Source: Candidatus Omnitrophota bacterium
GTDB taxonomy: Bacteria; Omnitrophota; Gorgyraeia; Aquiviventales; Aquiviventaceae
Reading direction: 5' to 3'
Assembly: GCA_016209275.1 (NCBI GenBank)
Contig: JACQWM010000004.1
Location: forward strand, 42,243 to 106,242
Length of the DNA: 64,000 bases
Shown here: piece by piece, positions 1-64,000 of the stretch
Numbering within the stretch: the stretch's first letter is position 1
How the letters are laid out: each line of letters starts with the position of its first letter
Made by a program: the position numbers and the translations under genes
Notes under the pieces: model-generated
Databases searched by the model: none
The model's input: only the letters and a program-made list of their open reading frames with translations
Told to the model about the DNA's origin: nothing

Positions 1-1061
1 AGCAGGGGTTTGAGCGCGTGCTGCTCTGTCTGGGGTATTTGCCCAAGGTGATCCAGGCGTATTGCGGCGATGGCCAGCGATTCGGGCTGTCGATCGAGTA
101 CAGCGTGTCGGATGTCGAGGATGACACCGGCCGGCGGCTGAAGGTAGCCGCACCTCGCATTGAGCAGTACTTCCTCTTGATGTACTGCGACAACTACTGG
201 CCGCTGCGCTTTGACGCGCTGTGGAAGTCCTATCTCGACACCGGGGCCGAGGCCATGCTCACGGTCTATCGCAACGAGGATGGGTACACGAAAGATAATG
301 TCCGCCTCAGCGAAGATGGCGCAGTGCTGTTCTACGACAAAAATCGGGCGACGCCGAGATTGCAGGGTGTCGATATCGGTTTCGGGCTGTTTCGACGCGA
401 GGCGCTGGAGCTCGTGCCAGATGAAAACGTGTCATTTGAGCGCGTGGTCTACCCAACACTCGTGGCGCGGCGCACGCTCTTCGCGTTTCCTACGTCGCAT
501 CGGTATTACAGTGTCAGTTCGCATGAGCGGCTCGGGTTGACTGAGCGTTTTTTGGCGCGAACGCCCGCGGTAATTCTCGACCGGGACGGGGTGCTGAATG
601 CGCGGCCACCTCAAGGGGAGTATGTCACGTCATGGGCGCAGTGGCGATGGCTGCCGGGGGCTCGTGAGGCGCTACGGCTGTTACACGACGCCGGCTATCA
701 GGTGATCGTGATCTCGAATCAGGCCGGTATTGCGCGCGGGGCGATGCGCGCCGAGGACGTGGAAACGATTCATCGGCGCATGCGCGAGGAGGCGGCCGTC
801 GCTGGCGGGAGCATCGATGCGATCTACTACTGCCCGCATCATTGGGATGACGGGTGTGCGTGCCGCAAGCCGAAACCGGGGATGTTCTTTTCGGCGCAGC
901 GGGAGTTTCACTTGGATTTGAGCCGAACACGGTTCTATGGGGATGATGAGCGCGATGGCCAAGCGGCGAAGGCTGCCGGCTGCCCCTTCACCATGATTTC
1001 AGCGTCGTCGACGCTGCTGGACGCGGTTCGGCAATTACGGGAGGATGCGGTCCATGGCTAA
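1..1061 (+). CDS. Bifunctional sugar-1-phosphate nucleotidyltransferase (HddC-like, 5'-truncated at window edge) fused to D,D-heptose 1,7-bisphosphate phosphatase GmhB (HAD-IIIA)
   Basis: The reading frame is open from nt 3 (QGFERVLLCLGYLP..., nucleotidyltransferase C-terminal region). The C-terminal half has the GmhB signature VILDRDGVLN...VISNQAGIARG...AIYYCPHHWDDGCACRKPKPGM. Stop at 1059-1061. Confidence 0.7.
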   Translation, partial: QGFERVLLCLGYLPKVIQAYCGDGQRFGLSIEYSVSDVEDDTGRRLKVAAPRIEQYFLLMYCDNYWPLRFDALWKSYLDTGAEAMLTVYRNEDGYTKDNVRLSEDGAVLFYDKNRATPRLQGVDIGFGLFRREALELVPDENVSFERVVYPTLVARRTLFAFPTSHRYYSVSSHERLGLTERFLARTPAVILDRDGVLNARPPQGEYVTSWAQWRWLPGAREALRLLHDAGYQVIVISNQAGIARGAMRAEDVETIHRRMREEAAVAGGSIDAIYYCPHHWDDGCACRKPKPGMFFSAQREFHLDLSRTRFYGDDERDGQAAKAAGCPFTMISASSTLLDAVRQLREDAVHG

Positions 1062-2103
1062 GCGCGTGCTGATCACAGGACACAACGGGTATGTCGGCTC
1101 GGTGATGGCGCCGCTGATGCTGGAGGCCGGCTATGAGGTGACGGGGTTTGACACGAACTACTACGCGGAGTGCACCCTCGTGCCTGACGCGGTGCGCGTG
1201 CCCGCCATCCAGAAGGACCTCCGGGATGTGGCGGCCCGCGATCTGGAAGGCTTTGACGCCATCGTGCATTTGGGTGCGCTCAGCAACGACCCGATCGGCA
1301 ACTTAAGCGCCGAGTGGACTGAGCAGATCAATTTCCGCGCGTCAGTCCGCTTGGCCGAGCTGGCCAAACAGGCCGGAGTTCCGCGGTTGCTGTTTTCATC
1401 CTCGTGCATCATGTACGGCATGTCAGAAGCGGCCGTGGTCACGGAAGCCTCCCCCCTGGATCCCAAGACAGAATACGCCAGGTCTAAGGTCAAGGCGGAG
1501 CAGGCCATCTCCCATCTGGCCGATGCGAATTTTTCGCCGGTCTTTTTGCGCAACGGCACGATCTACGGCCTCTCGCCGCGGATGCGGTTCGATACGGTGT
1601 TGAACAACCTCGTGGGGGCGGCGGTGACAACCGGCAAGATCACGCTGCAAAGCGACGGCAAACCGTGGCGGCCGGTGGCCCATGTGGAGGACATTTCGCG
1701 CGCCTTTCTCCATGTGCTGCAAGCTCCCCGCGAGGCGATCCACAATCAGGCGTTTAACAACGGCGAGAACCGGATGAATTATCAGGTGATCGAGATGGCG
1801 CGGATCGTGGCCGAGACCGTGCCGGGCGGCACGGTGGAGTGCTTGGCCGATCCCGGGGCTGATCAGCGCACGTACAAAACTGATTTCGGCAAGTTCGCGA
1901 GGGCATTTCCCGACTTCCAGTTTCGGTGGACGGTACGCGAGGGGGCCAAGGAGCTCTATGAGGCGTGTACCGCCATGAAGCTGACCCGAGAGGATTTCAT
2001 CGATCGGAAGTTCACCCGGCTGAAGTGGCTGCGCTATTTAATGGACAGCGGCCGGCTGGATGGCTCGCTACGCTGGAGAACGGCGGTGGAGGCAACGCGA
2101 TGA
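1054..2103 (+). CDS. NAD-dependent epimerase/dehydratase (extended SDR)
   Basis: N-terminal Rossmann motif VLITGHNGYVGS, ~350 aa. GGAGG sits 9 nt upstream of the ATG at 1054. An alternative ATG at 1045 is possible. Confidence 0.65.
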   Translation: MAKRVLITGHNGYVGSVMAPLMLEAGYEVTGFDTNYYAECTLVPDAVRVPAIQKDLRDVAARDLEGFDAIVHLGALSNDPIGNLSAEWTEQINFRASVRLAELAKQAGVPRLLFSSSCIMYGMSEAAVVTEASPLDPKTEYARSKVKAEQAISHLADANFSPVFLRNGTIYGLSPRMRFDTVLNNLVGAAVTTGKITLQSDGKPWRPVAHVEDISRAFLHVLQAPREAIHNQAFNNGENRMNYQVIEMARIVAETVPGGTVECLADPGADQRTYKTDFGKFARAFPDFQFRWTVREGAKELYEACTAMKLTREDFIDRKFTRLKWLRYLMDSGRLDGSLRWRTAVEATR

Positions 2104-2558
2104 GCCGAACCATACACGACGTGAAGATCATCCCGCTGCGGCAGGTGGTCGATGAGCGGGGCAAGATCATGCACATGCTCAAGGCGACTGACCCGCATTT
2201 CATCCGCTTCGGCGAGATCTATTTTTCATGCGCGTGGCCTGGGGCGATTAAGGCCTGGCACATCCACACATCCATGACGCTGCATAACGCGGTGATCTCG
2301 GGCCGGGCGAAACTCGTGATGTACGACGGCCGCAAAGGCTCGCCGAGCTACGGCACGATCCAGGAGGTCTTTCTCGGGGAAGACAACTACGTGCTGGTGC
2401 AAATTCCGCCCGGCATTACGAACGGGTATAAGGCGTACGGCGATCGGCTGGTCATCCTGGCGAATTGCGCCACCGAGCCGCATCGGCCCGAAGAGATTGT
2501 GCGCATCGATCCGTTCACGACGGAGATTCCCTACGACTGGGGGCTGCGGCATGGCTGA
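2100..2558 (+). CDS. RmlC-like cupin sugar 3,5-epimerase / ketoisomerase
   Basis: ~150 aa cupin fold (GEIYFSCAWPGAIKAWHIH...). The ATG overlaps the upstream TGA. Confidence 0.55.
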   Translation: MSRTIHDVKIIPLRQVVDERGKIMHMLKATDPHFIRFGEIYFSCAWPGAIKAWHIHTSMTLHNAVISGRAKLVMYDGRKGSPSYGTIQEVFLGEDNYVLVQIPPGITNGYKAYGDRLVILANCATEPHRPEEIVRIDPFTTEIPYDWGLRHG

Positions 2559-3618
2559 GCTTGTGAATGCGGAGTGCGGAGTGCGGAACGCGGAGTTCGT
2601 TGAGCACTACGCCACAAATCGACGGCCGCGATTAATCGTCACGCGCACACCGCTGCGTATTAGCTTTGCCGGCGGCGGAACGGATTTGCCGGATTTTTAT
2701 GCGCGCGAAGATGGCGCCGTGCTGAGCACGACGATTAACCACTACTTGTACGTGACGGTCAAGCCGCACGGGCGCTTGTTCAACGAAGGCTTTCGCCTCA
2801 ACTATTCCGAGACGGAGCATGTGGAGCGCTTGGATGAGGTGAAGAACCACATCGCCCGCGAATGCCTGAGGTTTTTGCGGATTGATCCGCCGCTGTACAT
2901 CAGCACGATCGCCGACGTGCCGGAGTTTTCCGGCTTAGGCTCCTCCAGCAGTTTCGCGGTCGGCCTGCTGCAAGCGCTCCATGCGCTTCGCGGCGAGCGG
3001 ATTGCCGCCGGACCGCTGGCCGAGGAAGCGGCTCATATTGAAATCGAGGTGCTGCGCCGGCCGATCGGCAAGCAGGATCACTACGCGGCCGCCTTCGGCG
3101 GCGTGAATGTGTTTTACTTTAAGGCCGACGGCCGGGTGACGGTGGAATCCCAGCACGTCGCCGAGGGGGTCTTGGATGAGATGTTTGCGCATTTACTGAT
3201 GTTTTGGACCGGCATCCGCCGGGATGCCAGCACGATCCTGAGCCTGCAGCAACAGCGGACCGAAACGAATCGTGAGTATTTGCAGCAGATGCGCGAGCAT
3301 GCGCGGCAGCTCCAAGCGCTCTTGCGCAACGGGTTTGACCCGGAGCGCTTTGGGCGCATCCTGGACGCCTCGTGGCATCTGAAGCGGCAGTTGACGAGCA
3401 ACATGACGAACGCGCGCATCGAAACGTGGTATCAGCGCGCCAAGCAGGCCGGGGCGTCGGGCGGCAAGATCTGCGGGGCCGGCGGCGGCGGCTTCCTCTT
3501 ATTCACCGCGCCACCGCAGCGGCAAGAGGCGGTCAGAGCCGCACTGGCCGATCTCACCGAGGTGCCGATTCGCTACGAGGCGCACGGCTCTCGGGTGCTG
3601 CTGCCCTCGATGGAGTAG
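2551..3618 (+). CDS. hddA: GHMP-family sugar kinase, D-glycero-D-manno-heptose 7-phosphate kinase (HddA-like)
   Basis: RTPLRISFAGGGTD, GLGSSSSFAVGLL and GGKICGAGGGGFLLF GHMP motifs. Start uncertain (an unusual ~35-aa N-terminal leader). Confidence 0.7.
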   Translation: MAELVNAECGVRNAEFVEHYATNRRPRLIVTRTPLRISFAGGGTDLPDFYAREDGAVLSTTINHYLYVTVKPHGRLFNEGFRLNYSETEHVERLDEVKNHIARECLRFLRIDPPLYISTIADVPEFSGLGSSSSFAVGLLQALHALRGERIAAGPLAEEAAHIEIEVLRRPIGKQDHYAAAFGGVNVFYFKADGRVTVESQHVAEGVLDEMFAHLLMFWTGIRRDASTILSLQQQRTETNREYLQQMREHARQLQALLRNGFDPERFGRILDASWHLKRQLTSNMTNARIETWYQRAKQAGASGGKICGAGGGGFLLFTAPPQRQEAVRAALADLTEVPIRYEAHGSRVLLPSME

Positions 3619-3621
3619 ACG

Positions 3622-4602
3622 ATGACCCAACGCATTTTGATCACCGGGGCCACCGGGATGATCGGCGCGGCCTTCATCCGGCGCGCGCTGGCGGATGGCC
3701 ATGAGGTGACCGTGATGGTCCGCCGCGAATCAAATCGTTTGCGGCTGATTGAGGTCGAATCGTCGCTGCGCTTGCACGACGGTGATGTCACCGATGCGCA
3801 GAGTGTTGCGAACGCTGTTGACGCGGCGCGTCCTGAGGTGGTCGTGCATTTGGCGAGCAGCTCGTTTAATCCTCCGACGATCAGCGCGCAGACGCATTGG
3901 GACGCGATCGGCAAGGGAACCCTGATCATGCTGGAGATCCTCCGATCATGGCCGCAGACGCGGTTCGTCATGACCGGCTCCGCCGCGGCGTACGGCAGTG
4001 GTGCCAGGCTCACCGAGACCCAACCGCTGCGGCCAGCCACCGCGCTCGGCGCGGCCAAAGCGACGGCGAGTATATGGATGCACACCTATGCTCGGCTCTA
4101 CGGGATCCAGGCTGTTGAGCTGAGACTGTTCATGCCGTATGGCCCGTGGGAGCATCCGCGACGGTTGATTCCGCAGACCATCCTCTCTGCGCTCGCCGGA
4201 GAAGAGCTCCGGACCACTGACGGCAGGCAGCAGCGGGATCTGGTGTATGTTGACGATGTGGTGGACGCACTCCTCTTGGCGGCCACGCGGCCGGTCGCCG
4301 CCGGGTCGGTTTTCAACATCGGCTCAGGGATCGGCACGCGGGTGCGCGATGTGGTCGACCGGATTCTTACGCTGATGGGCGATCCGGTGAACGTGATCCG
4401 AGGCGCCTTGCCGACGCGGCCGGATGAAATCCTTGAGATGTCGGCGGATATCACGGCGGCCAAAAGGAAACTCGGATGGCAGCCGCGCATCGGATTAGAC
4501 GAAGGACTGCGCCGGACGATCGCGTGGGTCACGGATCATCGCGAGCTCTTAGAGCACCTGGCACAGCCGCAAGCACCGATCGCCGCCGGCGGCGAACGAT
4601 GA
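3622..4602 (+). CDS. NAD-dependent epimerase/dehydratase (extended SDR)
   Basis: ILITGATGMIGAAF Rossmann motif. ~326 aa. Confidence 0.7.
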   Translation: MTQRILITGATGMIGAAFIRRALADGHEVTVMVRRESNRLRLIEVESSLRLHDGDVTDAQSVANAVDAARPEVVVHLASSSFNPPTISAQTHWDAIGKGTLIMLEILRSWPQTRFVMTGSAAAYGSGARLTETQPLRPATALGAAKATASIWMHTYARLYGIQAVELRLFMPYGPWEHPRRLIPQTILSALAGEELRTTDGRQQRDLVYVDDVVDALLLAATRPVAAGSVFNIGSGIGTRVRDVVDRILTLMGDPVNVIRGALPTRPDEILEMSADITAAKRKLGWQPRIGLDEGLRRTIAWVTDHRELLEHLAQPQAPIAAGGER

Positions 4603-5891
4603 CGGCGTGCGTGGTGTGCGAGTCAACGCGGGTGGAAGCATTTCTCGATTTTGGCACGACCGCATTGGCCAATAAATTTTTGACGAAGGAAGAATTATCG
4701 CGGGCGGAGCCTGCGTTTCCGTTACGCGTCGGGTTTTGTCATGGCTGCACGCATGTGCAGCTGATGGAGCGCGTCGCCCCCCGCGACATGTTCACTGACT
4801 ATCTGTATGTGTCATCGGCGTCGGAGACGCTGACGGCGCATCTCTTCGAACTCAGCGATGTCGTCGCACGGCGATTCCGCCTGGGCGCGGGCGACCTTGT
4901 CGTCGACATCGGCTGCAATGACGGCACGCTGTTGCGGGGATTCCAGCGCCACGGGGTGAAGACGCTCGGGGTGGATCCAGCCAAAAATCTTGCAGCACTA
5001 GCTGCGGAAAGCGGAATGGAGCGATTCGTGGGATTTTTTAATAGCCAAACCGCCACGCAGATCGCGCAGCGGTGGGGTCGAGCCTCAGCCATCACCGCCA
5101 CCAATACGTTCCCGCATGTTCCCGAGCTGCGTGATTTCATGGAGGGCATTCGCACCGCGTTAGCCCCCGGCGGGGTCTTTGTCATCGAAGCGCATTACCT
5201 GCTGGATCTGCTGGAGCAGGCAGCGTTCGATACCATCTATCACGAACACGTGTCGTACTGGGCCCTCGCACCCATGATGGGCCTCTTTGAGCGCTGCGGC
5301 ATGCAGGTCGTGGATGTCGAGCGGCTTCCGATCCATCATGGACAATTGCGTGTCTTCGTGCAGCGAACGGGTGAAGGGCGTGTGCAGCCGAGCGTTGCTC
5401 GACAGCTTGACGTCGAGCGGAGTGCTGGTTTGGATCGGTTGGCCACCTTCCGGGCGTTTGCCGATCGCACGCAGCAGATCAAGCGGCAGCTGAAGGAGCG
5501 GTTGAGGCAGCTGCGCGCCGAGAGCAAGCGCGTGGCCGGCTATGGGGCGCCGGCGAAAGGCAGCACGTTGTTAGGGTTTCTTGAGTTGGGACCGCAAGAG
5601 ATCGACTACATCGTGGATCGAAGCCCCCTCAAGCAGGGCCGGTTCACGCCCGGCTCGCACATTCCAATCGTGCCGGCAGAGCGCTTGCTTGAGGATCAGC
5701 CCGATGTGGTGGTCGTGCTCGCCTGGAATTTTCTCGACGAAATTATGGATCAGCAACAGGAATATCTGCGGCGTGGGGGGACATTTCTTCTTCCTGTGCC
5801 TGAGGTTCGCCTCATTACAGCCGAAAGCTCGCGCTTTCGGCATTCCGCGGCGACCCCGATGGTCACCGCTTCACGAGGAGAGGGTGCATGA
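4599..5891 (+). CDS. NDP-hexose C-methyltransferase (TylCIII-like class I SAM MTase with N-terminal Zn-ribbon)
   Basis: N-terminal CxxC...CxxC (ACVVCES...CHGCTH), SAM motif VVDIGCNDGTLL, and a C-terminal C-methyltransferase-type domain. ATGA overlap with the upstream gene. Confidence 0.6.
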   Translation: MTACVVCESTRVEAFLDFGTTALANKFLTKEELSRAEPAFPLRVGFCHGCTHVQLMERVAPRDMFTDYLYVSSASETLTAHLFELSDVVARRFRLGAGDLVVDIGCNDGTLLRGFQRHGVKTLGVDPAKNLAALAAESGMERFVGFFNSQTATQIAQRWGRASAITATNTFPHVPELRDFMEGIRTALAPGGVFVIEAHYLLDLLEQAAFDTIYHEHVSYWALAPMMGLFERCGMQVVDVERLPIHHGQLRVFVQRTGEGRVQPSVARQLDVERSAGLDRLATFRAFADRTQQIKRQLKERLRQLRAESKRVAGYGAPAKGSTLLGFLELGPQEIDYIVDRSPLKQGRFTPGSHIPIVPAERLLEDQPDVVVVLAWNFLDEIMDQQQEYLRRGGTFLLPVPEVRLITAESSRFRHSAATPMVTASRGEGA

Positions 5892-6892
5892 GCCACGAGT
5901 TGCACGTCGTTGAAATCAAGCAAATCAACCTGGAGATGGCCGGAGGCTGCAACCTCAAATGCCCCATGTGCCCCCAGTCGTTCGGCCGGGAAAAGGATTT
6001 CTTGAAGCGGCTCCCGCTGGAAGAATTCCGCAAGATCATCGACCAGGCGATTCCCGTGGGGTTGAAGTATGTCAACCTCAGCGGCTCCGGCGAACCGCTG
6101 CTGCACACCGGCTTGGAGGAGGCGGTCCGCTACCTCAATGAGCGGGGCATTACGAGCATGATCTACACCAATGGGATCCGCTTGACTCCAGAGCGTTTTG
6201 AGAGCCTCTGCCAGGCCGGGTTGACGATTTGCAAAGTGTCCTGCCAGGGATGGGATCGGGACAGCTACGCCAAATGGATGTCGATCGACGCGTTTGACCA
6301 AGTGCGGCAGCAGCTCAAAGCGTGCGTCGCACTGCTGAAGACGAAGGGGTATGCCACCTTTCTCCAAACCAACCATCTCGTGCATGACTATGACCAGCGC
6401 GAGCACCAGACCCAGCAGTACGTGACCAATTGGGTCGAGTATCTGGGCGTGCAGGCGGAAATCTGGCTGGAGCACAACTGGTCCGGCCAGTATAAAGACG
6501 CGATCCCTCGGGAGAATATTTTTCAGGACCGGCCCAAGCGCACGTGCGGACGCCCGATGGGCGGGGTCTTGGAGATTCGCGCCGGAGGACTGGGCGGCAA
6601 ATCGGGTGCTGTCGTGCCGTGCCCGTTCGTGCTGGGGCAGGACTCCAAAGCGGTCCTGGGGCATACGCAAGACACGCCCCTCATGGACATCGTCAACGGC
6701 GAGCCGATGCTCGCCTTGCGATCGGCGCACGTGCGCGGAGATTTCGATTCGGTGGACTACTGCCGCAACTGCGATCAATTGCTAGAGGTCAAAGAGTCGC
6801 TGGTGTGGACCAACATCCCCGGTCGCACGTATGGGCCGAGCCGAATCTCAGGAATTAATTACTTAAATCTGTCCGCGGCGCCATCGCCATGA
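5888..6892 (+). CDS. Radical SAM protein (possible SPASM/twitch C-terminal Cys cluster)
   Basis: CNLKCPMC (Cx3Cx2C) near the N-terminus. Additional Cys residues near the C-terminus (CGRPMG...CPFVLG...CRNC). Confidence 0.7.
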   Translation: MSHELHVVEIKQINLEMAGGCNLKCPMCPQSFGREKDFLKRLPLEEFRKIIDQAIPVGLKYVNLSGSGEPLLHTGLEEAVRYLNERGITSMIYTNGIRLTPERFESLCQAGLTICKVSCQGWDRDSYAKWMSIDAFDQVRQQLKACVALLKTKGYATFLQTNHLVHDYDQREHQTQQYVTNWVEYLGVQAEIWLEHNWSGQYKDAIPRENIFQDRPKRTCGRPMGGVLEIRAGGLGGKSGAVVPCPFVLGQDSKAVLGHTQDTPLMDIVNGEPMLALRSAHVRGDFDSVDYCRNCDQLLEVKESLVWTNIPGRTYGPSRISGINYLNLSAAPSP

Positions 6893-7458
6893 CGGGTCTT
6901 GCCTTCCCAACGACAGAGGTTGCGCCGATCACTACGGATCGGTTGGCGCTGCGCATGATATCAGCCGCTGATGTGACGCCGGTGTATGTTGCGTCGATGA
7001 ACGATCCTGAGGTGGTGGGGTTGACCGAGGCGCGGCACGTGGTGTGGGACCATCAGCGGGTGGCGCAGTTCATTGAGCGATCCAACGTTGAAGGGGTGTC
7101 AACTTTGGTGGGGATCTTCCTGAAAGACACCGGACGCCATATCGGCAATCTGCGGTTGTTCAATTTCCATCCCGTGCATCGGCGGGCGGAGCTGAGCTTC
7201 GTCATTTTTGACAAGACCCAATGGTCGAAAGGCTATGCCACAGAGGCGGTCGGCGCGCTCTGCCGCTACGCGTTTGAGACGATGCGTTTGCACCGCATCC
7301 ACGCGGACTATTACGCGACCAACCACGCCTCAGCCCGGTTGTTCCAGAAGGCGGGGTTCCAGGTCGAGGGCGTCTATCGAGGACATTTCTTCGCTGACGG
7401 ACGATATGTGGATTCCATTCGAGTGGCAACACTGAATCCGACTGAGCAGCGCATATGA
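6889..7458 (+). CDS. GNAT-family N-acetyltransferase
   Basis: RimL/RimJ-like motif pattern (HRAELSFVIFD...GYATEAV...ARLFQKAGF). 189 aa. Confidence 0.65.
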   Translation: MTGLAFPTTEVAPITTDRLALRMISAADVTPVYVASMNDPEVVGLTEARHVVWDHQRVAQFIERSNVEGVSTLVGIFLKDTGRHIGNLRLFNFHPVHRRAELSFVIFDKTQWSKGYATEAVGALCRYAFETMRLHRIHADYYATNHASARLFQKAGFQVEGVYRGHFFADGRYVDSIRVATLNPTEQRI

Positions 7459-8618
7459 CGCGCCCATTCATCCCATCGGCGGGTCCTTCGATGACGGAGC
7501 ACGAAGTCCAGTTAGTGGCTCAGGCCGCCCGGGATGGCTGGTATCTTGGCATGATCAAGTACATTGAAGAATTTGAACGGCGATTCTCTGAGTACACCGG
7601 GATGACCTACTGCTTGGCCACGAATAGCTGCACGGCGGCCATTCACCTGGCGATGCTCGCCTTGCGTCTCGGGCCAGGGGATGAGGTGATCGTGCCGGAT
7701 ATCACCTGGGTCGCCTCGGCAGCCCCGGTGTGCTATGTGGGTGCTCGGCCTGTCTTGGTGGATATCGACCCGGTGACGTGGTGCATCTCGCCCGAGGCGT
7801 TTGAGCGCGCGATCACCCGGCGGACGAAAGCCGTTGTGGTCGTTGGCCTGCTGGGTAACATGCCGGAGATGGATGCGATTCGGACGATGGCCGCCAAGCG
7901 CGGGATTCCGATTATCGAGGACGCGGCTGAGTCGGCCGGAGCCACGTACCGCGGCAAAAAAGCCGGCACCTTCGGCACGATCAACGTCTTCAGCTTTAAT
8001 GGCACGAAGCTGATGGTCACCGGCGAAGGCGGCATGTTCGCCACGAATGACAAGCGCTTGTACCTGCGCGCCAAAGGGCTCGCGCACCATGGCTTGCTGA
8101 TGCAGGGCAAGCGATCAAAATTCTACTGGTCCTATGAGCTGGGGTACAAATACAAGATGACCAATGTCCAGGCGGCCCTGGGGTTGGCGCAATTGAGCCG
8201 GATCGACGAGCTGGTGGCGAAACGCCGGCAAAACTTTTTCTGGTATCACGAGCGGCTGAAGAGTGTCGAGGGTCTGCAGCTGAACCAGGAAGGCCCGCAT
8301 GTGAACAGCACGTTTTGGATCGTGACCGGGATTGTGAGCCCGCGCTACCGGATAAAGAAGGAAGCGCTGGTCAGGAAGCTGGTTGAGCGGAAGATCGGCG
8401 GGCGCCCGTTTTTCTATCCGATCAGCGCGATGCCGCCGTTTACCGCGTACGGCCGGGGCCGATCGATGCGCAAGGCTAACCCGGTGTCGTATCGGATCTC
8501 CCCGTACGGCATCTGCCTGCCATCGTCCGCCGCGCTCACCGAAGCGGATGTGGACTATGTCTGCGAGCAGCTTATGGAGATTTTAACGGCGCGAACCGCG
8601 AAAGCGGTCCTGGTATGA
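7455..8618 (+). CDS. DegT/DnrJ/EryC1/StrS-family PLP-dependent sugar aminotransferase
   Basis: Characteristic N-terminal region and the Lys-region FSFNGTKLMVTGEGGM. Confidence 0.8.
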   Translation: MTRPFIPSAGPSMTEHEVQLVAQAARDGWYLGMIKYIEEFERRFSEYTGMTYCLATNSCTAAIHLAMLALRLGPGDEVIVPDITWVASAAPVCYVGARPVLVDIDPVTWCISPEAFERAITRRTKAVVVVGLLGNMPEMDAIRTMAAKRGIPIIEDAAESAGATYRGKKAGTFGTINVFSFNGTKLMVTGEGGMFATNDKRLYLRAKGLAHHGLLMQGKRSKFYWSYELGYKYKMTNVQAALGLAQLSRIDELVAKRRQNFFWYHERLKSVEGLQLNQEGPHVNSTFWIVTGIVSPRYRIKKEALVRKLVERKIGGRPFFYPISAMPPFTAYGRGRSMRKANPVSYRISPYGICLPSSAALTEADVDYVCEQLMEILTARTAKAVLV

Positions 8619-9679
8619 GTAGCACTGAATCACTGACCGTGCTGATCCCGACCTACAACCGGCATCCCCAGCTGCTGCGGCTGCTGCGGTATGCCGCGAC
8701 GGTCGGCTGCCCCTACCCGATGCGTGTGCTCGACTCCAGCAGCGATCCGCTGACATCAGTGGAGCTGCGCCGCGCGCTGGAAGCAGATCGTATCCGGCAT
8801 GAGCGATGGGCGCCGTCGACACCACCCATGCAAAAGCTGCATGAGGGCTTAGCGCATGTGGCCTCGCCGTATGTGGTGGTGTGGGCGGATGATGATTTTC
8901 TCGTGCCCCGCGCGCTGACCGCCGGTGTGAGTTTTTTAGACGCGCACCCGGACTACAGCGTCGTGCATGGCCGCAGCTATCTTCTGACCGTGGAACAAGT
9001 CAATGGCCATGGCGTGCCGTCACGCCAGCCGTATGGGCAGCGGGCCATCACCGCCGCGACCGCGGGTGAAAGGCTTGACGATCATCTGCGCGGCTACACC
9101 GTGCTCAACTACGCCATCCACCGCGCGGAGCGTTTGGCGCGGAATGTTGCGCAGTGCGTGGAGCGCGGCTTCGGCTACAACTGGGGCGAGATCGCGCTGG
9201 GGAGCCTGGACGCCATCCAGGGCAAGGTGGGAGTGTTGGACCAGCTGTATCTTGTGAAGGAAGGGCATCAAGGGCCGGATGCGTGGTGGACATGGTTGTG
9301 CGCAGGTGCTGCAACTCGGCCGAGCGATGTGTTTGACTGGGTGACAGAGGCGAATTTTCCCTCGGCCTATGCGTCGTTCCGCGAGTGTGTGGCGGCCGCC
9401 CTCTCCCAGGAAGACCGCCTGACCATGGATGAGGCGCGGGACATCGTGAAGGCGGCCTTCTGGTCGTATGCGGCGAGGGCGCTGACGGAAAAGCGGCGCG
9501 CGCATGACGGCATGACACATCGCGATGCGTCGATGCGATGGCGCCGCGCGGCCCGCCGAATCCCCGGCCTTCGAGGAATCGTCCGCGCGGTGCGCGGCGG
9601 CAAGGGCGGGGCCGAGCCCGATTGGCTGCCGATCTATCAGGCGATGACCACGAAAGACGTTGAGATGGTGGCTGCATGA
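8615..9679 (+). CDS. GT-A (GT2-like) glycosyltransferase-like protein, paralogue 1 of 3
   Basis: LIPTYNR N-terminus and an acidic WADDDFLVP motif. Its C-terminal Arg-rich helix is shared with the next two genes. Confidence 0.5.
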   Translation: MSSTESLTVLIPTYNRHPQLLRLLRYAATVGCPYPMRVLDSSSDPLTSVELRRALEADRIRHERWAPSTPPMQKLHEGLAHVASPYVVVWADDDFLVPRALTAGVSFLDAHPDYSVVHGRSYLLTVEQVNGHGVPSRQPYGQRAITAATAGERLDDHLRGYTVLNYAIHRAERLARNVAQCVERGFGYNWGEIALGSLDAIQGKVGVLDQLYLVKEGHQGPDAWWTWLCAGAATRPSDVFDWVTEANFPSAYASFRECVAAALSQEDRLTMDEARDIVKAAFWSYAARALTEKRRAHDGMTHRDASMRWRRAARRIPGLRGIVRAVRGGKGGAEPDWLPIYQAMTTKDVEMVAA

Positions 9680-10794
9680 GCGAATGGCTCACCCTGTGCG
9701 TGCCGACGATTAATCGCCCGGCGTTCCTCGGGCGGCTGCTGCGGTACTACGCGGCGGCGTCTGCGCCGTATCGAATCGCCATTGCCGATTCCAGCGACCC
9801 GGTGCGCGCCGAGCAGAATCAGCAGATCATCCGCCGGCTGGCGGGCCGGTTGCACGTGGTGTACCGGCAGTACCCAGGGATGAGCGTGGGCGCATGTTTT
9901 GAAGCCATGAATCAGACGCTGGACACACCGTACTGCGCGCTGCTGGGCGATGATGACTTCCTCTGCCCGCCAGGCTTGGAGCGATGCGTGGAGTTTCTCG
10001 AGGGACATCCTGACTACGGGGCGGCGCACGGGATCGGGCTGCACTTCCAAACTGAAGGCGGCCATCCTCACGGACCGATCGGGAGGGTCGGGCCGTACCC
10101 CCAAGCGGTCCTCGAAACCGACACCGGAGCCCAACGGCTGGGCGAGTTTGTGATGAAAAGCTTGTACGTCCTGATCTATTCGGTCCATCGCGCCGCGATC
10201 TGGCGATCGATGTTCACCGGGGTGGGCGCGATGGAAGACATCAAGACGCAAAACGGATTCAAGAACGAAGTGCTCGCGACGTGCGTCTCTGCGGTCCGCG
10301 GCAAAGTCAAAGCGCTCGATGGCCTCTACTTGTTTCGCCAGGTCCATCAGCGCAACACGCCAGTGCCCCATGTCTACGAGTGGCTGACCGATCCGGAATG
10401 GTTTCCTTCGTATCGCATTTTTGAGGATCGTGTCAGCGAAGAGCTCATGCGGCAAGATCAGTTGCCGATGGAGCAGGCGCGCCAGATCGTCCGAGACGTG
10501 TTTTGGTCCTACTTGGCCAAGGTCATGATGGGGGTACGGGAGAAAGAGCTTCGCCGTCCGAGCCGCCAGGGGACGCTTTCGTCTCTGCGAAGAGCGGCTC
10601 GAGCGATTCCCTGGCTCCGCCGCAGCGGCCGGGCTGCGCGATCCATGTTTGACCGCTATCAGCGCCCGTGGTCGCTGTCCGCCCTCTTGCATCCGTCATC
10701 ACCGTACCACACCGATTTCATGGCGGTGGCGCGGGCCGTGGAGGACCTCAGGCAGACGGTTGAACAGCCGTCAGGGGAGGCGGTGGCGGTCTGA
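9676..10794 (+). CDS. GT-A (GT2-like) glycosyltransferase-like protein, paralogue 2 of 3
   Basis: LCVPTINR and LGDDDFLCP motifs. Clearly paralogous to 8615-9679 and 10794-11870. Confidence 0.5.
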   Translation: MSEWLTLCVPTINRPAFLGRLLRYYAAASAPYRIAIADSSDPVRAEQNQQIIRRLAGRLHVVYRQYPGMSVGACFEAMNQTLDTPYCALLGDDDFLCPPGLERCVEFLEGHPDYGAAHGIGLHFQTEGGHPHGPIGRVGPYPQAVLETDTGAQRLGEFVMKSLYVLIYSVHRAAIWRSMFTGVGAMEDIKTQNGFKNEVLATCVSAVRGKVKALDGLYLFRQVHQRNTPVPHVYEWLTDPEWFPSYRIFEDRVSEELMRQDQLPMEQARQIVRDVFWSYLAKVMMGVREKELRRPSRQGTLSSLRRAARAIPWLRRSGRAARSMFDRYQRPWSLSALLHPSSPYHTDFMAVARAVEDLRQTVEQPSGEAVAV

Positions 10795-11870
10795 TGTTGA
10801 CGTTGTGCGTCCCGACCAAGGATCGATCAGACTTTGTGGGCCGCCTCCTGCGCTACTGCGCGGAGGTCCGCATGCCGTATCGGGTGATGATCGGCGATGC
10901 CAGCCATCCTGAGCATGTCCAGCGCACGCAAGCGACGGTCAGGTCGGTGCAGTCGCTGGTCAATGTTGAGCATCACCTCTGCCCGGGATTGAGCTCCTGC
11001 GCGACCCTGGAATCGCTGAGCCGGCGCATCACGACGCCGTATAGCGTCTTTTTGGGCGATGATGATTTCCTCTGCCCGAGCGGGCTTAAGCGTTGTGCCG
11101 AGTTTTTGGACGCGCATCCAGAGTATAGTGCCGCGCACGGCGAGGGGCTGCGGTTTCAGACCGAGGGCAATGGCGCGCAGGGTGCGATTGGTGTCGTGGC
11201 CTCGTATCCGCAAGCCGTGATTTCCGCATCAACCGGAGCGCAACGCCTGAAGGAATTTTTCACGGCGAGCCTCTACACCTTGCTGTATTCGGTGCACCGC
11301 ACGGAAACGTGGCAAGCGATGTTTCAGGGGCTCTCATCGCTTGAGGGCGTGCAGAATCGCAACATGTTTAAAGATGAGCTGATCGCCGTGTCGGTGTCGG
11401 TGATCCGCGGCAAAGTCAAAGCGCTCCCCAGGCTCTCGCTCATCCACCAGGTGCATGAGGACAGCTATCGATTTCCGCATGTGTATGATTGGATCGCCCA
11501 CCCGTCGTGGTATCCGTCGTTCCAGGCGTTCCGCCAACGCCTTATCGATGAGCTCATCCGGCAAGATGGGATCAGCGCCGAGGACGCGAGCCGGGTAGTG
11601 GCCCGCGTGTTTTGGCCGTATCTCGCGCGCATCATCGGCGATGAGTGGCGCAAGCAGCGCCGCGGAGCCCCGGCTGCGCCCTCGCGGTTACGAGTGGCGG
11701 CAGCGCGGATCCCGGCGGCTCGGCAGGCCTGGCGGGCGGTTCACCAGACGTTTCAGCGCTATCACGATCCGCACTCGCTGGCCGCCTTGCTGCGGCCTTC
11801 CTCGCGGTACGCGGCGGATTTTCTTCCGGTGTATCGAGTGGCGGTGGCCACAGAATGGAATGGAGCGTAG
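10794..11870 (+). CDS. GT-A (GT2-like) glycosyltransferase-like protein, paralogue 3 of 3
   Basis: LCVPTKDR and LGDDDFLCP motifs. Highly similar to paralogue 2 along its full length. Confidence 0.5.
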   Translation: MLTLCVPTKDRSDFVGRLLRYCAEVRMPYRVMIGDASHPEHVQRTQATVRSVQSLVNVEHHLCPGLSSCATLESLSRRITTPYSVFLGDDDFLCPSGLKRCAEFLDAHPEYSAAHGEGLRFQTEGNGAQGAIGVVASYPQAVISASTGAQRLKEFFTASLYTLLYSVHRTETWQAMFQGLSSLEGVQNRNMFKDELIAVSVSVIRGKVKALPRLSLIHQVHEDSYRFPHVYDWIAHPSWYPSFQAFRQRLIDELIRQDGISAEDASRVVARVFWPYLARIIGDEWRKQRRGAPAAPSRLRVAAARIPAARQAWRAVHQTFQRYHDPHSLAALLRPSSRYAADFLPVYRVAVATEWNGA

Positions 11871-11871
11871 C

Positions 11872-12585
11872 ATGACGACCCAACTTCAGCAGCGCCCGCG
11901 GGTGAGAGCCTCTCGCAAGACCACCGCCGGGATCATGGAGCAGCTCGATGCATGGGTGGCATCACACGGCAACGGCCGGTATGAGCGAAGCGATTGGGTG
12001 CCGATGGATGCCTTCATGATCCCGGATGACGCCGGCATTCAGCAGGACCGGGATGAGATTCAGGAGTTTGTCGATGTGCTGCTCAAGCGCCAACACTGCG
12101 CGACCGCGCTTGAAGTCGGCCTGGGCTACTACGGCAGCACGCATTTTCTGTGGCGGCTCATCTTCAACCGCGTCATCACGATCGAAAAATCGCATGAGCG
12201 CGTGCGCAGCTTCGGCACGAGCATGCGCCGGTTCTACAAGCGGTGGGTCTTGGATGACCGGCGCAGCGCCTTCCTGATCGGCATGAGCTATGAACCCTCG
12301 ACGGTGCAAAACGCGTATCAGAGCGCTTCGGATGGTGTTGATCTGTTGTTCATCGACGGCGATCACCAGTACCACTCAGTGCTCACCGATTGGCTGCTCT
12401 ACAGCCCGCTGGTCCGCCCGGGCGGGCTGGTGGCGTTTCATGATATCGGCTTGACGGTCAAAGGCCAGTACGGCGTTCCGGAATTCCTGCGCCGGTTGTC
12501 CTCCGGCGCGCTTGATGGCACGCGGCGCACACTGCGCACCATTCAGCGCACCAAGAACTTGGGGATCGCATTCTATGAAGCCTAA
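11872..12585 (+). CDS. Class I SAM-dependent methyltransferase (Methyltransf_24 / CmcI-like)
   Basis: LLFIDGDHQYHSVLTDW...GGLVAFHDI motif, typical of TylF/CmcI-type sugar O-methyltransferases. Confidence 0.55.
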   Translation: MTTQLQQRPRVRASRKTTAGIMEQLDAWVASHGNGRYERSDWVPMDAFMIPDDAGIQQDRDEIQEFVDVLLKRQHCATALEVGLGYYGSTHFLWRLIFNRVITIEKSHERVRSFGTSMRRFYKRWVLDDRRSAFLIGMSYEPSTVQNAYQSASDGVDLLFIDGDHQYHSVLTDWLLYSPLVRPGGLVAFHDIGLTVKGQYGVPEFLRRLSSGALDGTRRTLRTIQRTKNLGIAFYEA

Positions 12586-13573
12586 GGGGTCTGAGGGCGC
12601 GCGCGTGCTGCTCATCGGCTGCGGCGAGTTGGGCAGCCGCCACCTGCAGGCGATTGCGAGCCTGCCGCAGGTGACAGACATCGACGTGGTCGATCCGAGG
12701 CCAGAGGCCTTGGCCTTGGGACGCAAGCGGCTGGGGGAACTTGCTCCTGGGAATCCATCGACCTCGATCCGTTGGCTCTCATCGTTGGCAGAGGCCACGC
12801 CGGCAGGAGCGCTGTGCATCGTGGCGACGCAAGCCGAGGGCCGGTGCGAGCTCATTCGTCAGGTGGCCCAAACGCTTGGCTACACGAACTTCCTGCTTGA
12901 AAAAATCGTCGCGCAATCGCTGCGCGCCATCGAAGAGCTGGTGGATTTTTTGAGCACACGGCGCTGTGCGGCATGGGTGAATTGCCAAACTCGGGCTTAC
13001 CCGTTTCATCAGCGCGTCAAGCAGCGGCTGGAGGCTTCCTCGCCCATCATGATGACGGTGACCGGAGGCAACCTCGGGCTCGTGACGAATGGCATCCATA
13101 ACGCGGACTTATTTGCGTTCTATACCGGGGCCACTTGCATCGAGCCGGCCGGGGCGTCCATTGATCCGGTGCTCCATCGAACCAAGCGCGGGCAGTATGA
13201 TCTCAGCGGCACGTTGCAGGGACGGACCGAAGACGGCAGCCGGTTCACGCTGGCCTACGCGGCCGATCATGCGCTGTCTGAGCAGATCACGATCGTCACT
13301 CGATCGTATCGATGCGTCGTAGACCATATCCAGCGATGGGCGGTGGAGAGCGACGCCGCCTCTCGCTGGTCATGGCGCAGCGTGCCGTTTGAGGATCAGA
13401 TCATGGTCAGCCAGATGACGCAGCGATTTGCCGCTGACATCTTGGCGCAAAGACGGTGCGCGCTGCCGACGCTTGAGGAATCGTTGGTGGCGCACCGGTT
13501 GATCCTCGGCGAGCTGCAGCCGCATTTCAGCCGCCTTCTGGAGCGGGATCTTGAGCTGGTTCCGGTGACCTGA
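12575..13573 (+). CDS. Gfo/Idh/MocA-like NAD(P)-dependent oxidoreductase
   Basis: N-terminal Rossmann RVLLIGCGELGSRHLQ...DVVD. Confidence 0.5.
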   Translation: MKPKGSEGARVLLIGCGELGSRHLQAIASLPQVTDIDVVDPRPEALALGRKRLGELAPGNPSTSIRWLSSLAEATPAGALCIVATQAEGRCELIRQVAQTLGYTNFLLEKIVAQSLRAIEELVDFLSTRRCAAWVNCQTRAYPFHQRVKQRLEASSPIMMTVTGGNLGLVTNGIHNADLFAFYTGATCIEPAGASIDPVLHRTKRGQYDLSGTLQGRTEDGSRFTLAYAADHALSEQITIVTRSYRCVVDHIQRWAVESDAASRWSWRSVPFEDQIMVSQMTQRFAADILAQRRCALPTLEESLVAHRLILGELQPHFSRLLERDLELVPVT

Positions 13574-14604
13574 TGAGCATGCCATTGGACGCGCAGCCGC
13601 TCGTGTCCTCTGCCGAGCTTGCCGCCGCGCTTGCCGCAACCGACCTTCGCGGTAACACGGCCACGGTGATCGGCTATGGCACCATGGGCCAGCAGTTTGT
13701 CCAAGCGCTGCGAGCCCTTCACCTGCGCCGCGTGCGGGTCTGCTCTCGGTCGCCGCAGTCGATCGAGCCGCTGAAGCCGCTCGAGGGTCTTGAAGCCATC
13801 AGCGGAGGATTCGAGCATCTGCAGTGCCGTCCCCAACCGGATGAGTTAGGCATCATTGCCACGCCGACCGCGTTCTTGGCGGCTGCGGCCGACCGGCTCG
13901 CCGCTTTAGGTTTTCGGCGGCTGCTCATCGAAAAACCGATCGCGCTGCGGTCGGATGAAATCGAGCGGCTGGCGGATCGGCTGGAGCGCCAGGGCGTGGA
14001 TGCGGCATGCGCGTACAACCGGGTGAGCTATCCATCGTTCCATGAGGCGCGCGCACGGGCGGCACAGGACGGTGGGATCACCTCGTGCACCTACACATTC
14101 ACCGAGATGATCAAACCGGATTGGCCCCAGCGGTTTCCTGCCGAGGAGCTGCGGCGATGGGGGATTGCCAACAGCCTGCACGTGATGAGCATGGCCCACG
14201 GGCTGATCGGTTGGCCATCGACGTGGAACGGGCAGCGCGCCGGATCATTGCCCTGGCATCCGACGGGTGCAGTATTTGTCGGCTCCGGTGTCTCGGTGCG
14301 CGGGATCCCGTTTAGCTACCATGCAGATTGGGGCTCCACCGGCCGCTGGTCGGTGGAACTGCATACGGCGGTCTCATCGTATCGGTTCTGCCCGCTCGAG
14401 CAGTGTTTCAGAAGGACATCAGCGCTCGGGGTCTGGGAGGAAGTGCCGGTGGCGGCATTCGCCCCTGAGATCAAAGTCGGGATTGTTGAGGAAGTCGCAG
14501 CCATGCTGGATCCCGGCATCAGAGCTGGCGTTCCTCTGATGTCCTTGCGCGATGCCGCCGTATTGACGCGGTTTGGCGAATCGGTCTTTGGCTACGATGA
14601 TTGA
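13573..14604 (+). CDS. Putative NAD(P)-binding oxidoreductase (Gfo/Idh/MocA-like N-terminus)
   Basis: ATVIGYGTMGQQF Rossmann-like N-terminus. TGATG coupling with the upstream gene. Confidence 0.4.
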   Translation: MSMPLDAQPLVSSAELAAALAATDLRGNTATVIGYGTMGQQFVQALRALHLRRVRVCSRSPQSIEPLKPLEGLEAISGGFEHLQCRPQPDELGIIATPTAFLAAAADRLAALGFRRLLIEKPIALRSDEIERLADRLERQGVDAACAYNRVSYPSFHEARARAAQDGGITSCTYTFTEMIKPDWPQRFPAEELRRWGIANSLHVMSMAHGLIGWPSTWNGQRAGSLPWHPTGAVFVGSGVSVRGIPFSYHADWGSTGRWSVELHTAVSSYRFCPLEQCFRRTSALGVWEEVPVAAFAPEIKVGIVEEVAAMLDPGIRAGVPLMSLRDAAVLTRFGESVFGYDD

Positions 14605-15661
14605 GAGAGAACCAGCCGAGCTGATGGCGGGCATCGAGCAGGATCTGGCCGCCTACCGGGAGTGCGGATTGCTTGAGCATCGCGGGGATCGCCTGACATC
14701 GGAATGGGCGCTGCAGGTGAAAGAGCAGCCCGGGCGGTTCATCCGACCTGATGGCACGATCGACACGGAGCGGCTGCGCAATTTCAGGAAGCTGCTGATC
14801 TTTCTGAAAGATGTCCCGTCCTTCTCGCTGCAGTGGTGGAACCGCTGGACGCTTCTCGGCGGAGGACGGCGAGGGTCGGTGAAGATGCTTCGTGAAAATC
14901 TCGCCCTCCTCAAAACCCATGGCTACGACGCCTTGCTGAAAAAACATCCGTGCTCGATGGTGGGCCACCCGTACGTCTTTCGCACCGACGGTTACCAGTT
15001 CACGTATCGCTGGTTCAGGCACATTTACTTTCTTGGCCTGCTGCAACGGGTCTTAGGCAGCCGTCTCAGCGGGGAGCTCACCCCGCCCCATGGGGCGGGG
15101 TTCACCGAACTTTCCATCGGCGGCGGCTATGGCGTGTTTTCCTATGTGCTCAAGCGCGAATATCCGGCGGCCCGGTCAATCCTTGTGGATTTTCCAGAGC
15201 AGCTGCTCTTGGCTCGCTACTTTCTCGGACGAAGTTTTCCTCAGGCTCGGATCGCCGGCATGGCGCAGATCGCTCAGTTGCCGTCCATCTCGCGCGAGTT
15301 CATCCAGGCGCATGATTTTGTGCTCGTCCCATGCCAGTATTACCCTCGGCTTGAGGGCGGGAGTGTGGATCTCGTCACCAACTTTATTTCCTTCGGTGAA
15401 ATGACGCCTGAGTGGTTCAGGTTCTATGTGGAGGCCCCGCCGTTTACATCGGCGAAGTGGTTCTTTACCGTCAACCGCGTGCAATCGCGTCCGGTGTACG
15501 ACAGCGACCTGACGATCCTTGACTATCCGATTTGGGATGCGGCGAAACGGCTGCACTTCGGGCTGTGTCCGGCCCTCTCCTCATATTTTACCCAGCGGGG
15601 AGTGTTCTTGATGGAGCGGACGGCGCACGCGCCGTTTTTCGAATACCTCGGCGAGAAGTAA
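14597..15661 (+). CDS. Hypothetical protein, possible sugar O-methyltransferase-like (GxGxG motif)
   Basis: ELSIGGGYGVFSYVL...ILVDFPEQ resembles a class I MTase motif I and acidic motif II. Otherwise unrecognised. Confidence 0.3.
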   Translation: MIEREPAELMAGIEQDLAAYRECGLLEHRGDRLTSEWALQVKEQPGRFIRPDGTIDTERLRNFRKLLIFLKDVPSFSLQWWNRWTLLGGGRRGSVKMLRENLALLKTHGYDALLKKHPCSMVGHPYVFRTDGYQFTYRWFRHIYFLGLLQRVLGSRLSGELTPPHGAGFTELSIGGGYGVFSYVLKREYPAARSILVDFPEQLLLARYFLGRSFPQARIAGMAQIAQLPSISREFIQAHDFVLVPCQYYPRLEGGSVDLVTNFISFGEMTPEWFRFYVEAPPFTSAKWFFTVNRVQSRPVYDSDLTILDYPIWDAAKRLHFGLCPALSSYFTQRGVFLMERTAHAPFFEYLGEK

Positions 15662-15666
15662 GCGAA

Positions 15667-16668
15667 ATGAAAATCGCAGTCTTGGGCACCGGCAGCATCG
15701 GCCTGCGCCATCTGGGGCTGTTGCGGACCATCGACGGGGCTCGGCCGATCGCCATTCCCATCAGAGCGTCGCGGCGCAGCGAACTGCGCGCCCTCGGGTA
15801 CGAGACGGCGGAGGATCTGGCGGCCGCCGCAGCGCTGGGGGCGAGCCTGTGCCTTGTGGCGACCGACACCGGCCGCCATGAAACCGACAGCCGTGAAGCG
15901 CTGCAGCGCGGCTTCGACTTGTTGGTGGAAAAACCTGTGGCGACGGATGCCGAGGCGGCCTTGCGCGTGCTGGAACGCGCTCGAGCCTTGCAGCGCCGGG
16001 TCTTCGTCGGCTGCGTGGTGCGATTCTCCGAGTCGCTGAAGACGTTTCGCCAGCGGCTGGCTGATGTGGGCGAGGCGCACGCGGTCCGGATTGAATGCCA
16101 ATCATACCTTCCGTCGTGGAGGCCGGATCGGCCGCACCAGAACTCGTATTCCGCGCGCGCCGAGGAGGGCGGGGTACTGCGCGATTTGATTCACGAGATC
16201 GATTACGCCGGATGGATCTTCGGATGGCCGGTCGCACTCTCCGCTCGGCTGCGGAATACCGGCCGGCTTGGGATTGCGGCCGAGGAGATGGCGGAATTAA
16301 TGTGGGAGACCCCGGCCGGAGCCAGCGTTTCCGTGGCGCTGGATTATCTCACACAGCCGCCGCGGCGGCGGATGCGGGTGAGCGGGTCGCGCGGCACCAT
16401 CGAATGGGATGGGATGGAGCAGACCGTCACCGTGGATTTCCCCGGGGGCTCGCGCACGACCGTTCCTTCATCCCAGACCCGTGATGCGATGATCCGTGAA
16501 GAGTTGCTCGCGTGGCTCAATGCCCGTCACGGTGTCGTGGATGAGCGGCTGGCGACCGCGGAGGAAGGCCTTCGGGCACTCGCCGTCTGTGACGCGGCGC
16601 GCCAGGCCTCGGATGCGCATCGAGAGGCAACTGTGGAGGAGCGATGGCCAGTGCCATTAAGCGCTTAG
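15667..16668 (+). CDS. Gfo/Idh/MocA-family oxidoreductase
   Basis: MKIAVLGTGSIGLRHL...EKP motif pattern. Confidence 0.65.
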   Translation: MKIAVLGTGSIGLRHLGLLRTIDGARPIAIPIRASRRSELRALGYETAEDLAAAAALGASLCLVATDTGRHETDSREALQRGFDLLVEKPVATDAEAALRVLERARALQRRVFVGCVVRFSESLKTFRQRLADVGEAHAVRIECQSYLPSWRPDRPHQNSYSARAEEGGVLRDLIHEIDYAGWIFGWPVALSARLRNTGRLGIAAEEMAELMWETPAGASVSVALDYLTQPPRRRMRVSGSRGTIEWDGMEQTVTVDFPGGSRTTVPSSQTRDAMIREELLAWLNARHGVVDERLATAEEGLRALAVCDAARQASDAHREATVEERWPVPLSA

Positions 16669-17393
16669 CGGTCATCCCGGCGCGAACCGGCTCAAAAGAG
16701 CTGCCGGGGAAAAACGTGCGGCCCTTTGCCGGGGTGCCGTTGATCGCCCACACGATTCTCTTTGCCAAAGGGTGCCCCCAGGTTACGCGGTGCATCGTGT
16801 CAACGGATTCATCGTCAATCGCCGACGTCGCGCGGCAGTTCGGGGCCGAGGTCCCGTTTCTGCGTCCGGAGGCGTTGGCGCAAGATGACACTCCGCTGTG
16901 GCCGGTTCTTCGGCACGCGTTGGCGATGGCGGAAGCCGAGGACGGCCAGCCGTATGACGAATTACTGCTGCTGGATCCGACCTCGCCGGCACGAACGATC
17001 GAGGATGTGACCGGAGCGTTGCGCCGGCTTCATGAGGCTCCGTCGGCCGATGGTGTGGTTAGCGTCTCGCGTCCGGAGTTCAATCCGGTCTGGCACTGCG
17101 TGGTGGAGCAGGACGGATGGATGGCGGACCTGATCCCTGGCGGCGGCCGAATCACCCGCCGGCAAGACGCTCCGGTGGTGTATCGGATTAACGGCGCGCT
17201 CTACATTTGGCGCACGAGATTTCTTCGAGCCGCCCAGCCGTCCTGGCGGACGGGACGCCATGTGATCTATGAGATTCCGGAGTCTCGGGCGATTTCCATC
17301 GACACCTTGGAGGCGTTTGAGCGGGCCGAGCTGCTGGTGAAAAGCGGGATGATTGCCTTCCCGTGGATGCAAGGACAGCATGCCAGCCGCTAA
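16644..17393 (+). CDS. neuA: Acylneuraminate (nonulosonate) cytidylyltransferase, NeuA/LegF-like
   Basis: RLAVIPARTGSKELPGKN N-terminal CMP-transferase signature. ~249 aa. Confidence 0.75.
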   Translation: MASAIKRLAVIPARTGSKELPGKNVRPFAGVPLIAHTILFAKGCPQVTRCIVSTDSSSIADVARQFGAEVPFLRPEALAQDDTPLWPVLRHALAMAEAEDGQPYDELLLLDPTSPARTIEDVTGALRRLHEAPSADGVVSVSRPEFNPVWHCVVEQDGWMADLIPGGGRITRRQDAPVVYRINGALYIWRTRFLRAAQPSWRTGRHVIYEIPESRAISIDTLEAFERAELLVKSGMIAFPWMQGQHASR

Positions 17394-17439
17394 GCGCGCG
17401 AGACGCACGCGACGTCCCATGCGATCTATCGCGGAGTTG

Positions 17440-18222
17440 ATGGATCTTCATGGCCGACGCGCCGTGGTGACGGGTGGGGCCGGGCATGTGGGGCGGGTCA
17501 TCGGCGCAACACTCATCGAGCTAGGTGCGACGGTGACACTGCTGGATCTCGACGCGTCCGCCGTTCGCGCGCGCGCCCGGGAACTCTCGAGATCCGGAAG
17601 CGGCGAAGCGCTCGGGCTGGCGTGCGACTTGACGGATGAGGCCGAGACGCGCGGCACGCTGCGGACCGCGGTCAAGGCGATGGGCGGAGTCGACATTCTG
17701 ATTCACAATGCCGCCTATGTGGGCAACCTGTCTCGGCCTGGCTGGTCGGTGCCGTTTGAGCAGCAAACCGTGGAGGGGTGGGATGCTGCGCTGCGTGTGA
17801 ATTTGACCGCGGCATTTGTGATGGCGCAGGAAACCCACAAGGCGCTGGGTGCCTCAGGCCATGGCAGCATCGTTCTGATCGGCTCCATCTATGGCGTTTC
17901 CGCGCCGGACTTTCGTCTCTATGAGGGGACCGCGATGGCCAACCCGGCGGCGTATGCGGCGTCCAAAGGCGGGCTGCTGCAATTGATGCGGTATTTAGCT
18001 ACGTGGCTCGCCCCCCGGGTGCGGGTCAATGCCATTTCTCCCGGCGGGCTGTTGCGCGGCCAGCCGAGCAGCTTCCAACAGCGCTACGTAGAGCGGACAC
18101 CGCTTGGCCGGATGGGAACCGAGGAGGATGTGAAAGGTGCGGTCGCCTACCTCGCCAGCGATCTTTCGGCATACGTCACAGGACATAATCTGATGGTGGA
18201 TGGAGGATGGACCGCGTGGTGA
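17440..18222 (+). CDS. SDR-family short-chain dehydrogenase/reductase
   Basis: RAVVTGGAGHVGR Rossmann motif and the SDR catalytic YxxxK region (YAASKGG). Alternative in-frame starts at 17380 and 17419. Confidence 0.6.
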   Translation: MDLHGRRAVVTGGAGHVGRVIGATLIELGATVTLLDLDASAVRARARELSRSGSGEALGLACDLTDEAETRGTLRTAVKAMGGVDILIHNAAYVGNLSRPGWSVPFEQQTVEGWDAALRVNLTAAFVMAQETHKALGASGHGSIVLIGSIYGVSAPDFRLYEGTAMANPAAYAASKGGLLQLMRYLATWLAPRVRVNAISPGGLLRGQPSSFQQRYVERTPLGRMGTEEDVKGAVAYLASDLSAYVTGHNLMVDGGWTAW

Positions 18223-19268
18223 TGAACGTCGACATCGCTGGGCATCGCGTGGGTTTGGGACACCGGTGTGTGATCATCGCCGAGGCCGGGGTCAATCACA
18301 ACGGCAGCATCGAGACGGCGCGCCGGTTGGTGGATGCGGCGGTGGATGTCGGCGCTGATGCCGTGAAGTTTCAGGCTTTTTCCGCCCAGCGGCTCGTGGC
18401 CGCCTCTGCGCCGAAGGCGGCGTACCAGGCGCGCACCACCGGCGCAGGCGAGTCGCAGCTGGCGATGCTTACGCGCCTGGAATTATCCGCGCGCGATCAT
18501 CAGGACCTCTTCGCCTACTGCCGGCAGCGAGGGATCATGTATCTGTGCACGCCATTCGATGAGGCGAGTGCGGATTTCTTGGCCGAGCTCGGTGTAGCGG
18601 CATTTAAGTTGCCATCCGGAGAGCTGACCAACCTGCCGTTGCTTGCGCACGTGGCGAGGAAGGGCAGGCCGATACTGGTGTCAACCGGGATGGCCACCCT
18701 CGCCGAGGTCCGCAGCGCGGTGGAGGCCATCCGGCAGGCAGGGAATCCGCCGCTGATTCTGCTGCATGCGGTGAGCAGCTATCCGGCCGATGCGGCCGAT
18801 GCGAATCTCAGGGCCATGCAGACGATGGGCGATGTGTTCGGCGTGCCGGTGGGGTATTCAGATCATACGCTCGGCATCGAAGTGGCGTTGGCGGCGGTCG
18901 CCCTGGGTGCGTGCGTCATTGAAAAGCACGTCACACTGGACCGCACGCTGCCCGGGCCTGACCACCGCGCGTCGCTTGAGCCGCATGAGTTCGCCTCGTT
19001 GGTGCGAGGCATCCGAACGGTGGAAGCCTCACTTGGCCACGGGCGCAAAGAGCCGGCGGCGAGCGAAGCGAACACGGCGGCGGTGGCGCGCAAGAGCCTG
19101 GTGGCGGCGCGGCCGATTGCTCGGGGCAGTGTGGTGACGGCTGATGCCGTGGCGATCAAGCGGCCGGGGACCGGCCTAGCACCCACCGAGCTTTCGCGCA
19201 TCGTGGGAAAAATCGCCGCGGAAGATATTCCGGCGGATGCGCTCTTTACCCTGGAGATGCTGACATGA
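18207..19268 (+). CDS. neuB: N-acetylneuraminate synthase family (NeuB/LegI-like) with C-terminal SAF domain
   Basis: CVIIAEAGVNHNGS...AVKFQAF signature. ~350 aa, consistent with NeuB plus SAF. Start could instead be 18222. Confidence 0.8.
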   Translation: MDRVVMNVDIAGHRVGLGHRCVIIAEAGVNHNGSIETARRLVDAAVDVGADAVKFQAFSAQRLVAASAPKAAYQARTTGAGESQLAMLTRLELSARDHQDLFAYCRQRGIMYLCTPFDEASADFLAELGVAAFKLPSGELTNLPLLAHVARKGRPILVSTGMATLAEVRSAVEAIRQAGNPPLILLHAVSSYPADAADANLRAMQTMGDVFGVPVGYSDHTLGIEVALAAVALGACVIEKHVTLDRTLPGPDHRASLEPHEFASLVRGIRTVEASLGHGRKEPAASEANTAAVARKSLVAARPIARGSVVTADAVAIKRPGTGLAPTELSRIVGKIAAEDIPADALFTLEMLT

Positions 19269-20473
19269 CACCACGGATGATCGGGGTGGTGACGGTCGGC
19301 CGGTCAGATTACGGCATGGTCACGCCCATCCTGAAAGCGATACAGCGCGAACCGTCCTTGCGATTGCATCTGATCGTCTCCGGCGCGCATCTCTCGGCGG
19401 AATTCGGAGCGACCATCAACGACATCGAGCGCGATGGGGTGCCAATCGGCGACCGGGTGGAGATGCTGCGCCATGCCGATACGCCGGAGGGCATCGCCGA
19501 CTCGATCGGCCGAGGGGTCTCGGGATTCGCGCGCTCCTTTGCCGCCACACGGCCTGATGTGCTGCTCATTCTCGGCGACCGGGTGGAGATGTGCGCGGCG
19601 GCACTCGCGGCGCTGCCCATGACCATTCCAGTCGCGCATCTGCACGGAGGCGAGCTCACCGAGGGTGCGATCGATGATGCGTTGCGGCATGCCATGACGA
19701 AACTCAGCCACGTCCATTTTGTGGCCACCGACGCCTACGCCAAGCGCGTCATGCAGCTTGGCGAGGAGCCGTGGCGCGTCACACGCTGCGGCGCGCCCAG
19801 CTTGGATCACATCACAGACATCCCGCGGTTGAACCGGGAAGAGCTGCACGTGCAATTTGGGTTGCGACTGCGCGAGCCCATCCTCTTAGTCACGTGTCAT
19901 CCGGTGACGCTGGAATTCGAGCGGACCGAGTGGCACATCGCGCAGCTGCTGGAGGCACTGGCCGAGTGGACCGGCACCGTCGTCTTCACGGCGCCGAATG
20001 CGGATACGCACGGCCGGCTCATCCGGCGCGCGATTGAGGCGTTTCTCTCGGCCCATCCGCAGCATCAGATGATCGAGCACCTGGGACGCCAGGGATATGT
20101 CAGCGTGATGGCGCAAGCGTGCGCGATGGTTGGCAACTCGTCCAGCGGCCTCATCGAGGCGCCGTCCTTCGAGCTGCCGGTGGTCAACATCGGTTCGCGC
20201 CAGCAGGGACGGATCCGTGCGGCGAACGTGATTGATGTCGGCGAAACACGGCAGGACATTCTTGATGGCATCCGCCAAGCAACCGCTCCGGCCTTCCGAC
20301 AGCGGCTGCGCGGGCTGGTAAACCCGTACGACCAGGGCGGAGCGGCGGCAATGATTGTGCGGCGATTAAAGGAGATGCCGATCGACGCTCGGCTGCTCCG
20401 CAAACGGTTTGTGGATCTTCCCGCAGCTTCTGCGAGTCACCCTGAACCGACCGTGGTGTCGCATGCCGACTGA
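19265..20473 (+). CDS. neuC: UDP/GDP-N-acetylhexosamine 2-epimerase (hydrolysing), NeuC/LegG-like
   Basis: IGVVTVGRSDYG...HLHGGE motifs of hydrolysing 2-epimerases. Confidence 0.8.
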   Translation: MTPRMIGVVTVGRSDYGMVTPILKAIQREPSLRLHLIVSGAHLSAEFGATINDIERDGVPIGDRVEMLRHADTPEGIADSIGRGVSGFARSFAATRPDVLLILGDRVEMCAAALAALPMTIPVAHLHGGELTEGAIDDALRHAMTKLSHVHFVATDAYAKRVMQLGEEPWRVTRCGAPSLDHITDIPRLNREELHVQFGLRLREPILLVTCHPVTLEFERTEWHIAQLLEALAEWTGTVVFTAPNADTHGRLIRRAIEAFLSAHPQHQMIEHLGRQGYVSVMAQACAMVGNSSSGLIEAPSFELPVVNIGSRQQGRIRAANVIDVGETRQDILDGIRQATAPAFRQRLRGLVNPYDQGGAAAMIVRRLKEMPIDARLLRKRFVDLPAASASHPEPTVVSHAD

Positions 20474-21137
20474 TCAGCGATGCTGTCTGGTTCTTGGCGG
20501 CGGGGGGCATGCGCGGGTGGTGATCGACTGTCTGCTGGCGAGCGGCATCGCGAAGCCGCAGGGGATTCTTGATGCGAGTCCGCGGCTATGGGGGACTGAG
20601 GTGCTTGACGTGCCGATTCTCGGCGGGGATGAGATGATCGCTCAGCTCGCGCGCGAAGGTGTAACGCTGTTTATCGTCGGAGTGGGCGCGGTAGGTGACA
20701 ACGGACCGCGGCAGCGGCTCTTTGAGCTTGGGATCTCCCGCGGCCTCACCCCGTTGTCGGTGCGCCATCCGTCTGCCGTGTGCTCATCATCGGCGACGGT
20801 GGGAGCCGGCTCGCTGCTGTGCCCAGGGGCGGTGGTCAACGCGGGTGCGGTGATCGGCGGCAATGTCATTATCAACTCCGGCGCGATTGTGGAGCATGAG
20901 TGCGTGATCGAGGATCATGCGCACGTTGCCAGCGGGGCGGTCCTGGCCAGCGCGGTGCGTGTTGGCCGCGGCGCGCATGTGGGCGCAGGGGCTACGGTGC
21001 GCCAAGGCCTCTCCATTGGTGAAGCGGCGATCGTCGGTGCCGGGGCGGTTGTCGTCAAGCCGGTCGAGGCCGGGACGGTGGTTGTAGGGGTGCCGGCGCG
21101 CGAGCTCAAGCGCTTGTCGACGGCAGGAACCGGATGA
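20463..21137 (+). CDS. NeuD/PglD-family hexapeptide-repeat sugar N-acetyltransferase
   Basis: N-terminal Rossmann-like CLVLGGGGHARVV, followed by left-handed beta-helix hexapeptide repeats. Confidence 0.75.
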   Translation: MPTDQRCCLVLGGGGHARVVIDCLLASGIAKPQGILDASPRLWGTEVLDVPILGGDEMIAQLAREGVTLFIVGVGAVGDNGPRQRLFELGISRGLTPLSVRHPSAVCSSSATVGAGSLLCPGAVVNAGAVIGGNVIINSGAIVEHECVIEDHAHVASGAVLASAVRVGRGAHVGAGATVRQGLSIGEAAIVGAGAVVVKPVEAGTVVVGVPARELKRLSTAGTG

Positions 21138-22096
21138 GCATCGCGAACAGAAGACGTATTGGATCGAACGGAAACGAGATCCGTATGGCAGCGCTGCCCT
21201 CTGTGAGCGGCGCAGGAGGGTGGGAATCTGATGGTCTTTGCGAAGTGGAATCCTTCTATGATCTGATGTCCGAGGGCGCTGATTTCTCCTACTATCAGGA
21301 CCTCGGGCCAGGCAAATACGAAGAGCATTATTACAATCCGGATGGGGTCATCCTGTTTCCCGCGGCGCGGCAGCTGTATTGGTTTGGCGTGTCGCATCTC
21401 TCGGTTGGCACGCTTCGCCCTGGAGTTCGGGGCTATGTGCCGTGGAATCTCTGGAGAAAGAAATTCGTGTTTGCGTACCAGGGCAATCGCGTGAGCATCT
21501 TGCCGTACTCGTTCTGGCACGTGCCGGCGGGGGCGGCCGATCCCATGCGTGGGCAGTCCGCGGTGAAAGTCGCATACGCCGTCGGCCAGCGATTCCAACG
21601 GCTGTGCGATGTGCGCCCCGAAGAAGGAATGCCAGCGCAGGCGCTGGAGGCGATCGCCTCAGCGTGGAAGACGCATCGACGGCTCAAGATCGGGGTGACG
21701 ATCGGCCACAGCGTGGCGATGTTTGACGTCCGAACCGCATTTTTTGAGCGCGGGATTTTTTCGTTTTCTTCGAAGATCATCGTGATTCCTGATGCGGATG
21801 CCACGGCATTTTCCTGGGATCGCGCGTCGCTCGGCCACGTGTGCGTGTCAACGGACGGCACCTGCTCGATGGTGCAGGAAAAGCGCCCGCGGGCGGCCTG
21901 GAAGCATCAGCTCGCGGCGCTCTGTCCCGGGGTGATCGGCGCCCATCAGCTCCTTGAGCATTCTCCGCGGCCCGTTCAAGAATGGTGCCGCGCGATGCTG
22001 CGCGGTCCATCGCAAATGCTGCTGCGGTGGCTCGCGCCCTACGAGGTCAAGCAGCTCCGGTGCCCGTTTACGGTGTTTGTGAGCGAAAATACATGA
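21134..22096 (+). CDS. Hypothetical protein
   Basis: 320-aa ORF in operon context (ATGA coupling on both sides). No recognisable motif. Confidence 0.35.
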   Translation: MSIANRRRIGSNGNEIRMAALPSVSGAGGWESDGLCEVESFYDLMSEGADFSYYQDLGPGKYEEHYYNPDGVILFPAARQLYWFGVSHLSVGTLRPGVRGYVPWNLWRKKFVFAYQGNRVSILPYSFWHVPAGAADPMRGQSAVKVAYAVGQRFQRLCDVRPEEGMPAQALEAIASAWKTHRRLKIGVTIGHSVAMFDVRTAFFERGIFSFSSKIIVIPDADATAFSWDRASLGHVCVSTDGTCSMVQEKRPRAAWKHQLAALCPGVIGAHQLLEHSPRPVQEWCRAMLRGPSQMLLRWLAPYEVKQLRCPFTVFVSENT

Positions 22097-23655
22097 GCGT
22101 GCGGATCATCCCGCGTCTTGACATCAAAGGCCCCAACCTGGTGAAGGGCATTCACCTGGAGGGGCTGCGGGTGTTGGGACGGCCTGAACCGTTCGCGCGT
22201 TGCTACGCTGAGCACGGCGCGGATGAATTGTTGTTCATGGATGCGGTGGCCAGCTTGTATCAGCGTAACAGCCTGCTCGATTTGATTTCGCGGACCTCGC
22301 GGGAAATCTTCATCCCGCTGGCCGTCGGCGGCGGGCTGCGTTCGATTGACGATATCCGGATGGTCTTGCGCGCAGGCGCTGATAAAGTGTCGCTGAACAC
22401 GGCGGCCATCCAGAGGCCTGAGCTGATCCGTGAAGCCGCCCAGCGCTTCGGCAGCTCAACCATCGTCGTATCGATCGAGGCGATCAAGAGACCTGATGGG
22501 TCCTATGAGGCGTACACCGACAATGGACGGGAGCGCAGCGGGGTGGATGCGATGGCGTGGGCGCGCCGTGCGGCCGAGCTCGGAGCCGGGGAGCTGCTGG
22601 TGACCTCGATCGACCGCGAAGGCACGGGCAAAGGATTCGATGTGGAGTTGACGCGCGCCATCGCAGAATCGGCGCCGATTCCGGTGATTGCGTGCGGAGG
22701 AGCTGGCCAACTCGCCCATGTGGAGGAGGTTGTCGCGGCCGGGCGCGCGGATGCGGTCTGCCTGGCGTCGATGCTGCATTATGCCGATGGCGCTCCCCGA
22801 ACCGCGGAACATGTGGCGGCCCAGGAAGGCAACACCGAGTATCTGAAGAGCCGCCGAGGATTTTCCAAGGTGCGCGGAGCCACACTCGGGGAGATCAAAT
22901 CATTTCTTGCATCGAAACACGTCGAGTGCCGACCAGGGGACGGTGCTCTTTTTCGATGCTCGAAAAAGAGCACCGTCCCCGCACCGACCGTCGCGATCAT
23001 CGACTATGAGATGGGCAATCTCTTCAGCGTCAAACACGCCTGCGAGCATGCCGGCATGCAGGCGATCATCACCTCCTCGCGCGAGGCGATCCAGTCGGCC
23101 GATGCGATCATCCTGCCGGGTGTTGGAGCCTTCGGCGATGCGATGGCGGCCTTAAGACGGCTGGATCTGGTCAGCCTGCTGAAGGAATGCGCAGCGTCAG
23201 GCAAACCGTTGATGGGAATCTGTCTTGGCATGCAACTGCTGATGACGGAAAGCGAGGAGTTCGGGCGCCACCAAGGGCTGGGCATCATTGAGGGCGATGT
23301 GGTGCGACTCAGTCCAGGGGCTTATGACGGGCGGGCCATGAAAGTGCCCCAGGTGGGATGGAATCGGATTACGCCAACGGCCCCGGAAGCATGGCGCAAC
23401 AGCCTCTTGGCGGACACGCCGCCCGGGGCGTGGACGTATTTCGTCCATTCGTTTTATGCCCGTCCAGCCGATCCTGAGGTGATGGTGTCCACGACGCGCT
23501 ACGGTGATGCGACGTTTTGCTCAAGTCTTGCGCGGCGCAACGTGTTTGCCTGCCAATTCCATCCTGAGCGCAGCGGGCCGGACGGGCTGCGCATCTACCG
23601 CCAGTTCGCCGCGATGGCGCAACGCACGATGAAGGAGGTGGCTCCACATGCCTGA
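22093..23655 (+). CDS. Fused imidazole-glycerol-phosphate-synthase-like cyclase (HisF/WbuZ-like) and glutamine amidotransferase (HisH/WbuY-like)
   Basis: N-terminal half: IIPRLDIKGPNLVKG...AVGGG (HisF TIM barrel). C-terminal half: VAIIDYEMGNLFSV...CLGMQLL...FHPE (class I GATase triad). Confidence 0.8.
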   Translation: MSVRIIPRLDIKGPNLVKGIHLEGLRVLGRPEPFARCYAEHGADELLFMDAVASLYQRNSLLDLISRTSREIFIPLAVGGGLRSIDDIRMVLRAGADKVSLNTAAIQRPELIREAAQRFGSSTIVVSIEAIKRPDGSYEAYTDNGRERSGVDAMAWARRAAELGAGELLVTSIDREGTGKGFDVELTRAIAESAPIPVIACGGAGQLAHVEEVVAAGRADAVCLASMLHYADGAPRTAEHVAAQEGNTEYLKSRRGFSKVRGATLGEIKSFLASKHVECRPGDGALFRCSKKSTVPAPTVAIIDYEMGNLFSVKHACEHAGMQAIITSSREAIQSADAIILPGVGAFGDAMAALRRLDLVSLLKECAASGKPLMGICLGMQLLMTESEEFGRHQGLGIIEGDVVRLSPGAYDGRAMKVPQVGWNRITPTAPEAWRNSLLADTPPGAWTYFVHSFYARPADPEVMVSTTRYGDATFCSSLARRNVFACQFHPERSGPDGLRIYRQFAAMAQRTMKEVAPHA

Positions 23656-24877
23656 GGTGACGGCGTCCTTATCCGAAGGGCTCGAAGCCAAATACGGATT
23701 GCCCAGGGAGGTGGCGTTTTGCCGCCGCTGCGTGATGTCGAACCAGCGTCCGGCCTCCTCGGTGGAGTTCAAGCACGGGCTGGATCACCAGCATCGCACC
23801 TTGCATTTCGACGCGGATGGGGTGTGCGATGCATGCCGAGTGGCCGAGCACAAAGAGCAGATCAACTGGACGGCGCGCGAGACCGAGCTGCTGGCCCTCT
23901 TAGAGCAGCACCGGCGCAGCGACGGCGGCTACGACTGCATCGTGCCGGGCAGCGGCGGCAAGGACAGCGCGTACGCCGCGCATGTGCTGAAGTACAAGTA
24001 CGGCATGCATCCGCTGACCGTGACCTGGCCGCCGATCCTCTACACCGACATCGGCTGGAAAAATTTCCGCAACTGGGTTGAAGTCGGCGGATTCGATAAT
24101 GTGACCTTCAAACAGAATGGCCGCGCCCACCAGCTCTTGACGCGCTTGGCCATTGAGCACTTGCTCCACCCCTTTCAGACCTTCATCCTCGGGCAAAAGA
24201 ACCTCGCCCCAAAGATGGCGCTGCACTTCAACGTGCCCTTGATTTTTTTCGGCGAGAACGAGGCCGAGTACGGCAACCCGATCGCGGATAACGCCCAGTC
24301 GCTGCGCGATAAGTCGTACTTCGCGATGCAGCACCTCGGCGAGATCCGCCTCGGAGGGCTGTCGGTCGATGAGCTGATCGAGCGGCACGGGCTGGCACTC
24401 AATGAGCTGATGGCGTACCTGCCGGCGGATGCGGCGGCGTTGGCGCGCTCGAACATCGAAGTGCGCTACCTCGGCTACTACCTGAAGTGGACGCCGCAGG
24501 AGAGCTACTACTATGCGGTGGAGCACACCGGGTTTGAAGCCAACCCCGTCCGCACCGAGGGGACGTATAGCAAGTACAACAGCTTGGATGATAAAATCGA
24601 CGGCTTCCACTACTACACGACGTACATCAAGTTCGGCATCGGGCGTGCCACGTACGATGCCTCACAGGAGATTCGCAACAAGCATTTGACCCGCGAGGAA
24701 GGGGTGGGACTCGTGCGCCGTTTCGACGGGGAGTTTCCTGAGAAATATTTCCGCGAGGTCATGGAGTATCTTGGCATGAAGCCTGAGCGATTCATGGAGT
24801 TGTGCGATCAGTTCCGCTCGCCCCATTTGTGGAAACAGGAGGGCGGGCAGTGGAAGCTTCGGCACCAGGTGGCTTGA
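23648..24877 (+). CDS. N-acetyl sugar amidotransferase (WbuX/PseA-like PP-loop ATPase)
   Basis: PP-loop GSGGKDS motif. A CRRC N-terminal Zn-ribbon-like motif. ~409 aa, adjacent to the HisH/HisF homologues. Confidence 0.75.
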   Translation: MPEVTASLSEGLEAKYGLPREVAFCRRCVMSNQRPASSVEFKHGLDHQHRTLHFDADGVCDACRVAEHKEQINWTARETELLALLEQHRRSDGGYDCIVPGSGGKDSAYAAHVLKYKYGMHPLTVTWPPILYTDIGWKNFRNWVEVGGFDNVTFKQNGRAHQLLTRLAIEHLLHPFQTFILGQKNLAPKMALHFNVPLIFFGENEAEYGNPIADNAQSLRDKSYFAMQHLGEIRLGGLSVDELIERHGLALNELMAYLPADAAALARSNIEVRYLGYYLKWTPQESYYYAVEHTGFEANPVRTEGTYSKYNSLDDKIDGFHYYTTYIKFGIGRATYDASQEIRNKHLTREEGVGLVRRFDGEFPEKYFREVMEYLGMKPERFMELCDQFRSPHLWKQEGGQWKLRHQVA

Positions 24878-24890
24878 GGGAGGAGAGCGC

Positions 24891-25979
24891 ATGGACCACG
24901 ATGTGAGCGCGCTATGCGTCGACCGCCATCGCGCCTTCGGCGAGGCGATCGCGCAGATGGACCGCAATCGCCGGGGGATTGTCCTGGTGGTGGATGAGCA
25001 TGAGCAGCTGGTGGGCACGATCACCGACGGTGATGTGCGTCGGGCGATCCTGAGCCGGATTGACCTTCGCGAGCCGGTGACAGCGCTGTTGGAGACAAAA
25101 TCCAGGACGCCGTATGCCCGGCCGATTACCGCGCCCATCGGGCAAGATCCAGCGACCTACCTGGAGCTCCTCACCCAGCACCGGATTTTGCACCTGCCGC
25201 TGCTCGATGCCCGCCAGCGGGTGGCCGGGCTCGCGACGATGGAGCAGTTTCTCCAGCACCAGCCGCTGGCGCTTCACGCCATCGTCATGGCCGGAGGGCA
25301 GGGCAGCCGGTTGACGCCGCTGACTGAGGATCTGCCGAAGCCGATGCTGCCGGTGGGCGACCGGCCGCTGATGGAAATCGTCATCCAGCAATTGCGCGCG
25401 GCGGGTATCACGCGCGTCAAAGTGTCCACCCATCATAAACCGGAAAAGATCGAGGAGCATTTCGGCGATGGGCAGGCCTTCGGGGTGCGCCTGTCGTATG
25501 TGGCCGAGGACCGGCCGTTGGGCACCGCCGGAGCGTTGGGGCTGGTGGAGGTGCCTGACGAAACCACCCTGGTGATCAACGGCGACATTCTCACGCAAGT
25601 CGATTTCCGGGCGATGTTGGCGTATCACCGCGAGCACCAAGCGGATTTGACCGTGGCCGTCCGCCATTACGATGTTGAAGTGCCGTATGGCGTGGTGGAG
25701 TGCGAAGGGGCCATGGTCCGCCGGCTGACCGAGAAGCCGGTCAGCCGCCTGTTCGTCAATGCCGGGATTTATCTGCTGGAACCGTCGGTCTATCGCTTCA
25801 TTCCGAATGGCGAGCGGTTTGACATGACGGATCTGATCCAGCGGCTGCTGGACCACCAGCGGCCGGTGGCCAGTTTTCCGATCCGGGAATATTGGCTGGA
25901 CATCGGCCAGCATGCGGATTATCAGTTGGCGCAGGAGCATGCCAAAACGCTGAATCTGGCAAAGGAGGCTGCCGAATGA
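24891..25979 (+). CDS. CBS-domain-containing sugar-phosphate nucleotidyltransferase (PtmE-like)
   Basis: N-terminal CBS pair (VGTITDGDVRRAI...), then the NTP-transferase motif MAGGQGSRLTPLT...KPML. Confidence 0.7.
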   Translation: MDHDVSALCVDRHRAFGEAIAQMDRNRRGIVLVVDEHEQLVGTITDGDVRRAILSRIDLREPVTALLETKSRTPYARPITAPIGQDPATYLELLTQHRILHLPLLDARQRVAGLATMEQFLQHQPLALHAIVMAGGQGSRLTPLTEDLPKPMLPVGDRPLMEIVIQQLRAAGITRVKVSTHHKPEKIEEHFGDGQAFGVRLSYVAEDRPLGTAGALGLVEVPDETTLVINGDILTQVDFRAMLAYHREHQADLTVAVRHYDVEVPYGVVECEGAMVRRLTEKPVSRLFVNAGIYLLEPSVYRFIPNGERFDMTDLIQRLLDHQRPVASFPIREYWLDIGQHADYQLAQEHAKTLNLAKEAAE

Positions 25980-26959
25980 GCTGGCATGGCAAACGGGTCT
26001 TGGTGACCGGAGCCGGAGGGTTTATCGGCAGCCATCTGGCCGAGAAGCTGACGGCCGCTGGGGCCAAGACGCGCGCCCTGGTGCATTACCGCAGCGACGG
26101 CTCCTGGGGCTGGCTGGACCGTTCGCCGATGAAGGAACAGATCGAGATCGTCGCCGGAGACGTGCGGGATGCCGAGAGTGTGCAGCAGGCCATGCAGGGC
26201 ATCGATATCGCGTTTCACCTGGCCGCGCTGATCGGCATTCCGTATTCGTACCACGCGCCGAGCTCCTACATCCATACCAATGTCGAGGGCACGCTGCATG
26301 TGCTGCAAGCGGCGCGCACGCATGGCATCGAACGCGTCGTCCATACGTCCACGAGCGAAGTGTATGGGACGGCGCGGTACGTGCCGATTGATGAAGCCCA
26401 TCCGCTGCACGCCCAGTCTCCCTATGCGGCCAGCAAAATCGGGGCGGATGCCTTGGCGGAATCGTTCGCTCATGCGTTTGGATTACCGGTCGTCATCGTG
26501 CGGCCCTTCAACACCTTCGGGCCTCGGCAATCCGCTCGGGCGGTCATCCCGACGATCATGACGCAATGCCTGACGGATGGCGTGATTCGCTTAGGCCATC
26601 TGCACCCCACGCGAGATCTGAATTATGTCGACAACACAGTCGAGGGGTATCTGCGGGCGGCGGAGGCTCCTGCGGCCATCGGGCGCACGATCAATCTCGG
26701 CTCCGGCCGGGAAATCAGCATCGGGGATCTGGCGGCAGTGATTGCCGGTCTGGCCGATCGGCCGATCCGGATCGAGGAAGACGAGTCCCGTCTTCGTCCG
26801 CCGCAGAGCGAGGTCGACCGGTTGCTGGCCAAGAATGCGTTGGCCCGCGAAGTACTCGGCTGGGAGCCGTCGATCACGCTTGAGGAGGGGTTGCGAATCA
26901 CCATGGCATGGATGCGAGAACACCTTGATGGATACCGCGCAGGCCTCTACGCCATCTAA
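25976..26959 (+). CDS. NAD-dependent NDP-sugar 4,6-dehydratase/epimerase (LegB-like)
   Basis: VLVTGAGGFIGSHL Rossmann motif and the SYxxxK region (YAASK). ATGA coupling. Confidence 0.7.
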   Translation: MSWHGKRVLVTGAGGFIGSHLAEKLTAAGAKTRALVHYRSDGSWGWLDRSPMKEQIEIVAGDVRDAESVQQAMQGIDIAFHLAALIGIPYSYHAPSSYIHTNVEGTLHVLQAARTHGIERVVHTSTSEVYGTARYVPIDEAHPLHAQSPYAASKIGADALAESFAHAFGLPVVIVRPFNTFGPRQSARAVIPTIMTQCLTDGVIRLGHLHPTRDLNYVDNTVEGYLRAAEAPAAIGRTINLGSGREISIGDLAAVIAGLADRPIRIEEDESRLRPPQSEVDRLLAKNALAREVLGWEPSITLEEGLRITMAWMREHLDGYRAGLYAI

Positions 26960-28133
26960 CCGCCAGGCATCCCAGGCATCGGTGCCGTTGAGCGCGCCGC
27001 TCTTCCAGGGGCGGGAATGGGAGTATCTCAAGACCTGCCTGGACAGCGGGTGGGTCTCCTCGGCCGGCCCGTTTGTGGAGCGGTTTGAGCGCGAGGTGGC
27101 GGCGTATGTAGGAAGCCCTGAGGCGGTGGCCGTCGTCAACGGGACCGCGGGGTTGCATGTGGCTCTGCGCATGGTCGGCGTTGAGCCGGAGGATGAAGTG
27201 CTGGTTTCCGATGTGACGTTTATTGCGCCGGCGAATGCGATCCGGTATTGCCAGGCCCACCCGGTGTTCATTGATGCCGAGGCCGACACGTGGCAGATGG
27301 ATGTGGAGAAGGCGGAGCGGTTTTTGCGCACGGCATGCCAGCGCCGTCGGAAGGCGTGCTACAACCAGCGTACCGGCCGGCGCGTGCGCGCTATCGTGCC
27401 GGTGCACATCCTGGGACTAGCCTGCGAGATGGATCGGCTGATGGCGCTCGCACGCGAGTATCACCTGCAGGTCGTCGAAGATGCGGCCGAAGCGATGGGC
27501 GTGCGGTATCGCGGAACCCATGTCGGCACGTTTGGCGATGCCGGAGTGTTAAGTTTCAACGGCAACAAAATCATCACTGCCGGAGGCGGCGGCATGGTCC
27601 TCACACGCAGTCGGCGCCATGCGGCCGCTGCTCGGTATCTGACCACGCAGGCCAAAGATGATGCGCTGGAGTATGTGCATCACCACATCGGATACAATTA
27701 CCGGCTGCCGAATATCCAGGCGGCGCTTGGGCTGGCGCAACTGGAGCAGCTGGATGGGTTCATCGCGAAAAAGCGCGCCATCGCCGCGGTGTATGCCGAG
27801 GCGCTGGGGACGATCCATGGCCTGACCTTGATGCCGGCACCGCCGCACACGGAGCCGACCTATTGGCTCTACACCGTGCTGCTCGCACCCGGGACCACGA
27901 TTGCGCGGCGCCAGGCGGTCATCCGAGCGCTGCGCGCCGCCGGGATCGAGGCCCGGCCGTTGTGGCATCCGCTGCACGCCTTGCGGCCCTACCGGCGGTG
28001 CCAGCGGGTGGCGATCGAATACGCGCCTCGGTTATACGCGCGGGCGGTGAGCCTGCCATCCGGGGTGGGCTTGGGCGGCGAGACGCTCGCTGAGTGCGTG
28101 GCCACCGTCAGAGACACCTTGTTAGCCTCATGA
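26928..28133 (+). CDS. DegT-family PLP-dependent sugar aminotransferase (second copy)
   Basis: Lys-region SFNGNKIITAGGGGM and the typical DegT N-terminus. Start uncertain (overlaps upstream by ~30 nt). Confidence 0.7.
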   Translation: MDTAQASTPSNRQASQASVPLSAPLFQGREWEYLKTCLDSGWVSSAGPFVERFEREVAAYVGSPEAVAVVNGTAGLHVALRMVGVEPEDEVLVSDVTFIAPANAIRYCQAHPVFIDAEADTWQMDVEKAERFLRTACQRRRKACYNQRTGRRVRAIVPVHILGLACEMDRLMALAREYHLQVVEDAAEAMGVRYRGTHVGTFGDAGVLSFNGNKIITAGGGGMVLTRSRRHAAAARYLTTQAKDDALEYVHHHIGYNYRLPNIQAALGLAQLEQLDGFIAKKRAIAAVYAEALGTIHGLTLMPAPPHTEPTYWLYTVLLAPGTTIARRQAVIRALRAAGIEARPLWHPLHALRPYRRCQRVAIEYAPRLYARAVSLPSGVGLGGETLAECVATVRDTLLAS

Positions 28134-30211
28134 CATATTTCGTTGAACATTTGACGTTTCGAACATGGGGTGTTGCCATGCTGCCTCGGCTGCTCATGGC
28201 GCGGCTGCGAGGACAGCGCAGGCCGGTGCGCTGCTACGTGATTGAAGGATCGCGGCTCGCACTGCAGGCGGCTCGCGTCACTGGGCGCCTGATCGGTATC
28301 ACGCCGGAGCGGCTTCAATTCCGCCTCATGGAGATTCGCGATGACGCCGGGCTGTCGATCCGCGTGCGGCTGGCCTATCGAGATTTGGCCGAGGTGCAAG
28401 CCGATGCGATGCGCGAGCCGGATTTCATTGCGTGCCAACAGCGCGCTCAAGGGACGGATCGCTTGCTGCCCTACCTGGCCAAGGGGTTGGCGGCCATTGA
28501 TCGGGCCGAGCGGGGAACCCTCTGGCGAAGGATGCTCACCACTCAGATCTGCGCGCGGCATATTTCCAGCGATGGGCAATCTCACGAGACACCGGTCGTG
28601 GTGATGGAGCGGCAGCCGTGGCATGGCGCGATTGAGCGCTATGCCAATCGGCACGGGCTTCGCGTCATTCCGGTTACCGCCGGCTGGGATCTCAATCGGC
28701 GGCTGCGCCGCCTGGCGCGCCGGCTCATCGATCGCATTCCTCGACCGCGGCCAACACAGGCGGTGACTGCCGGCCGAGTCGCCCCAACAGCTCGGCCGCG
28801 GATCGGGCTAACCTTCTATGGCCAGTTGAACCTGAAGCATCCGGGGCGCTACTCGGATCTGTTTTTCCTGCAGCAGTCCGCGATCCGCGGCAGCGACACG
28901 GTCCTGTTCTTTGAGTTTCCGCAGGATCCGCTTGATATGAAGAAGGCGGCTGAGTTGGCCGAGGAGGGCATTGAGGCGGTGGTGCTCAATCCGCGCGCGG
29001 CCACACTCCCCAAGGCGCGCGTGTGGAGTCCAAGACGGCGTGTGAGCGTGAAACAGCCTCGGGGGCGCAGCTGCGAGTCAGCATGGCTGGCGGAGCAAGC
29101 CGAGTCCTATCACGCGCTGCGGGCGTCGTGGCGCGAACTGTGCGCAGCACACCGCGTGAAGATCTACCTGACCTGGTACAAATATGACGGGGTCCATGCG
29201 GCGATCGCGGATGCGCTGCGGGATCTTGGCGGCATCCTCGCGGTCTATCAGCGGGCGTATGAAGGTCTTGCCTCGGCAGAGACGACGGTGAATGCTGATA
29301 TCATGTTCGGTTTCTCCACGATGGGTGCGGAGGTGGAGCAGCGCTCCGGCTCGACGATCGCCTACCATGTCACGACCGGCTACGTCGGCGATCATCGCGT
29401 TTCCCTGTGGCGCGGAGAGGCGATGAAGATCCGGCAGTCGCTGCAACAGCGCGGGGCGCGGCAGATCCTCGCCTTCGCCGATGAATCGACGAAAGATGAC
29501 GCGCGGTGGGCTCCTGGGCATCCGCAGGCCCAGCGCGACTATGCCTTTCTGCTTGAGCGCGTGCTGAATGAGCCGTGGCTTGGATTGGTGGTCAAGCCGA
29601 AGCGGCCGGTGAAGCTGCGGCCGCGGCTTGGGGCCATCGCCCAGCTCTTAGCGCGCGCCGAGGCCACGGGTCGCTGCATCGTGCTCGAAGGAGGGATTCT
29701 TCACGGCTCGGTTCCGCCGGCCGCCGCGGCACTGGCCGCCGATGTGATGATCCACGGCCACCTCTATGCCGCCACCGCCGGGGTGGAGTCTGCCTTAGCC
29801 GGCGTGCCCACGCTGTTGCTTGATCACGAGGGGTGGGCGGCAAGCCCCTTGTATCGATTAGGCGTGGGGCAGGTGGTGTTTCATGACTGGGAGTCCTTGT
29901 GGAAGCGGTGCCGTGAGCACTGGCATCAGCCGGGTGGTGTGCCGGGATTTGGCGACTGGTCTTCGATGCTTGATGAGCTGGATCCGTTTCGAGACGGCCG
30001 GGCGGCCGAGCGGCTGAGCACGTATCTTCAGTGGCTGCTCGAAGGATTTGCCGCCGGAGCCAGCCGCGAGACGGTCATGGCTGATGCCGCGCAGCGCTAT
30101 GCCTTGCAATGGGGCCACGAGATGGTGACCTCTGTTAACGCGGCCGGCTCAATTCGATATCAGATATCAAACCGCGGTTTGATATCTGATATCGCCTTGC
30201 AGGCGAGATGA
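28130..30211 (+). CDS. Large hypothetical protein (~693 aa), possible GT-B/capsule-synthesis-like transferase
   Basis: No canonical motifs. The C-terminal Rossmann-like segment resembles GT-B or CDP-glycerol transferase folds. ATGA coupling with the upstream DegT. Confidence 0.4.
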   Translation: MTYFVEHLTFRTWGVAMLPRLLMARLRGQRRPVRCYVIEGSRLALQAARVTGRLIGITPERLQFRLMEIRDDAGLSIRVRLAYRDLAEVQADAMREPDFIACQQRAQGTDRLLPYLAKGLAAIDRAERGTLWRRMLTTQICARHISSDGQSHETPVVVMERQPWHGAIERYANRHGLRVIPVTAGWDLNRRLRRLARRLIDRIPRPRPTQAVTAGRVAPTARPRIGLTFYGQLNLKHPGRYSDLFFLQQSAIRGSDTVLFFEFPQDPLDMKKAAELAEEGIEAVVLNPRAATLPKARVWSPRRRVSVKQPRGRSCESAWLAEQAESYHALRASWRELCAAHRVKIYLTWYKYDGVHAAIADALRDLGGILAVYQRAYEGLASAETTVNADIMFGFSTMGAEVEQRSGSTIAYHVTTGYVGDHRVSLWRGEAMKIRQSLQQRGARQILAFADESTKDDARWAPGHPQAQRDYAFLLERVLNEPWLGLVVKPKRPVKLRPRLGAIAQLLARAEATGRCIVLEGGILHGSVPPAAAALAADVMIHGHLYAATAGVESALAGVPTLLLDHEGWAASPLYRLGVGQVVFHDWESLWKRCREHWHQPGGVPGFGDWSSMLDELDPFRDGRAAERLSTYLQWLLEGFAAGASRETVMADAAQRYALQWGHEMVTSVNAAGSIRYQISNRGLISDIALQAR
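30155..30194. repeat. Perfect 40-bp palindrome CGATATCAGATATCAAACCG|CGGTTTGATATCTGATATCG
   Basis: Read directly from the sequence. Lies in the last codons of the 28130-30211 gene, 14 nt before the next ATG. Confidence 0.9.
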
Positions 30212-32322
30212 CGCAGCAGCGGCGCGGGGCGGTTTTTTTGGATCGCGATGGCACCATCGCGCGATACCGCGAGTACTGCCGATCGCCTGAGGAGTTTGAT
30301 CTGCTGCCTGGGGTGGGCGAGGCGATCCGCAAACTGAATGACGCGAACGTGCCGGTGGTGGTGATGACGAATCAGTCCGCGGTCGGCCGAGGATGGCTCA
30401 CGATGGAGACGTTGTCCTCGATCCATGAAAAGATGCAGCAGGAGCTGGCTCGCGTCGGCGCGCGGATCGATGCGATTTATGTCTGCCCGCATCATCCGGA
30501 TGACGGCTGTGCGTGCCGAAAACCTGGAACGCACATGCTGACCAAGGCGGCGGATGAGCTGGGGCTCTCACTGACTGAGTCGTATGTGATCGGCGATCGA
30601 TGGCAGGATGTCCAAACCGGCCGCGGGGCCGGCAGCCGGGCGATCCTTGTCAAGAGCGGTCATCCGGCTGAGCCGGCCAATGGGACCACGGCAGATTATG
30701 AAGCCCCAACACTTGGCGACGCGGTTGATTGGCTCTTGCAGCAGCGCCAGCAGCAGACCGCCTCGGCTCAGACCGACTGGTCCACGCGGTACCGCGCGTT
30801 AGCCGAGCGACTCTATGAAGTTCGTCGAGCGTGCCCGCGGTTTGCGGTCTTGGGCACGTCCACGCTGCACCCGCGGCATTCGCTGCCTGCGGATCAGGTG
30901 GAGCTGGCGGATCGGCCACAAGAAGACGCGCCTTGGCCGATTCCCTCATGGCCGCGGATCATCACCCACGCCCTGAAATTGGCCGTCTACGCGGCACAAG
31001 AAACAGCCAATCTCGTGTGGATTTCCTGGCATGGCCGAGGCATGTTGCGCCGCCTGTCGCAGCAGCCAGCCACCGTGGTGATGAAGACCTGGTGTTTTGG
31101 TCCGCAGTCGTTTGATGCCGCGCGTGACTTTTATTACGGCACCGTACCGCATCAGCTGCAGGCGAAAGGGATCTCCACGGTCGTGTTGTGCGGCGACACC
31201 CGAGAGCGATGCGACCTCGCCTTCCTCACAGCATTCTTGCGGGAGGGCGCGGTTCGCTACGTGCCCGAATGGCTGTTGCTGCCCTGGTGGGCGCCGATGA
31301 TCACCCTGTGCCGGCAGCTTTGGGGAGCGTTGTCGTTGCGCCGCGTGGCACAACGAGCCGCCTCTTCGTCGTTGGCCGCCGTGGCTGCGACGGCCTGCGT
31401 GAATGCTTTGACACCAATTACCATGCGTAATCTGCTGCAATATCACATCGCGCGGGCGGCCGTGAAACGATGGAACGCCGGCGCGTTTGTCACGTTGTAC
31501 GAAGGACAACCCTGGGAACAACCGGCGTGGCATGGAGCCAGAGCCGCGAATCCCTCATGCCGCCTCGTCGGCTATCAGCACACCGTCATCATGCCGCATT
31601 CCTTGGCTGTCCGCCGCCCCCAGTCGATTGGGAAAGAAATTGCAGCACCCGACATCGTCCTGTGCCTTGGAGAAACCACTCGGCGAATGATCGCCCCAGG
31701 ACATCAGCCGCACGGCAATCGCCTCATCACGTTTGGCACATGCCGGCGGCCAGCTTCCCGCGGTTCGGCTCGCGGCCCGCGGCCGGATCTTCGGACGGTC
31801 CTCGTCTTGCCTGAGGGGTTCCAGAGCGAGGCGCGCCTGCTCTTTCGTTTCGCCATGAACGTCGCAGCGATCATGCCAGACCACAGGTTCATTTTCCGCT
31901 CGCACCCAGTGCTGCCGTTTTCTCAAGTCCGGCCGCATCTTCAGCGCGATCCAGCACAGATGACCAATATCGAGATTTCAACGCGCAAGACGATCGAAGA
32001 AGATTTCAGCCGGGCTTCCGTCGTGCTGTACCGAGGATCCTCGACGGTCTTATATGCGGTGCTGCACGGTGTGAAGCCGATCTACGTGCATGACGCGGCA
32101 GCCCCTGATGTGGATCCATTGTTTGAGCTCAGCGCGTGGCGTGAGGGGGTCGAGGCGGCCACCCAGGCGCATGATCGGCTCGCGGCGTATGCCACCGGTG
32201 CCGTGCCGTCAGCGGCCGCCGAATGGCTATCGGCCGCCGCCTATGTCGATCAGTACGTGATACCGGTGGATGAGGCGGCGATTGATCGGTTCATTGACGC
32301 CTTCCGCGGAGCAAGGACGTGA
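30208..32322 (+). CDS. GmhB-like HAD-IIIA phosphatase domain fused to a ~520-aa uncharacterised C-terminal domain
   Basis: N-terminus VFLDRDGTI...VMTNQSAVGRG...AIYVCPHHPDDGCACRKPG (second GmhB signature in the window). The remainder is unrecognised but ends in a GT-B-like Rossmann segment. Confidence 0.55.
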   Translation: MTQQRRGAVFLDRDGTIARYREYCRSPEEFDLLPGVGEAIRKLNDANVPVVVMTNQSAVGRGWLTMETLSSIHEKMQQELARVGARIDAIYVCPHHPDDGCACRKPGTHMLTKAADELGLSLTESYVIGDRWQDVQTGRGAGSRAILVKSGHPAEPANGTTADYEAPTLGDAVDWLLQQRQQQTASAQTDWSTRYRALAERLYEVRRACPRFAVLGTSTLHPRHSLPADQVELADRPQEDAPWPIPSWPRIITHALKLAVYAAQETANLVWISWHGRGMLRRLSQQPATVVMKTWCFGPQSFDAARDFYYGTVPHQLQAKGISTVVLCGDTRERCDLAFLTAFLREGAVRYVPEWLLLPWWAPMITLCRQLWGALSLRRVAQRAASSSLAAVAATACVNALTPITMRNLLQYHIARAAVKRWNAGAFVTLYEGQPWEQPAWHGARAANPSCRLVGYQHTVIMPHSLAVRRPQSIGKEIAAPDIVLCLGETTRRMIAPGHQPHGNRLITFGTCRRPASRGSARGPRPDLRTVLVLPEGFQSEARLLFRFAMNVAAIMPDHRFIFRSHPVLPFSQVRPHLQRDPAQMTNIEISTRKTIEEDFSRASVVLYRGSSTVLYAVLHGVKPIYVHDAAAPDVDPLFELSAWREGVEAATQAHDRLAAYATGAVPSAAAEWLSAAAYVDQYVIPVDEAAIDRFIDAFRGART

Positions 32323-33356
32323 TGCGGTGCATCATTTTCGGCTATGGCTACATGGGGAAAATCCGCTATGAGGTCTTGCGCCGCCATCCGAAGGTGCGCT
32401 CGATCGTCGTCGTCGATCCAGCGCTGAACGCTGCATCGGTGTCAGGGCTGGGCGTGGTGGCCCTGCCTGAGGGTGCGCCGATTCCGTGGGAGACATGCGA
32501 TGCGGCGTTTATCTGCACGCCCAATCATGCGACGGCGGATCTGTGTATCGAGAGTCTCCGACGGTGCGGGCGAGTGTTCTGCGAAAAGCCTCCCGGCCGC
32601 CACTGGGATGATTTTTCACGGATCGCCGAGGCTGCGGCCCGCATTCCGGATCACACACTGGTCTTTGGCTTCAACCACCGGCTGCATCCTTCGGTGCAAG
32701 CGGCCAAGGCGCTCGTGGGGCCAGGGGGGTTGGGCGAGATTCTCTATGTCAAAGGCACCTACGGCAAGTCCGGAGGGCTTCGCTTCCGCGAGAACTGGCG
32801 CAGCAATCTTGAGCTTGCCGGCGGCGGCATTCTGCTGGATCAAGGCATCCACATGCTGGATGTGTTTCATCTGTTCCTCGATGGTCCGCTGACCGTGGTC
32901 GATGCGGTCCTGGCCAACGCGTTTTGGGGTGTGGGCGGCGAGGATAATGCGTTCGTGCTGATGCGCTCAGCCCAGGGGATTCCGGCATTCCTGCATTCCT
33001 CGGCGACGCTGTGGAAGCATACGTTCCGCATCGAAATCGGGTGCCGCGATGGCTATCTCGTGGCCAGCGGGTTGCTGTCGCAGACCGGAAGCTACGGCCG
33101 GGAGCAGTTGGTGATCGGCAAACGGCAGTTCGAGGATGAGGCGATGGCGCTGGGCAATCCGCGCGAGGAAATTATTTATTTCGACCGCGATGAGTCATGG
33201 GAAAAAGAAGTGAATGAATTTCTTGATGCGGCCATTCAGCGTCGCCCGGCGACCCACGGCACGCTGGAGGATGCGCGGCGCGCCATGCAAGTCGTGCGCG
33301 ACGCGTATGCGCTTGCCGAAGGGCAACGCGCGAAAGGACACGTCTCATGCGACTGA
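32322..33356 (+). CDS. Gfo/Idh/MocA-family oxidoreductase
   Basis: CIIFGYGYMGK...FCEKPP canonical motifs. Confidence 0.7.
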   Translation: MRCIIFGYGYMGKIRYEVLRRHPKVRSIVVVDPALNAASVSGLGVVALPEGAPIPWETCDAAFICTPNHATADLCIESLRRCGRVFCEKPPGRHWDDFSRIAEAAARIPDHTLVFGFNHRLHPSVQAAKALVGPGGLGEILYVKGTYGKSGGLRFRENWRSNLELAGGGILLDQGIHMLDVFHLFLDGPLTVVDAVLANAFWGVGGEDNAFVLMRSAQGIPAFLHSSATLWKHTFRIEIGCRDGYLVASGLLSQTGSYGREQLVIGKRQFEDEAMALGNPREEIIYFDRDESWEKEVNEFLDAAIQRRPATHGTLEDARRAMQVVRDAYALAEGQRAKGHVSCD

Positions 33357-34330
33357 TTCAAACGAGCACCACCGTGCCGCTCTCATCCGTCAAGCCGCTT
33401 GAGGAGGTTTTCCAGTATCGAGCGTTTTGCCTTGAGGCCACGCGCCGAGCGTTGGCCGCAGGGCCGACCACGGTGCGAGCGCGCTCGCCAGTCAGCAACG
33501 CACGGCTTGAGCCGTGGGAAGCGATCGAGGGGCTGCCGTACTCGCGGTGTCCTGACTCCGGCAGCCTGTTGCTGTCACGACTCCCTGCGGATTCCGCGCG
33601 ATGGGCCGAGCTGTTGCGCGAGGTGAGCCGGCACCGCGTGTCATCCCGCGGTTTTTATCCCGGGCTCGCGCAATCGCGCGCCGATCATGTCCACGCGCCC
33701 AAGGTCGAGTGGATGCTCGAGACGATGCGGCTGCACGGCCTGGACCGGCCACGGGTCCTGGAAGTCACGACACCGCCGAGCGCGATCAGCGCGCTGTTAC
33801 AGGCCAGCGGCCGATTTTCAGACCTGCTCGTTGAGGATGAAATGGCGCTCGCCCATGAGCGCACGCCTCGTCCCTCGGCGGATCAGGTCGAGGCGGCGAT
33901 GCTCTGCGAGTCGCTCGATCGGGTGGATGATCCCGCGGCCTTGCTGCGCGCGGTGGCTGGCCGCTTGGTGGATGGCGGATTGCTGTTTGTGACAGCGCTG
34001 GTCGCCTCCGGATTTGACCTGGCGGTCTTGGGGTGCCGCAGCGCCTACCTCTATCCTCCGGATCGCGCCAACTGCTTTAGCCTGCGAGGGCTCTCCTTGC
34101 TGCTGGAGCGCTCGGGGTTTGCGCTGCAAGAGGTGAGCACGCCCGGCATGCTTGATGTGGAGATCATCCAGGCCCATCTGCAGCACGAGGCGTCCTTACC
34201 GCTATCGGTCTTCGAGCGGCAGCTGGTCACGGCGGATCACGAGACGCAGCGCGCGTTTCAAACATTTTTGCAGCAGCAGGCGCTGAGCTCCTTTGCCCGT
34301 CTGGTTGGCCGGAAACATTCGGAGGGTTGA
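33347..34330 (+). CDS. Hypothetical protein, degenerate methyltransferase-like fold
   Basis: RVLEVTT...LCESLDRVDDPAALLRAV...GGLLFV resembles a class I MTase without an intact glycine motif. Confidence 0.3.
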   Translation: MRLIQTSTTVPLSSVKPLEEVFQYRAFCLEATRRALAAGPTTVRARSPVSNARLEPWEAIEGLPYSRCPDSGSLLLSRLPADSARWAELLREVSRHRVSSRGFYPGLAQSRADHVHAPKVEWMLETMRLHGLDRPRVLEVTTPPSAISALLQASGRFSDLLVEDEMALAHERTPRPSADQVEAAMLCESLDRVDDPAALLRAVAGRLVDGGLLFVTALVASGFDLAVLGCRSAYLYPPDRANCFSLRGLSLLLERSGFALQEVSTPGMLDVEIIQAHLQHEASLPLSVFERQLVTADHETQRAFQTFLQQQALSSFARLVGRKHSEG

Positions 34331-34959
34331 TGATCCCAGAGACGTTTTTAACTCGATATTTTGAAGAGGCCTCACACGTTGCGCGCGCGCTCGACGTGGA
34401 AGTGGTCGACCGCATGGTGCAGCGCCTGGTCAAGCTTCGCGATGAGGGCGGTCGGTTGTTTCTCTGCGGGGTCGGCGGGGGGGCTGGCAACTGCAGCCAT
34501 GCGGTCAATGATTTCAGGAAGCTGGCCGGCATCGAAGCGTATTCGCCGGTGGACAATGTGTCTGAATTAACCGCGCGCGCCAACGATGAGGGATGGGACA
34601 CGGTGTTTGCCGGCTGGCTGCGGGGCAGCCGCGCTGGAGCGCGCGATGTGCTCTTGGTGTTCTCCGTGGGCGGTGGCGATCGCAAGCGCAACATCAGTGC
34701 GAATCTGGTGGCGGCCATCGATGAAGCCAAAGCCCGCGGCATGGATGTGCTGGGCATTGTCGGGCGAGACGGCGGCTACACCAAGCAGCGCGGCGATATC
34801 GTGCTCGTCATTCCGACGGTGAATCCCCAGTCGATTACGCCGCACACCGAAGCGTTTCAGGCGGTGGTGTGGCATGGGATCGTGTGCGATCCTCGCCTGA
34901 TGGCCCACAGCAACACGTGGGAGCGTCTGGCCTCGGACCAGGAGGCCGTGAAGGTCTGA
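34330..34959 (+). CDS. gmhA: Phosphoheptose (sedoheptulose-7-phosphate) isomerase GmhA (SIS domain)
   Basis: LFLCGVGGGAGNCSHAVNDF...VLLVFSVGGG SIS motifs. ~210 aa. Confidence 0.75.
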   Translation: MIPETFLTRYFEEASHVARALDVEVVDRMVQRLVKLRDEGGRLFLCGVGGGAGNCSHAVNDFRKLAGIEAYSPVDNVSELTARANDEGWDTVFAGWLRGSRAGARDVLLVFSVGGGDRKRNISANLVAAIDEAKARGMDVLGIVGRDGGYTKQRGDIVLVIPTVNPQSITPHTEAFQAVVWHGIVCDPRLMAHSNTWERLASDQEAVKV

Positions 34960-35687
34960 TGAAGCTTGCGGCTCTCATCCCGCGCCGGCGCGGACTCTCC
35001 AAGGCCCAATTACAGCAGCGGGCGGCGCTGAATCAGCTGCAGCGGTTCGAGGCAGTCCTCAACCGCCATCGCCGGTCCCTCAAGGACTGCACGACCATTC
35101 TGGAGTTCGGCTGCGGCCATGGGCGGCTGCTGAAGCCGGTGGCGGATTTCGTTCCGGGTGCTTCCATTGCCGGGTGCGATGTGCTGAACAAGGCGGTCGC
35201 CGTCTGCCGACGGAAGTTTCCTCAGGGACGCTTTGTGACCAATGGCGCGCTGCCGCCGCTGGCGTTCGCGGATGGATCGTTTGACTTGATGTATTCCTAC
35301 AGCGTCTTCACGCATCTGCCGGAAGCGCATCATCGCGCCTGGTTGAAGGAGCTCGCCCGCGTGCTGCGCCCCGGCGGGGTGATGCTGCATACGATTCACT
35401 CGCATGAGTTTCTCCGGCGGGCATCGCGTTTCAGCCCGGAATCGCTGGTGAAGTACGCATTACCGCAGCCGGTCGATGCGTTGATCCGCTCAGGCACAGG
35501 CTATACCTATACCATGGATGATCCCACACAGCCAGCCTACGGGCTGGCGATTATCAGCCCAGCGTACGTGGCGGCGCACTGGCCAAAGGTGAGCGGGCTC
35601 ACACTGCTCGATCATGTCGAGGGGGCCATTGAAGCCTACCCAGAAGGCTGCCAGGACATTGTCCTGTTGCTGAAAGCTCCGCAATGA
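34959..35687 (+). CDS. Class I SAM-dependent methyltransferase
   Basis: ILEFGCGHGRLL motif I and DLMYSYSVFTHL. TGATG coupling. Confidence 0.65.
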   Translation: MKLAALIPRRRGLSKAQLQQRAALNQLQRFEAVLNRHRRSLKDCTTILEFGCGHGRLLKPVADFVPGASIAGCDVLNKAVAVCRRKFPQGRFVTNGALPPLAFADGSFDLMYSYSVFTHLPEAHHRAWLKELARVLRPGGVMLHTIHSHEFLRRASRFSPESLVKYALPQPVDALIRSGTGYTYTMDDPTQPAYGLAIISPAYVAAHWPKVSGLTLLDHVEGAIEAYPEGCQDIVLLLKAPQ

Positions 35688-36076
35688 CGCGTCGACCGAA
35701 TCAAGAACGCTCCTTTGGCTATTCCGTGGGGATCGTGTGCGCGCTGCTTGCCGGGTTTCAGGTGTGGCGCGCGCGGCCACTCGCCGCGAGTGTCTTTAGC
35801 GTCCTCGCGATCGTGTTGATCGCCGCCGCATGGCTGCGGCCGATGCTCTTGCGTTGGCCGAGCGCATGGTGGTGGACGATGGCTCACGCGTTGGGATGGT
35901 TCAACGCGCGCGTGCTGCTGTCGGTGATGTTTTATATCATCCTGACACCGCTGGGGATTCTCCTGCGCTTTGTTCGGTGGGACCCGCTGTGTGTGCGTTC
36001 TCCGCGGCGGTCCAGCGGGTGGGTGCCGTATCCCGAAGGCCATCGGAGCCCGAAGCATTATGAACGCCTGTATTGA
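35684..36076 (+). CDS. SxtJ-like small membrane protein (carbamoyltransferase-associated)
   Basis: 130 aa with three predicted TM helices. This family typically sits next to NodU/CmcH carbamoyltransferases. Confidence 0.45.
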   Translation: MTRRPNQERSFGYSVGIVCALLAGFQVWRARPLAASVFSVLAIVLIAAAWLRPMLLRWPSAWWWTMAHALGWFNARVLLSVMFYIILTPLGILLRFVRWDPLCVRSPRRSSGWVPYPEGHRSPKHYERLY

Positions 36077-36082
36077 TCGCCC

Positions 36083-37147
36083 ATGATGACGAAGACGCGC
36101 TTTCTGAAGTTTGCGGTTGCGACGGTGATGATCTCCACGGTCCTGATCGTCGGCGCGCTCCTCGGGCTTGATCTGTGGTACCACAAACGGTTCGAAAAGG
36201 TCGCCGGAATGAACTGGCGGGGCTATCGCGGCCCGGTCGTCCATCGAAAACTCCCCGGGGAGCAGCGCGTCGCCGTCCTCGGAGGCAGCACGGCCTTTTG
36301 CTTCGGGGTCTCGGGCGCCGAGGCCTGGCCTGCGGCGCTGGAGCGGTCTGTGAATGCGCAGCGGCGAGCGCGCCACCAAGGGCCGGTGAGCATCGTCAAC
36401 TTGGGAGCATTGCATGTCGGCGCCTACTCATTTACCGACACCCTGCGCGATTACGCGTCGCTGGACTACGATGTGGCGCTCTTCTACACCGGCTACAACG
36501 ATCTGGGTGCGCCGAACATCCGAAATATTCGGCGGGAGTCGCCGCTCTTCCGGCTCACCGGCTATTACCCGATCCTGCCGCTCGTCGTCAAAGAAAAGCT
36601 GATGGCCCTTCGCTACGGAGGCAACTTGGAGGCCGCGTATCTCGCCGAGCAGGGCAAGCGCCCGACCTTCCGCCCGAATTATACGCAGGTGCAATCCTCC
36701 GAGGGTGCGCAGGCGGTGGCCGCCGTCAAGAAAGCGCTGCTCGAGTTTCCTGAAGAGGATCTGGTCGTGCACGGCGACCTGTCGCGCGCGCTGGGGGCGG
36801 TGAATGCCCAGCAGGTGCAGCTCGCCGCGGAGGGCTGCGGAGATCTGTGGGCCTTCTACTGTTGGTCGCTGGAGCGGGCGGTGAGCGTGGCACTCGATGA
36901 TGGCAAGACCGTGATGGTCGTCACGCAGCCGTATCTGTCTCCGCGCCATATCCAGCAGCAACAGGTGATGACGCGCCGGCTTCAGGAGCGATGGAAGGAT
37001 GATCCGCGCATTCAGTATGTCAACGTGGGGCAGACGGCGGATCTTCGGGATCCAGCGCTCTGTTTTGACGGCATCCACCTGACGGTGCAGGGCAACCAGC
37101 GGATCGCCGAAGCCCTAGTCGATCCGTTATTGCAGCGGCTTGATTGA
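36083..37147 (+). CDS. Membrane-anchored SGNH/GDSL-like hydrolase
   Basis: N-terminal TM helix, VAVLGGSTAFCFG (a GDS-like block I) and a later YTGYNDL block. Confidence 0.5.
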   Translation: MMTKTRFLKFAVATVMISTVLIVGALLGLDLWYHKRFEKVAGMNWRGYRGPVVHRKLPGEQRVAVLGGSTAFCFGVSGAEAWPAALERSVNAQRRARHQGPVSIVNLGALHVGAYSFTDTLRDYASLDYDVALFYTGYNDLGAPNIRNIRRESPLFRLTGYYPILPLVVKEKLMALRYGGNLEAAYLAEQGKRPTFRPNYTQVQSSEGAQAVAAVKKALLEFPEEDLVVHGDLSRALGAVNAQQVQLAAEGCGDLWAFYCWSLERAVSVALDDGKTVMVVTQPYLSPRHIQQQQVMTRRLQERWKDDPRIQYVNVGQTADLRDPALCFDGIHLTVQGNQRIAEALVDPLLQRLD

Positions 37148-37154
37148 GAGGGGC

Positions 37155-37316
37155 ATGATGAGCAAAGGACGCGTCCTTCGGGAATTTTGGCAGTTCCTCT
37201 GGCAAGAAAAAAAGTTCTGGCTGATTCCGATTGTGGTGGTGCTGGTCCTCTTCGGCGCGCTGCTGGTCTTTTCGCAAAGCAGCGCGGTGGCCCCCTTTAT
37301 CTACACGCTGTTTTGA
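37155..37316 (+). CDS. SxtK-like small membrane protein (53 aa; not in the supplied ORF track)
   Basis: MMSKGRVLREFWQFLWQEKKFWLIPIVVVLVLFGALLVFSQSSAVAPFIYTLF. Its stop overlaps the carbamoyltransferase ATG (TGATG). Confidence 0.45.
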   Translation: MMSKGRVLREFWQFLWQEKKFWLIPIVVVLVLFGALLVFSQSSAVAPFIYTLF

Positions 37317-39148
37317 TGCCAACACGGATCCTGGGGATTTCAGCGTATTACCATGACTCGGCGGCGTGCCTGCTGAGCGATGGGGATATTGTGGCCGCGG
37401 CCCAGGAGGAGCGCTTCACGCGCAAGAAGCATGACGCGCGCTTTCCTTCGCGCGCCGTGGAGTTCTGTTTGACGCAGGCTGGGATCACGATGAACGATCT
37501 TGACCTCGTCGGCTTCTATGAGAAGCCGCTGGTGAAGTTCGATCGGCTCTTAGAAACGTATCTGGCGTACGCCCCACGCGGGTGGCGATCGTTTCTGACG
37601 TCGATGCCGGTGTGGTTGAGCGAGAAGCTGTGGCTTCCCGACCTCATCGGCAGGGAGCTGGGGTATTCGGGGAAGATCCTCTTCGGAGACCACCATGAGT
37701 CCCATGCGGCCTCGGCGTTTTACCCCTCGCCGTTTGATGAGGCGGCGATTCTGACCATGGATGCGGTCGGGGAATGGGCCACGTCATCGTACGGCTACGG
37801 CAAGGGGAAGGACATCACCCTGCTTGGCGAAATGCGCTTTCCGCATTCGTTGGGGATGCTGTACTCGGCGTTCACCTATTTCACCGGCTTTAAGGTGAAC
37901 TCCGGGGAGTATAAGGTGATGGGGCTGGCCCCCTACGGCGAGCCGAGGTACGCCTCGCGGATCCGGGATCATCTGGTGCAGATTCATGACGACGGCAGTC
38001 TGACCCTCAACATGGACTACTTTAATTATTGCACCGGCTTGACCATGACCAACCGGAACTTCGAGCGGCTCTTCGGCGGGCCGCCGCGCGAGCCGGAAAG
38101 CCCGATCACGCAGCGTGAGATGGATCTGGCCAGGTCGATTCAAGAAGTGACCGAAGAGATCATGCTGAAGATGGCCCGGCACGTGCACCGGGAAACCGGA
38201 TTGTCATCGCTGTGTTTGGCTGGCGGTGTTGCGCTCAACTGTGTCGGCAACGGCCGGATCTTGCGCGAAGGGCCGTTTGAGCAGATCTGGGTGCAGCCTG
38301 CGGCCGGCGATGCCGGCGGGGCTCTCGGCGTGGCTTTGGCGTTGTGGCATCGATCCCTGGGACAGCCACGGCGCGCTCGCATCGGTCAAGCGTTCGCCGA
38401 TGATATGCGCGGCAGTCTCTTAGGGCCGGCATTTTCTGATGAAGTGATCAGCGCCTGGTTGAGCCAGGAAGATGTGGCCGCGACCCGGGTGGATCGCGAT
38501 GAGCTGCCCCGCCGCGTCGCAGGGTTGATCGCCGAGGGCAAGGTGGTCGGCTTGTTTCAATCCCGGATGGAATTCGGGCCCAGAGCGCTTGGAGCCCGCT
38601 CGATCCTCGGGGATCCGCGCTCGCCGCAGATGCAATCGCTGATGAACCTGAAGATCAAGTTCCGGGAGTCATTCAGGCCCTTCGCCCCGACGGTGCTGCG
38701 GGAGCGGGTGAGCGACTGGTTTGATCTGGATGGCGAGAGCCCCTACATGCTCCTGGTGGCGGATGTCTCCGAGAAACGCCGCCGGCCGATGGCGGATGCG
38801 GAACAATCGCTGTGGGGAATGAAGAAGCTCAACGTGGTCCGCTCTGAGATTCCGGCCGTGACCCACGTCGATTATTCGGCGCGCATCCAGACGATCCGCC
38901 GGGAGGCGAACCCGCTGTTCTATGATATTATCCAGGCGTTCGATTGGCTCACCGGCTGTCCCGTCGTCATCAACACCTCGTTTAACGTCCGCGGCGAGCC
39001 GATGGTGTGCACGCCGCAGGACGCCTATCGCTGTTTCATGCGCACACAGATGGATGCGCTGGTCCTGGAGAGCTTTCTGATCGAAAAATCTCAGCAGAAG
39101 CCGGTGGCGGAGGATGCCTCATGGCAGAAGGAGTTTCAACTCGATTAG
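37316..39148 (+). CDS. NodU/CmcH-family O-carbamoyltransferase
   Basis: ILGISAYYHDSAACLL...EERFTRKKHD N-terminal carbamoyltransferase signature. ~610 aa. Confidence 0.8.
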   Translation: MPTRILGISAYYHDSAACLLSDGDIVAAAQEERFTRKKHDARFPSRAVEFCLTQAGITMNDLDLVGFYEKPLVKFDRLLETYLAYAPRGWRSFLTSMPVWLSEKLWLPDLIGRELGYSGKILFGDHHESHAASAFYPSPFDEAAILTMDAVGEWATSSYGYGKGKDITLLGEMRFPHSLGMLYSAFTYFTGFKVNSGEYKVMGLAPYGEPRYASRIRDHLVQIHDDGSLTLNMDYFNYCTGLTMTNRNFERLFGGPPREPESPITQREMDLARSIQEVTEEIMLKMARHVHRETGLSSLCLAGGVALNCVGNGRILREGPFEQIWVQPAAGDAGGALGVALALWHRSLGQPRRARIGQAFADDMRGSLLGPAFSDEVISAWLSQEDVAATRVDRDELPRRVAGLIAEGKVVGLFQSRMEFGPRALGARSILGDPRSPQMQSLMNLKIKFRESFRPFAPTVLRERVSDWFDLDGESPYMLLVADVSEKRRRPMADAEQSLWGMKKLNVVRSEIPAVTHVDYSARIQTIRREANPLFYDIIQAFDWLTGCPVVINTSFNVRGEPMVCTPQDAYRCFMRTQMDALVLESFLIEKSQQKPVAEDASWQKEFQLD

Positions 39149-39164
39149 CGAAAGGAGTCAGGGC

Positions 39165-39884
39165 ATGAGAACGCTGACCGGAATTTTCTTGGACACGGGC
39201 AAGCTGGAGGAAGTCCGCACCTACCATGAGCTTGGCATCATCCGCGGAGTCACGACCAACCCGACGATCCTCTGCAAGGAGGGGTTGACCGGCGGCTGGC
39301 CAGCCATTGAGCGGCGGTGCAAGCAGCTCGCGGCGCTGATTGATCCCTTGCCGCTGTCGGTCGAGGTGACCACGAACGATCCGGATGAGATGCTCGCGCA
39401 AGCGCTCCGTTTCAGATCCTGGGCGGAGAACGTCAACGTGAAAGTCACGATCCACGGCCCTGACGGCGGCACCGAGAACCTGAAACTCGTGCATCGGCTG
39501 GAGACCGAGGAAGATATCCGAGTGAATGTCACGGCGATGATGAGCGCGCAGCAGTGCCTGCTGGCCGCGCAAGCCGGGGCGACGTATGTCTCGCTCTTCG
39601 GCGGGCGGGTCAACAACATGGGCTACGACTCGCGATCGGAAGTGCGCCGCCTGCGGCAATTGCTGGATGCCTTCGAGAGTCCTGCCAAGATCATCGTGGG
39701 CTCAACCAGGGAAGTGCTCAACATCATTGAGTGGTTCGAGGCTGGGGCCGACATCGTCACGGCCGTGCCGCAGCTGCTGGAGGGCATGCTGGTGCATCCG
39801 TATAGCAAGGAAACGGTCCGCCAATTCCTGGCGGATGGCGCGAAGCTGCATCAGGCCATCCCGGAGCCGGCGATTGCGACATGA
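39165..39884 (+). CDS. Transaldolase / fructose-6-phosphate aldolase family (short type)
   Basis: FLDTGKLEEV...GVTTNPTIL motifs. An AAAGGAG Shine-Dalgarno lies 8 nt upstream. Confidence 0.75.
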   Translation: MRTLTGIFLDTGKLEEVRTYHELGIIRGVTTNPTILCKEGLTGGWPAIERRCKQLAALIDPLPLSVEVTTNDPDEMLAQALRFRSWAENVNVKVTIHGPDGGTENLKLVHRLETEEDIRVNVTAMMSAQQCLLAAQAGATYVSLFGGRVNNMGYDSRSEVRRLRQLLDAFESPAKIIVGSTREVLNIIEWFEAGADIVTAVPQLLEGMLVHPYSKETVRQFLADGAKLHQAIPEPAIAT

Positions 39885-40657
39885 GGCCTCATCTGGCGAG
39901 CGTGCGGCTGCTTCCGAGAAAATTGCTGTGGCGGGCCGCGCCCCGGCGCACGGTCCATGCCCGCGGGCTGCGGTTTACGCTGCAGTGCGATAATTGGATC
40001 ACGCACTACCGGTGGTCCACGTACAACACCAAGGAGCCTGAGACGCTGGACTGGATTGACCGGTGGATCCGCGATGGCGATACCTTCTTCGACATCGGGG
40101 CCAACATCGGCCTCTATACTATCTATGCGGCGCTGCGGCATCCTGCTGCGCGGATCATCGCGTTCGAGCCGGAGTACGCCAACCTGCACTTGCTGAGAGA
40201 TAATCTTATCCAGAACGGCGTGCACGATCGGGTGGAGGTCTATTCGGTCGCGCTCGGCAATCACACCGGCATCAGCCGGCTCCACATCCAGGATTTCACT
40301 CCCGGGGCAGCGCTCCATACGGAATCGCAAGCGCCCTTGCGCCGCACGAGAACGGAGCGCTCCGTCATCTGGCAGGAGGGCATCGGCACCTTTACGCTGG
40401 ATCAGTTTTGCGAAGAGACGCAGTGCGCGCCGACCTGCTTGAAAATCGACGTGGATGGGACCGAACGCGAAATTTTGGAGGGGGCGGCGCGGACGCTTCA
40501 GTCGACCGCGATGCGGTCGCTGATCGTCGAGCTCTCCGAGGAACCCTCCATCCGAGGGGCGTGCGAACGATTGCTGGCGACCGCCGGCTTGCGCCGCGAG
40601 ATGTCCTGGAGCCAGCCGGAGCGATGCGATAATCAACTGTGGGTGAGAAGCGCATGA
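39881..40657 (+). CDS. FkbM-family methyltransferase
   Basis: FFDIGANIGLYT...FEPE...LKIDVDGTE motifs. Confidence 0.7.
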   Translation: MRPHLASVRLLPRKLLWRAAPRRTVHARGLRFTLQCDNWITHYRWSTYNTKEPETLDWIDRWIRDGDTFFDIGANIGLYTIYAALRHPAARIIAFEPEYANLHLLRDNLIQNGVHDRVEVYSVALGNHTGISRLHIQDFTPGAALHTESQAPLRRTRTERSVIWQEGIGTFTLDQFCEETQCAPTCLKIDVDGTEREILEGAARTLQSTAMRSLIVELSEEPSIRGACERLLATAGLRREMSWSQPERCDNQLWVRSA

Positions 40658-41718
40658 CGCCGCTCGCCGGGCTGATCGCGGCACTGGCCCTCCTCGAGGG
40701 CATGGTTCGAGGTCTCCGTCGTGCTCGAAGCCTGACGTGGACATCCGCCCCGCCGCGGCTGCTGTCATTCCTGAGCCATCCCTACGCGCTCTATGTCCGT
40801 CGGCCGAACTGCGACGGGTTGTATCCGTCCAACAGCCTCGGCTATGCCGGCAAGCGCGAGTATCCGCCGGCTTGCCTGCCAGGAACGATCCGCATCTATT
40901 GCGTGGGCGGCTCGACGACCGAAGCGCATGATCCGGCTCAGGGACCGGATGCGAGCTGGCCTGGAAAATTGCAAGACCTGCTCGCGCAGCGGTTTCCTGG
41001 CACGGCATTTGAATGCATCAATGCCGGGACCGCCGGGTATACGTCTGCCGAGTCGCTCGCCGAATTCGCCTTTCGCGGGGTGGACCTGAAACCTGATCTG
41101 CTGGTGGTGTATCACAATGTGAATGATGCGTGGACCTGCCAAATGGTCGAGGGATTCCGCTCAGACTATTCCCATGCCCGACGCCATAAGCCTTGGGATG
41201 TCGGCTGGATCAACCGCTTGCCCCCGATCCCATGGTGGGCCGGCTATGAGCTCCTTCGAGGCTGGATTATGCGGAGGTGGGGCAAGGCGAATGCCCTAAT
41301 CTACTGGATCGCTGATCCACCGTGGCGATCCGCGCGGTCGTTTCAGCCGCAGGCCGTCGCCGCGTTTGAGCGAAATATCAGGAATCTCATCGCCCTCGCC
41401 ACGACCTGGGACTGCGTGCCGGTGCTCATCAAATGGGAGTGCGACTGGGCTGCGCGGCGCGTGCCGAATTACCTTGAGCCGCACCCAGAAACCGCCGAGG
41501 TCTATTTCCGCTATCTGCAGGCGAACAATGAGGCCTTGGCCCGGCTCGGAGCCGCGGTTCCAGGATGCCATTATCTCGATGTCGGGCCCTTCGACCCGGA
41601 GCATTTCTCAGACACGATTCACTTCAGCCCGCAGGGTCTTGAGGAAATGGCCAGGCGGGTGGCCGATGGATTACTACCGGTGGTCCAATCATTGATGGTC
41701 AGCGCAGGAGGCCGATGA
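40654..41718 (+). CDS. SGNH/GDSL-like hydrolase (second paralogue)
   Basis: IYCVGGSTT block I and VVYHNVNDAW block III, with an N-terminal hydrophobic segment. Confidence 0.5.
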   Translation: MTPLAGLIAALALLEGMVRGLRRARSLTWTSAPPRLLSFLSHPYALYVRRPNCDGLYPSNSLGYAGKREYPPACLPGTIRIYCVGGSTTEAHDPAQGPDASWPGKLQDLLAQRFPGTAFECINAGTAGYTSAESLAEFAFRGVDLKPDLLVVYHNVNDAWTCQMVEGFRSDYSHARRHKPWDVGWINRLPPIPWWAGYELLRGWIMRRWGKANALIYWIADPPWRSARSFQPQAVAAFERNIRNLIALATTWDCVPVLIKWECDWAARRVPNYLEPHPETAEVYFRYLQANNEALARLGAAVPGCHYLDVGPFDPEHFSDTIHFSPQGLEEMARRVADGLLPVVQSLMVSAGGR

Positions 41719-41835
41719 TGCGAGGATGGTGGGGTCGTCTCTGGGCGCGCGTGCGATCGCTATTCTCTCGGAAGAAAAAAACTGAGTCCGGCGCGCAGAA
41801 AAATATTTACCCCATGTGGTAGCCAGGGGATGCCG

Positions 41836-42732
41836 ATGACGACGCAAGAGTCTGTGACGAATACGGTGGCCCAGTTTTACCGGGCACTGCCGTTTAATTA
41901 TGAAGAGACGGTCGAGCAGACCTGCCAGACGATCACCGAGCGCAATCAAGTGGCGGAGGCATACCCGCCGCTTCATGCCCTGCTTCAGCGGCTTCGCGGC
42001 GCCTCGATCCTGGATGTCGGCTGCGGTGCTGGATGGTTCGTGAACACGGTGGCCTCCCACTACAAGGCTCGCGTATGCGGAGTCGACCTGTGCGAGCCGG
42101 CCTTAACGCGGGCGAGCGACGTGGCCGAGGCCCTTGGTCTTGCGGGTCGTGTGCAGCTGGCCTGTGCGGATCTCTTCGCCCTGGATCCTGCAGCGGTGTT
42201 TGGCCAAGCGGCGTTTGATGTCATCAACAGCCTCGGCGTGCTGCATCATACGCACGATTGCCGTGCGGCGGCGGCACGGGTCCTTCAGTGGGTGGCACCC
42301 GGCGGATGGGTGCATCTTGGGTTGTACCATCGCTACGGCCGCCAGCCGTTTTTGGATCTGTTTGAGCCGGCACGGCAGGCCCTGCGCGCGGCGGCCTCTG
42401 ATGCGCAGCGCAGCGCCATTGAGGAGGAGGCGTTTGCGCGCTACCGAAGGCTGCATGGCGCCTTCACCAGCGAGACCTTGCTGCGTTCGTGGTTCCGCGA
42501 TCAGGTGCTGCATCCGCATGAGTCCCAGCATACGTTTGAGGAGGTCCACGGGTGGCTGGCGGACGCAGGGTTCAGTTGCCGAGCGACGAGCCTGAATCGA
42601 TTCCAACCGACGACGGATTGGCGCGCGGTCATCGAGGAAGAACAAACGCTGTCTGATGTCTCGTACCAGCGCAACGTGAAACAACACCAATATTTTCCAG
42701 GATTTTTTGTGGTCCTTGCCCAGCGGCAGTAA
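41836..42732 (+). CDS. Class I SAM-dependent methyltransferase
   Basis: ILDVGCGAGWF motif I. An alternative start at 41830. Confidence 0.6.
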   Translation: MTTQESVTNTVAQFYRALPFNYEETVEQTCQTITERNQVAEAYPPLHALLQRLRGASILDVGCGAGWFVNTVASHYKARVCGVDLCEPALTRASDVAEALGLAGRVQLACADLFALDPAAVFGQAAFDVINSLGVLHHTHDCRAAAARVLQWVAPGGWVHLGLYHRYGRQPFLDLFEPARQALRAAASDAQRSAIEEEAFARYRRLHGAFTSETLLRSWFRDQVLHPHESQHTFEEVHGWLADAGFSCRATSLNRFQPTTDWRAVIEEEQTLSDVSYQRNVKQHQYFPGFFVVLAQRQ

Positions 42733-42744
42733 CCCGGAGCGGCC

Positions 42745-43599
42745 ATGCCAAAAACGATCACGGCTCGCCGGACCATCGTCCGTCGGGATGTTCCAAAAGC
42801 GCCTCACAGCCTGACGATCGCCCGGTCGTTGCGGGAACGGTTTCAGCGCCGGCAGCAGCTCTTCGGTGGCTGGATCTCGATCGGCCACCCGGAGACCGCG
42901 GCAATTTTTGCGCGGGCCGAGAATGATTTCATCGGCATCTGCATGGAGCACACGACGATTGACTTGGCCACGGCAGGGCAGATCATCCGGGCTTGCCATG
43001 AGTTTCGCAAAGCGTGCCTTCCTCGGATCTACGGCGGTGATCTACAGCAGGTCCGCCGCTTATTGGATGCGGGGGCTGACGGCATCATTGTGCCGCAGGT
43101 CAGCTGCCGGCAAGACATTGACCGGGTGCGGGACGCCATGTGGTATCCGCCGCAAGGCGCACGAGGCTTCGGCGTGGCGGCCGCCCAGGGGTATGGCCGC
43201 GATTTCAACGCGTATGTGCGCGGGGCGAACGAGGCGCTGTCGCTGATGATCCAGATCGAATCGATCGACGGAGTTGAGCGCATTCAGGAGCTCGTGACCC
43301 ATCCCGGCGTGGATGCGGTCATGGTCGGGCCGTACGATATTTCCGGCTCGCTCGGCCTTCCCGGCGAGCTGCAGCATCCGAAGGTGGCGGCGGCGTGCCG
43401 CCGCGTGATCGCCGCGTGCGCTGCGGCCGGAAAAAGTTGCGGCTATCAGTTGGTCTATCCTGATGCCAATGATCTCCGACGGGAATTTGAGGCCGGGTTT
43501 AGTTTCTTAGTGCTGGGCTCTGACGTGTTTAACTTATCGCATCGCAGCGAAGAAGTCGATCGCATGATCGCCGGGGTCAAGGGTCATGATCGCGCTTGA
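42745..43599 (+). CDS. HpcH/HpaI-family class II (pyruvate-dependent) aldolase
   Basis: The fold pattern of 2-keto-3-deoxy-acid aldolases and citrate lyase beta (GWISIGHPE...GADGIIVPQV...MIQIES). Confidence 0.6.
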   Translation: MPKTITARRTIVRRDVPKAPHSLTIARSLRERFQRRQQLFGGWISIGHPETAAIFARAENDFIGICMEHTTIDLATAGQIIRACHEFRKACLPRIYGGDLQQVRRLLDAGADGIIVPQVSCRQDIDRVRDAMWYPPQGARGFGVAAAQGYGRDFNAYVRGANEALSLMIQIESIDGVERIQELVTHPGVDAVMVGPYDISGSLGLPGELQHPKVAAACRRVIAACAAAGKSCGYQLVYPDANDLRREFEAGFSFLVLGSDVFNLSHRSEEVDRMIAGVKGHDRA

Positions 43600-44335
43600 G
43601 GATCGGTTTCGCCTGCGCGGGAAAATCGCCGCCATCGCCGGAGGCGAAGGCCAATTGGGTTCTGCCCTTAGCCGCGCCATGGCGGAATCCGGGATGACGG
43701 TCTACTCGTTGGATCGCGCGCGCGCCGGCATCCGGCGGCGCGAGGTGGCGTGGTTGCGGTGCAACGTGACCGAAAAACGCGATGTCATCGCCTGCCGCAC
43801 GGCGATCCTGAAGCGCCATGGGCGCATCGACGTGCTGCTCAATGCCGCAGGAGCCAATGCGCCGACACCGGCGCTGAAGATCACCGCGAAGGAGTTTCAC
43901 CGGATCGTTGATGTCAATCTCCTCGGCACGCTCTACGGCTGCCAGGTCTTCGGCGAGACGATGGTGAAGCAACGCTGTGGCAGTATCATCAATTTTTCTT
44001 CCGTCTCGCTCGGCCCTCCGCTCTCGAAGGCGTTTGCGTATTCGGCCGCCAAGGCCGGCGTGTACAATCTCACGCAAAATCTTGCGCGGGAGTGGGCGCC
44101 GTTTCAAGTCCGCGTCAATGCGCTGCGTCCGGGGTTCTTTCCCACCGCGTGGAGCTTGACGCATTTCATCGATCGCACGCGCAGGCGGGATATTCTCCGC
44201 CACACGCCGATGGGCCGGTTTGGGAAACCCGAGGAGCTGATCGGCGCCGTCCTCTGGCTGGCCTCGGATGCGGCAAGCTTTGTCACCGGCTCGCTGGTCA
44301 CGGTTGACGGCGGGTTTACCGCCATGACGATCTGA
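43586..44335 (+). CDS. SDR-family oxidoreductase
   Basis: KIAAIAGGEGQLGSAL Rossmann motif. YSAAK catalytic motif. Confidence 0.7.
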   Translation: MIALEDRFRLRGKIAAIAGGEGQLGSALSRAMAESGMTVYSLDRARAGIRRREVAWLRCNVTEKRDVIACRTAILKRHGRIDVLLNAAGANAPTPALKITAKEFHRIVDVNLLGTLYGCQVFGETMVKQRCGSIINFSSVSLGPPLSKAFAYSAAKAGVYNLTQNLAREWAPFQVRVNALRPGFFPTAWSLTHFIDRTRRRDILRHTPMGRFGKPEELIGAVLWLASDAASFVTGSLVTVDGGFTAMTI

Positions 44336-45087
44336 TGAAACGCACGCCGATGGTGGTGGCGGTCACCGGGGGAACGAGCGGCATCGGCTTGGCGGTCGCC
44401 GAGCTCTTCATGGCGCGAGGACACCCGGTGGCGGTCTGCTCGCGGTCCCCGCGGGCGAACGCGTTGCGATCAGCGATGGTCCATGTGCCGCTGGATGTCC
44501 GGCGGCGGGATGCGGTGGCGCAATTTGCCAAGGACGTGCGACAACGATTCGGAACCTTGGATGTGCTGGTCAATTGCGCCGGAGTCTCGCGTTGGCGCGC
44601 GATCACCGATGTGGATGAGGTGTTTGCAGAAGAATTGATCGGCACCAATCTGCTGGGAACGCTGTGGGGCTGCGCGGCGGCCGCGGCGGTGATGAAGCGC
44701 GGTGGGTGCATCGTGAATATCTCCAGCCTGGCGGGCAAGCGGGGCAGTGCCAACAATAGCGTCTACTGCGCGACCAAATTTGCCGTCAATGGCCTCACAC
44801 AAGCACTCGCCAAGGAGCTTGGGCCCCGCGGCATCCGAGTCAACGCGGTCTGCCCAGTGTATGTGGAAACCGAGCACGTTCTTCTATCGCTGGCCGATCC
44901 TGCCTCGCCGGCCGCCGGACGCAACGTGCGAACGTATTTGTCATCATTTGCCTCGACACAGACCGCCCTGGGCCGGCTGCCGACGGCGCGTGAAGTCGCC
45001 GAGGTCGTGTACTTTCTTGCGAGTCCAGCCGCCTCAGCGATCACCGGCCAGTGCGTGAATGTGGATTGCGGGGTGCTGCCCCAATGA
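44335..45087 (+). CDS. SDR-family oxidoreductase
   Basis: VVAVTGGTSGIGLAV Rossmann motif. YCATK catalytic motif. Confidence 0.7.
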   Translation: MKRTPMVVAVTGGTSGIGLAVAELFMARGHPVAVCSRSPRANALRSAMVHVPLDVRRRDAVAQFAKDVRQRFGTLDVLVNCAGVSRWRAITDVDEVFAEELIGTNLLGTLWGCAAAAAVMKRGGCIVNISSLAGKRGSANNSVYCATKFAVNGLTQALAKELGPRGIRVNAVCPVYVETEHVLLSLADPASPAAGRNVRTYLSSFASTQTALGRLPTAREVAEVVYFLASPAASAITGQCVNVDCGVLPQ

Positions 45088-45860
45088 GTGCTTTGCGCAT
45101 CGCCGCGATCATCCCGGCCCGCATGGCCTCCTCGCGCTTTCCCGGCAAGCCGCTGCTGGCGGTCAACGGGTTGCCGATGATTGAGCATGTGCGGCGCCGG
45201 ACCGCGCTGTGCGCCGGGTTTTCCGAAGTGATTGTGGCCACATGCGATCAGGCCATTGCCGAGGTGGTCAAGGCCTATGGCGGAATCTGCGTGATGACAT
45301 CACCGGAGCACCCGGCCGCATCGGATCGCGTGGCCGAGGCGATGGCGCAGCGTGACTGCACGCATGTGGTGAATGTGCAAGGGGATGAAATTTTGGTCTT
45401 GCCACATGATTTGCAGCGGATGGCCTCAGCCATCGAAGCCGCGCCCGAAGTTCCAGCCTGGAATGCGGTGGCCCGGATTGAAACTCGCGAGGAGCTCGGC
45501 GATCCCTCGGTGGTGAAGTGCGTGCTCTCAGGCTCCGGGCGGGTGTTGTATTGCGCGAGGGATTTCTCGGCGCTTGGAGTGCGGCGCGAAGAAGGCTATG
45601 AACCGGTGCGCCGGGTGCTCGGCATTCTCGGCTACCGGAGGGAATTTCTTCAGCGGTACGGCGAGCTTCCGCGCACACCGCTTGAGCGCGCAGGCTCCAT
45701 TGATCAAAACCGCATCCTGGAGCACGATGTGCTGTTGCAGGCGATTGAATTCACCCGAGGCTATCCTGGCATCAACGAGCCGCGCGAGGTCGCGGTGGTG
45801 GAGCAGCTCCTGAGGAGCGATGCGTCACAGCAGGGCGTCTTGCAGGAGATTCTCCGATGA
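45084..45860 (+). CDS. KdsB-like ulosonate cytidylyltransferase (CTP_transf_3)
   Basis: IAAIIPARMASSRFPGKPL N-terminal motif, near-identical to the KdsB/NeuA consensus. Confidence 0.7.
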   Translation: MSALRIAAIIPARMASSRFPGKPLLAVNGLPMIEHVRRRTALCAGFSEVIVATCDQAIAEVVKAYGGICVMTSPEHPAASDRVAEAMAQRDCTHVVNVQGDEILVLPHDLQRMASAIEAAPEVPAWNAVARIETREELGDPSVVKCVLSGSGRVLYCARDFSALGVRREEGYEPVRRVLGILGYRREFLQRYGELPRTPLERAGSIDQNRILEHDVLLQAIEFTRGYPGINEPREVAVVEQLLRSDASQQGVLQEILR

Positions 45861-46798
45861 CGCGGCCGGTGGTGTATGTGGCGTTGCAGCAGTTCTGCGA
45901 GGCGGATGACCGTCCGCGGCGTCTGCTGCAGGAAGCCGGTGTTGCCGTGAACGTCAACAGGCTTGGGCGGCGCATGAAGCGGGAGGATTTGCTGCGGGAA
46001 CTTCCAGGGGTCGATGCGGTGCTCGCCGGGATCGAGCCCTACGACGCCGAGCTGCTCGCGGCCTTGCCGCAGCTTCGGTGCATCAGCCGTTGCGGAGTCG
46101 GCACCGATGCGATTGATCTTGAGGCCGCACAGCGGCTGGGGGTTGCCGTGCTGACCACCGGAGATGAAGTCGTCGAGCCGGTGGCCCAGCTGACCATCGC
46201 CATGATGCTGGCACTCGCGCGCCAGATTCCTGAGCACCTTGCCGATGCGCGCCAAGGCCGATGGACGAAGCGGACCGGGGTGTTGTTGTCCGAATGGACC
46301 ATCGGCCTGGTGGGGTTTGGACGCATCGGGCGTCGTGTGGAGCAGTATCTGCGCCCGTTTCAGCCGACGGTGCTGGTGGCGGATCCGCAGGCCACGTCAA
46401 GCGAGCTTCCAAAATCGGTCCATCTGCGGTCGCTTGAGACGCTGTTGGTAGAGGCGGACTGCGTCTCGCTGCATGTCAGCCGGCCTCGAACTGAGGGTGT
46501 GGTGATCGGCCGCAAGGAGTTCGCGTTGATGAAGCCCGGGGCGGCGCTGATTAATACGTCGCGGGGCTATCTGGTGGATGAAGCCGCGCTGCATGATGCG
46601 ATCCAGGAGCACCGGCTAAGCGCAGCCGCGCTCGACGTCTTCGAGGCCGAGCCGCATGTCGGGCCGCTGGCAACGCTGCCCCAAGTCTTGTGTACTCCGC
46701 ATATCGGCTCCTTGACCCGTGCGTCACGCATGGCCATGGAGCAACGCTGCGCTCAGCACGTGGTCGACTTCTTCGCTGCCGCATCAACGCGACGATGA
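45857..46798 (+). CDS. D-isomer-specific 2-hydroxyacid dehydrogenase
   Basis: NAD-binding motif GLVGFGRIGRRV. ~313 aa. Confidence 0.75.
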   Translation: MTRPVVYVALQQFCEADDRPRRLLQEAGVAVNVNRLGRRMKREDLLRELPGVDAVLAGIEPYDAELLAALPQLRCISRCGVGTDAIDLEAAQRLGVAVLTTGDEVVEPVAQLTIAMMLALARQIPEHLADARQGRWTKRTGVLLSEWTIGLVGFGRIGRRVEQYLRPFQPTVLVADPQATSSELPKSVHLRSLETLLVEADCVSLHVSRPRTEGVVIGRKEFALMKPGAALINTSRGYLVDEAALHDAIQEHRLSAAALDVFEAEPHVGPLATLPQVLCTPHIGSLTRASRMAMEQRCAQHVVDFFAAASTRR

Positions 46799-49218
46799 CT
46801 CCGCGCGTGACTGTGCTCATGACCGTCTATAACGGCGTGCCCTATCTGCGAGAAGCGATTGACAGCGTCCTCGCGCAAACCTTCAGAGACTTCGAGCTGC
46901 TCATCATCGATGATGCCAGCACGGATCAATCAGCGGCGCGCATCGAGTCATTTGGCGATCCTCGGATTCGCCTCATCCGCAATCCCCGCAACCTCGGGCA
47001 AACGCCCTCGCTGAATCTGGGGATGGCCGAATCGCGTGGCCGTTACATCGCCCGGATGGATCAAGACGACGTGTGCCTTCCGGATCGGCTGCAGCAGCAG
47101 GTGGCGTGTCTTGATGCGCGGTCAGACGTGGCCGCCGTCGGCACCTGGGCCTTTCTCATCGGGCCTGAGGGACGCGCGACCGAGATGGTCGGAACGCGGG
47201 TGGATGAGTTCGGGACATTCCTCGGCATGACGCTGACATTCGCCTCGCCGATCGGCCATCCAACCCTGGTGATCCGCCGCGACGTGTTGGCAGCGTTTGG
47301 CGGATATGACGAGTCGTTTGCCCCGTGCGAAGATTACGCGCTATGGTGCCACTTGGCCGAGCGGCGCCACGGATTGGTCAGCATTCCTCGGCCGCTCATG
47401 AAGCTTCGGCGTCATGCGCAGCAGCAAAGCCGCGTGCGGCTGGCCGCGCAGCAGGCGCAGGGCAGGCGGGCGCATGCGCGGCTTCTCTCGGCCTGGGCAG
47501 ATGCCGAGCATCTCGACCTCATCAGCTCGCTGCTGCGCGGCGACGATGCCTTCTGGCAGGCGTGCCCAACGAAGCATGATGTGCGGCAAGCGCTAGCGGC
47601 ATGGAATCAGATGCGCACCACCATGACGGCTGCGCTGCGGCTCAGCCCCGAAGAGTCCGCACGGCTGAATCACCGCGTTCGGTGGTGGTTCGGCCACAAT
47701 GCGGCGTTTGCCGCCCTGCAAGGCAGGCGGCAGAGCCTTCCTCTCTATACGGCTTCCCTGGAGGGGGGAATCTCGATGCTGCGGTACCCTGCGGTGGCCT
47801 CGTATCCGGTGTTGCTGGCCGCCTCCCCATTGTTCGGGGCAACGCTCAGGAAGATCTGCAAAGACGCGGTGATGGCGTTGGGCCGTCAGAAGTATGTGGC
47901 TCGCCTGATGACACAGACGCTAAAAAATCGATGGCAATCGGCGCAAGCATCCGGAAGGGAAATTCTGTATGTGTCGTATGACGGCATGCTCGAACCCTTG
48001 GGGGCTTCCCAAGTCGTGAGCTACCTGCTGCCCATGGCCGTGACGCGCCGCATCACGCTGCTCTCGTACGAGAAGCCATCCGATCGCCGCGATGTCAGCC
48101 GATATGCGACGATGCGCCAGCGCCTGGAGGCTGCTGGTATTCGCTGGATTCCGCTGCGGTATCACAAGCGCCCGTCGCTGCTGGCCACCGGGTGGGATGC
48201 GCTCATCGGGATCATCGTCGGATGGATCGTCTGCCGGCGCCGCCAGATTCGGCTCATCCATGCGCGGGGGTATGTGCCGTCAGTGATTGCGCTCACACTC
48301 AAGCGCGCAACTGGTGCGCGCTTTCTCTTTGACATGCGAGGCTTCTGGCCGGAGGAAAAGGTCGATGCCGGCCATTGGCGCCGCGGCTCGCTGGCGTATC
48401 GCCTAACGAAATGGTGCGAGCGGAAATTTTTTGAGCAGGCGGACGCCATCGTCTCGCTCACGCACGCCGGGGTCAAGGCCTTCGACACGCTCGGCTATCA
48501 GATTCCGGCGGCAACCCCCATCGACGTCATCCCCACCTGCGCTGACACCTCGCGCTTTTCGCCGGAGGCAGCAGACCGTGATCTGCAAGCGCAGCTTGGC
48601 CTTCAAGGGAAGACCGTCATCGGCTGTGTTGGCACGTTGAGCAACTGGTATCTAAGAACACCGACGCTGCGTTATTGTTCGTTCTTGCTGCGGCACCTCG
48701 AGCATGCCGTCATCCTCTGCGTGACGCAGGAAGACCATGCGCAGCTGCGCCGAGATGCGCAGGCCGCCGGCATCCCGCCGGAGCGTTTCCGCTTGGCACG
48801 GGCGGCCTTTGAGCAGATGCCTGGGTATCTGTCCTTGATGCATGTGGGGGTCTTTTTCATCACGCCGACGTTTTCGAAAACGGCTTCAGCCGCCACGAAG
48901 CTGGCGGAATTTCTCGCCAGCGGGGTGCCGGTCGTGATCAACGACCTGATCGGGGATTCCGGAGGGGTGGTTCGCGAGCATCGCGTGGGCGTGGTGTTGC
49001 GCGACGTCGCCGAGCGCGAATGGACGGCGAGCCTGCAGGATGTCCAAGCACTGCTCGCCGATGCTGCCTGCGCGCGGCGGTGCCGAAACACCGCGCTGGC
49101 CCTGTTTGATCTGAGGGATGGCGTGAAGAAATATCTTGCCCTCTATGACCGATTCGCCGAAAATGTGGAGCCATTATCGGCTTCGGTGGTTCGACCTCTT
49201 GAGTGGGCCAAATCATGA
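46795..49218 (+). CDS. Two-domain glycosyltransferase: N-terminal GT2 (GT-A) and C-terminal GT4-like (GT-B)
   Basis: VTVLMTVYNGVPYL...IIDDASTD...DQDD (GT2), then a GT-B block ...GCVGTLSNWY...FLASGVPVV. Confidence 0.7.
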   Translation: MTPRVTVLMTVYNGVPYLREAIDSVLAQTFRDFELLIIDDASTDQSAARIESFGDPRIRLIRNPRNLGQTPSLNLGMAESRGRYIARMDQDDVCLPDRLQQQVACLDARSDVAAVGTWAFLIGPEGRATEMVGTRVDEFGTFLGMTLTFASPIGHPTLVIRRDVLAAFGGYDESFAPCEDYALWCHLAERRHGLVSIPRPLMKLRRHAQQQSRVRLAAQQAQGRRAHARLLSAWADAEHLDLISSLLRGDDAFWQACPTKHDVRQALAAWNQMRTTMTAALRLSPEESARLNHRVRWWFGHNAAFAALQGRRQSLPLYTASLEGGISMLRYPAVASYPVLLAASPLFGATLRKICKDAVMALGRQKYVARLMTQTLKNRWQSAQASGREILYVSYDGMLEPLGASQVVSYLLPMAVTRRITLLSYEKPSDRRDVSRYATMRQRLEAAGIRWIPLRYHKRPSLLATGWDALIGIIVGWIVCRRRQIRLIHARGYVPSVIALTLKRATGARFLFDMRGFWPEEKVDAGHWRRGSLAYRLTKWCERKFFEQADAIVSLTHAGVKAFDTLGYQIPAATPIDVIPTCADTSRFSPEAADRDLQAQLGLQGKTVIGCVGTLSNWYLRTPTLRYCSFLLRHLEHAVILCVTQEDHAQLRRDAQAAGIPPERFRLARAAFEQMPGYLSLMHVGVFFITPTFSKTASAATKLAEFLASGVPVVINDLIGDSGGVVREHRVGVVLRDVAEREWTASLQDVQALLADAACARRCRNTALALFDLRDGVKKYLALYDRFAENVEPLSASVVRPLEWAKS

Positions 49219-50123
49219 AGATTCTTGTGACGGGTGCTGATGGCATGGTGGGCAGCGCGCTCTGCCCTGAGCTGCGGCGGTGCGGACATGAGCTGATCCC
49301 GACGGATCTGGCTCCGCTGACCCCCGGCACGCAGGTTTTGGACATCTGCGATGCGGCGGCGGTGCGCGCGGCTGTTGAGCAGGCGAAACCCGCCCTGGTG
49401 GTTCATCTGGCGGCGGCGACGGACGTCGACCGATGCGAGCAGGAGCCATCCCTCGCCTATCGCGTCAATGCCGCCGGCACCGAGCATGTGATCAGTGCCT
49501 GCCGGATCGGGAAGGCCCGCCTGCTGTACATGAGCACGGCCGGGGTGTTCGACGGCGAGAAGCTCACACCGTATGTCGAAACGGACGCGCCCAATCCGGT
49601 CAATGTGTACGGACGCTCAAAGCTGATCGGAGAGCACGCCGTTTCGCAGTACCGCGGCAGGCATCAAATCGTTCGCGCGAGCTGGATGGTGGGAGGTTTT
49701 GCGCGGGACAAGAAGTTCGTGGCGAAGATTCTCCGGCTGTTGGAAGAGCGCCGAGAGCTCACGGTGGTCACCGATAAGATTGGCAGCCTCACGTTTACGG
49801 AAGATGTGTCCCGCGGTATTGCCGCGCTCATCGCCACCGACCATGCCGGCCTGTTTCACATGGCGAACCAAGGCGTCTGCTCTCGGTATGACGTGGCCTG
49901 TGAAATCGTGACGTCTCTTGGCCGAACCGACGTGACCGTCCGGCCGATTAGCTCAGATGCGTTTCCGTTGCCAGCGCCTCGGGCGGCTTCTGAAGCGCTG
50001 GCGAATGCCCGCTTGCAGGCCGTCGGGATGGATCAGATGCCGTCGTGGCAGACCTCATTGCGCCGGTATGTGCAGCGTTACATGGCGACCCTGAAAGGAT
50101 CCTCGTGCGCGTCCTCTTCGTAA
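49215..50123 (+). CDS. RmlD-like NAD(P)-dependent sugar reductase/epimerase
   Basis: MKILVTGADGMVGSAL N-terminus, typical of the dTDP-4-dehydrorhamnose reductase family. Confidence 0.6.
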   Translation: MKILVTGADGMVGSALCPELRRCGHELIPTDLAPLTPGTQVLDICDAAAVRAAVEQAKPALVVHLAAATDVDRCEQEPSLAYRVNAAGTEHVISACRIGKARLLYMSTAGVFDGEKLTPYVETDAPNPVNVYGRSKLIGEHAVSQYRGRHQIVRASWMVGGFARDKKFVAKILRLLEERRELTVVTDKIGSLTFTEDVSRGIAALIATDHAGLFHMANQGVCSRYDVACEIVTSLGRTDVTVRPISSDAFPLPAPRAASEALANARLQAVGMDQMPSWQTSLRRYVQRYMATLKGSSCASSS

Positions 50124-51244
50124 TTCCTCATCCGATCGAGGCCGCAAGCGGCCGCCTGCGGGTGTTGCAGTACTTGCCGTGGCTGCATGCGCAGGGCATC
50201 CAGTGCGAGGTCCGCCCGTTCATGCCGCCGGCGCTTTATCGGCTCCTGTATCAGCCTGGGCGGCTCCCGCAGAAAATTTCGATGAGCGCTGCAGCGGTGA
50301 TCCGTCGCTGCCTCGATGTGGGGCGCGTGGCGAAGGCCGACGTGGTGGTGGTCCATCGCGAAGCCTGGCCGCTGGGCACGGCGCTGCTTGAGCGGCTGAT
50401 GGCTCGGCGATCTTCCGCCATGGTGTTTGATTTTGATGATGCCATTTACCTTCCGCACGCGAGCCGGGTCAACGCGTGGGCGAACGTCTTCAAGCGTCCG
50501 GGAAAAATCTCCCAGGTCATTGCCGCCAGCACGCACGTCACGGCCGGCAATTCCGTGCTGGCCGGCTACGCCCGCCGGTACAACCCCAAGGTGAGCATCA
50601 TTCCCACGCCGGTCGATACCGAGGCCTTTCATCCGCGGCAGGCCAGGGTGGATTCGTCCCGGTTGGTGATCGGATGGATGGGGAGCCACACGACCGCCAG
50701 TTACTTGCAGGAAATCCGCCGTCCGCTTGAACAGCTCCTCCGAGCGCATCCGCAGGTCGAGCTTCGCGTGGTGGGAGCCGGGCATCTGCCGTATCGGCTG
50801 CCGAATCTCCAGGAGATTCCGTGGACGCTGGAATCCGAGCAACACGAGTTGCACCGGTTTGATATCGGCCTGATGCCCATGCCGGATGATCCCTGGACCC
50901 AGGGCAAATGCGGGTTTAAGGCCCTCCTCTACATGAGTGTTGGGATTCCTGTCGTGGCCTCGCCGGTTGGGGTCAACAGCGCGATCATCCAGGATGGGGT
51001 GTCAGGGTTTCTGGCCAACGATGAGCAGACGTGGTTCGATCGGCTCGCTCAGCTCATCGACGATGAAGCGTTGCGGCGCCGCATGGGGCGTGCTGGCCGC
51101 GCGATGGTCGAGCAGGAATATTCCGTCAAGGCCCAAGCGCCGCGCCTGATTCGCGTGCTCCGCGAGGCGCATGACGGGCCTCGGGGCGATGGCGTGCCTC
51201 TCAGCGAGCCGGTTCATGCGGGAGCGAGTCATGCCGCAGCCTAG
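50105..51244 (+). CDS. GT4-family (GT-B) glycosyltransferase
   Basis: C-terminal block GFKALLYMSVGIPVVASPVG...E...FDR of retaining GT-B enzymes. The GTG start was chosen by alignment to typical N-termini. Confidence 0.6.
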   Translation: MRVLFVIPHPIEAASGRLRVLQYLPWLHAQGIQCEVRPFMPPALYRLLYQPGRLPQKISMSAAAVIRRCLDVGRVAKADVVVVHREAWPLGTALLERLMARRSSAMVFDFDDAIYLPHASRVNAWANVFKRPGKISQVIAASTHVTAGNSVLAGYARRYNPKVSIIPTPVDTEAFHPRQARVDSSRLVIGWMGSHTTASYLQEIRRPLEQLLRAHPQVELRVVGAGHLPYRLPNLQEIPWTLESEQHELHRFDIGLMPMPDDPWTQGKCGFKALLYMSVGIPVVASPVGVNSAIIQDGVSGFLANDEQTWFDRLAQLIDDEALRRRMGRAGRAMVEQEYSVKAQAPRLIRVLREAHDGPRGDGVPLSEPVHAGASHAAA

Positions 51245-53606
51245 CCCATTCGAGGCCGGATTCAGGCTGCTGCTCCTCATCGGGGTGGGGACTGGGCTCT
51301 TGTGGTTTCTGGCAAGGCGGGTCACGCCGCATCGAGGGCTTCGCAGCGTGCTGATCGCGACGTTCAGCCTACGAGCCATCCTCGGCGTGTCGCTCTACGC
51401 GATCTCCTATTGGGGCTGGCCCGTGCTTCGGTCGCTGCAGTTTTCGCGCGGCTTCTGGCTCTTCAGCCCTGATTCGCGGATGTACCATTATTACGGCTGG
51501 CAATTTGCCCAGGCGTGGGCCAACGGCACGCAGCTGCCGGATCCGGTCCTGGCTCCTGATTATTTCGTGGTGGTCGCGAGCATCTACACGATGCTTGGCG
51601 CCCACCCCCTGTATCCCATCCTGCTCAACGCTTGGCTGGCGGCGGCGACCGGGTTGCTGGCATTTGTGCTCGCCCGGGACGTCTTCGGGCCGCGGACGGC
51701 GATCGTCACCGCGGCCTTGGTGAGCGCTTGGCCCTCCACCTTCATCTGGTCCGCCCAACTGTTGAAGGACTCGGTGACATGGTGCCTGGTGTTTTCAGCG
51801 CTCGTGCTGGTGGTGCGCATCGTCCGCGCGGCGAAGCATCACGAAGGACGCGGCGCTGGCCGCTTGTCTGCGCGGTATCTTGGTCTTGCCGTTTCAGTGC
51901 TCTTCCTTACGCGGTTTCGGTTCTACCTCGGGTCCGCCTTCCTCCTCGGGGCCATCATCGTGGCGCTTCCGGCTGCAGGCCTCGCCCTTCGGCGAAGGCA
52001 GATGGCGCGCGCGCTGGCGTATGGAGGGCTCGTCACGGTGGTCGCGCTTTCGACCATTTTTGCGAGGACGCTGCCGGTGCTGGCCCTCGTGTCGCCAGCC
52101 CATCCGGAACGCGGCCATTTCCGGCTCGCCGAGAGCTACTATGCGCAGGGGAACCTCGAGCGGGCGGAGCACCATTTATCGAGAGCCGTATCCTTGGATC
52201 CAACCTCTCGAGAGGCGGCCCTAGGGCTTGCGGCAGTGCAGGTGCAGCGGCAACGATTCCCCCAGGCGCTTGAGATCTATAAGCAGTACCTGCATCAAGG
52301 CGATCCGACTGAGCAAGCGGTGATCCGGAAGATCATCGTGCAGATCTATCTGGATCGCGCGACGGTCAATGCGGATGCGGAGTACTGGGAAGGCGTGGCC
52401 GCGGCCTACCAACAGATCTTGGAGCTGGAGCCGACCCTGCTGCCGATTCACCTGGAGTACAGCATGGCGCTGGCCCAGCTGCGGCGTTTTGAGAAGGCCA
52501 AGGACGCGCTGGCACACGCCAAGCTGTTGATCCGCACCCCGGAGGAGCAGGCGGAGTACTCGGCGGCGATCGATCGCATGGTGCAGATTTATCTGGATCG
52601 CGCGAAGGCGAATACGGATGGAGCGTACTGGGAAGGCGTGGCCGCGGCCTATCAACAGATCTTGGAGCTGGAGCCGACCCTGCTGCCGATTCACCTGGAG
52701 TACAGCATGGCGCTGGCCCAGCTGCGGCGTTTTGAGAAGGCCCAGGCTGCGCTGGAGCGCGCCAAACCGTTGATCCATACCTCGGAGGAGCAAGCGGACT
52801 TCGCCGCAGCGCAGGCCGAGCTTCAGGCGCTGCTTAAGGGAAAGCCGCGAAGGTGGATCCGCAAACGCTCCATCATGCCTGCGGTGCTGCCGAAGAGCAG
52901 CGGTATGTCAGTGAATCCGGAAGAGTTGCTGTCGCTGGCGTTATCCTTGTTCCCACGGACCGGGGGTGCGCTGCGGCTGCGGTTGTCGCGCGAAAGCGGC
53001 CGAGGGTTCTCCATGTTGTCGCACAGCGTCTCCCAGATGGATGAGCAAGCGATCGCGACGATCCGTGAAACATCCCCCGAAGCCCTCGCGGTGCGGCGCG
53101 AGGGATTTGTCTCCAGCGGAGGGTACTCCCTCACCGATGCCTGGGCGAAAATTTCAAGCCCTCGCAAACTGATCACGTATCTTCCGCGAGCGATGGCGAT
53201 TGGTTTTCTCGCTCCGTTTCCCTGGCAATGGTTTGATCTCCGCGGCAGCACCGGGATCATGCGGGTGTTCGCGGGCCTGGAAATGCTGGGCTTCTATCTG
53301 CTCATTCCCGGATTGATCCGCGGGGTGTCTCGCCTCGCATCGCTGCGGCGCGTGGAAGCGCTCTTCCTCCTGGCGGTGATCGCCTCCATTGCAGCGCCCG
53401 TGTCCCTGGTCGTGGCCAACATGGGCACGCTGTTTCGGCTTCGGCTGCTGTTTCTGTTGCCCCTCTTGCTCATTGCCGCGCACGGTGACCCCATCGAGAT
53501 CTATCGGAGGATCTTTCGGAGGCCTCCAGCACTCCCTGAGGGAAGTCCCCATGAGCATCGTCAGGCCGGCGCGCTCGAAGACGCGTTGTCCGGAGGCGTG
53601 AAGTAG
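51231..53606 (+). CDS. Polytopic membrane protein with an internal duplicated TPR-like soluble domain (possible polymerase/ligase-like)
   Basis: Multiple hydrophobic segments at the N- and C-termini. A central region with an 81-aa repeat unit (EYWEGVAAAYQQILELEPTLLPIHLEYSMALAQLRRFEKA x2). Confidence 0.45.
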   Translation: MPQPSPFEAGFRLLLLIGVGTGLLWFLARRVTPHRGLRSVLIATFSLRAILGVSLYAISYWGWPVLRSLQFSRGFWLFSPDSRMYHYYGWQFAQAWANGTQLPDPVLAPDYFVVVASIYTMLGAHPLYPILLNAWLAAATGLLAFVLARDVFGPRTAIVTAALVSAWPSTFIWSAQLLKDSVTWCLVFSALVLVVRIVRAAKHHEGRGAGRLSARYLGLAVSVLFLTRFRFYLGSAFLLGAIIVALPAAGLALRRRQMARALAYGGLVTVVALSTIFARTLPVLALVSPAHPERGHFRLAESYYAQGNLERAEHHLSRAVSLDPTSREAALGLAAVQVQRQRFPQALEIYKQYLHQGDPTEQAVIRKIIVQIYLDRATVNADAEYWEGVAAAYQQILELEPTLLPIHLEYSMALAQLRRFEKAKDALAHAKLLIRTPEEQAEYSAAIDRMVQIYLDRAKANTDGAYWEGVAAAYQQILELEPTLLPIHLEYSMALAQLRRFEKAQAALERAKPLIHTSEEQADFAAAQAELQALLKGKPRRWIRKRSIMPAVLPKSSGMSVNPEELLSLALSLFPRTGGALRLRLSRESGRGFSMLSHSVSQMDEQAIATIRETSPEALAVRREGFVSSGGYSLTDAWAKISSPRKLITYLPRAMAIGFLAPFPWQWFDLRGSTGIMRVFAGLEMLGFYLLIPGLIRGVSRLASLRRVEALFLLAVIASIAAPVSLVVANMGTLFRLRLLFLLPLLLIAAHGDPIEIYRRIFRRPPALPEGSPHEHRQAGALEDALSGGVK
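52341..52826 (+). repeat. Tandem direct repeat, 243-bp unit x2 inside the CDS (near-identical ~117-bp core at 52383-52499 and 52626-52742)
   Basis: Direct comparison of the sequence shows only a few mismatches across the core. Confidence 0.8.
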
Positions 53607-53610
53607 CTCG

Positions 53611-55539
53611 ATGTGCGGCATCGCTGGCGTGGTCCACTTCGACGGGCGTCCGGTTGCGAGCGACGTCCTGCAGGGCATGGTCGCCGCCCTCCGCCACCGC
53701 GGACCGGAGGGCGAAGGGATCCAGAGCCTGGCGACCGGTTCGCTCCGTATCGGACTTGGGCATGCGCGGCTGAAGATCATCGATCTGTCCGATGCGGCGG
53801 CTCAGCCGATGGGAAACGATGATGGCTCCATCTGGCTCGTCTTCAACGGGGAGATCTATAACTTTCGTGAGTTGCGCGCCTCGCTTGAGCAGCGAGGCCA
53901 CCGGTTCCGGACCTCCTCGGATACCGAGGTGTTGCTGAAGCTCTACGAGGCGGACGGCGACGCGTGCGTGCAGCAGCTTGAGGGCATGTTCGCCTTCGCG
54001 ATGTGGGACAGCCGGAAAGGGCAGCTGCTGCTGGCCAGAGACCGGGCAGGGAAGAAGCCGCTGTTCTACCGTGCGACCCCGACGATGATCGCGTTTGCCT
54101 CGGAGATGAAGGCGTTGTTTCAGCACCCGGATATCGTTCCTGAAGTAGACACCGCAACACTTCCTGCGTTTTTTCTCTTTGGGTATGTTCCCTCGCCCGC
54201 GACCATCTACCAGGGGATCCAACAGCTGCCGCCTGGGCAAGTGCTCATCGCAAGAGACGGCCACGTGCGCCTTCAGGAGTACTGGGATGCGCCGCTGCCG
54301 CCGGCATCCAGCGGCCGCGCACCCTCCGAGGCTGAGGCGGCTTCGCGCGTGCGCGAGCTCCTCACGGCGGCAGTGGCACGGCGGCTCATCAGCGACGTGC
54401 CGCTGGGCGCGTTCCTCAGCGGCGGCATTGATTCCTCGATCGTCGTGGGGATCATGAGCCGGCTGTGTGATGAGCCGGTGCGGACGTTCAGCATCGGGTT
54501 TGCCGGGGATCCTGCGTTTGATGAAACGTCCTACGCGCGGATCGTGGCCAAGCGATTTGGCACGCGCCACACGGAGTTTATCGTCGAGCCGAAAGCGATT
54601 GAGCTCATCGACCGGCTCGTGTGGCATCACGACGGTCCGTTTGCCGACTCCTCGGCGATTCCGACCTATCTGCTGGCTCAGTTGACCAAACAGCACGTGA
54701 CGGTGGCGTTAAGCGGCGATGGGGGCGATGAGCTCTTTGCCGGCTATCAGCGGTTCCGCGCGGTCCTGTTGTCAGAAGCGATTCCCAGGTGGCTCCGCAC
54801 GGCCGGCGCTTCAGCGCTGACCCGGCTGCCGGCCTGGGGGCATCCCCGAAGCCTGTATCGCCGAGCGCAACGCTTCGCGCAGGGCACCGTGCTGCCGTTT
54901 GAGCACCGGGTGAACCGCTGGGTCTCAATTTTCTACGAGGATCTGCCGCAGCTGCGGCTCGGCGCATCAGGGGGCGCGACGCATCCTTCGATAGCCTGCG
55001 CGTCCTACCTGGCGCGCAGCCGGCAGGCCTCGGCGCTGACGCAATTGCTCTATGTCAATTTCAAGATGTATCTGTTGGATGACTTGCTCGTGAAAATGGA
55101 TCGGTGCTCCATGGCGCATGCGTTGGAAGCCCGATCGCCGTTTCTGGATCGTGCCCTCATCGAATACGTGTGTGGGCTGCCGGATGCCATGAAACTCCGC
55201 GGAGGAGCGACCAAAGTCATTCTTCGCAAGGCGTTCGCCGACCTGCTGCCCCCGGAAGTGCTCACGCGGGGAAAAATGGGCTTCGGCGTGCCGCTGCATC
55301 ACTGGTTTCGGTATGAGCTGCGCGATTTCGTCACCGATTGGCTGCTTGCACCGAACGCGTTGCTGCGGCAGTATCTGCATCAGCCGTATGTGCGGCAGCT
55401 GGTTCAACAGCACTTCGCCGGGCGCTGCGACCATTCCCACCGGCTGTGGACGCTGCTGACCTTTGAAGTCTGGCTGCAGCAGCTGCGCCGCGGCGCGTTC
55501 CGCGCGGCCGCGCCTTCCCTCAACCTCGTCACACAATAA
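53611..55539 (+). CDS. asnB: Asparagine synthase (glutamine-hydrolysing) family amidotransferase, AsnB/WbpS-like
   Basis: MCGIAG N-terminal nucleophile and an SGGIDSS PP-loop. 642 aa. Confidence 0.85.
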   Translation: MCGIAGVVHFDGRPVASDVLQGMVAALRHRGPEGEGIQSLATGSLRIGLGHARLKIIDLSDAAAQPMGNDDGSIWLVFNGEIYNFRELRASLEQRGHRFRTSSDTEVLLKLYEADGDACVQQLEGMFAFAMWDSRKGQLLLARDRAGKKPLFYRATPTMIAFASEMKALFQHPDIVPEVDTATLPAFFLFGYVPSPATIYQGIQQLPPGQVLIARDGHVRLQEYWDAPLPPASSGRAPSEAEAASRVRELLTAAVARRLISDVPLGAFLSGGIDSSIVVGIMSRLCDEPVRTFSIGFAGDPAFDETSYARIVAKRFGTRHTEFIVEPKAIELIDRLVWHHDGPFADSSAIPTYLLAQLTKQHVTVALSGDGGDELFAGYQRFRAVLLSEAIPRWLRTAGASALTRLPAWGHPRSLYRRAQRFAQGTVLPFEHRVNRWVSIFYEDLPQLRLGASGGATHPSIACASYLARSRQASALTQLLYVNFKMYLLDDLLVKMDRCSMAHALEARSPFLDRALIEYVCGLPDAMKLRGGATKVILRKAFADLLPPEVLTRGKMGFGVPLHHWFRYELRDFVTDWLLAPNALLRQYLHQPYVRQLVQQHFAGRCDHSHRLWTLLTFEVWLQQLRRGAFRAAAPSLNLVTQ

Positions 55540-55581
55540 TTGAGTTGCAAGTGAAGAGCGGTTTCCATACAATTGATGCAG

Positions 55582-55598
55582 TGTTCATATTCTGAACA
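55582..55598. promoter_or_regulatory. Palindromic candidate operator TGTTCA-N5-TGAACA in the 64-bp intergenic gap
   Basis: An inverted repeat seen directly in the sequence, 6 nt upstream of the regulator ATG. This is the only AT-richer non-coding gap of this size in the window. Confidence 0.3.
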
Positions 55599-55603
55599 TC
55601 ATC

Positions 55604-56242
55604 ATGGACGTTGACGCCTACCGAGAATTACAGCTCCTGACGGAGATTTCCGCAAGCGATTCCGTCACTCAGCGCCGCTTGGCGCAAAAGCATGGCCTGG
55701 CACTGGGCCTGACGAATTTCCTGATCCGACGGCTGGTCAAGAAGGGCTATGTCAAGATCGTCAACTTGGAGCGCAAACGCCTTCGCTATCTCATCACCCC
55801 GAAAGGCATCGCTGAAAAAGCCCGGCTCACCTACGAATACGTGGAATACTCGCTCCACCTCTACCGTCAGATCCGCACCCTGGTGACGCGCACCATCTCG
55901 ACCATGGCCGTCTCAGCGGGCGCTTCCGTCGTGCTCTACGGCACCGGGGAGATCGCGGAGATCGCGTTTCTCTTGATGCAGCAGCGCGGCTTGCGCGTGG
56001 TCGGGGTCGTGGATGAGTCGCGCAGCGACCAGAGCCTGTTCATGAGCCATGCCATCACCCCGCCTGAGGCCCTCGAGCGCCTCTCGTTTGATTGGGTGCT
56101 GATCGCGTCGTTTAAGAATCACCGGCAGATTATCCAGCAGCTCTGCCGCTGGGGCGTGCCGGAGCAAAAAATCGTCCGGATTGCTGAAGAGCAGCAAGTC
56201 CCATCGCTGCCGGAGGCGATGGTGGAGGTCTCCTCATCATGA
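55604..56242 (+). CDS. Winged-helix (MarR-like) transcriptional regulator with C-terminal Rossmann/CoA-binding-like domain
   Basis: The N-terminus SDSVTQRRLAQKHGLALGLTNFLIRRLVKKGYV resembles wHTH. The C-terminus VVLYGTGEIAEIAF... resembles NeuD/sugar-transferase N-terminal domains. Confidence 0.45.
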   Translation: MDVDAYRELQLLTEISASDSVTQRRLAQKHGLALGLTNFLIRRLVKKGYVKIVNLERKRLRYLITPKGIAEKARLTYEYVEYSLHLYRQIRTLVTRTISTMAVSAGASVVLYGTGEIAEIAFLLMQQRGLRVVGVVDESRSDQSLFMSHAITPPEALERLSFDWVLIASFKNHRQIIQQLCRWGVPEQKIVRIAEEQQVPSLPEAMVEVSSS

Positions 56243-57003
56243 GGGTGAAGCGACGGCGGATTCCGAAGGCGCTGGTGGTGATGGGGGTCGGCCTCGGCGC
56301 GGTTTGTCTGCTGATCGCCCCGGTCGCCTCGACGCGGCAAGGGGTGAATTTCCAGGTGTCCCAGCACCGCATCCCTCCGTATGTGAAAGCGATCGATTTC
56401 CTCCATCGGCACTACGCCTATCAGCGCCTGGCACGGGAGATCACCGAGGGCAAGACGACCGATGACGCCCGAGTGCTCGCGGTCTTCAATTGGACGCGGG
56501 AGCATATCCAGCCGATGCCAAAGGGCTGGCCGGTCATCGATGACCACATCCTCAACATCATCATCCGAGGCTATGGCCTCGGCGATCAGATGGCGGATGT
56601 CTTCACCACACTCTCCACGTACGCTGGCGTTCCCGCGTTCTGGAAAGATTTGCGCGCGAGCGACACTCCGGGAGTGCTGGTGCTGTCGTTTGCCAAGATC
56701 GATGGCCAGTGGGTGATCGTCGACGTGGCGGATGGGTTGATCTTCCGTATGCCGGATGGCTCCTTGGCGGATGCCGCCGCACTCGTGGAGAACCCGCCCG
56801 TGCTGAAAACCGTGGTGCAAGCGCGCACCCGCAGCGGCATCGAGTACTGGCGTTACCTTGAAACGATGCGGCCGTTTTCCGTTCCGAACACGCTGCGCGC
56901 GCAGCAGCAGATGCCCGGGCCGCGCCTATGGTTTGAGCTCCGGCGCGCGCTGCATCTGGCCGGCGCGTATGACCAAACACGGTGGGCGCTCCATGCCCGG
57001 TGA
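56239..57003 (+). CDS. Hypothetical membrane-anchored/exported protein
   Basis: N-terminal signal-anchor (ALVVMGVGLGAVCLLIAPVAS). No recognised catalytic motif. Confidence 0.35.
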   Translation: MRVKRRRIPKALVVMGVGLGAVCLLIAPVASTRQGVNFQVSQHRIPPYVKAIDFLHRHYAYQRLAREITEGKTTDDARVLAVFNWTREHIQPMPKGWPVIDDHILNIIIRGYGLGDQMADVFTTLSTYAGVPAFWKDLRASDTPGVLVLSFAKIDGQWVIVDVADGLIFRMPDGSLADAAALVENPPVLKTVVQARTRSGIEYWRYLETMRPFSVPNTLRAQQQMPGPRLWFELRRALHLAGAYDQTRWALHAR

Positions 57004-58036
57004 TCCATCGGCCCTGGCCATGCCTGTCTCCGCCGCGGCGTTTAGCGCATTTCGGATCGGATTCCACCCGGCGGATCAGGTGAGGGTGCTTGAGTATTGG
57101 CGTGAAATTTTTAATTCGCAACAGTGGGTGGAAGGCCAGTACACCAAGCGCTTCGAGGAGTTGTGGGCCGCGTGGAATGCGCTGCCGGCGGTGGCGACCT
57201 CAAGCTGGGGCGGGGCTGCGCTGGCCGCCTTGGACTATTTCAAGGTTCGCGGGAAAACCGTGCTATGCCCTACGAATACGTTCATGGCAACCCCGCTGTC
57301 GGTCATCCATGCCGGCGGGACGGTCGTCTTCGGCGACTGCAACCGAGACGATTTGTGCCTCAGCTACGAGGCGGTGGCGCAGGCGGCCAAGGCGCAGGAG
57401 CTTGCGGCCGTGTGGCTCGTGCACATCGGCGGCCATCTGGCTTTTGACACGCCGCGCATCGCGGAGTTCTGCCGGGCCAACGGCATCATCCTGCTTGAAG
57501 ATTGCGCCCACGCGCATGGGGCCTCATGGCACGGCCAGCGGCCTGGCAGCTTCGGCGATGCCGGGGTCTATTCATTTTACGGCACCAAAACGATTTCGAC
57601 CGGCGAGGGCGGCATGCTGGTCTCAAAACATCCTGGCCTCATCGAGTTCGCGAAAGGATTCCGCAATTACGGCAAGCCAACCTACCAGGTGTCGGGCCTG
57701 AACTACCGGATGTCGGAGTTCACCGCGGCCCTCGGCGTGGTCCAGGTTGAGCGCATGGAGGAGATCGTGGCCTGGAAGCGCGCGGTGGCGGCCAGGGATC
57801 TTGATCCTGTGTTTGCGCAGCGCGTGCGGCTGCCTGAGGGTATGCAGTCCGGCTACTACAAATACATCGTGTTTGAGCCGATTGCGCGCTCCAGCGGCAA
57901 GGTTTACGACACGCTCTGCCACACCATCATGGGGCAGGGCGGATCATTTCCCAACGCCGAGTGGATCGCGCAGCATCACTGGTGCGTTCCGCTCTATTAC
58001 CATCCTGAGCTGGACAACAATGGAGTGGATGCATGA
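56993..58036 (+). CDS. DegT-family PLP-dependent sugar aminotransferase/dehydratase (third copy)
   Basis: Lys-region SFYGTKTISTGEGGM. Start uncertain. Confidence 0.65.
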   Translation: MPGDPSALAMPVSAAAFSAFRIGFHPADQVRVLEYWREIFNSQQWVEGQYTKRFEELWAAWNALPAVATSSWGGAALAALDYFKVRGKTVLCPTNTFMATPLSVIHAGGTVVFGDCNRDDLCLSYEAVAQAAKAQELAAVWLVHIGGHLAFDTPRIAEFCRANGIILLEDCAHAHGASWHGQRPGSFGDAGVYSFYGTKTISTGEGGMLVSKHPGLIEFAKGFRNYGKPTYQVSGLNYRMSEFTAALGVVQVERMEEIVAWKRAVAARDLDPVFAQRVRLPEGMQSGYYKYIVFEPIARSSGKVYDTLCHTIMGQGGSFPNAEWIAQHHWCVPLYYHPELDNNGVDA

Positions 58037-58974
58037 GAGTTCTCGTGACAGGCGGCGCAGGCTTTATTGGATCGCATGTGGTGGATCGTTTGGTGGCGCA
58101 CGGGGTGGTGCCGCTCATCTTCGATCAGCAGCGCTCCACGTATCACCCGTCGGTCGAGCACTGCATCGGCAGCATCCTGGACGTGGAGGCCCTGCGGGTG
58201 GCGATGTTCGGTGTGCAAGCGATCATCCATCTGGCGGCGGTTGCGGATGTGAAAGATGTATTCGAGGATCCTTCCTACGCCGAAATGGTGAACACGCGCG
58301 GCACGGCCTGCGTGCTCGAGGCGGTCCGGCGCTCCAAGGTGATGCGCATCGTCTATGGCAGCACGACTTGGGTGTATAGCGACGTGCCCCAGCAGGAGGT
58401 GGACGAAGACACGCCATTGGCCGCGCCCTCGCATCTGTACACCGCCACGAAAATCGCGTCGGAATATTACTGCCAGGCGTACGCAAAGCTCTACGGCATC
58501 GAGTACACGATCCTGCGCTTCGGCATTCCCTATGGCCCTCGCGCGCGCGATGGGGCGGTGATCCCGATCTTCGTCAACAAAGCGCTTCAGGGCGAGCCGC
58601 TGACGATCGCCGGCGACGGCTCGCAGTTCCGCAAGTTCGTCTATGTCGAGGACCTGGCTGAGGGCAACGCGCTGGCGTTAGCTCCAGCCGCGAAGAATCG
58701 CATCTATAACCTCGATGGAGCTGAGCCGGTGACGATCAAGCAGATCGCCGAGACGGTGCAGCGCGTCCTCGGCGGCGCGCGCATTGAGTATGTGGCGGCC
58801 CGGCCTGGGGATTTCAGCGGCAAGCGGGTGCTCAGCGCGCGGGCGAAACAGGAGCTTGGATGGGAGCCGACGACGCCATTTGAAGAGGGCGTGCGGCGGT
58901 ACGTGCAGTGGGTCAAGCACCGGAAGGACCAGCGGGATGCGGAAGAAGCCCGGCTCGACCCGGCCTTGCGGTAG
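58033..58974 (+). CDS. NAD-dependent sugar epimerase (GalE-like)
   Basis: VLVTGGAGFIGSHVV Rossmann motif. YTATK catalytic motif. Confidence 0.75.
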   Translation: MRVLVTGGAGFIGSHVVDRLVAHGVVPLIFDQQRSTYHPSVEHCIGSILDVEALRVAMFGVQAIIHLAAVADVKDVFEDPSYAEMVNTRGTACVLEAVRRSKVMRIVYGSTTWVYSDVPQQEVDEDTPLAAPSHLYTATKIASEYYCQAYAKLYGIEYTILRFGIPYGPRARDGAVIPIFVNKALQGEPLTIAGDGSQFRKFVYVEDLAEGNALALAPAAKNRIYNLDGAEPVTIKQIAETVQRVLGGARIEYVAARPGDFSGKRVLSARAKQELGWEPTTPFEEGVRRYVQWVKHRKDQRDAEEARLDPALR

Positions 58975-58992
58975 CGCGGCGATGCGCTGGGC

Positions 58993-59715
58993 ATGAGTCG
59001 GATCAGCGTGATCCTCTGCTGTTATAACGGAGCCCCCTGGGTCGGCGAGGCGCTGGGGAGCCTTGACCGACAAACCATGCCGCGCGATGGCTACGAAGTG
59101 GTCTTCGTCAATGACGGGTCCACCGACGCGACAGAACAGGCGATGGCCCCGTATCGTGCGCGCAGCAACGTGCAGTACCTGGCCCATGAGCGCAATCAAG
59201 GGCTCGTGGCCTCCTGCAACCAGGCGCTTGAGGCCTCACACGGCGAGTATATCGTCCGCCTGGATGCGGACGACACGTTTGAGCCGCCGCTGCTTGAACG
59301 GATGTCGACGCTGCTGCGTGAGGGCCAGACCGATCTGGTGTATTCCGACCGCTACGAGTGGTCCGAGAAGCGCCGGGCGCGCCGTCTCATCACATTAGGG
59401 AGCTTTAATCTTTTTGATCTGACGGCCGTCGGGACCATGATGCGGCGCGATCTCGTGTTGAGCGTCGGGGGGTACCGCGAACTCTTCTGGGAAGAATACG
59501 ACCTCTACCTGCGGTATTTGCTGCGCAGCGGCCGGGCGGCGTCCCGGGTGCCTGAGCCGCTGTTTACGTACCGCCGCCACCACGGCAGCATGACCAGTGA
59601 TCCTGCGGCGGTGCGCCGTGGATGGGAAGAGTTGCAGCGAGTGTGGCCGGCAAGCATGCTGGAACGGTTTGGGCGGTGTCCGGATTCAACAGCCTGCGCA
59701 GAGGCCGCGTTCTGA
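58993..59715 (+). CDS. GT2-family glycosyltransferase
   Basis: ISVILCCYNGAPWV...VNDGSTD...DADD motifs. Confidence 0.7.
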   Translation: MSRISVILCCYNGAPWVGEALGSLDRQTMPRDGYEVVFVNDGSTDATEQAMAPYRARSNVQYLAHERNQGLVASCNQALEASHGEYIVRLDADDTFEPPLLERMSTLLREGQTDLVYSDRYEWSEKRRARRLITLGSFNLFDLTAVGTMMRRDLVLSVGGYRELFWEEYDLYLRYLLRSGRAASRVPEPLFTYRRHHGSMTSDPAAVRRGWEELQRVWPASMLERFGRCPDSTACAEAAF

Positions 59716-60524
59716 TGGCGCCGCGGACCACCATCATTGCGGAGATCGGCGAGAACCATGTCGGCGACTGGGATCGCGCGCGGCAGATGATCTGTGCTGC
59801 CGCCGCCACCGGCGCGGACATCGTCAAATTTCAGTCCTATCGCAGCGCGGATGTGGCGGATGACGATCCGGAAAAGACGTGGTTTGGGCGCGTGGAAGTC
59901 CCGGATGCCGTGCACCGGCAGCTCGCCCAGGCGGCTCGAGCCGCCGGGGTGGGATTCTTGAGCGCGCCGTTCACCGTTGAGCGGGCGCAGTTTCTGTGCG
60001 AGCAGATGGGATTGCGGGCCGTCAAGATCGCCTCCTCCGAGCTGTTGAACAGGCGGTTGTTGGACTATGTGAGCACGCAGGCGGAGACGGTGTATCTGTC
60101 GACAGGGATGGCGACGCTGGATGAGGTGCGCGAGGCGGTCACCCGCCTGCGCGCCGTCCCGCGCGTGATCATCATGCATTGCGTGACCCAGTACCCGCTG
60201 AAGGATGAGGACGCCAACTTGCGGGCCATCGAAGCGCTGCGGCAGGCGTTCCCTGAGCATTCGATCGGATACTCTGATCACACCATCGGGATCACGGCGC
60301 CGCTGATCGCCGTGGCGTTGGGCGCTGCCGTGATCGAGAAGCATTTCACCATGGATAAATCGCTGCCAGGCACGGATCATGCGCTCTCTGTCACCCCGGA
60401 GGAGCTCAGGGCCATGGTGGACGGCATTCGCCGGGTGGAGCGGCTCTTGGGGGTGGCCGAGAAGCAGCCGGTGGCGGCGGAGCTGGCCATTCGCGACGCG
60501 GTCCGTGCGAGGTTTCCGAAATGA
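59715..60524 (+). CDS. NeuB-family ulosonate synthase lacking the SAF domain (SpsE/PseI-like)
   Basis: TTIIAEIGENHVGD...DIVKFQSY signature. Only ~269 aa, with no C-terminal SAF domain. Confidence 0.65.
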   Translation: MAPRTTIIAEIGENHVGDWDRARQMICAAAATGADIVKFQSYRSADVADDDPEKTWFGRVEVPDAVHRQLAQAARAAGVGFLSAPFTVERAQFLCEQMGLRAVKIASSELLNRRLLDYVSTQAETVYLSTGMATLDEVREAVTRLRAVPRVIIMHCVTQYPLKDEDANLRAIEALRQAFPEHSIGYSDHTIGITAPLIAVALGAAVIEKHFTMDKSLPGTDHALSVTPEELRAMVDGIRRVERLLGVAEKQPVAAELAIRDAVRARFPK

Positions 60525-62620
60525 GCCAAGAGCCGATGCGCATCTTCCTCGCCGATCTCACGCACGACGGCACCGGCAAGCTCGCCGTCGACATGATGCC
60601 CTACAACATCGGCCTCATCGCCTCGTATGCCAAGCAGCAGCTTGGCGATGCGGTGCAGATTTCGCTCTTCAAATATGTGCAACCGCTGCTTGAGGCGCTG
60701 AAGTGCCAACCGCCGCACATCCTCGGATGCAGCAATTACGTGTGGAACAGCCACCTCTCGGAATTCGCCTGCGAGCACGCGAAGCAGATCAACCCCGCGA
60801 TCGTCACGGTGCAAGGGGGCACGAACTATCCGTTTGACGCGCCAAGCCAGCTGGCGTTTCTGTCAACGCGGCCAGCCACGGATCTCCACGTGTACTATGA
60901 AGGCGAGGCCGCGTTTGTGAATCTTCTCAAGGCGTTTCAATCGTCTCCTGATGTCCGCGAGCTGCGCGAGCGTCCGATCGACGGATGCCAGTCCATCTCG
61001 CCGACCACCGGCCGGTTGGTGTCCGGAGCCGCGGTGGCGCGCATCAGCGCGTTGGGGGAGATCCCCTCGCCCTATGCCACCGGCCTCTTGGATCAATTTT
61101 TCGATGGGCGGCTCACTCCCATTGTCGAAACGAATCGCGGGTGCCCCTTCACGTGCAACTTCTGCAACGCCGGCAACAGCTATTTTTCGAAGGTCAACAT
61201 GTTCCCGCTGGAGCATCTGGAGGCGGAGTTTTCCTACATCGCGCCGCGGATGGCGGCCTCAGGCGTGGGCCTGCTCGTGCTGGCCGACAACAATTTCGGC
61301 ATGTATCCTCGCGATGCGGAGCTCTGCCGGATCCTCAAGCGGCTGCAGGAGCGGCACGGCTGGCCCCTGCGCATCCTCTCGACCACCGGCAAGAACAGCA
61401 AGGACCGCATCATCAAGGCGACGGAAATCTTAGGGACCAGCATGAGCATCAACATGTCTGTCCAATCAATGAACCAGGCGGTGCTGGAGAACATCCGGCG
61501 TCAGAATGTGAGTCTTGAGGCGTACCAGCAGATCAACGAGGTGCTGGTGCGACAGGGCCGCGTGCAGAAAGCCGAGATGATCGTGCCGCTGCCTGGCGAA
61601 ACGCTCGCGTCGTTCATGCAGGGTCTGAAGGAGCTCATGGACACCAAGGCCCAGCTCATCTACTCCTATACGCTGCAACTGCTCTACGGCACGGAGTACA
61701 AGGACGCGGCGTACCGAGCCCAGTGGGGCTACCAGGGCAAGTGGCGGCTCGTGCCGCTGAATTTCGGCGCCTACGACGGCACGAAGATCTTTGACGTGGA
61801 AGAAGTGGCGGTGGCGTCCAAGAGCCTGTCATTCGACGACTATGTGAAGATCCGCGTCTTCGCGCTGCTGACGGAGACGATGTACAACGATTATCAATGC
61901 TGGGAATTCGTGAAATATCTCAATGCGTGGGGGATTTCGCCGTTTGATTGGCTGGCGAACACGGCGGAGCACCTGCACCAGGCCCCCGAGTCCGTTCAAC
62001 AGATCGTGCAAAGTTTCATCCGTGATACCCAAGAAGAGCTGTGGGATTCAGAAGAGGCCTTATTCGAGTTTTATCGCCGGCCGGAACATTATGCCCGGCT
62101 GCTCAAGGGCGAGGCCGGGCATAATGTCGTGTTTACCCATAAAGGCCTGATGATCAGCCGGCATATTGAGGACTGGGTGCCGTTCATCGCCCGCATGTGC
62201 CGCGAACTCGTCCAGGAGCGCGTGCCCACCGCGAACCCTGAGGCCGTGAGGAAGGAGGTTCACGCGCTTGAGCAGTTCCTGCTGGCGAAATTCGAAGGGG
62301 TCTTGCGCAAGGATGGAAACGTTGACGACGTGTTCGTGGAGCTTGCCTACGACATCCCTCAATGGCTCAGCGACAGCAGCGGCAAACCCCTCGGCGCCTT
62401 TGCGCGCGAAACGCCGATGGCCTTCCGCGTGTACTTTACGGATGCTCAACGCAAAGAGCGTGAACAATGCCTGAGACTCTACGGCTTTGATCGCATCGGC
62501 CTGGCCAGGATTTTCGCGCGCAATCCATCGCTGAACACCTTGTATCGCGCCGTGGAGCCTGCGGGGCAGGCGGTCACGATTCCCCAGCGCCCTGAGTGGC
62601 GGCCGGCATGGAACAATTAA
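60521..62620 (+). CDS. Cobalamin-binding-domain radical SAM enzyme (class B, putative methyltransferase)
   Basis: N-terminal B12-binding-like region, a CPFTCNFC (Cx3Cx2C) cluster and a long C-terminal extension. 699 aa. Confidence 0.7.
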   Translation: MSQEPMRIFLADLTHDGTGKLAVDMMPYNIGLIASYAKQQLGDAVQISLFKYVQPLLEALKCQPPHILGCSNYVWNSHLSEFACEHAKQINPAIVTVQGGTNYPFDAPSQLAFLSTRPATDLHVYYEGEAAFVNLLKAFQSSPDVRELRERPIDGCQSISPTTGRLVSGAAVARISALGEIPSPYATGLLDQFFDGRLTPIVETNRGCPFTCNFCNAGNSYFSKVNMFPLEHLEAEFSYIAPRMAASGVGLLVLADNNFGMYPRDAELCRILKRLQERHGWPLRILSTTGKNSKDRIIKATEILGTSMSINMSVQSMNQAVLENIRRQNVSLEAYQQINEVLVRQGRVQKAEMIVPLPGETLASFMQGLKELMDTKAQLIYSYTLQLLYGTEYKDAAYRAQWGYQGKWRLVPLNFGAYDGTKIFDVEEVAVASKSLSFDDYVKIRVFALLTETMYNDYQCWEFVKYLNAWGISPFDWLANTAEHLHQAPESVQQIVQSFIRDTQEELWDSEEALFEFYRRPEHYARLLKGEAGHNVVFTHKGLMISRHIEDWVPFIARMCRELVQERVPTANPEAVRKEVHALEQFLLAKFEGVLRKDGNVDDVFVELAYDIPQWLSDSSGKPLGAFARETPMAFRVYFTDAQRKEREQCLRLYGFDRIGLARIFARNPSLNTLYRAVEPAGQAVTIPQRPEWRPAWNN

Positions 62621-63765
62621 TGGAGCGTTCGGGCCGCGTGCGCGTGTTGGCGGCTGCGCAGGAAGCGGGCGCAGCCAACGCGCTGGTTCCGGTCATCACC
62701 ACGTTGCGCCGAAGCCTGTCTGCCGAGGTGGTCGTCGCCGCCTGCGCGCAAGCGGCAGAGGTCTTTGCGGGTGCCGGGCTCTCGCCACGCCAGGCGGACG
62801 CGATCGAACCGTTGATGCGCGAGGCATCGCCCAACGTCCTGCTATTGGGCACATCGTGGGGATGGACGCTCGATAAACGCTTGCTGTCGCTCGGCAATGA
62901 GTGCTTGCTGCCGTCGGTCTCGGTGGTGGATCATTGGACCCATTACCGAGAGCGGTTTCTTGATCCGAGATCGAATCGGCTCGTGCTTCCCACGAGAATC
63001 GCGGTGCCGGATCAGGTAGCACTCGCCCAAGCCGCGCGCGCAGGTCTGCCTGAGGATCTGATGATCGCGACCGGGCACCCGCATCTTGAAACCATGATCA
63101 ACGCCTTGGAAGCCCCAGGGTGCCAAGCGCGCGCTCGCGAGCTGCGCCGGGCTTGGTGCGAATCGCTCGGCCGATCGCCTGATGGCTCGCGCGTCGTCCT
63201 GTTCGTATCAGAGCCGTTTTCTCAATTTCATGGGCCAGGCAGCCCGTCCCCGTATGATTTTACTGAGCAAGACGCCCTGGAGGGCGTTGTGGAAGCGATT
63301 GAAACACTCGAGCAGCAGACGCGCGGGCGTCTAGCGCTGGTAGTGAAGCGGCACCCGCGGGAGCAATCGCAACCGCTGCAGTTTGGGTCGCGCGCGAAGC
63401 GTCGCAATCTCTGCGTGGTGTCAGGACAAGAGCCGTCATCTGTTTGCGTCATGGCGGCTGATCTCGTCGTGGGGATGTTGTCGATGGTGTTGCTGGAGGC
63501 GGTGCTCGCCGGCCGGCCGGCGAGCAGCTTCCGGCCGACGCGGACCGCTGCCGAGGCATTTATCGGCTCTGAGCTGGGTCTGGTTGAGTCTGCCTTCTCC
63601 GTTGAGGCGCTGCGGCGATGGCTCAGCGAGGCGTGCAGCGCCGGATCATCCGCCAGAGATCGGATGCGCCAGGCCGCCGCAGGAGTGCTCGCGCATCAGG
63701 GGGCCGCCGCTCGGATCGCCGATCTGGTGATGGAGCTGGCGGTTGAGGCCAGGATGGCGTCATGA
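62608..63765 (+). CDS. Hypothetical protein, capsule-synthesis/GT-B-like (KxHP motif)
   Basis: VVKRHPRE motif and overall resemblance to the C-terminal halves of the 28130 and 30208 proteins. Confidence 0.35.
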   Translation: MEQLMERSGRVRVLAAAQEAGAANALVPVITTLRRSLSAEVVVAACAQAAEVFAGAGLSPRQADAIEPLMREASPNVLLLGTSWGWTLDKRLLSLGNECLLPSVSVVDHWTHYRERFLDPRSNRLVLPTRIAVPDQVALAQAARAGLPEDLMIATGHPHLETMINALEAPGCQARARELRRAWCESLGRSPDGSRVVLFVSEPFSQFHGPGSPSPYDFTEQDALEGVVEAIETLEQQTRGRLALVVKRHPREQSQPLQFGSRAKRRNLCVVSGQEPSSVCVMAADLVVGMLSMVLLEAVLAGRPASSFRPTRTAAEAFIGSELGLVESAFSVEALRRWLSEACSAGSSARDRMRQAAAGVLAHQGAAARIADLVMELAVEARMAS

Positions 63766-64000
63766 ATATCGTGGCGACGGTTCAAGCGCGGATGGGGTCC
63801 TCGCGCCTTCCGGGAAAAGTGCTGAAGCCGATTGTCGGAAAACCGATGCTGCAACTGCAGATTGAGCGGATTCAGCAGAGCCGATTGATCGATCAGGTTG
63901 TGATTGCCACCTCAGTGGAGCAGGGCAACGATCCGATTGAACGGCTAGCCCATACGCTTGGCGTCGGATGTTTCCGGGGCAGCGAAGAGGACTGCTTATC
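63762..64000 (+). CDS. Ulosonate cytidylyltransferase (PseF/SpsF-like), 3'-truncated at window edge
   Basis: IVATVQARMGSSRLPGKVL N-terminal motif. The ORF runs off the end of the window. Confidence 0.65.
   Translation, partial: MNIVATVQARMGSSRLPGKVLKPIVGKPMLQLQIERIQQSRLIDQVVIATSVEQGNDPIERLAHTLGVGCFRGSEEDCL

Follow-up and report, generated by a model that had tools for sequence, protein, structure and literature searches.

A putative second ulosonic acid operon with a predicted cobalamin-dependent radical SAM C-methyltransferase in an Omnitrophota genome

The last part of the window, the 64,000-nucleotide stretch of a Candidatus Omnitrophota contig analysed here, is occupied by a run of close-packed, mostly overlapping genes on the + strand (56993-64000). 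Judged by the starts and stops of the genes, neighbours from the DegT gene to the cytidylyltransferase gene overlap by 1-4 nt, with the single exception of an 18-nt gap. Open reading frames and domain matches place on this strand all six genes that a first-pass annotation had named in the run. Its list omitted one complete open reading frame, which encodes a 381-aa GT-B-fold protein. The DegT gene is the third in the window, as had been claimed, the other two starting at 7455 and 26742. The genes of the run and the two that precede it are as follows.

55604..56242, + strand, MarR/HTH_24-type regulator, 212 aa (PF13412, E 2e-6)
56239..57003, + strand, 254-aa protein weakly matching a transglutaminase core (PF01841, E 7e-4)
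56993..58036, + strand, DegT-family PLP aminotransferase, 347 aa (PF01041, E 1e-60)
58033..58974, + strand, extended SDR, 313 aa (PF01370, E 4e-53)
58993..59715, + strand, small soluble GT2, 240 aa, with the DxD motif 'DADD' (PF00535, E 6e-30)
59715..60524, + strand, SAF-less NeuB-family PEP-condensing ulosonate synthase, 269 aa (PF03102, E 2e-71)
60521..62620, + strand, cobalamin-dependent radical SAM enzyme, 699 aa (PF04055 and a weak PF02310 match)
62620..63765, + strand, GT-B-fold protein, 381 aa, between the radical SAM and cytidylyltransferase genes
63762..64000, + strand, CTP_transf_3 cytidylyltransferase gene, 5' portion of 79 aa truncated where the window stops (N-terminal matches to KdsB/PseF, E 6e-14 to 7e-10)

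The sequence past position 64000 is available in an identical public contig (L001), in which the cytidylyltransferase is completed to 253 aa (PF02348, E 3e-25) and followed by the gene of a 331-aa Gfo/Idh/MocA oxidoreductase, packed like the genes in the window. The radical SAM and NeuB proteins each have a 100% identical record from a 'Candidatus Omnitrophica' MAG and thousands of homologues; therefore, they are products of real genes and not chance reading frames. The 212-aa regulator is probably encoded by the first gene of the sub-cluster. It scores 66 bits against the MarR_EPS model TIGR04176, under the cut-off of 88. A similar HTH_24 gene lies ahead of the cassette in locus L091, and homologues of the regulator occur near radical SAM genes of the same family in loci L020, L035, L036, and L077. 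The 64-nt gap upstream of the regulator contains a sigma-70-like site (55545-55573), in a region where the number of such sites is at chance level. The start of the gene for the 254-aa protein, which scores 20 bits against PF01841 (cut-off 23), overlaps the stop of the regulator gene.

Translated from its ATG at 56993, the DegT reading frame gives 347 aa; a TTG at 56858 is an alternative opening. The top NCBIfam matches of the protein are PseC and LegC, both far under their cut-offs, and the translation retains the lysine of 'YGTKTIS'. The 313-aa SDR is, by its motifs, of the epimerase/oxidoreductase type and not a 4,6-dehydratase. The motif 'YGSTTWVYS', which is conserved across the cassette orthologues, replaces the T-D/S-E of dehydratases, and the acid/base pair (Asp/Glu) was absent when the motif was compared among these orthologues and with the LegB-like SDR of the window, which reads 'STSEVYG'. 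The stop of the GT2 gene overlaps the start of the NeuB gene in the window, and in seven other loci (L082, L083, L085, L087, L088, L090, and L091) the GT2 gene as called likewise runs into the start of NeuB. This type of NeuB is almost always encoded in one operon with a small GT2.

The only domain match of the NeuB protein is PF03102 (residues 25-249), and the domain search found no SAF domain in its 269 residues. Since the stop of the gene overlaps the next start, a SAF-coding sequence hidden by a frameshift is ruled out. Like NeuB, LegI, PseI, SpsE, and the PDB entry 6ncs, the protein is built on the NeuB TIM-barrel domain, and every PEP, metal, and catalytic residue is present. The counterparts of E25, K53, Q55, K129, S132, E134, S154, S213, H215, E234, H236, and D247 of N. 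meningitidis NeuB are kept and cover its metal, PEP, and catalytic positions. In contrast, F288 and R314 of the N. meningitidis SAF domain, which form sugar contacts in NeuB-type synthases, have no counterparts. In the PDB, the protein is matched best by the 290-residue chain 6ncs, followed by B. subtilis SpsE, and it scores 267 against the cut-off of 400 for NeuB_NnaB and 199 against that of 340 for PseI. It belongs to a tight clade of SAF-less proteins of 263-292 aa (bootstrap 98/100), and the bootstrapped tree gave no supported tie of this clade to SpsE, 6ncs, LegI, or PseI. The possibility raised earlier that the protein is an SpsE orthologue of a sporulating organism thus has no bootstrap support, and the source is an Omnitrophica MAG. 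We do not regard the missing SAF domain as an oddity in itself, because the clade is large, the structure of a SAF-less NeuB has been solved (6ncs), and such proteins have been discussed in the published literature.

The genes for DegT, the epimerase-type SDR, the small GT2, the SAF-less NeuB, and the CTP_transf_3 protein form a five-gene core cassette that travels as a unit. It recurs in unrelated metagenomes with or without the radical SAM gene, and DegT orthologues occupy the same cassette in L082, L083, L085, L087, and L090. The radical SAM gene is missing from the cassettes of L082 and L083/84, whereas L085/86 has the same core with no called cytidylyltransferase gene and a gene for a radical SAM protein of ~700 aa divergently upstream. 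The order NeuB-rSAM-X389-CTP3 is found in the window, L087, and L088; NeuB-rSAM-CTP3 in L091; and SDR-rSAM-GT2-NeuB-CTP3 in L090. Two accessory genes, that of the GT-B protein among them, are inserted in the window between the synthase and cytidylyltransferase genes. Since the cassette works without the radical SAM gene in other genomes, the enzyme would carry out a tailoring step and not a core reaction.

A full legionaminic-type set lies at about 13.5-28 kb of the same window and comprises a NeuB with SAF domain, Epimerase_2, a PglD-like acetyltransferase, a CBS-NTP-transferase, a dehydratase-type SDR, DegT, CTP_transf_3, Gfo, and HisF/H. The recurrence of the cassette elsewhere and the presence of this separate cluster support the earlier proposal of a second, distinct CMP-ulosonate pathway at the locus. 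As in the Leg and Pse pathways (LegB/C/H/G/I/F; PseB/C/H/G/I/F), an aminotransferase and an SDR share one operon with a PEP-condensing synthase and a CTP_transf_3 protein, but in the cassette the SDR lacks the dehydratase residues and the synthase the SAF domain. Neither a PglD/PseH-type acetyltransferase nor Epimerase_2/PseG was found in the core cassette, which has the GT2 in their place. In relatives, the cassette is extended by another DegT together with a WbuX amidotransferase and a GNAT protein. The part of the sub-cluster in the window was found to contain neither an N-acetyltransferase nor a clear NDP-sugar hydrolase, and a nine-carbon diamino sugar is therefore no more than a possible product.

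The radical SAM enzyme has the architecture of TokK and CysS and is predicted from sequence and model to be a C-methyltransferase. Its CxxxCxxC motif (C208/C212/C215) is invariant in the family, and profile comparison with the PDB identified TokK (E 5e-64) and CysS (E 2e-57). The alignment of the AF2 model (pLDDT 88.5) to TokK spans about 670 columns (TM 0.71-0.77), and the model matches TokK and CysS over the full length (TM 0.68-0.77), whereas the next enzyme, OxsB, reaches 0.48; similarity to TsrM and AprD4 is likewise far weaker. The N-terminal Rossmann cobalamin domain, the radical SAM barrel, and the large C-terminal domain, which the authors of the TokK study termed distinct to TokK, are all present. 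The tryptophan under the corrin is shared in an S-x-Y-V-W-N context, W75 of 'SNYVWN' aligning with Trp76 of TokK. The enzyme thus groups with methylating class B enzymes and not with non-methylating ones. The assignment as a class B methylase in the first-pass annotation is supported, but its nearest characterised relatives are TokK and CysS, not GenK or Fom3.

Both TokK/ThnK, which alkylates carbapenems at C6, and CysS, which extends the alkoxy group of cystobactamids, are cobalamin-dependent radical SAM C-methyltransferases acting on pantetheine-linked, non-sugar substrates. They share 20-23% identity with the enzyme in structural alignment and belong to antibiotic or polyketide clusters, whereas its setting is sugar biosynthesis. 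The substrate-binding Arg280 of TokK is not conserved, nor is Trp215. The nearest curated model, the NCBIfam KedN5 family, covers the first ~400 residues with 180 bits against a cut-off of 700. Because of this score and the loss of Arg280, homology gives no readout of the substrate, the handle of which is likely a CMP-sugar or sugar instead of pantetheine. Fom3 and GenK/GenD1 resemble the enzyme in cobalamin-dependent radical SAM methylation of sp3 carbons, but are not its nearest relatives; neither is among the NCBIfam matches listed, and the PDB matches are TokK and CysS. The substrate of Fom3 is CMP-linked, which provides a useful analogy for a CMP-ulosonate.

The family counts over 2000 homologues, not one of which bears a functional name, and is linked to nonulosonic-acid clusters. 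Members lie inside such clusters in numerous lineages of bacteria and archaea, among them SAR11, Nitrospira, Chlorobium, Planctomycetes, and Thaumarchaeota, and many are located in Leg/Pse operons, such as that of L016 (NeuB, Epimerase_2, acetyltransferase, PtmE, SDR, DegT, rSAM, NeuA). We counted neighbours in 63 near-full-length GTDB loci and in a stricter subset of 40 with flanks of at least 6 kb on both sides. A NeuB gene was present within 10 kb of the radical SAM gene in 33 of the 63 loci (52%) and 24 of the 40 (60%), and was not found within this distance in about 40-48%. Several SAR11 loci had none of the query genes nearby, and no one neighbour was fixed beside the radical SAM gene across the loci. 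The NeuB-free and bare SAR11 loci indicate that the tie may be to surface-glycan islands generally. No publication connecting radical SAM enzymes with nonulosonic acids came up in a literature search.

The 381-aa GT-B-fold protein is probably a ulosonate glycosyltransferase, and an NDP-sugar hydrolase/2-epimerase-like role is possible. Its sequence indicates distant relationship to pseudaminic/legionaminic-acid transferases. It resembles BFO_1060/Tanf_01245 of Tannerella forsythia and the 'surface carbohydrate biosynthesis protein' model TIGR04396 in its invariant His-Pro, GT-B type, and location in a ulosonate cluster. Its relatives match these models, including the BFO_1060 family, members of which were genetically shown to be transferases of Pse/Leg derivatives. 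A LIC12162-family transferase fills the equivalent slot in other loci.

Based on these observations, we consider it fairly probable that the region from 55.6/57.0 to 64.0 kb is the front of an operon that directs the synthesis of a second CMP-activated ulosonic acid of a non-canonical kind, separate from the upstream legionaminic-type pathway. What follows is a proposal as regards the sequence of reactions, the nature of the sugar, the site of methylation, and the roles of the GT2 and GT-B proteins. DegT and the SDR would make an amino-sugar aldose, with which the SAF-less NeuB would condense PEP, and the cytidylyltransferase would turn the acid into its CMP ester. C-methylation of the ulosonate by the radical SAM enzyme is plausible. 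One SAM would serve to form methylcobalamin and a second to generate the 5'-deoxyadenosyl radical, which would take hydrogen from an unactivated carbon, either in the ulosonate itself or in one of its N-acyl or O-alkyl groups. The methyl would then pass from the cobalt to this carbon. By analogy with TokK and CysS, methylation may be repeated. The GT-B protein would move the finished sugar onto an acceptor.

It is conceivable, if rather unlikely, that a substituent of the ulosonate is methylated and not its carbon backbone. An N-acetyl or N-acetimidoyl group could be extended at its methyl to propionyl/propionimidoyl or to branched homologues, and an O-methyl group could become ethoxy or isopropoxy, as with CysS and KedN5. 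CysS enlarges methoxy to larger alkoxy groups, and TokK targets a carbon adjoining a carbonyl. The radical SAM gene adjoins WbuX-type amidotransferase/HisH/HisF (acetamidino) genes in L009, L011, L013, L015, and L048, the extended cassette of L087 contains WbuX (340 bits, cut-off 203), and the window encodes several class I and FkbM O-methyltransferases. However, many loci of the family lack a nearby amidotransferase or O-methyltransferase, and natural ulosonates carrying acyl or alkyl groups extended in this manner are not known to us. Furthermore, CMP-activated C10 ulosonic acids reported by mass spectrometry from Magnetospirillum still contain the additional carbon once all acyl groups are lost; this organism is not known to carry the radical SAM gene.

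We find it improbable that the enzyme is merely co-located with ulosonate genes and tailors a different component produced by the surface-glycan islands, be it a sugar, lipid anchor, or protein, or performs non-methylating chemistry. The loci without NeuB or any query gene and the lack of a fixed partner agree with such a role, as do the many other tailoring enzymes of the islands, including a second type of B12 radical SAM and SPASM radical SAM proteins, and cobalamin radical SAM enzymes such as OxsB, which do not methylate. However, the gene occurs in the clade of the window at three positions inside the five-gene cassette, an arrangement that is difficult to account for unless the genes serve one pathway, and in deeper clades between core Leg genes; its full-length similarity is to the methylases TokK and CysS. 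That NeuB, DegT, SDR, and the cytidylyltransferase are spare isozymes for the upstream product is very unlikely: the two NeuB proteins are 42% identical, DegT, extended SDR, CTP_transf_3, and Gfo genes are common to both clusters, and the sub-cluster in the window has no acetyltransferase or Epimerase_2 of its own, but the two NeuB proteins fall into different well-supported clades, the dehydratase residues are confined to the Leg-type SDR, the two cytidylyltransferases have no mutual BLASTP match at E 1e-5, and the cassettes of L082 and L083 occur in 20-kb stretches with no called SAF-type NeuB or Epimerase_2.

No biosynthesis was proposed for the C10 ulosonic acids of Magnetospirillum. The radical SAM family is a testable candidate for their formation and might account for ten-carbon microbial sugar acids.

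From 53.6 kb to the end of the window, all long open reading frames with a protein-family match are located on the forward strand.

Genes from 53.6 kb to the end of the window (window coordinates, strand, product, length)
53611–55539, +, asparagine synthase-like gene, 642 aa
55604–56242, +, HTH_24/MarR-type regulator, 212 aa
56239–57003, +, weak transglutaminase-core match, 254 aa
56993–58036, +, DegT aminotransferase, 347 aa
58033–58974, +, extended SDR, 313 aa
58993–59715, +, GT2, 240 aa
59715–60524, +, NeuB domain only, 269 aa
60521–62620, +, B12-binding radical SAM protein (rSAM), 699 aa
62620–63765, +, protein without a Pfam family, 381 aa
63762–64000, +, first part of a CTP_transf_3 cytidylyltransferase, ends with the window, 79 aa

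Successive genes from DegT onwards overlap by 1–4 nt, with an 18-nt gap before the GT2 gene as the sole exception, an arrangement that corresponds to a single translationally coupled operon. The first-pass annotation listed its genes correctly but left out the one encoding the 381-aa protein. The public contig L001 (8.1 kb), which is identical to the window end and extends past it, encodes the full cytidylyltransferase of 253 residues, followed by a 331-residue Gfo/Idh/MocA oxidoreductase (Gfo). The source name on identical proteins is a 'Candidatus Omnitrophica bacterium' MAG. Promoter and terminator scans gave results at chance level, with only a site upstream of the regulator gene sensibly placed, and an Rfam search of the window, including the cobalamin riboswitch, gave no match at the gathering score.

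The genes at 56993–64000 had been proposed to constitute a second CMP-ulosonate pathway, distinct from others in the locus. The window contains a complete legionaminic-type set of genes at about 13.5–28 kb, which comprises Gfo/Idh/MocA, CTP_transf_3, a short-chain SDR, a 353-aa NeuB with a SAF domain (18207–19268), Epimerase_2, a PglD-like acetyltransferase, a HisF/HisH fusion, a CBS-nucleotidyltransferase, a dehydratase-type SDR, and DegT. The two NeuB proteins of the window are 42% identical to each other. A second, distinct pathway is supported, the decisive point being that the core of the sub-cluster recurs elsewhere as a unit. The cassette DegT-SDR-GT2-NeuB (about 270 aa, no SAF)-CTP_transf_3 is present in the comparison loci L082 and L083/84, and L085/86 contains the core DegT-SDR...GT2-NeuB with no called CTP_transf_3. 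None of these loci has an rSAM gene between the cassette genes. Within the 20 kb fetched for L082 and L083, there is no called SAF-type NeuB or Epimerase_2, and the cassette is therefore independent of a neighboring legionaminic cluster. The cassette of DegT, SDR, GT2, SAF-less NeuB, and cytidylyltransferase is an undescribed pathway variant.

The 269-aa synthase of the cassette matches the NeuB domain PF03102 with an E-value of 2e-71 and retains the counterparts of the Neisseria meningitidis NeuB (NmNeuB) residues E25, K53, Q55, K129, S132, E134, S154, S213, H215, E234, H236, and D247. In NeuB-family synthases, the C-terminal SAF (antifreeze-like) domain contributes contacts to the substrate (R314) across the dimer. 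The 269-aa protein does not match PF08666 (SAF), it stops 20 residues past the NeuB domain, where the next gene begins immediately, and it has no equivalents of the SAF-domain residues F288 and R314 of NmNeuB. The synthase is not a truncation artefact, since its 120 best homologues are equally short (263–292 aa), contain PF03102 only, and are 61–76% identical to it. When tested against the NeuB_NnaB and PseI equivalog cut-offs, it scored 267.5 bits versus 399.65 for TIGR03569 and 198.9 versus 340.25 for TIGR03586. The current annotations of the cassette synthase are 'N-acetylneuraminate synthase family protein', 'sialic acid synthase SpsE', and 'N,N'-diacetyllegionaminate synthase'. A neighbor-joining tree of the NeuB domain, the comparison suggested in the first-pass annotation, separated the two synthases of the window. 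The SAF-less one belongs to a clade with bootstrap support of 98/100, and the 353-aa NeuB groups with synthases that have Epimerase_2 and PtmE neighbors, which identifies it as legionaminic-type. The best PDB match of the 269-aa NeuB is the 290-residue chain of 6ncs, presumably a Leptospira structural-genomics structure. The tree placed the SAF-less clade near 6ncs and Bacillus subtilis SpsE with a bootstrap of only 0–1/100, and orthology to SpsE was therefore dropped. A second, independent clade of SAF-less NeuB proteins (285–291 aa, bootstrap 99/100) occurs in the rSAM-containing loci L036, L057, L066, and L025; in L066 it is encoded two genes from the rSAM. The SAF domain is absent from about 30% of UniProt nonulosonic acid synthases, with the SAF-less ones grouping among environmental taxa (PMC8208679). 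Absence of the domain therefore marks the clade and is not a novelty.

Among the remaining cassette enzymes, the SDR carries the motif 'YGSTTWVYS', which is kept in four orthologues, at the position where 4,6-dehydratases have T-D/S-E and the LegB-like SDR of the window has 'STSEVYG'. A LegB/RmlB-type NDP-HexNAc 4,6-dehydratase is ruled out by these active-site residues ('STTW', no acid/base pair). The cassette SDR is thus an epimerase or an oxidoreductase, and the sugar need not be of the 6-deoxy (later 9-deoxy) type. The part of the sub-cluster within the window encodes no acetyltransferase and no Epimerase_2 or PseG. The stop of the GT2 gene overlaps the start of the NeuB gene in the window, and an overlap between the called GT2 gene and the NeuB start is also seen in L082, L083, L085, L087, L088, L090, and L091. 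We infer that the GT2 protein could act as a GT-A enzyme and release the aldose from the nucleotide. The 79-aa CTP_transf_3 fragment in the window matches the N-termini of KdsB and PseF. The full 253-aa cytidylyltransferase matches PF02348 (E 3e-25) only within its first ~126 residues and scores below all NCBIfam cut-offs. Past the Gfo gene, the operons of the closest relatives continue by one of two routes: the first contains a ~445-aa PseC-like DegT, a WbuX-type N-acetyl-sugar amidotransferase (340 bits, cut-off 203), an amidase, and GNAT, and the second a methyltransferase and a flippase. These downstream routes point to a diamino, acetamidino-type acid. Just downstream of the cassette, L082 contains a phosphonate set at 14703–18631 (PEP mutase-nucleotidyltransferase fusion, split TPP decarboxylase, and Fe-ADH), which suggests phosphonate decoration of the same glycan. 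A DUF4910 protein is encoded beside the cassette in L083 and L090.

The rSAM had been read as a C-methylating enzyme, and homology together with gene context supports this as its predicted function. It contains the CxxxCxxC [4Fe-4S] motif in the radical SAM barrel (C208, C212, and C215; PF04055 E 3e-9). Its match to PF02310 is weak (19 bits versus a cut-off of 32). The protein has an N-terminal Rossmann-type cobalamin domain with the tryptophan of the S-x-Y-V-W-N motif. The alignment of the rSAM to TokK begins at residue 25, and W75 of the sequence 'SNYVWN' aligns with TokK Trp76, which was reported in the TokK paper to lie beneath the cobalt and to have the same sequence context in CysS. In an alignment of 26 family members with 42–74% identity, W75, C208, C212, C215, and many other positions are invariant. 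A profile search of the PDB identified TokK (E 5e-64) and CysS (E 2e-57), with no other match better than 1e-3. The AlphaFold model of the rSAM (pLDDT 88.5, pTM 0.88) was matched by Foldseek to TokK over 663–674 columns with TM-scores of 0.71–0.77 and to CysS with 0.68–0.76, followed by OxsB (0.48) and TsrM (0.42). All three domains of TokK are common to the rSAM, including the large C-terminal domain, which the TokK authors described as distinct to TokK and as a substrate-binding element, whereas TokK residues Arg280 and Trp215 are not conserved. The best NCBIfam model is the KedN5 family of methylcobalamin-dependent C-methyltransferases (NF033712), which the rSAM matches only in residues 14–403 and with 179.6 bits versus a cut-off of 700. 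Judged by sequence, the rSAM family is related to the KedN5 family and separate from it. We conclude that the rSAM is a predicted cobalamin radical SAM C-methylase of the TokK/CysS build that belongs to a family of its own. Both TokK and CysS add several methyl groups successively.

A word-indexed search found 2007 homologues of the rSAM at E≤1e-5, none of which has a functional name. Scanning GTDB with one genome per species and two peptide patterns as the query identified 80 loci of the family. The bacterial hosts include Planctomycetes, Omnitrophota, Chlorobium, Nitrospira, Nitrospinota, Elusimicrobia, Beta- and Deltaproteobacteria, Magnetovibrio, SAR324, Dehalococcoidia, many Pelagibacteraceae (one complete genome), and Prochlorococcus, and the family is also found in Nitrosopumilales, Nanoarchaeota, and others. 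A NeuB homologue is encoded within 10 kb of the rSAM in 33 of the 63 loci with a near-full-length match and in 24 of the 40 loci with flanks of at least 6 kb on both sides, figures that have no matched control for 'any glycan-island gene'. In about 40–48% of the rSAM loci, NeuB is not encoded within 10 kb, and several SAR11 loci lack any query gene nearby. In some loci, the rSAM is located inside standard legionaminic or pseudaminic acid operons: the gene order in L016 is NeuB, Epimerase_2, acetyltransferase, PtmE, SDR, DegT, rSAM, NeuA, Gfo; in L011 the genes HisF, HisH, amidotransferase, rSAM, PtmE, SDR, and DegT follow one another; and in L048 the rSAM gene is flanked by those of the amidotransferase and HisH. 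All-against-all clustering of 71 loci did not reveal a constant neighbor of the rSAM. Frequent neighbors are a LIC12162-family transferase (449 bits, cut-off 225), a second type of B12 radical SAM protein, SPASM radical SAM proteins, and NeuA. The order of genes is NeuB-rSAM-GT-B-CTP_transf_3 in the window, L087, and L088, NeuB-rSAM-CTP_transf_3 in L091, and SDR-rSAM-GT2-NeuB-CTP_transf_3 in L090. This repeated insertion of the rSAM at three different points of the cassette is the best evidence that it works in the cassette pathway, and since the cassette is also found without the rSAM, the enzyme represents a tailoring step.

The members of the family from SAR11 come from many single-cell genomes and one complete Pelagibacter genome. 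The Pelagibacteraceae loci (L020, L026, L027, L029–L032, L034, L036, and L037) and the Prochlorococcus locus L024 often have no recognizable NeuB nearby. A TonB-dependent receptor gene is located two genes upstream of the rSAM in L029–L031 and adjacent to it in L026. SAR11 bacteria are usually described as having little use for B12. In L005, L007, and L021, the rSAM is immediately preceded by a recurring trio of genes encoding a DUF4910/DUF2172 aminopeptidase-like protein, a member of the unnamed family c30, and a radical SAM/SPASM protein; L069 has the same arrangement with c30 missing. A single glycan cluster can contain two or three different B12-type radical SAM genes, together with both SAF-less and SAF-containing NeuB (L091: 3589–5160, 10001–12121, and 21124–22121; L085: 1510–3672 and 18152–19708).

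The 381-aa protein has no Pfam family and no sequence match in the PDB, and only fold and profile searches were informative. Its AlphaFold model (pLDDT 89) has a GT-B fold, and an exhaustive profile search returned 12,030 representative clusters at E≤1e-3. Against the models of the BFO_1060 family and TIGR04396, the 381-aa protein reaches 17.6 bits (cut-off 200) and 15.6 bits (cut-off 125), respectively. Among 31 relatives, 20 match TIGR04396 and 16 the BFO_1060 family, with a best E-value of 8e-17. The BFO_1060 family includes genetically shown transferases of pseudaminic and legionaminic acid derivatives from Tannerella, which have an HP motif, and H245-P246 is invariant in the family of the 381-aa protein. 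The gene follows the rSAM in the window, L002, L087, L088, and L089, and is absent from cassettes lacking the rSAM; in L091 the equivalent position is occupied by a LIC12162-family transferase. An NDP-sugar hydrolase or epimerase is the alternative, and we favor a transferase for the finished sugar.

Several other loci of the window were recorded. No second copy of the rSAM was found in the window, and the adjacent 705- and 704-aa ORFs at 28–32 kb, considered as paralogues, are unrelated to it. Of these two ORFs, which together span 28094–32322, the first lacks a Pfam family; the N-terminus of the second carries a HAD-like domain sharing 46% identity over 138 aa with the C-terminal portion of the ORF at 18–1061. 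The region 39114–46798 contains a third CTP_transf_3 cytidylyltransferase (45051–45860) with an HpcH/HpaI-type aldolase (42745–43599), two short-chain SDRs, a D-2-hydroxyacid dehydrogenase, a transaldolase/FSA-like protein, an FkbM and a class I methyltransferase, and a GDSL esterase. It may represent a third route to a CMP-activated acid sugar, in which a pyruvate aldolase replaces NeuB. At 4476–6892, the gene for a 471-aa TylC3-type NDP-sugar C-methyltransferase (Methyltransf_13/14) directly precedes those for a 334-aa radical SAM/SPASM protein, GNAT, and DegT, so that sugar C-methylation of the classical, non-radical kind is encoded in the locus as well. The region 8615–11870 contains three tandem paralogues (354, 372, and 358 aa) with 30–48% identity; in a Pfam scan of the first two, the first gave a weak GT2 match and the second no family.

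Based on the predicted activity of the rSAM, a role in the synthesis of longer ulosonic acids can be proposed. In this scenario, a backbone carbon of a nonulosonic acid, either free or CMP-linked, would receive one or more methyl groups from the enzyme, for example at the terminal C9 methyl of a 9-deoxy sugar or at the C3 methylene. Kleikamp et al. 2020 (PMC8157484) detected ulosonic acids with more than nine carbons in Magnetospirillum gryphiswaldense and, less abundantly, in Methanococcus. A 2026 preprint reported CMP-activated species with m/z 679.198, 693.214, and 707.230 in M. gryphiswaldense and, for DMB derivatives, a C10 marker of 311.10 instead of 297.09 (bioRxiv 10.64898/2026.04.20.719630). 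Neither study proposes genes or a biosynthetic route. The m/z series is spaced by CH2, which is the pattern expected from an iterative C-methylase. Members of the rSAM family are present in two Magnetovibrio MAGs (L016 and L079), and we hypothesize that the family is linked to the C10 acids of Magnetospirillum. Alternatively, these acids could arise if a relaxed NeuB condensed PEP with a heptose. We speculate, while regarding it as rather unlikely, that the rSAM family is the enzyme still missing for 'higher-carbon' ulosonic acids, extending C9 to C10 or longer by TokK/CysS-like backbone methylation. If so, methylation by the family would account for both the C10 marker keto acids and the CH2-spaced series.

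A literature search, with most subscription journals outside its coverage, found no paper joining 'radical SAM' with 'nonulosonic', and those joining it with 'legionaminic' or 'pseudaminic' were apparently unrelated as judged by title and abstract. As far as we could find, a cobalamin methylase of the TokK/CysS type has not been described as a widespread accessory of ulosonic-acid clusters, here located inside a SAF-less NeuB cassette; the individual enzymes are of known kinds.

Flagella, S-layers, capsules, and LPS are coated with nonulosonic acids, which influence recognition by both phages and immune systems. To our knowledge, their known diversity lies in stereochemistry and in N- and O-substituents, and radical C-methylation would be a new route to it. 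TokK/CysS-like enzymes are so far known mostly from antibiotic pathways, and a member acting on sugars would join the small set of methylases of this type with solved structures. The rSAM family reaches abundant marine and soil lineages and is a concrete candidate for the origin of the ten-carbon ulosonic acids raised by mass-spectrometry surveys. If the proposed function is correct, the rSAM would diversify the surface sugars of environmental bacteria and archaea on a wide scale, SAR11 and Thaumarchaeota among them.
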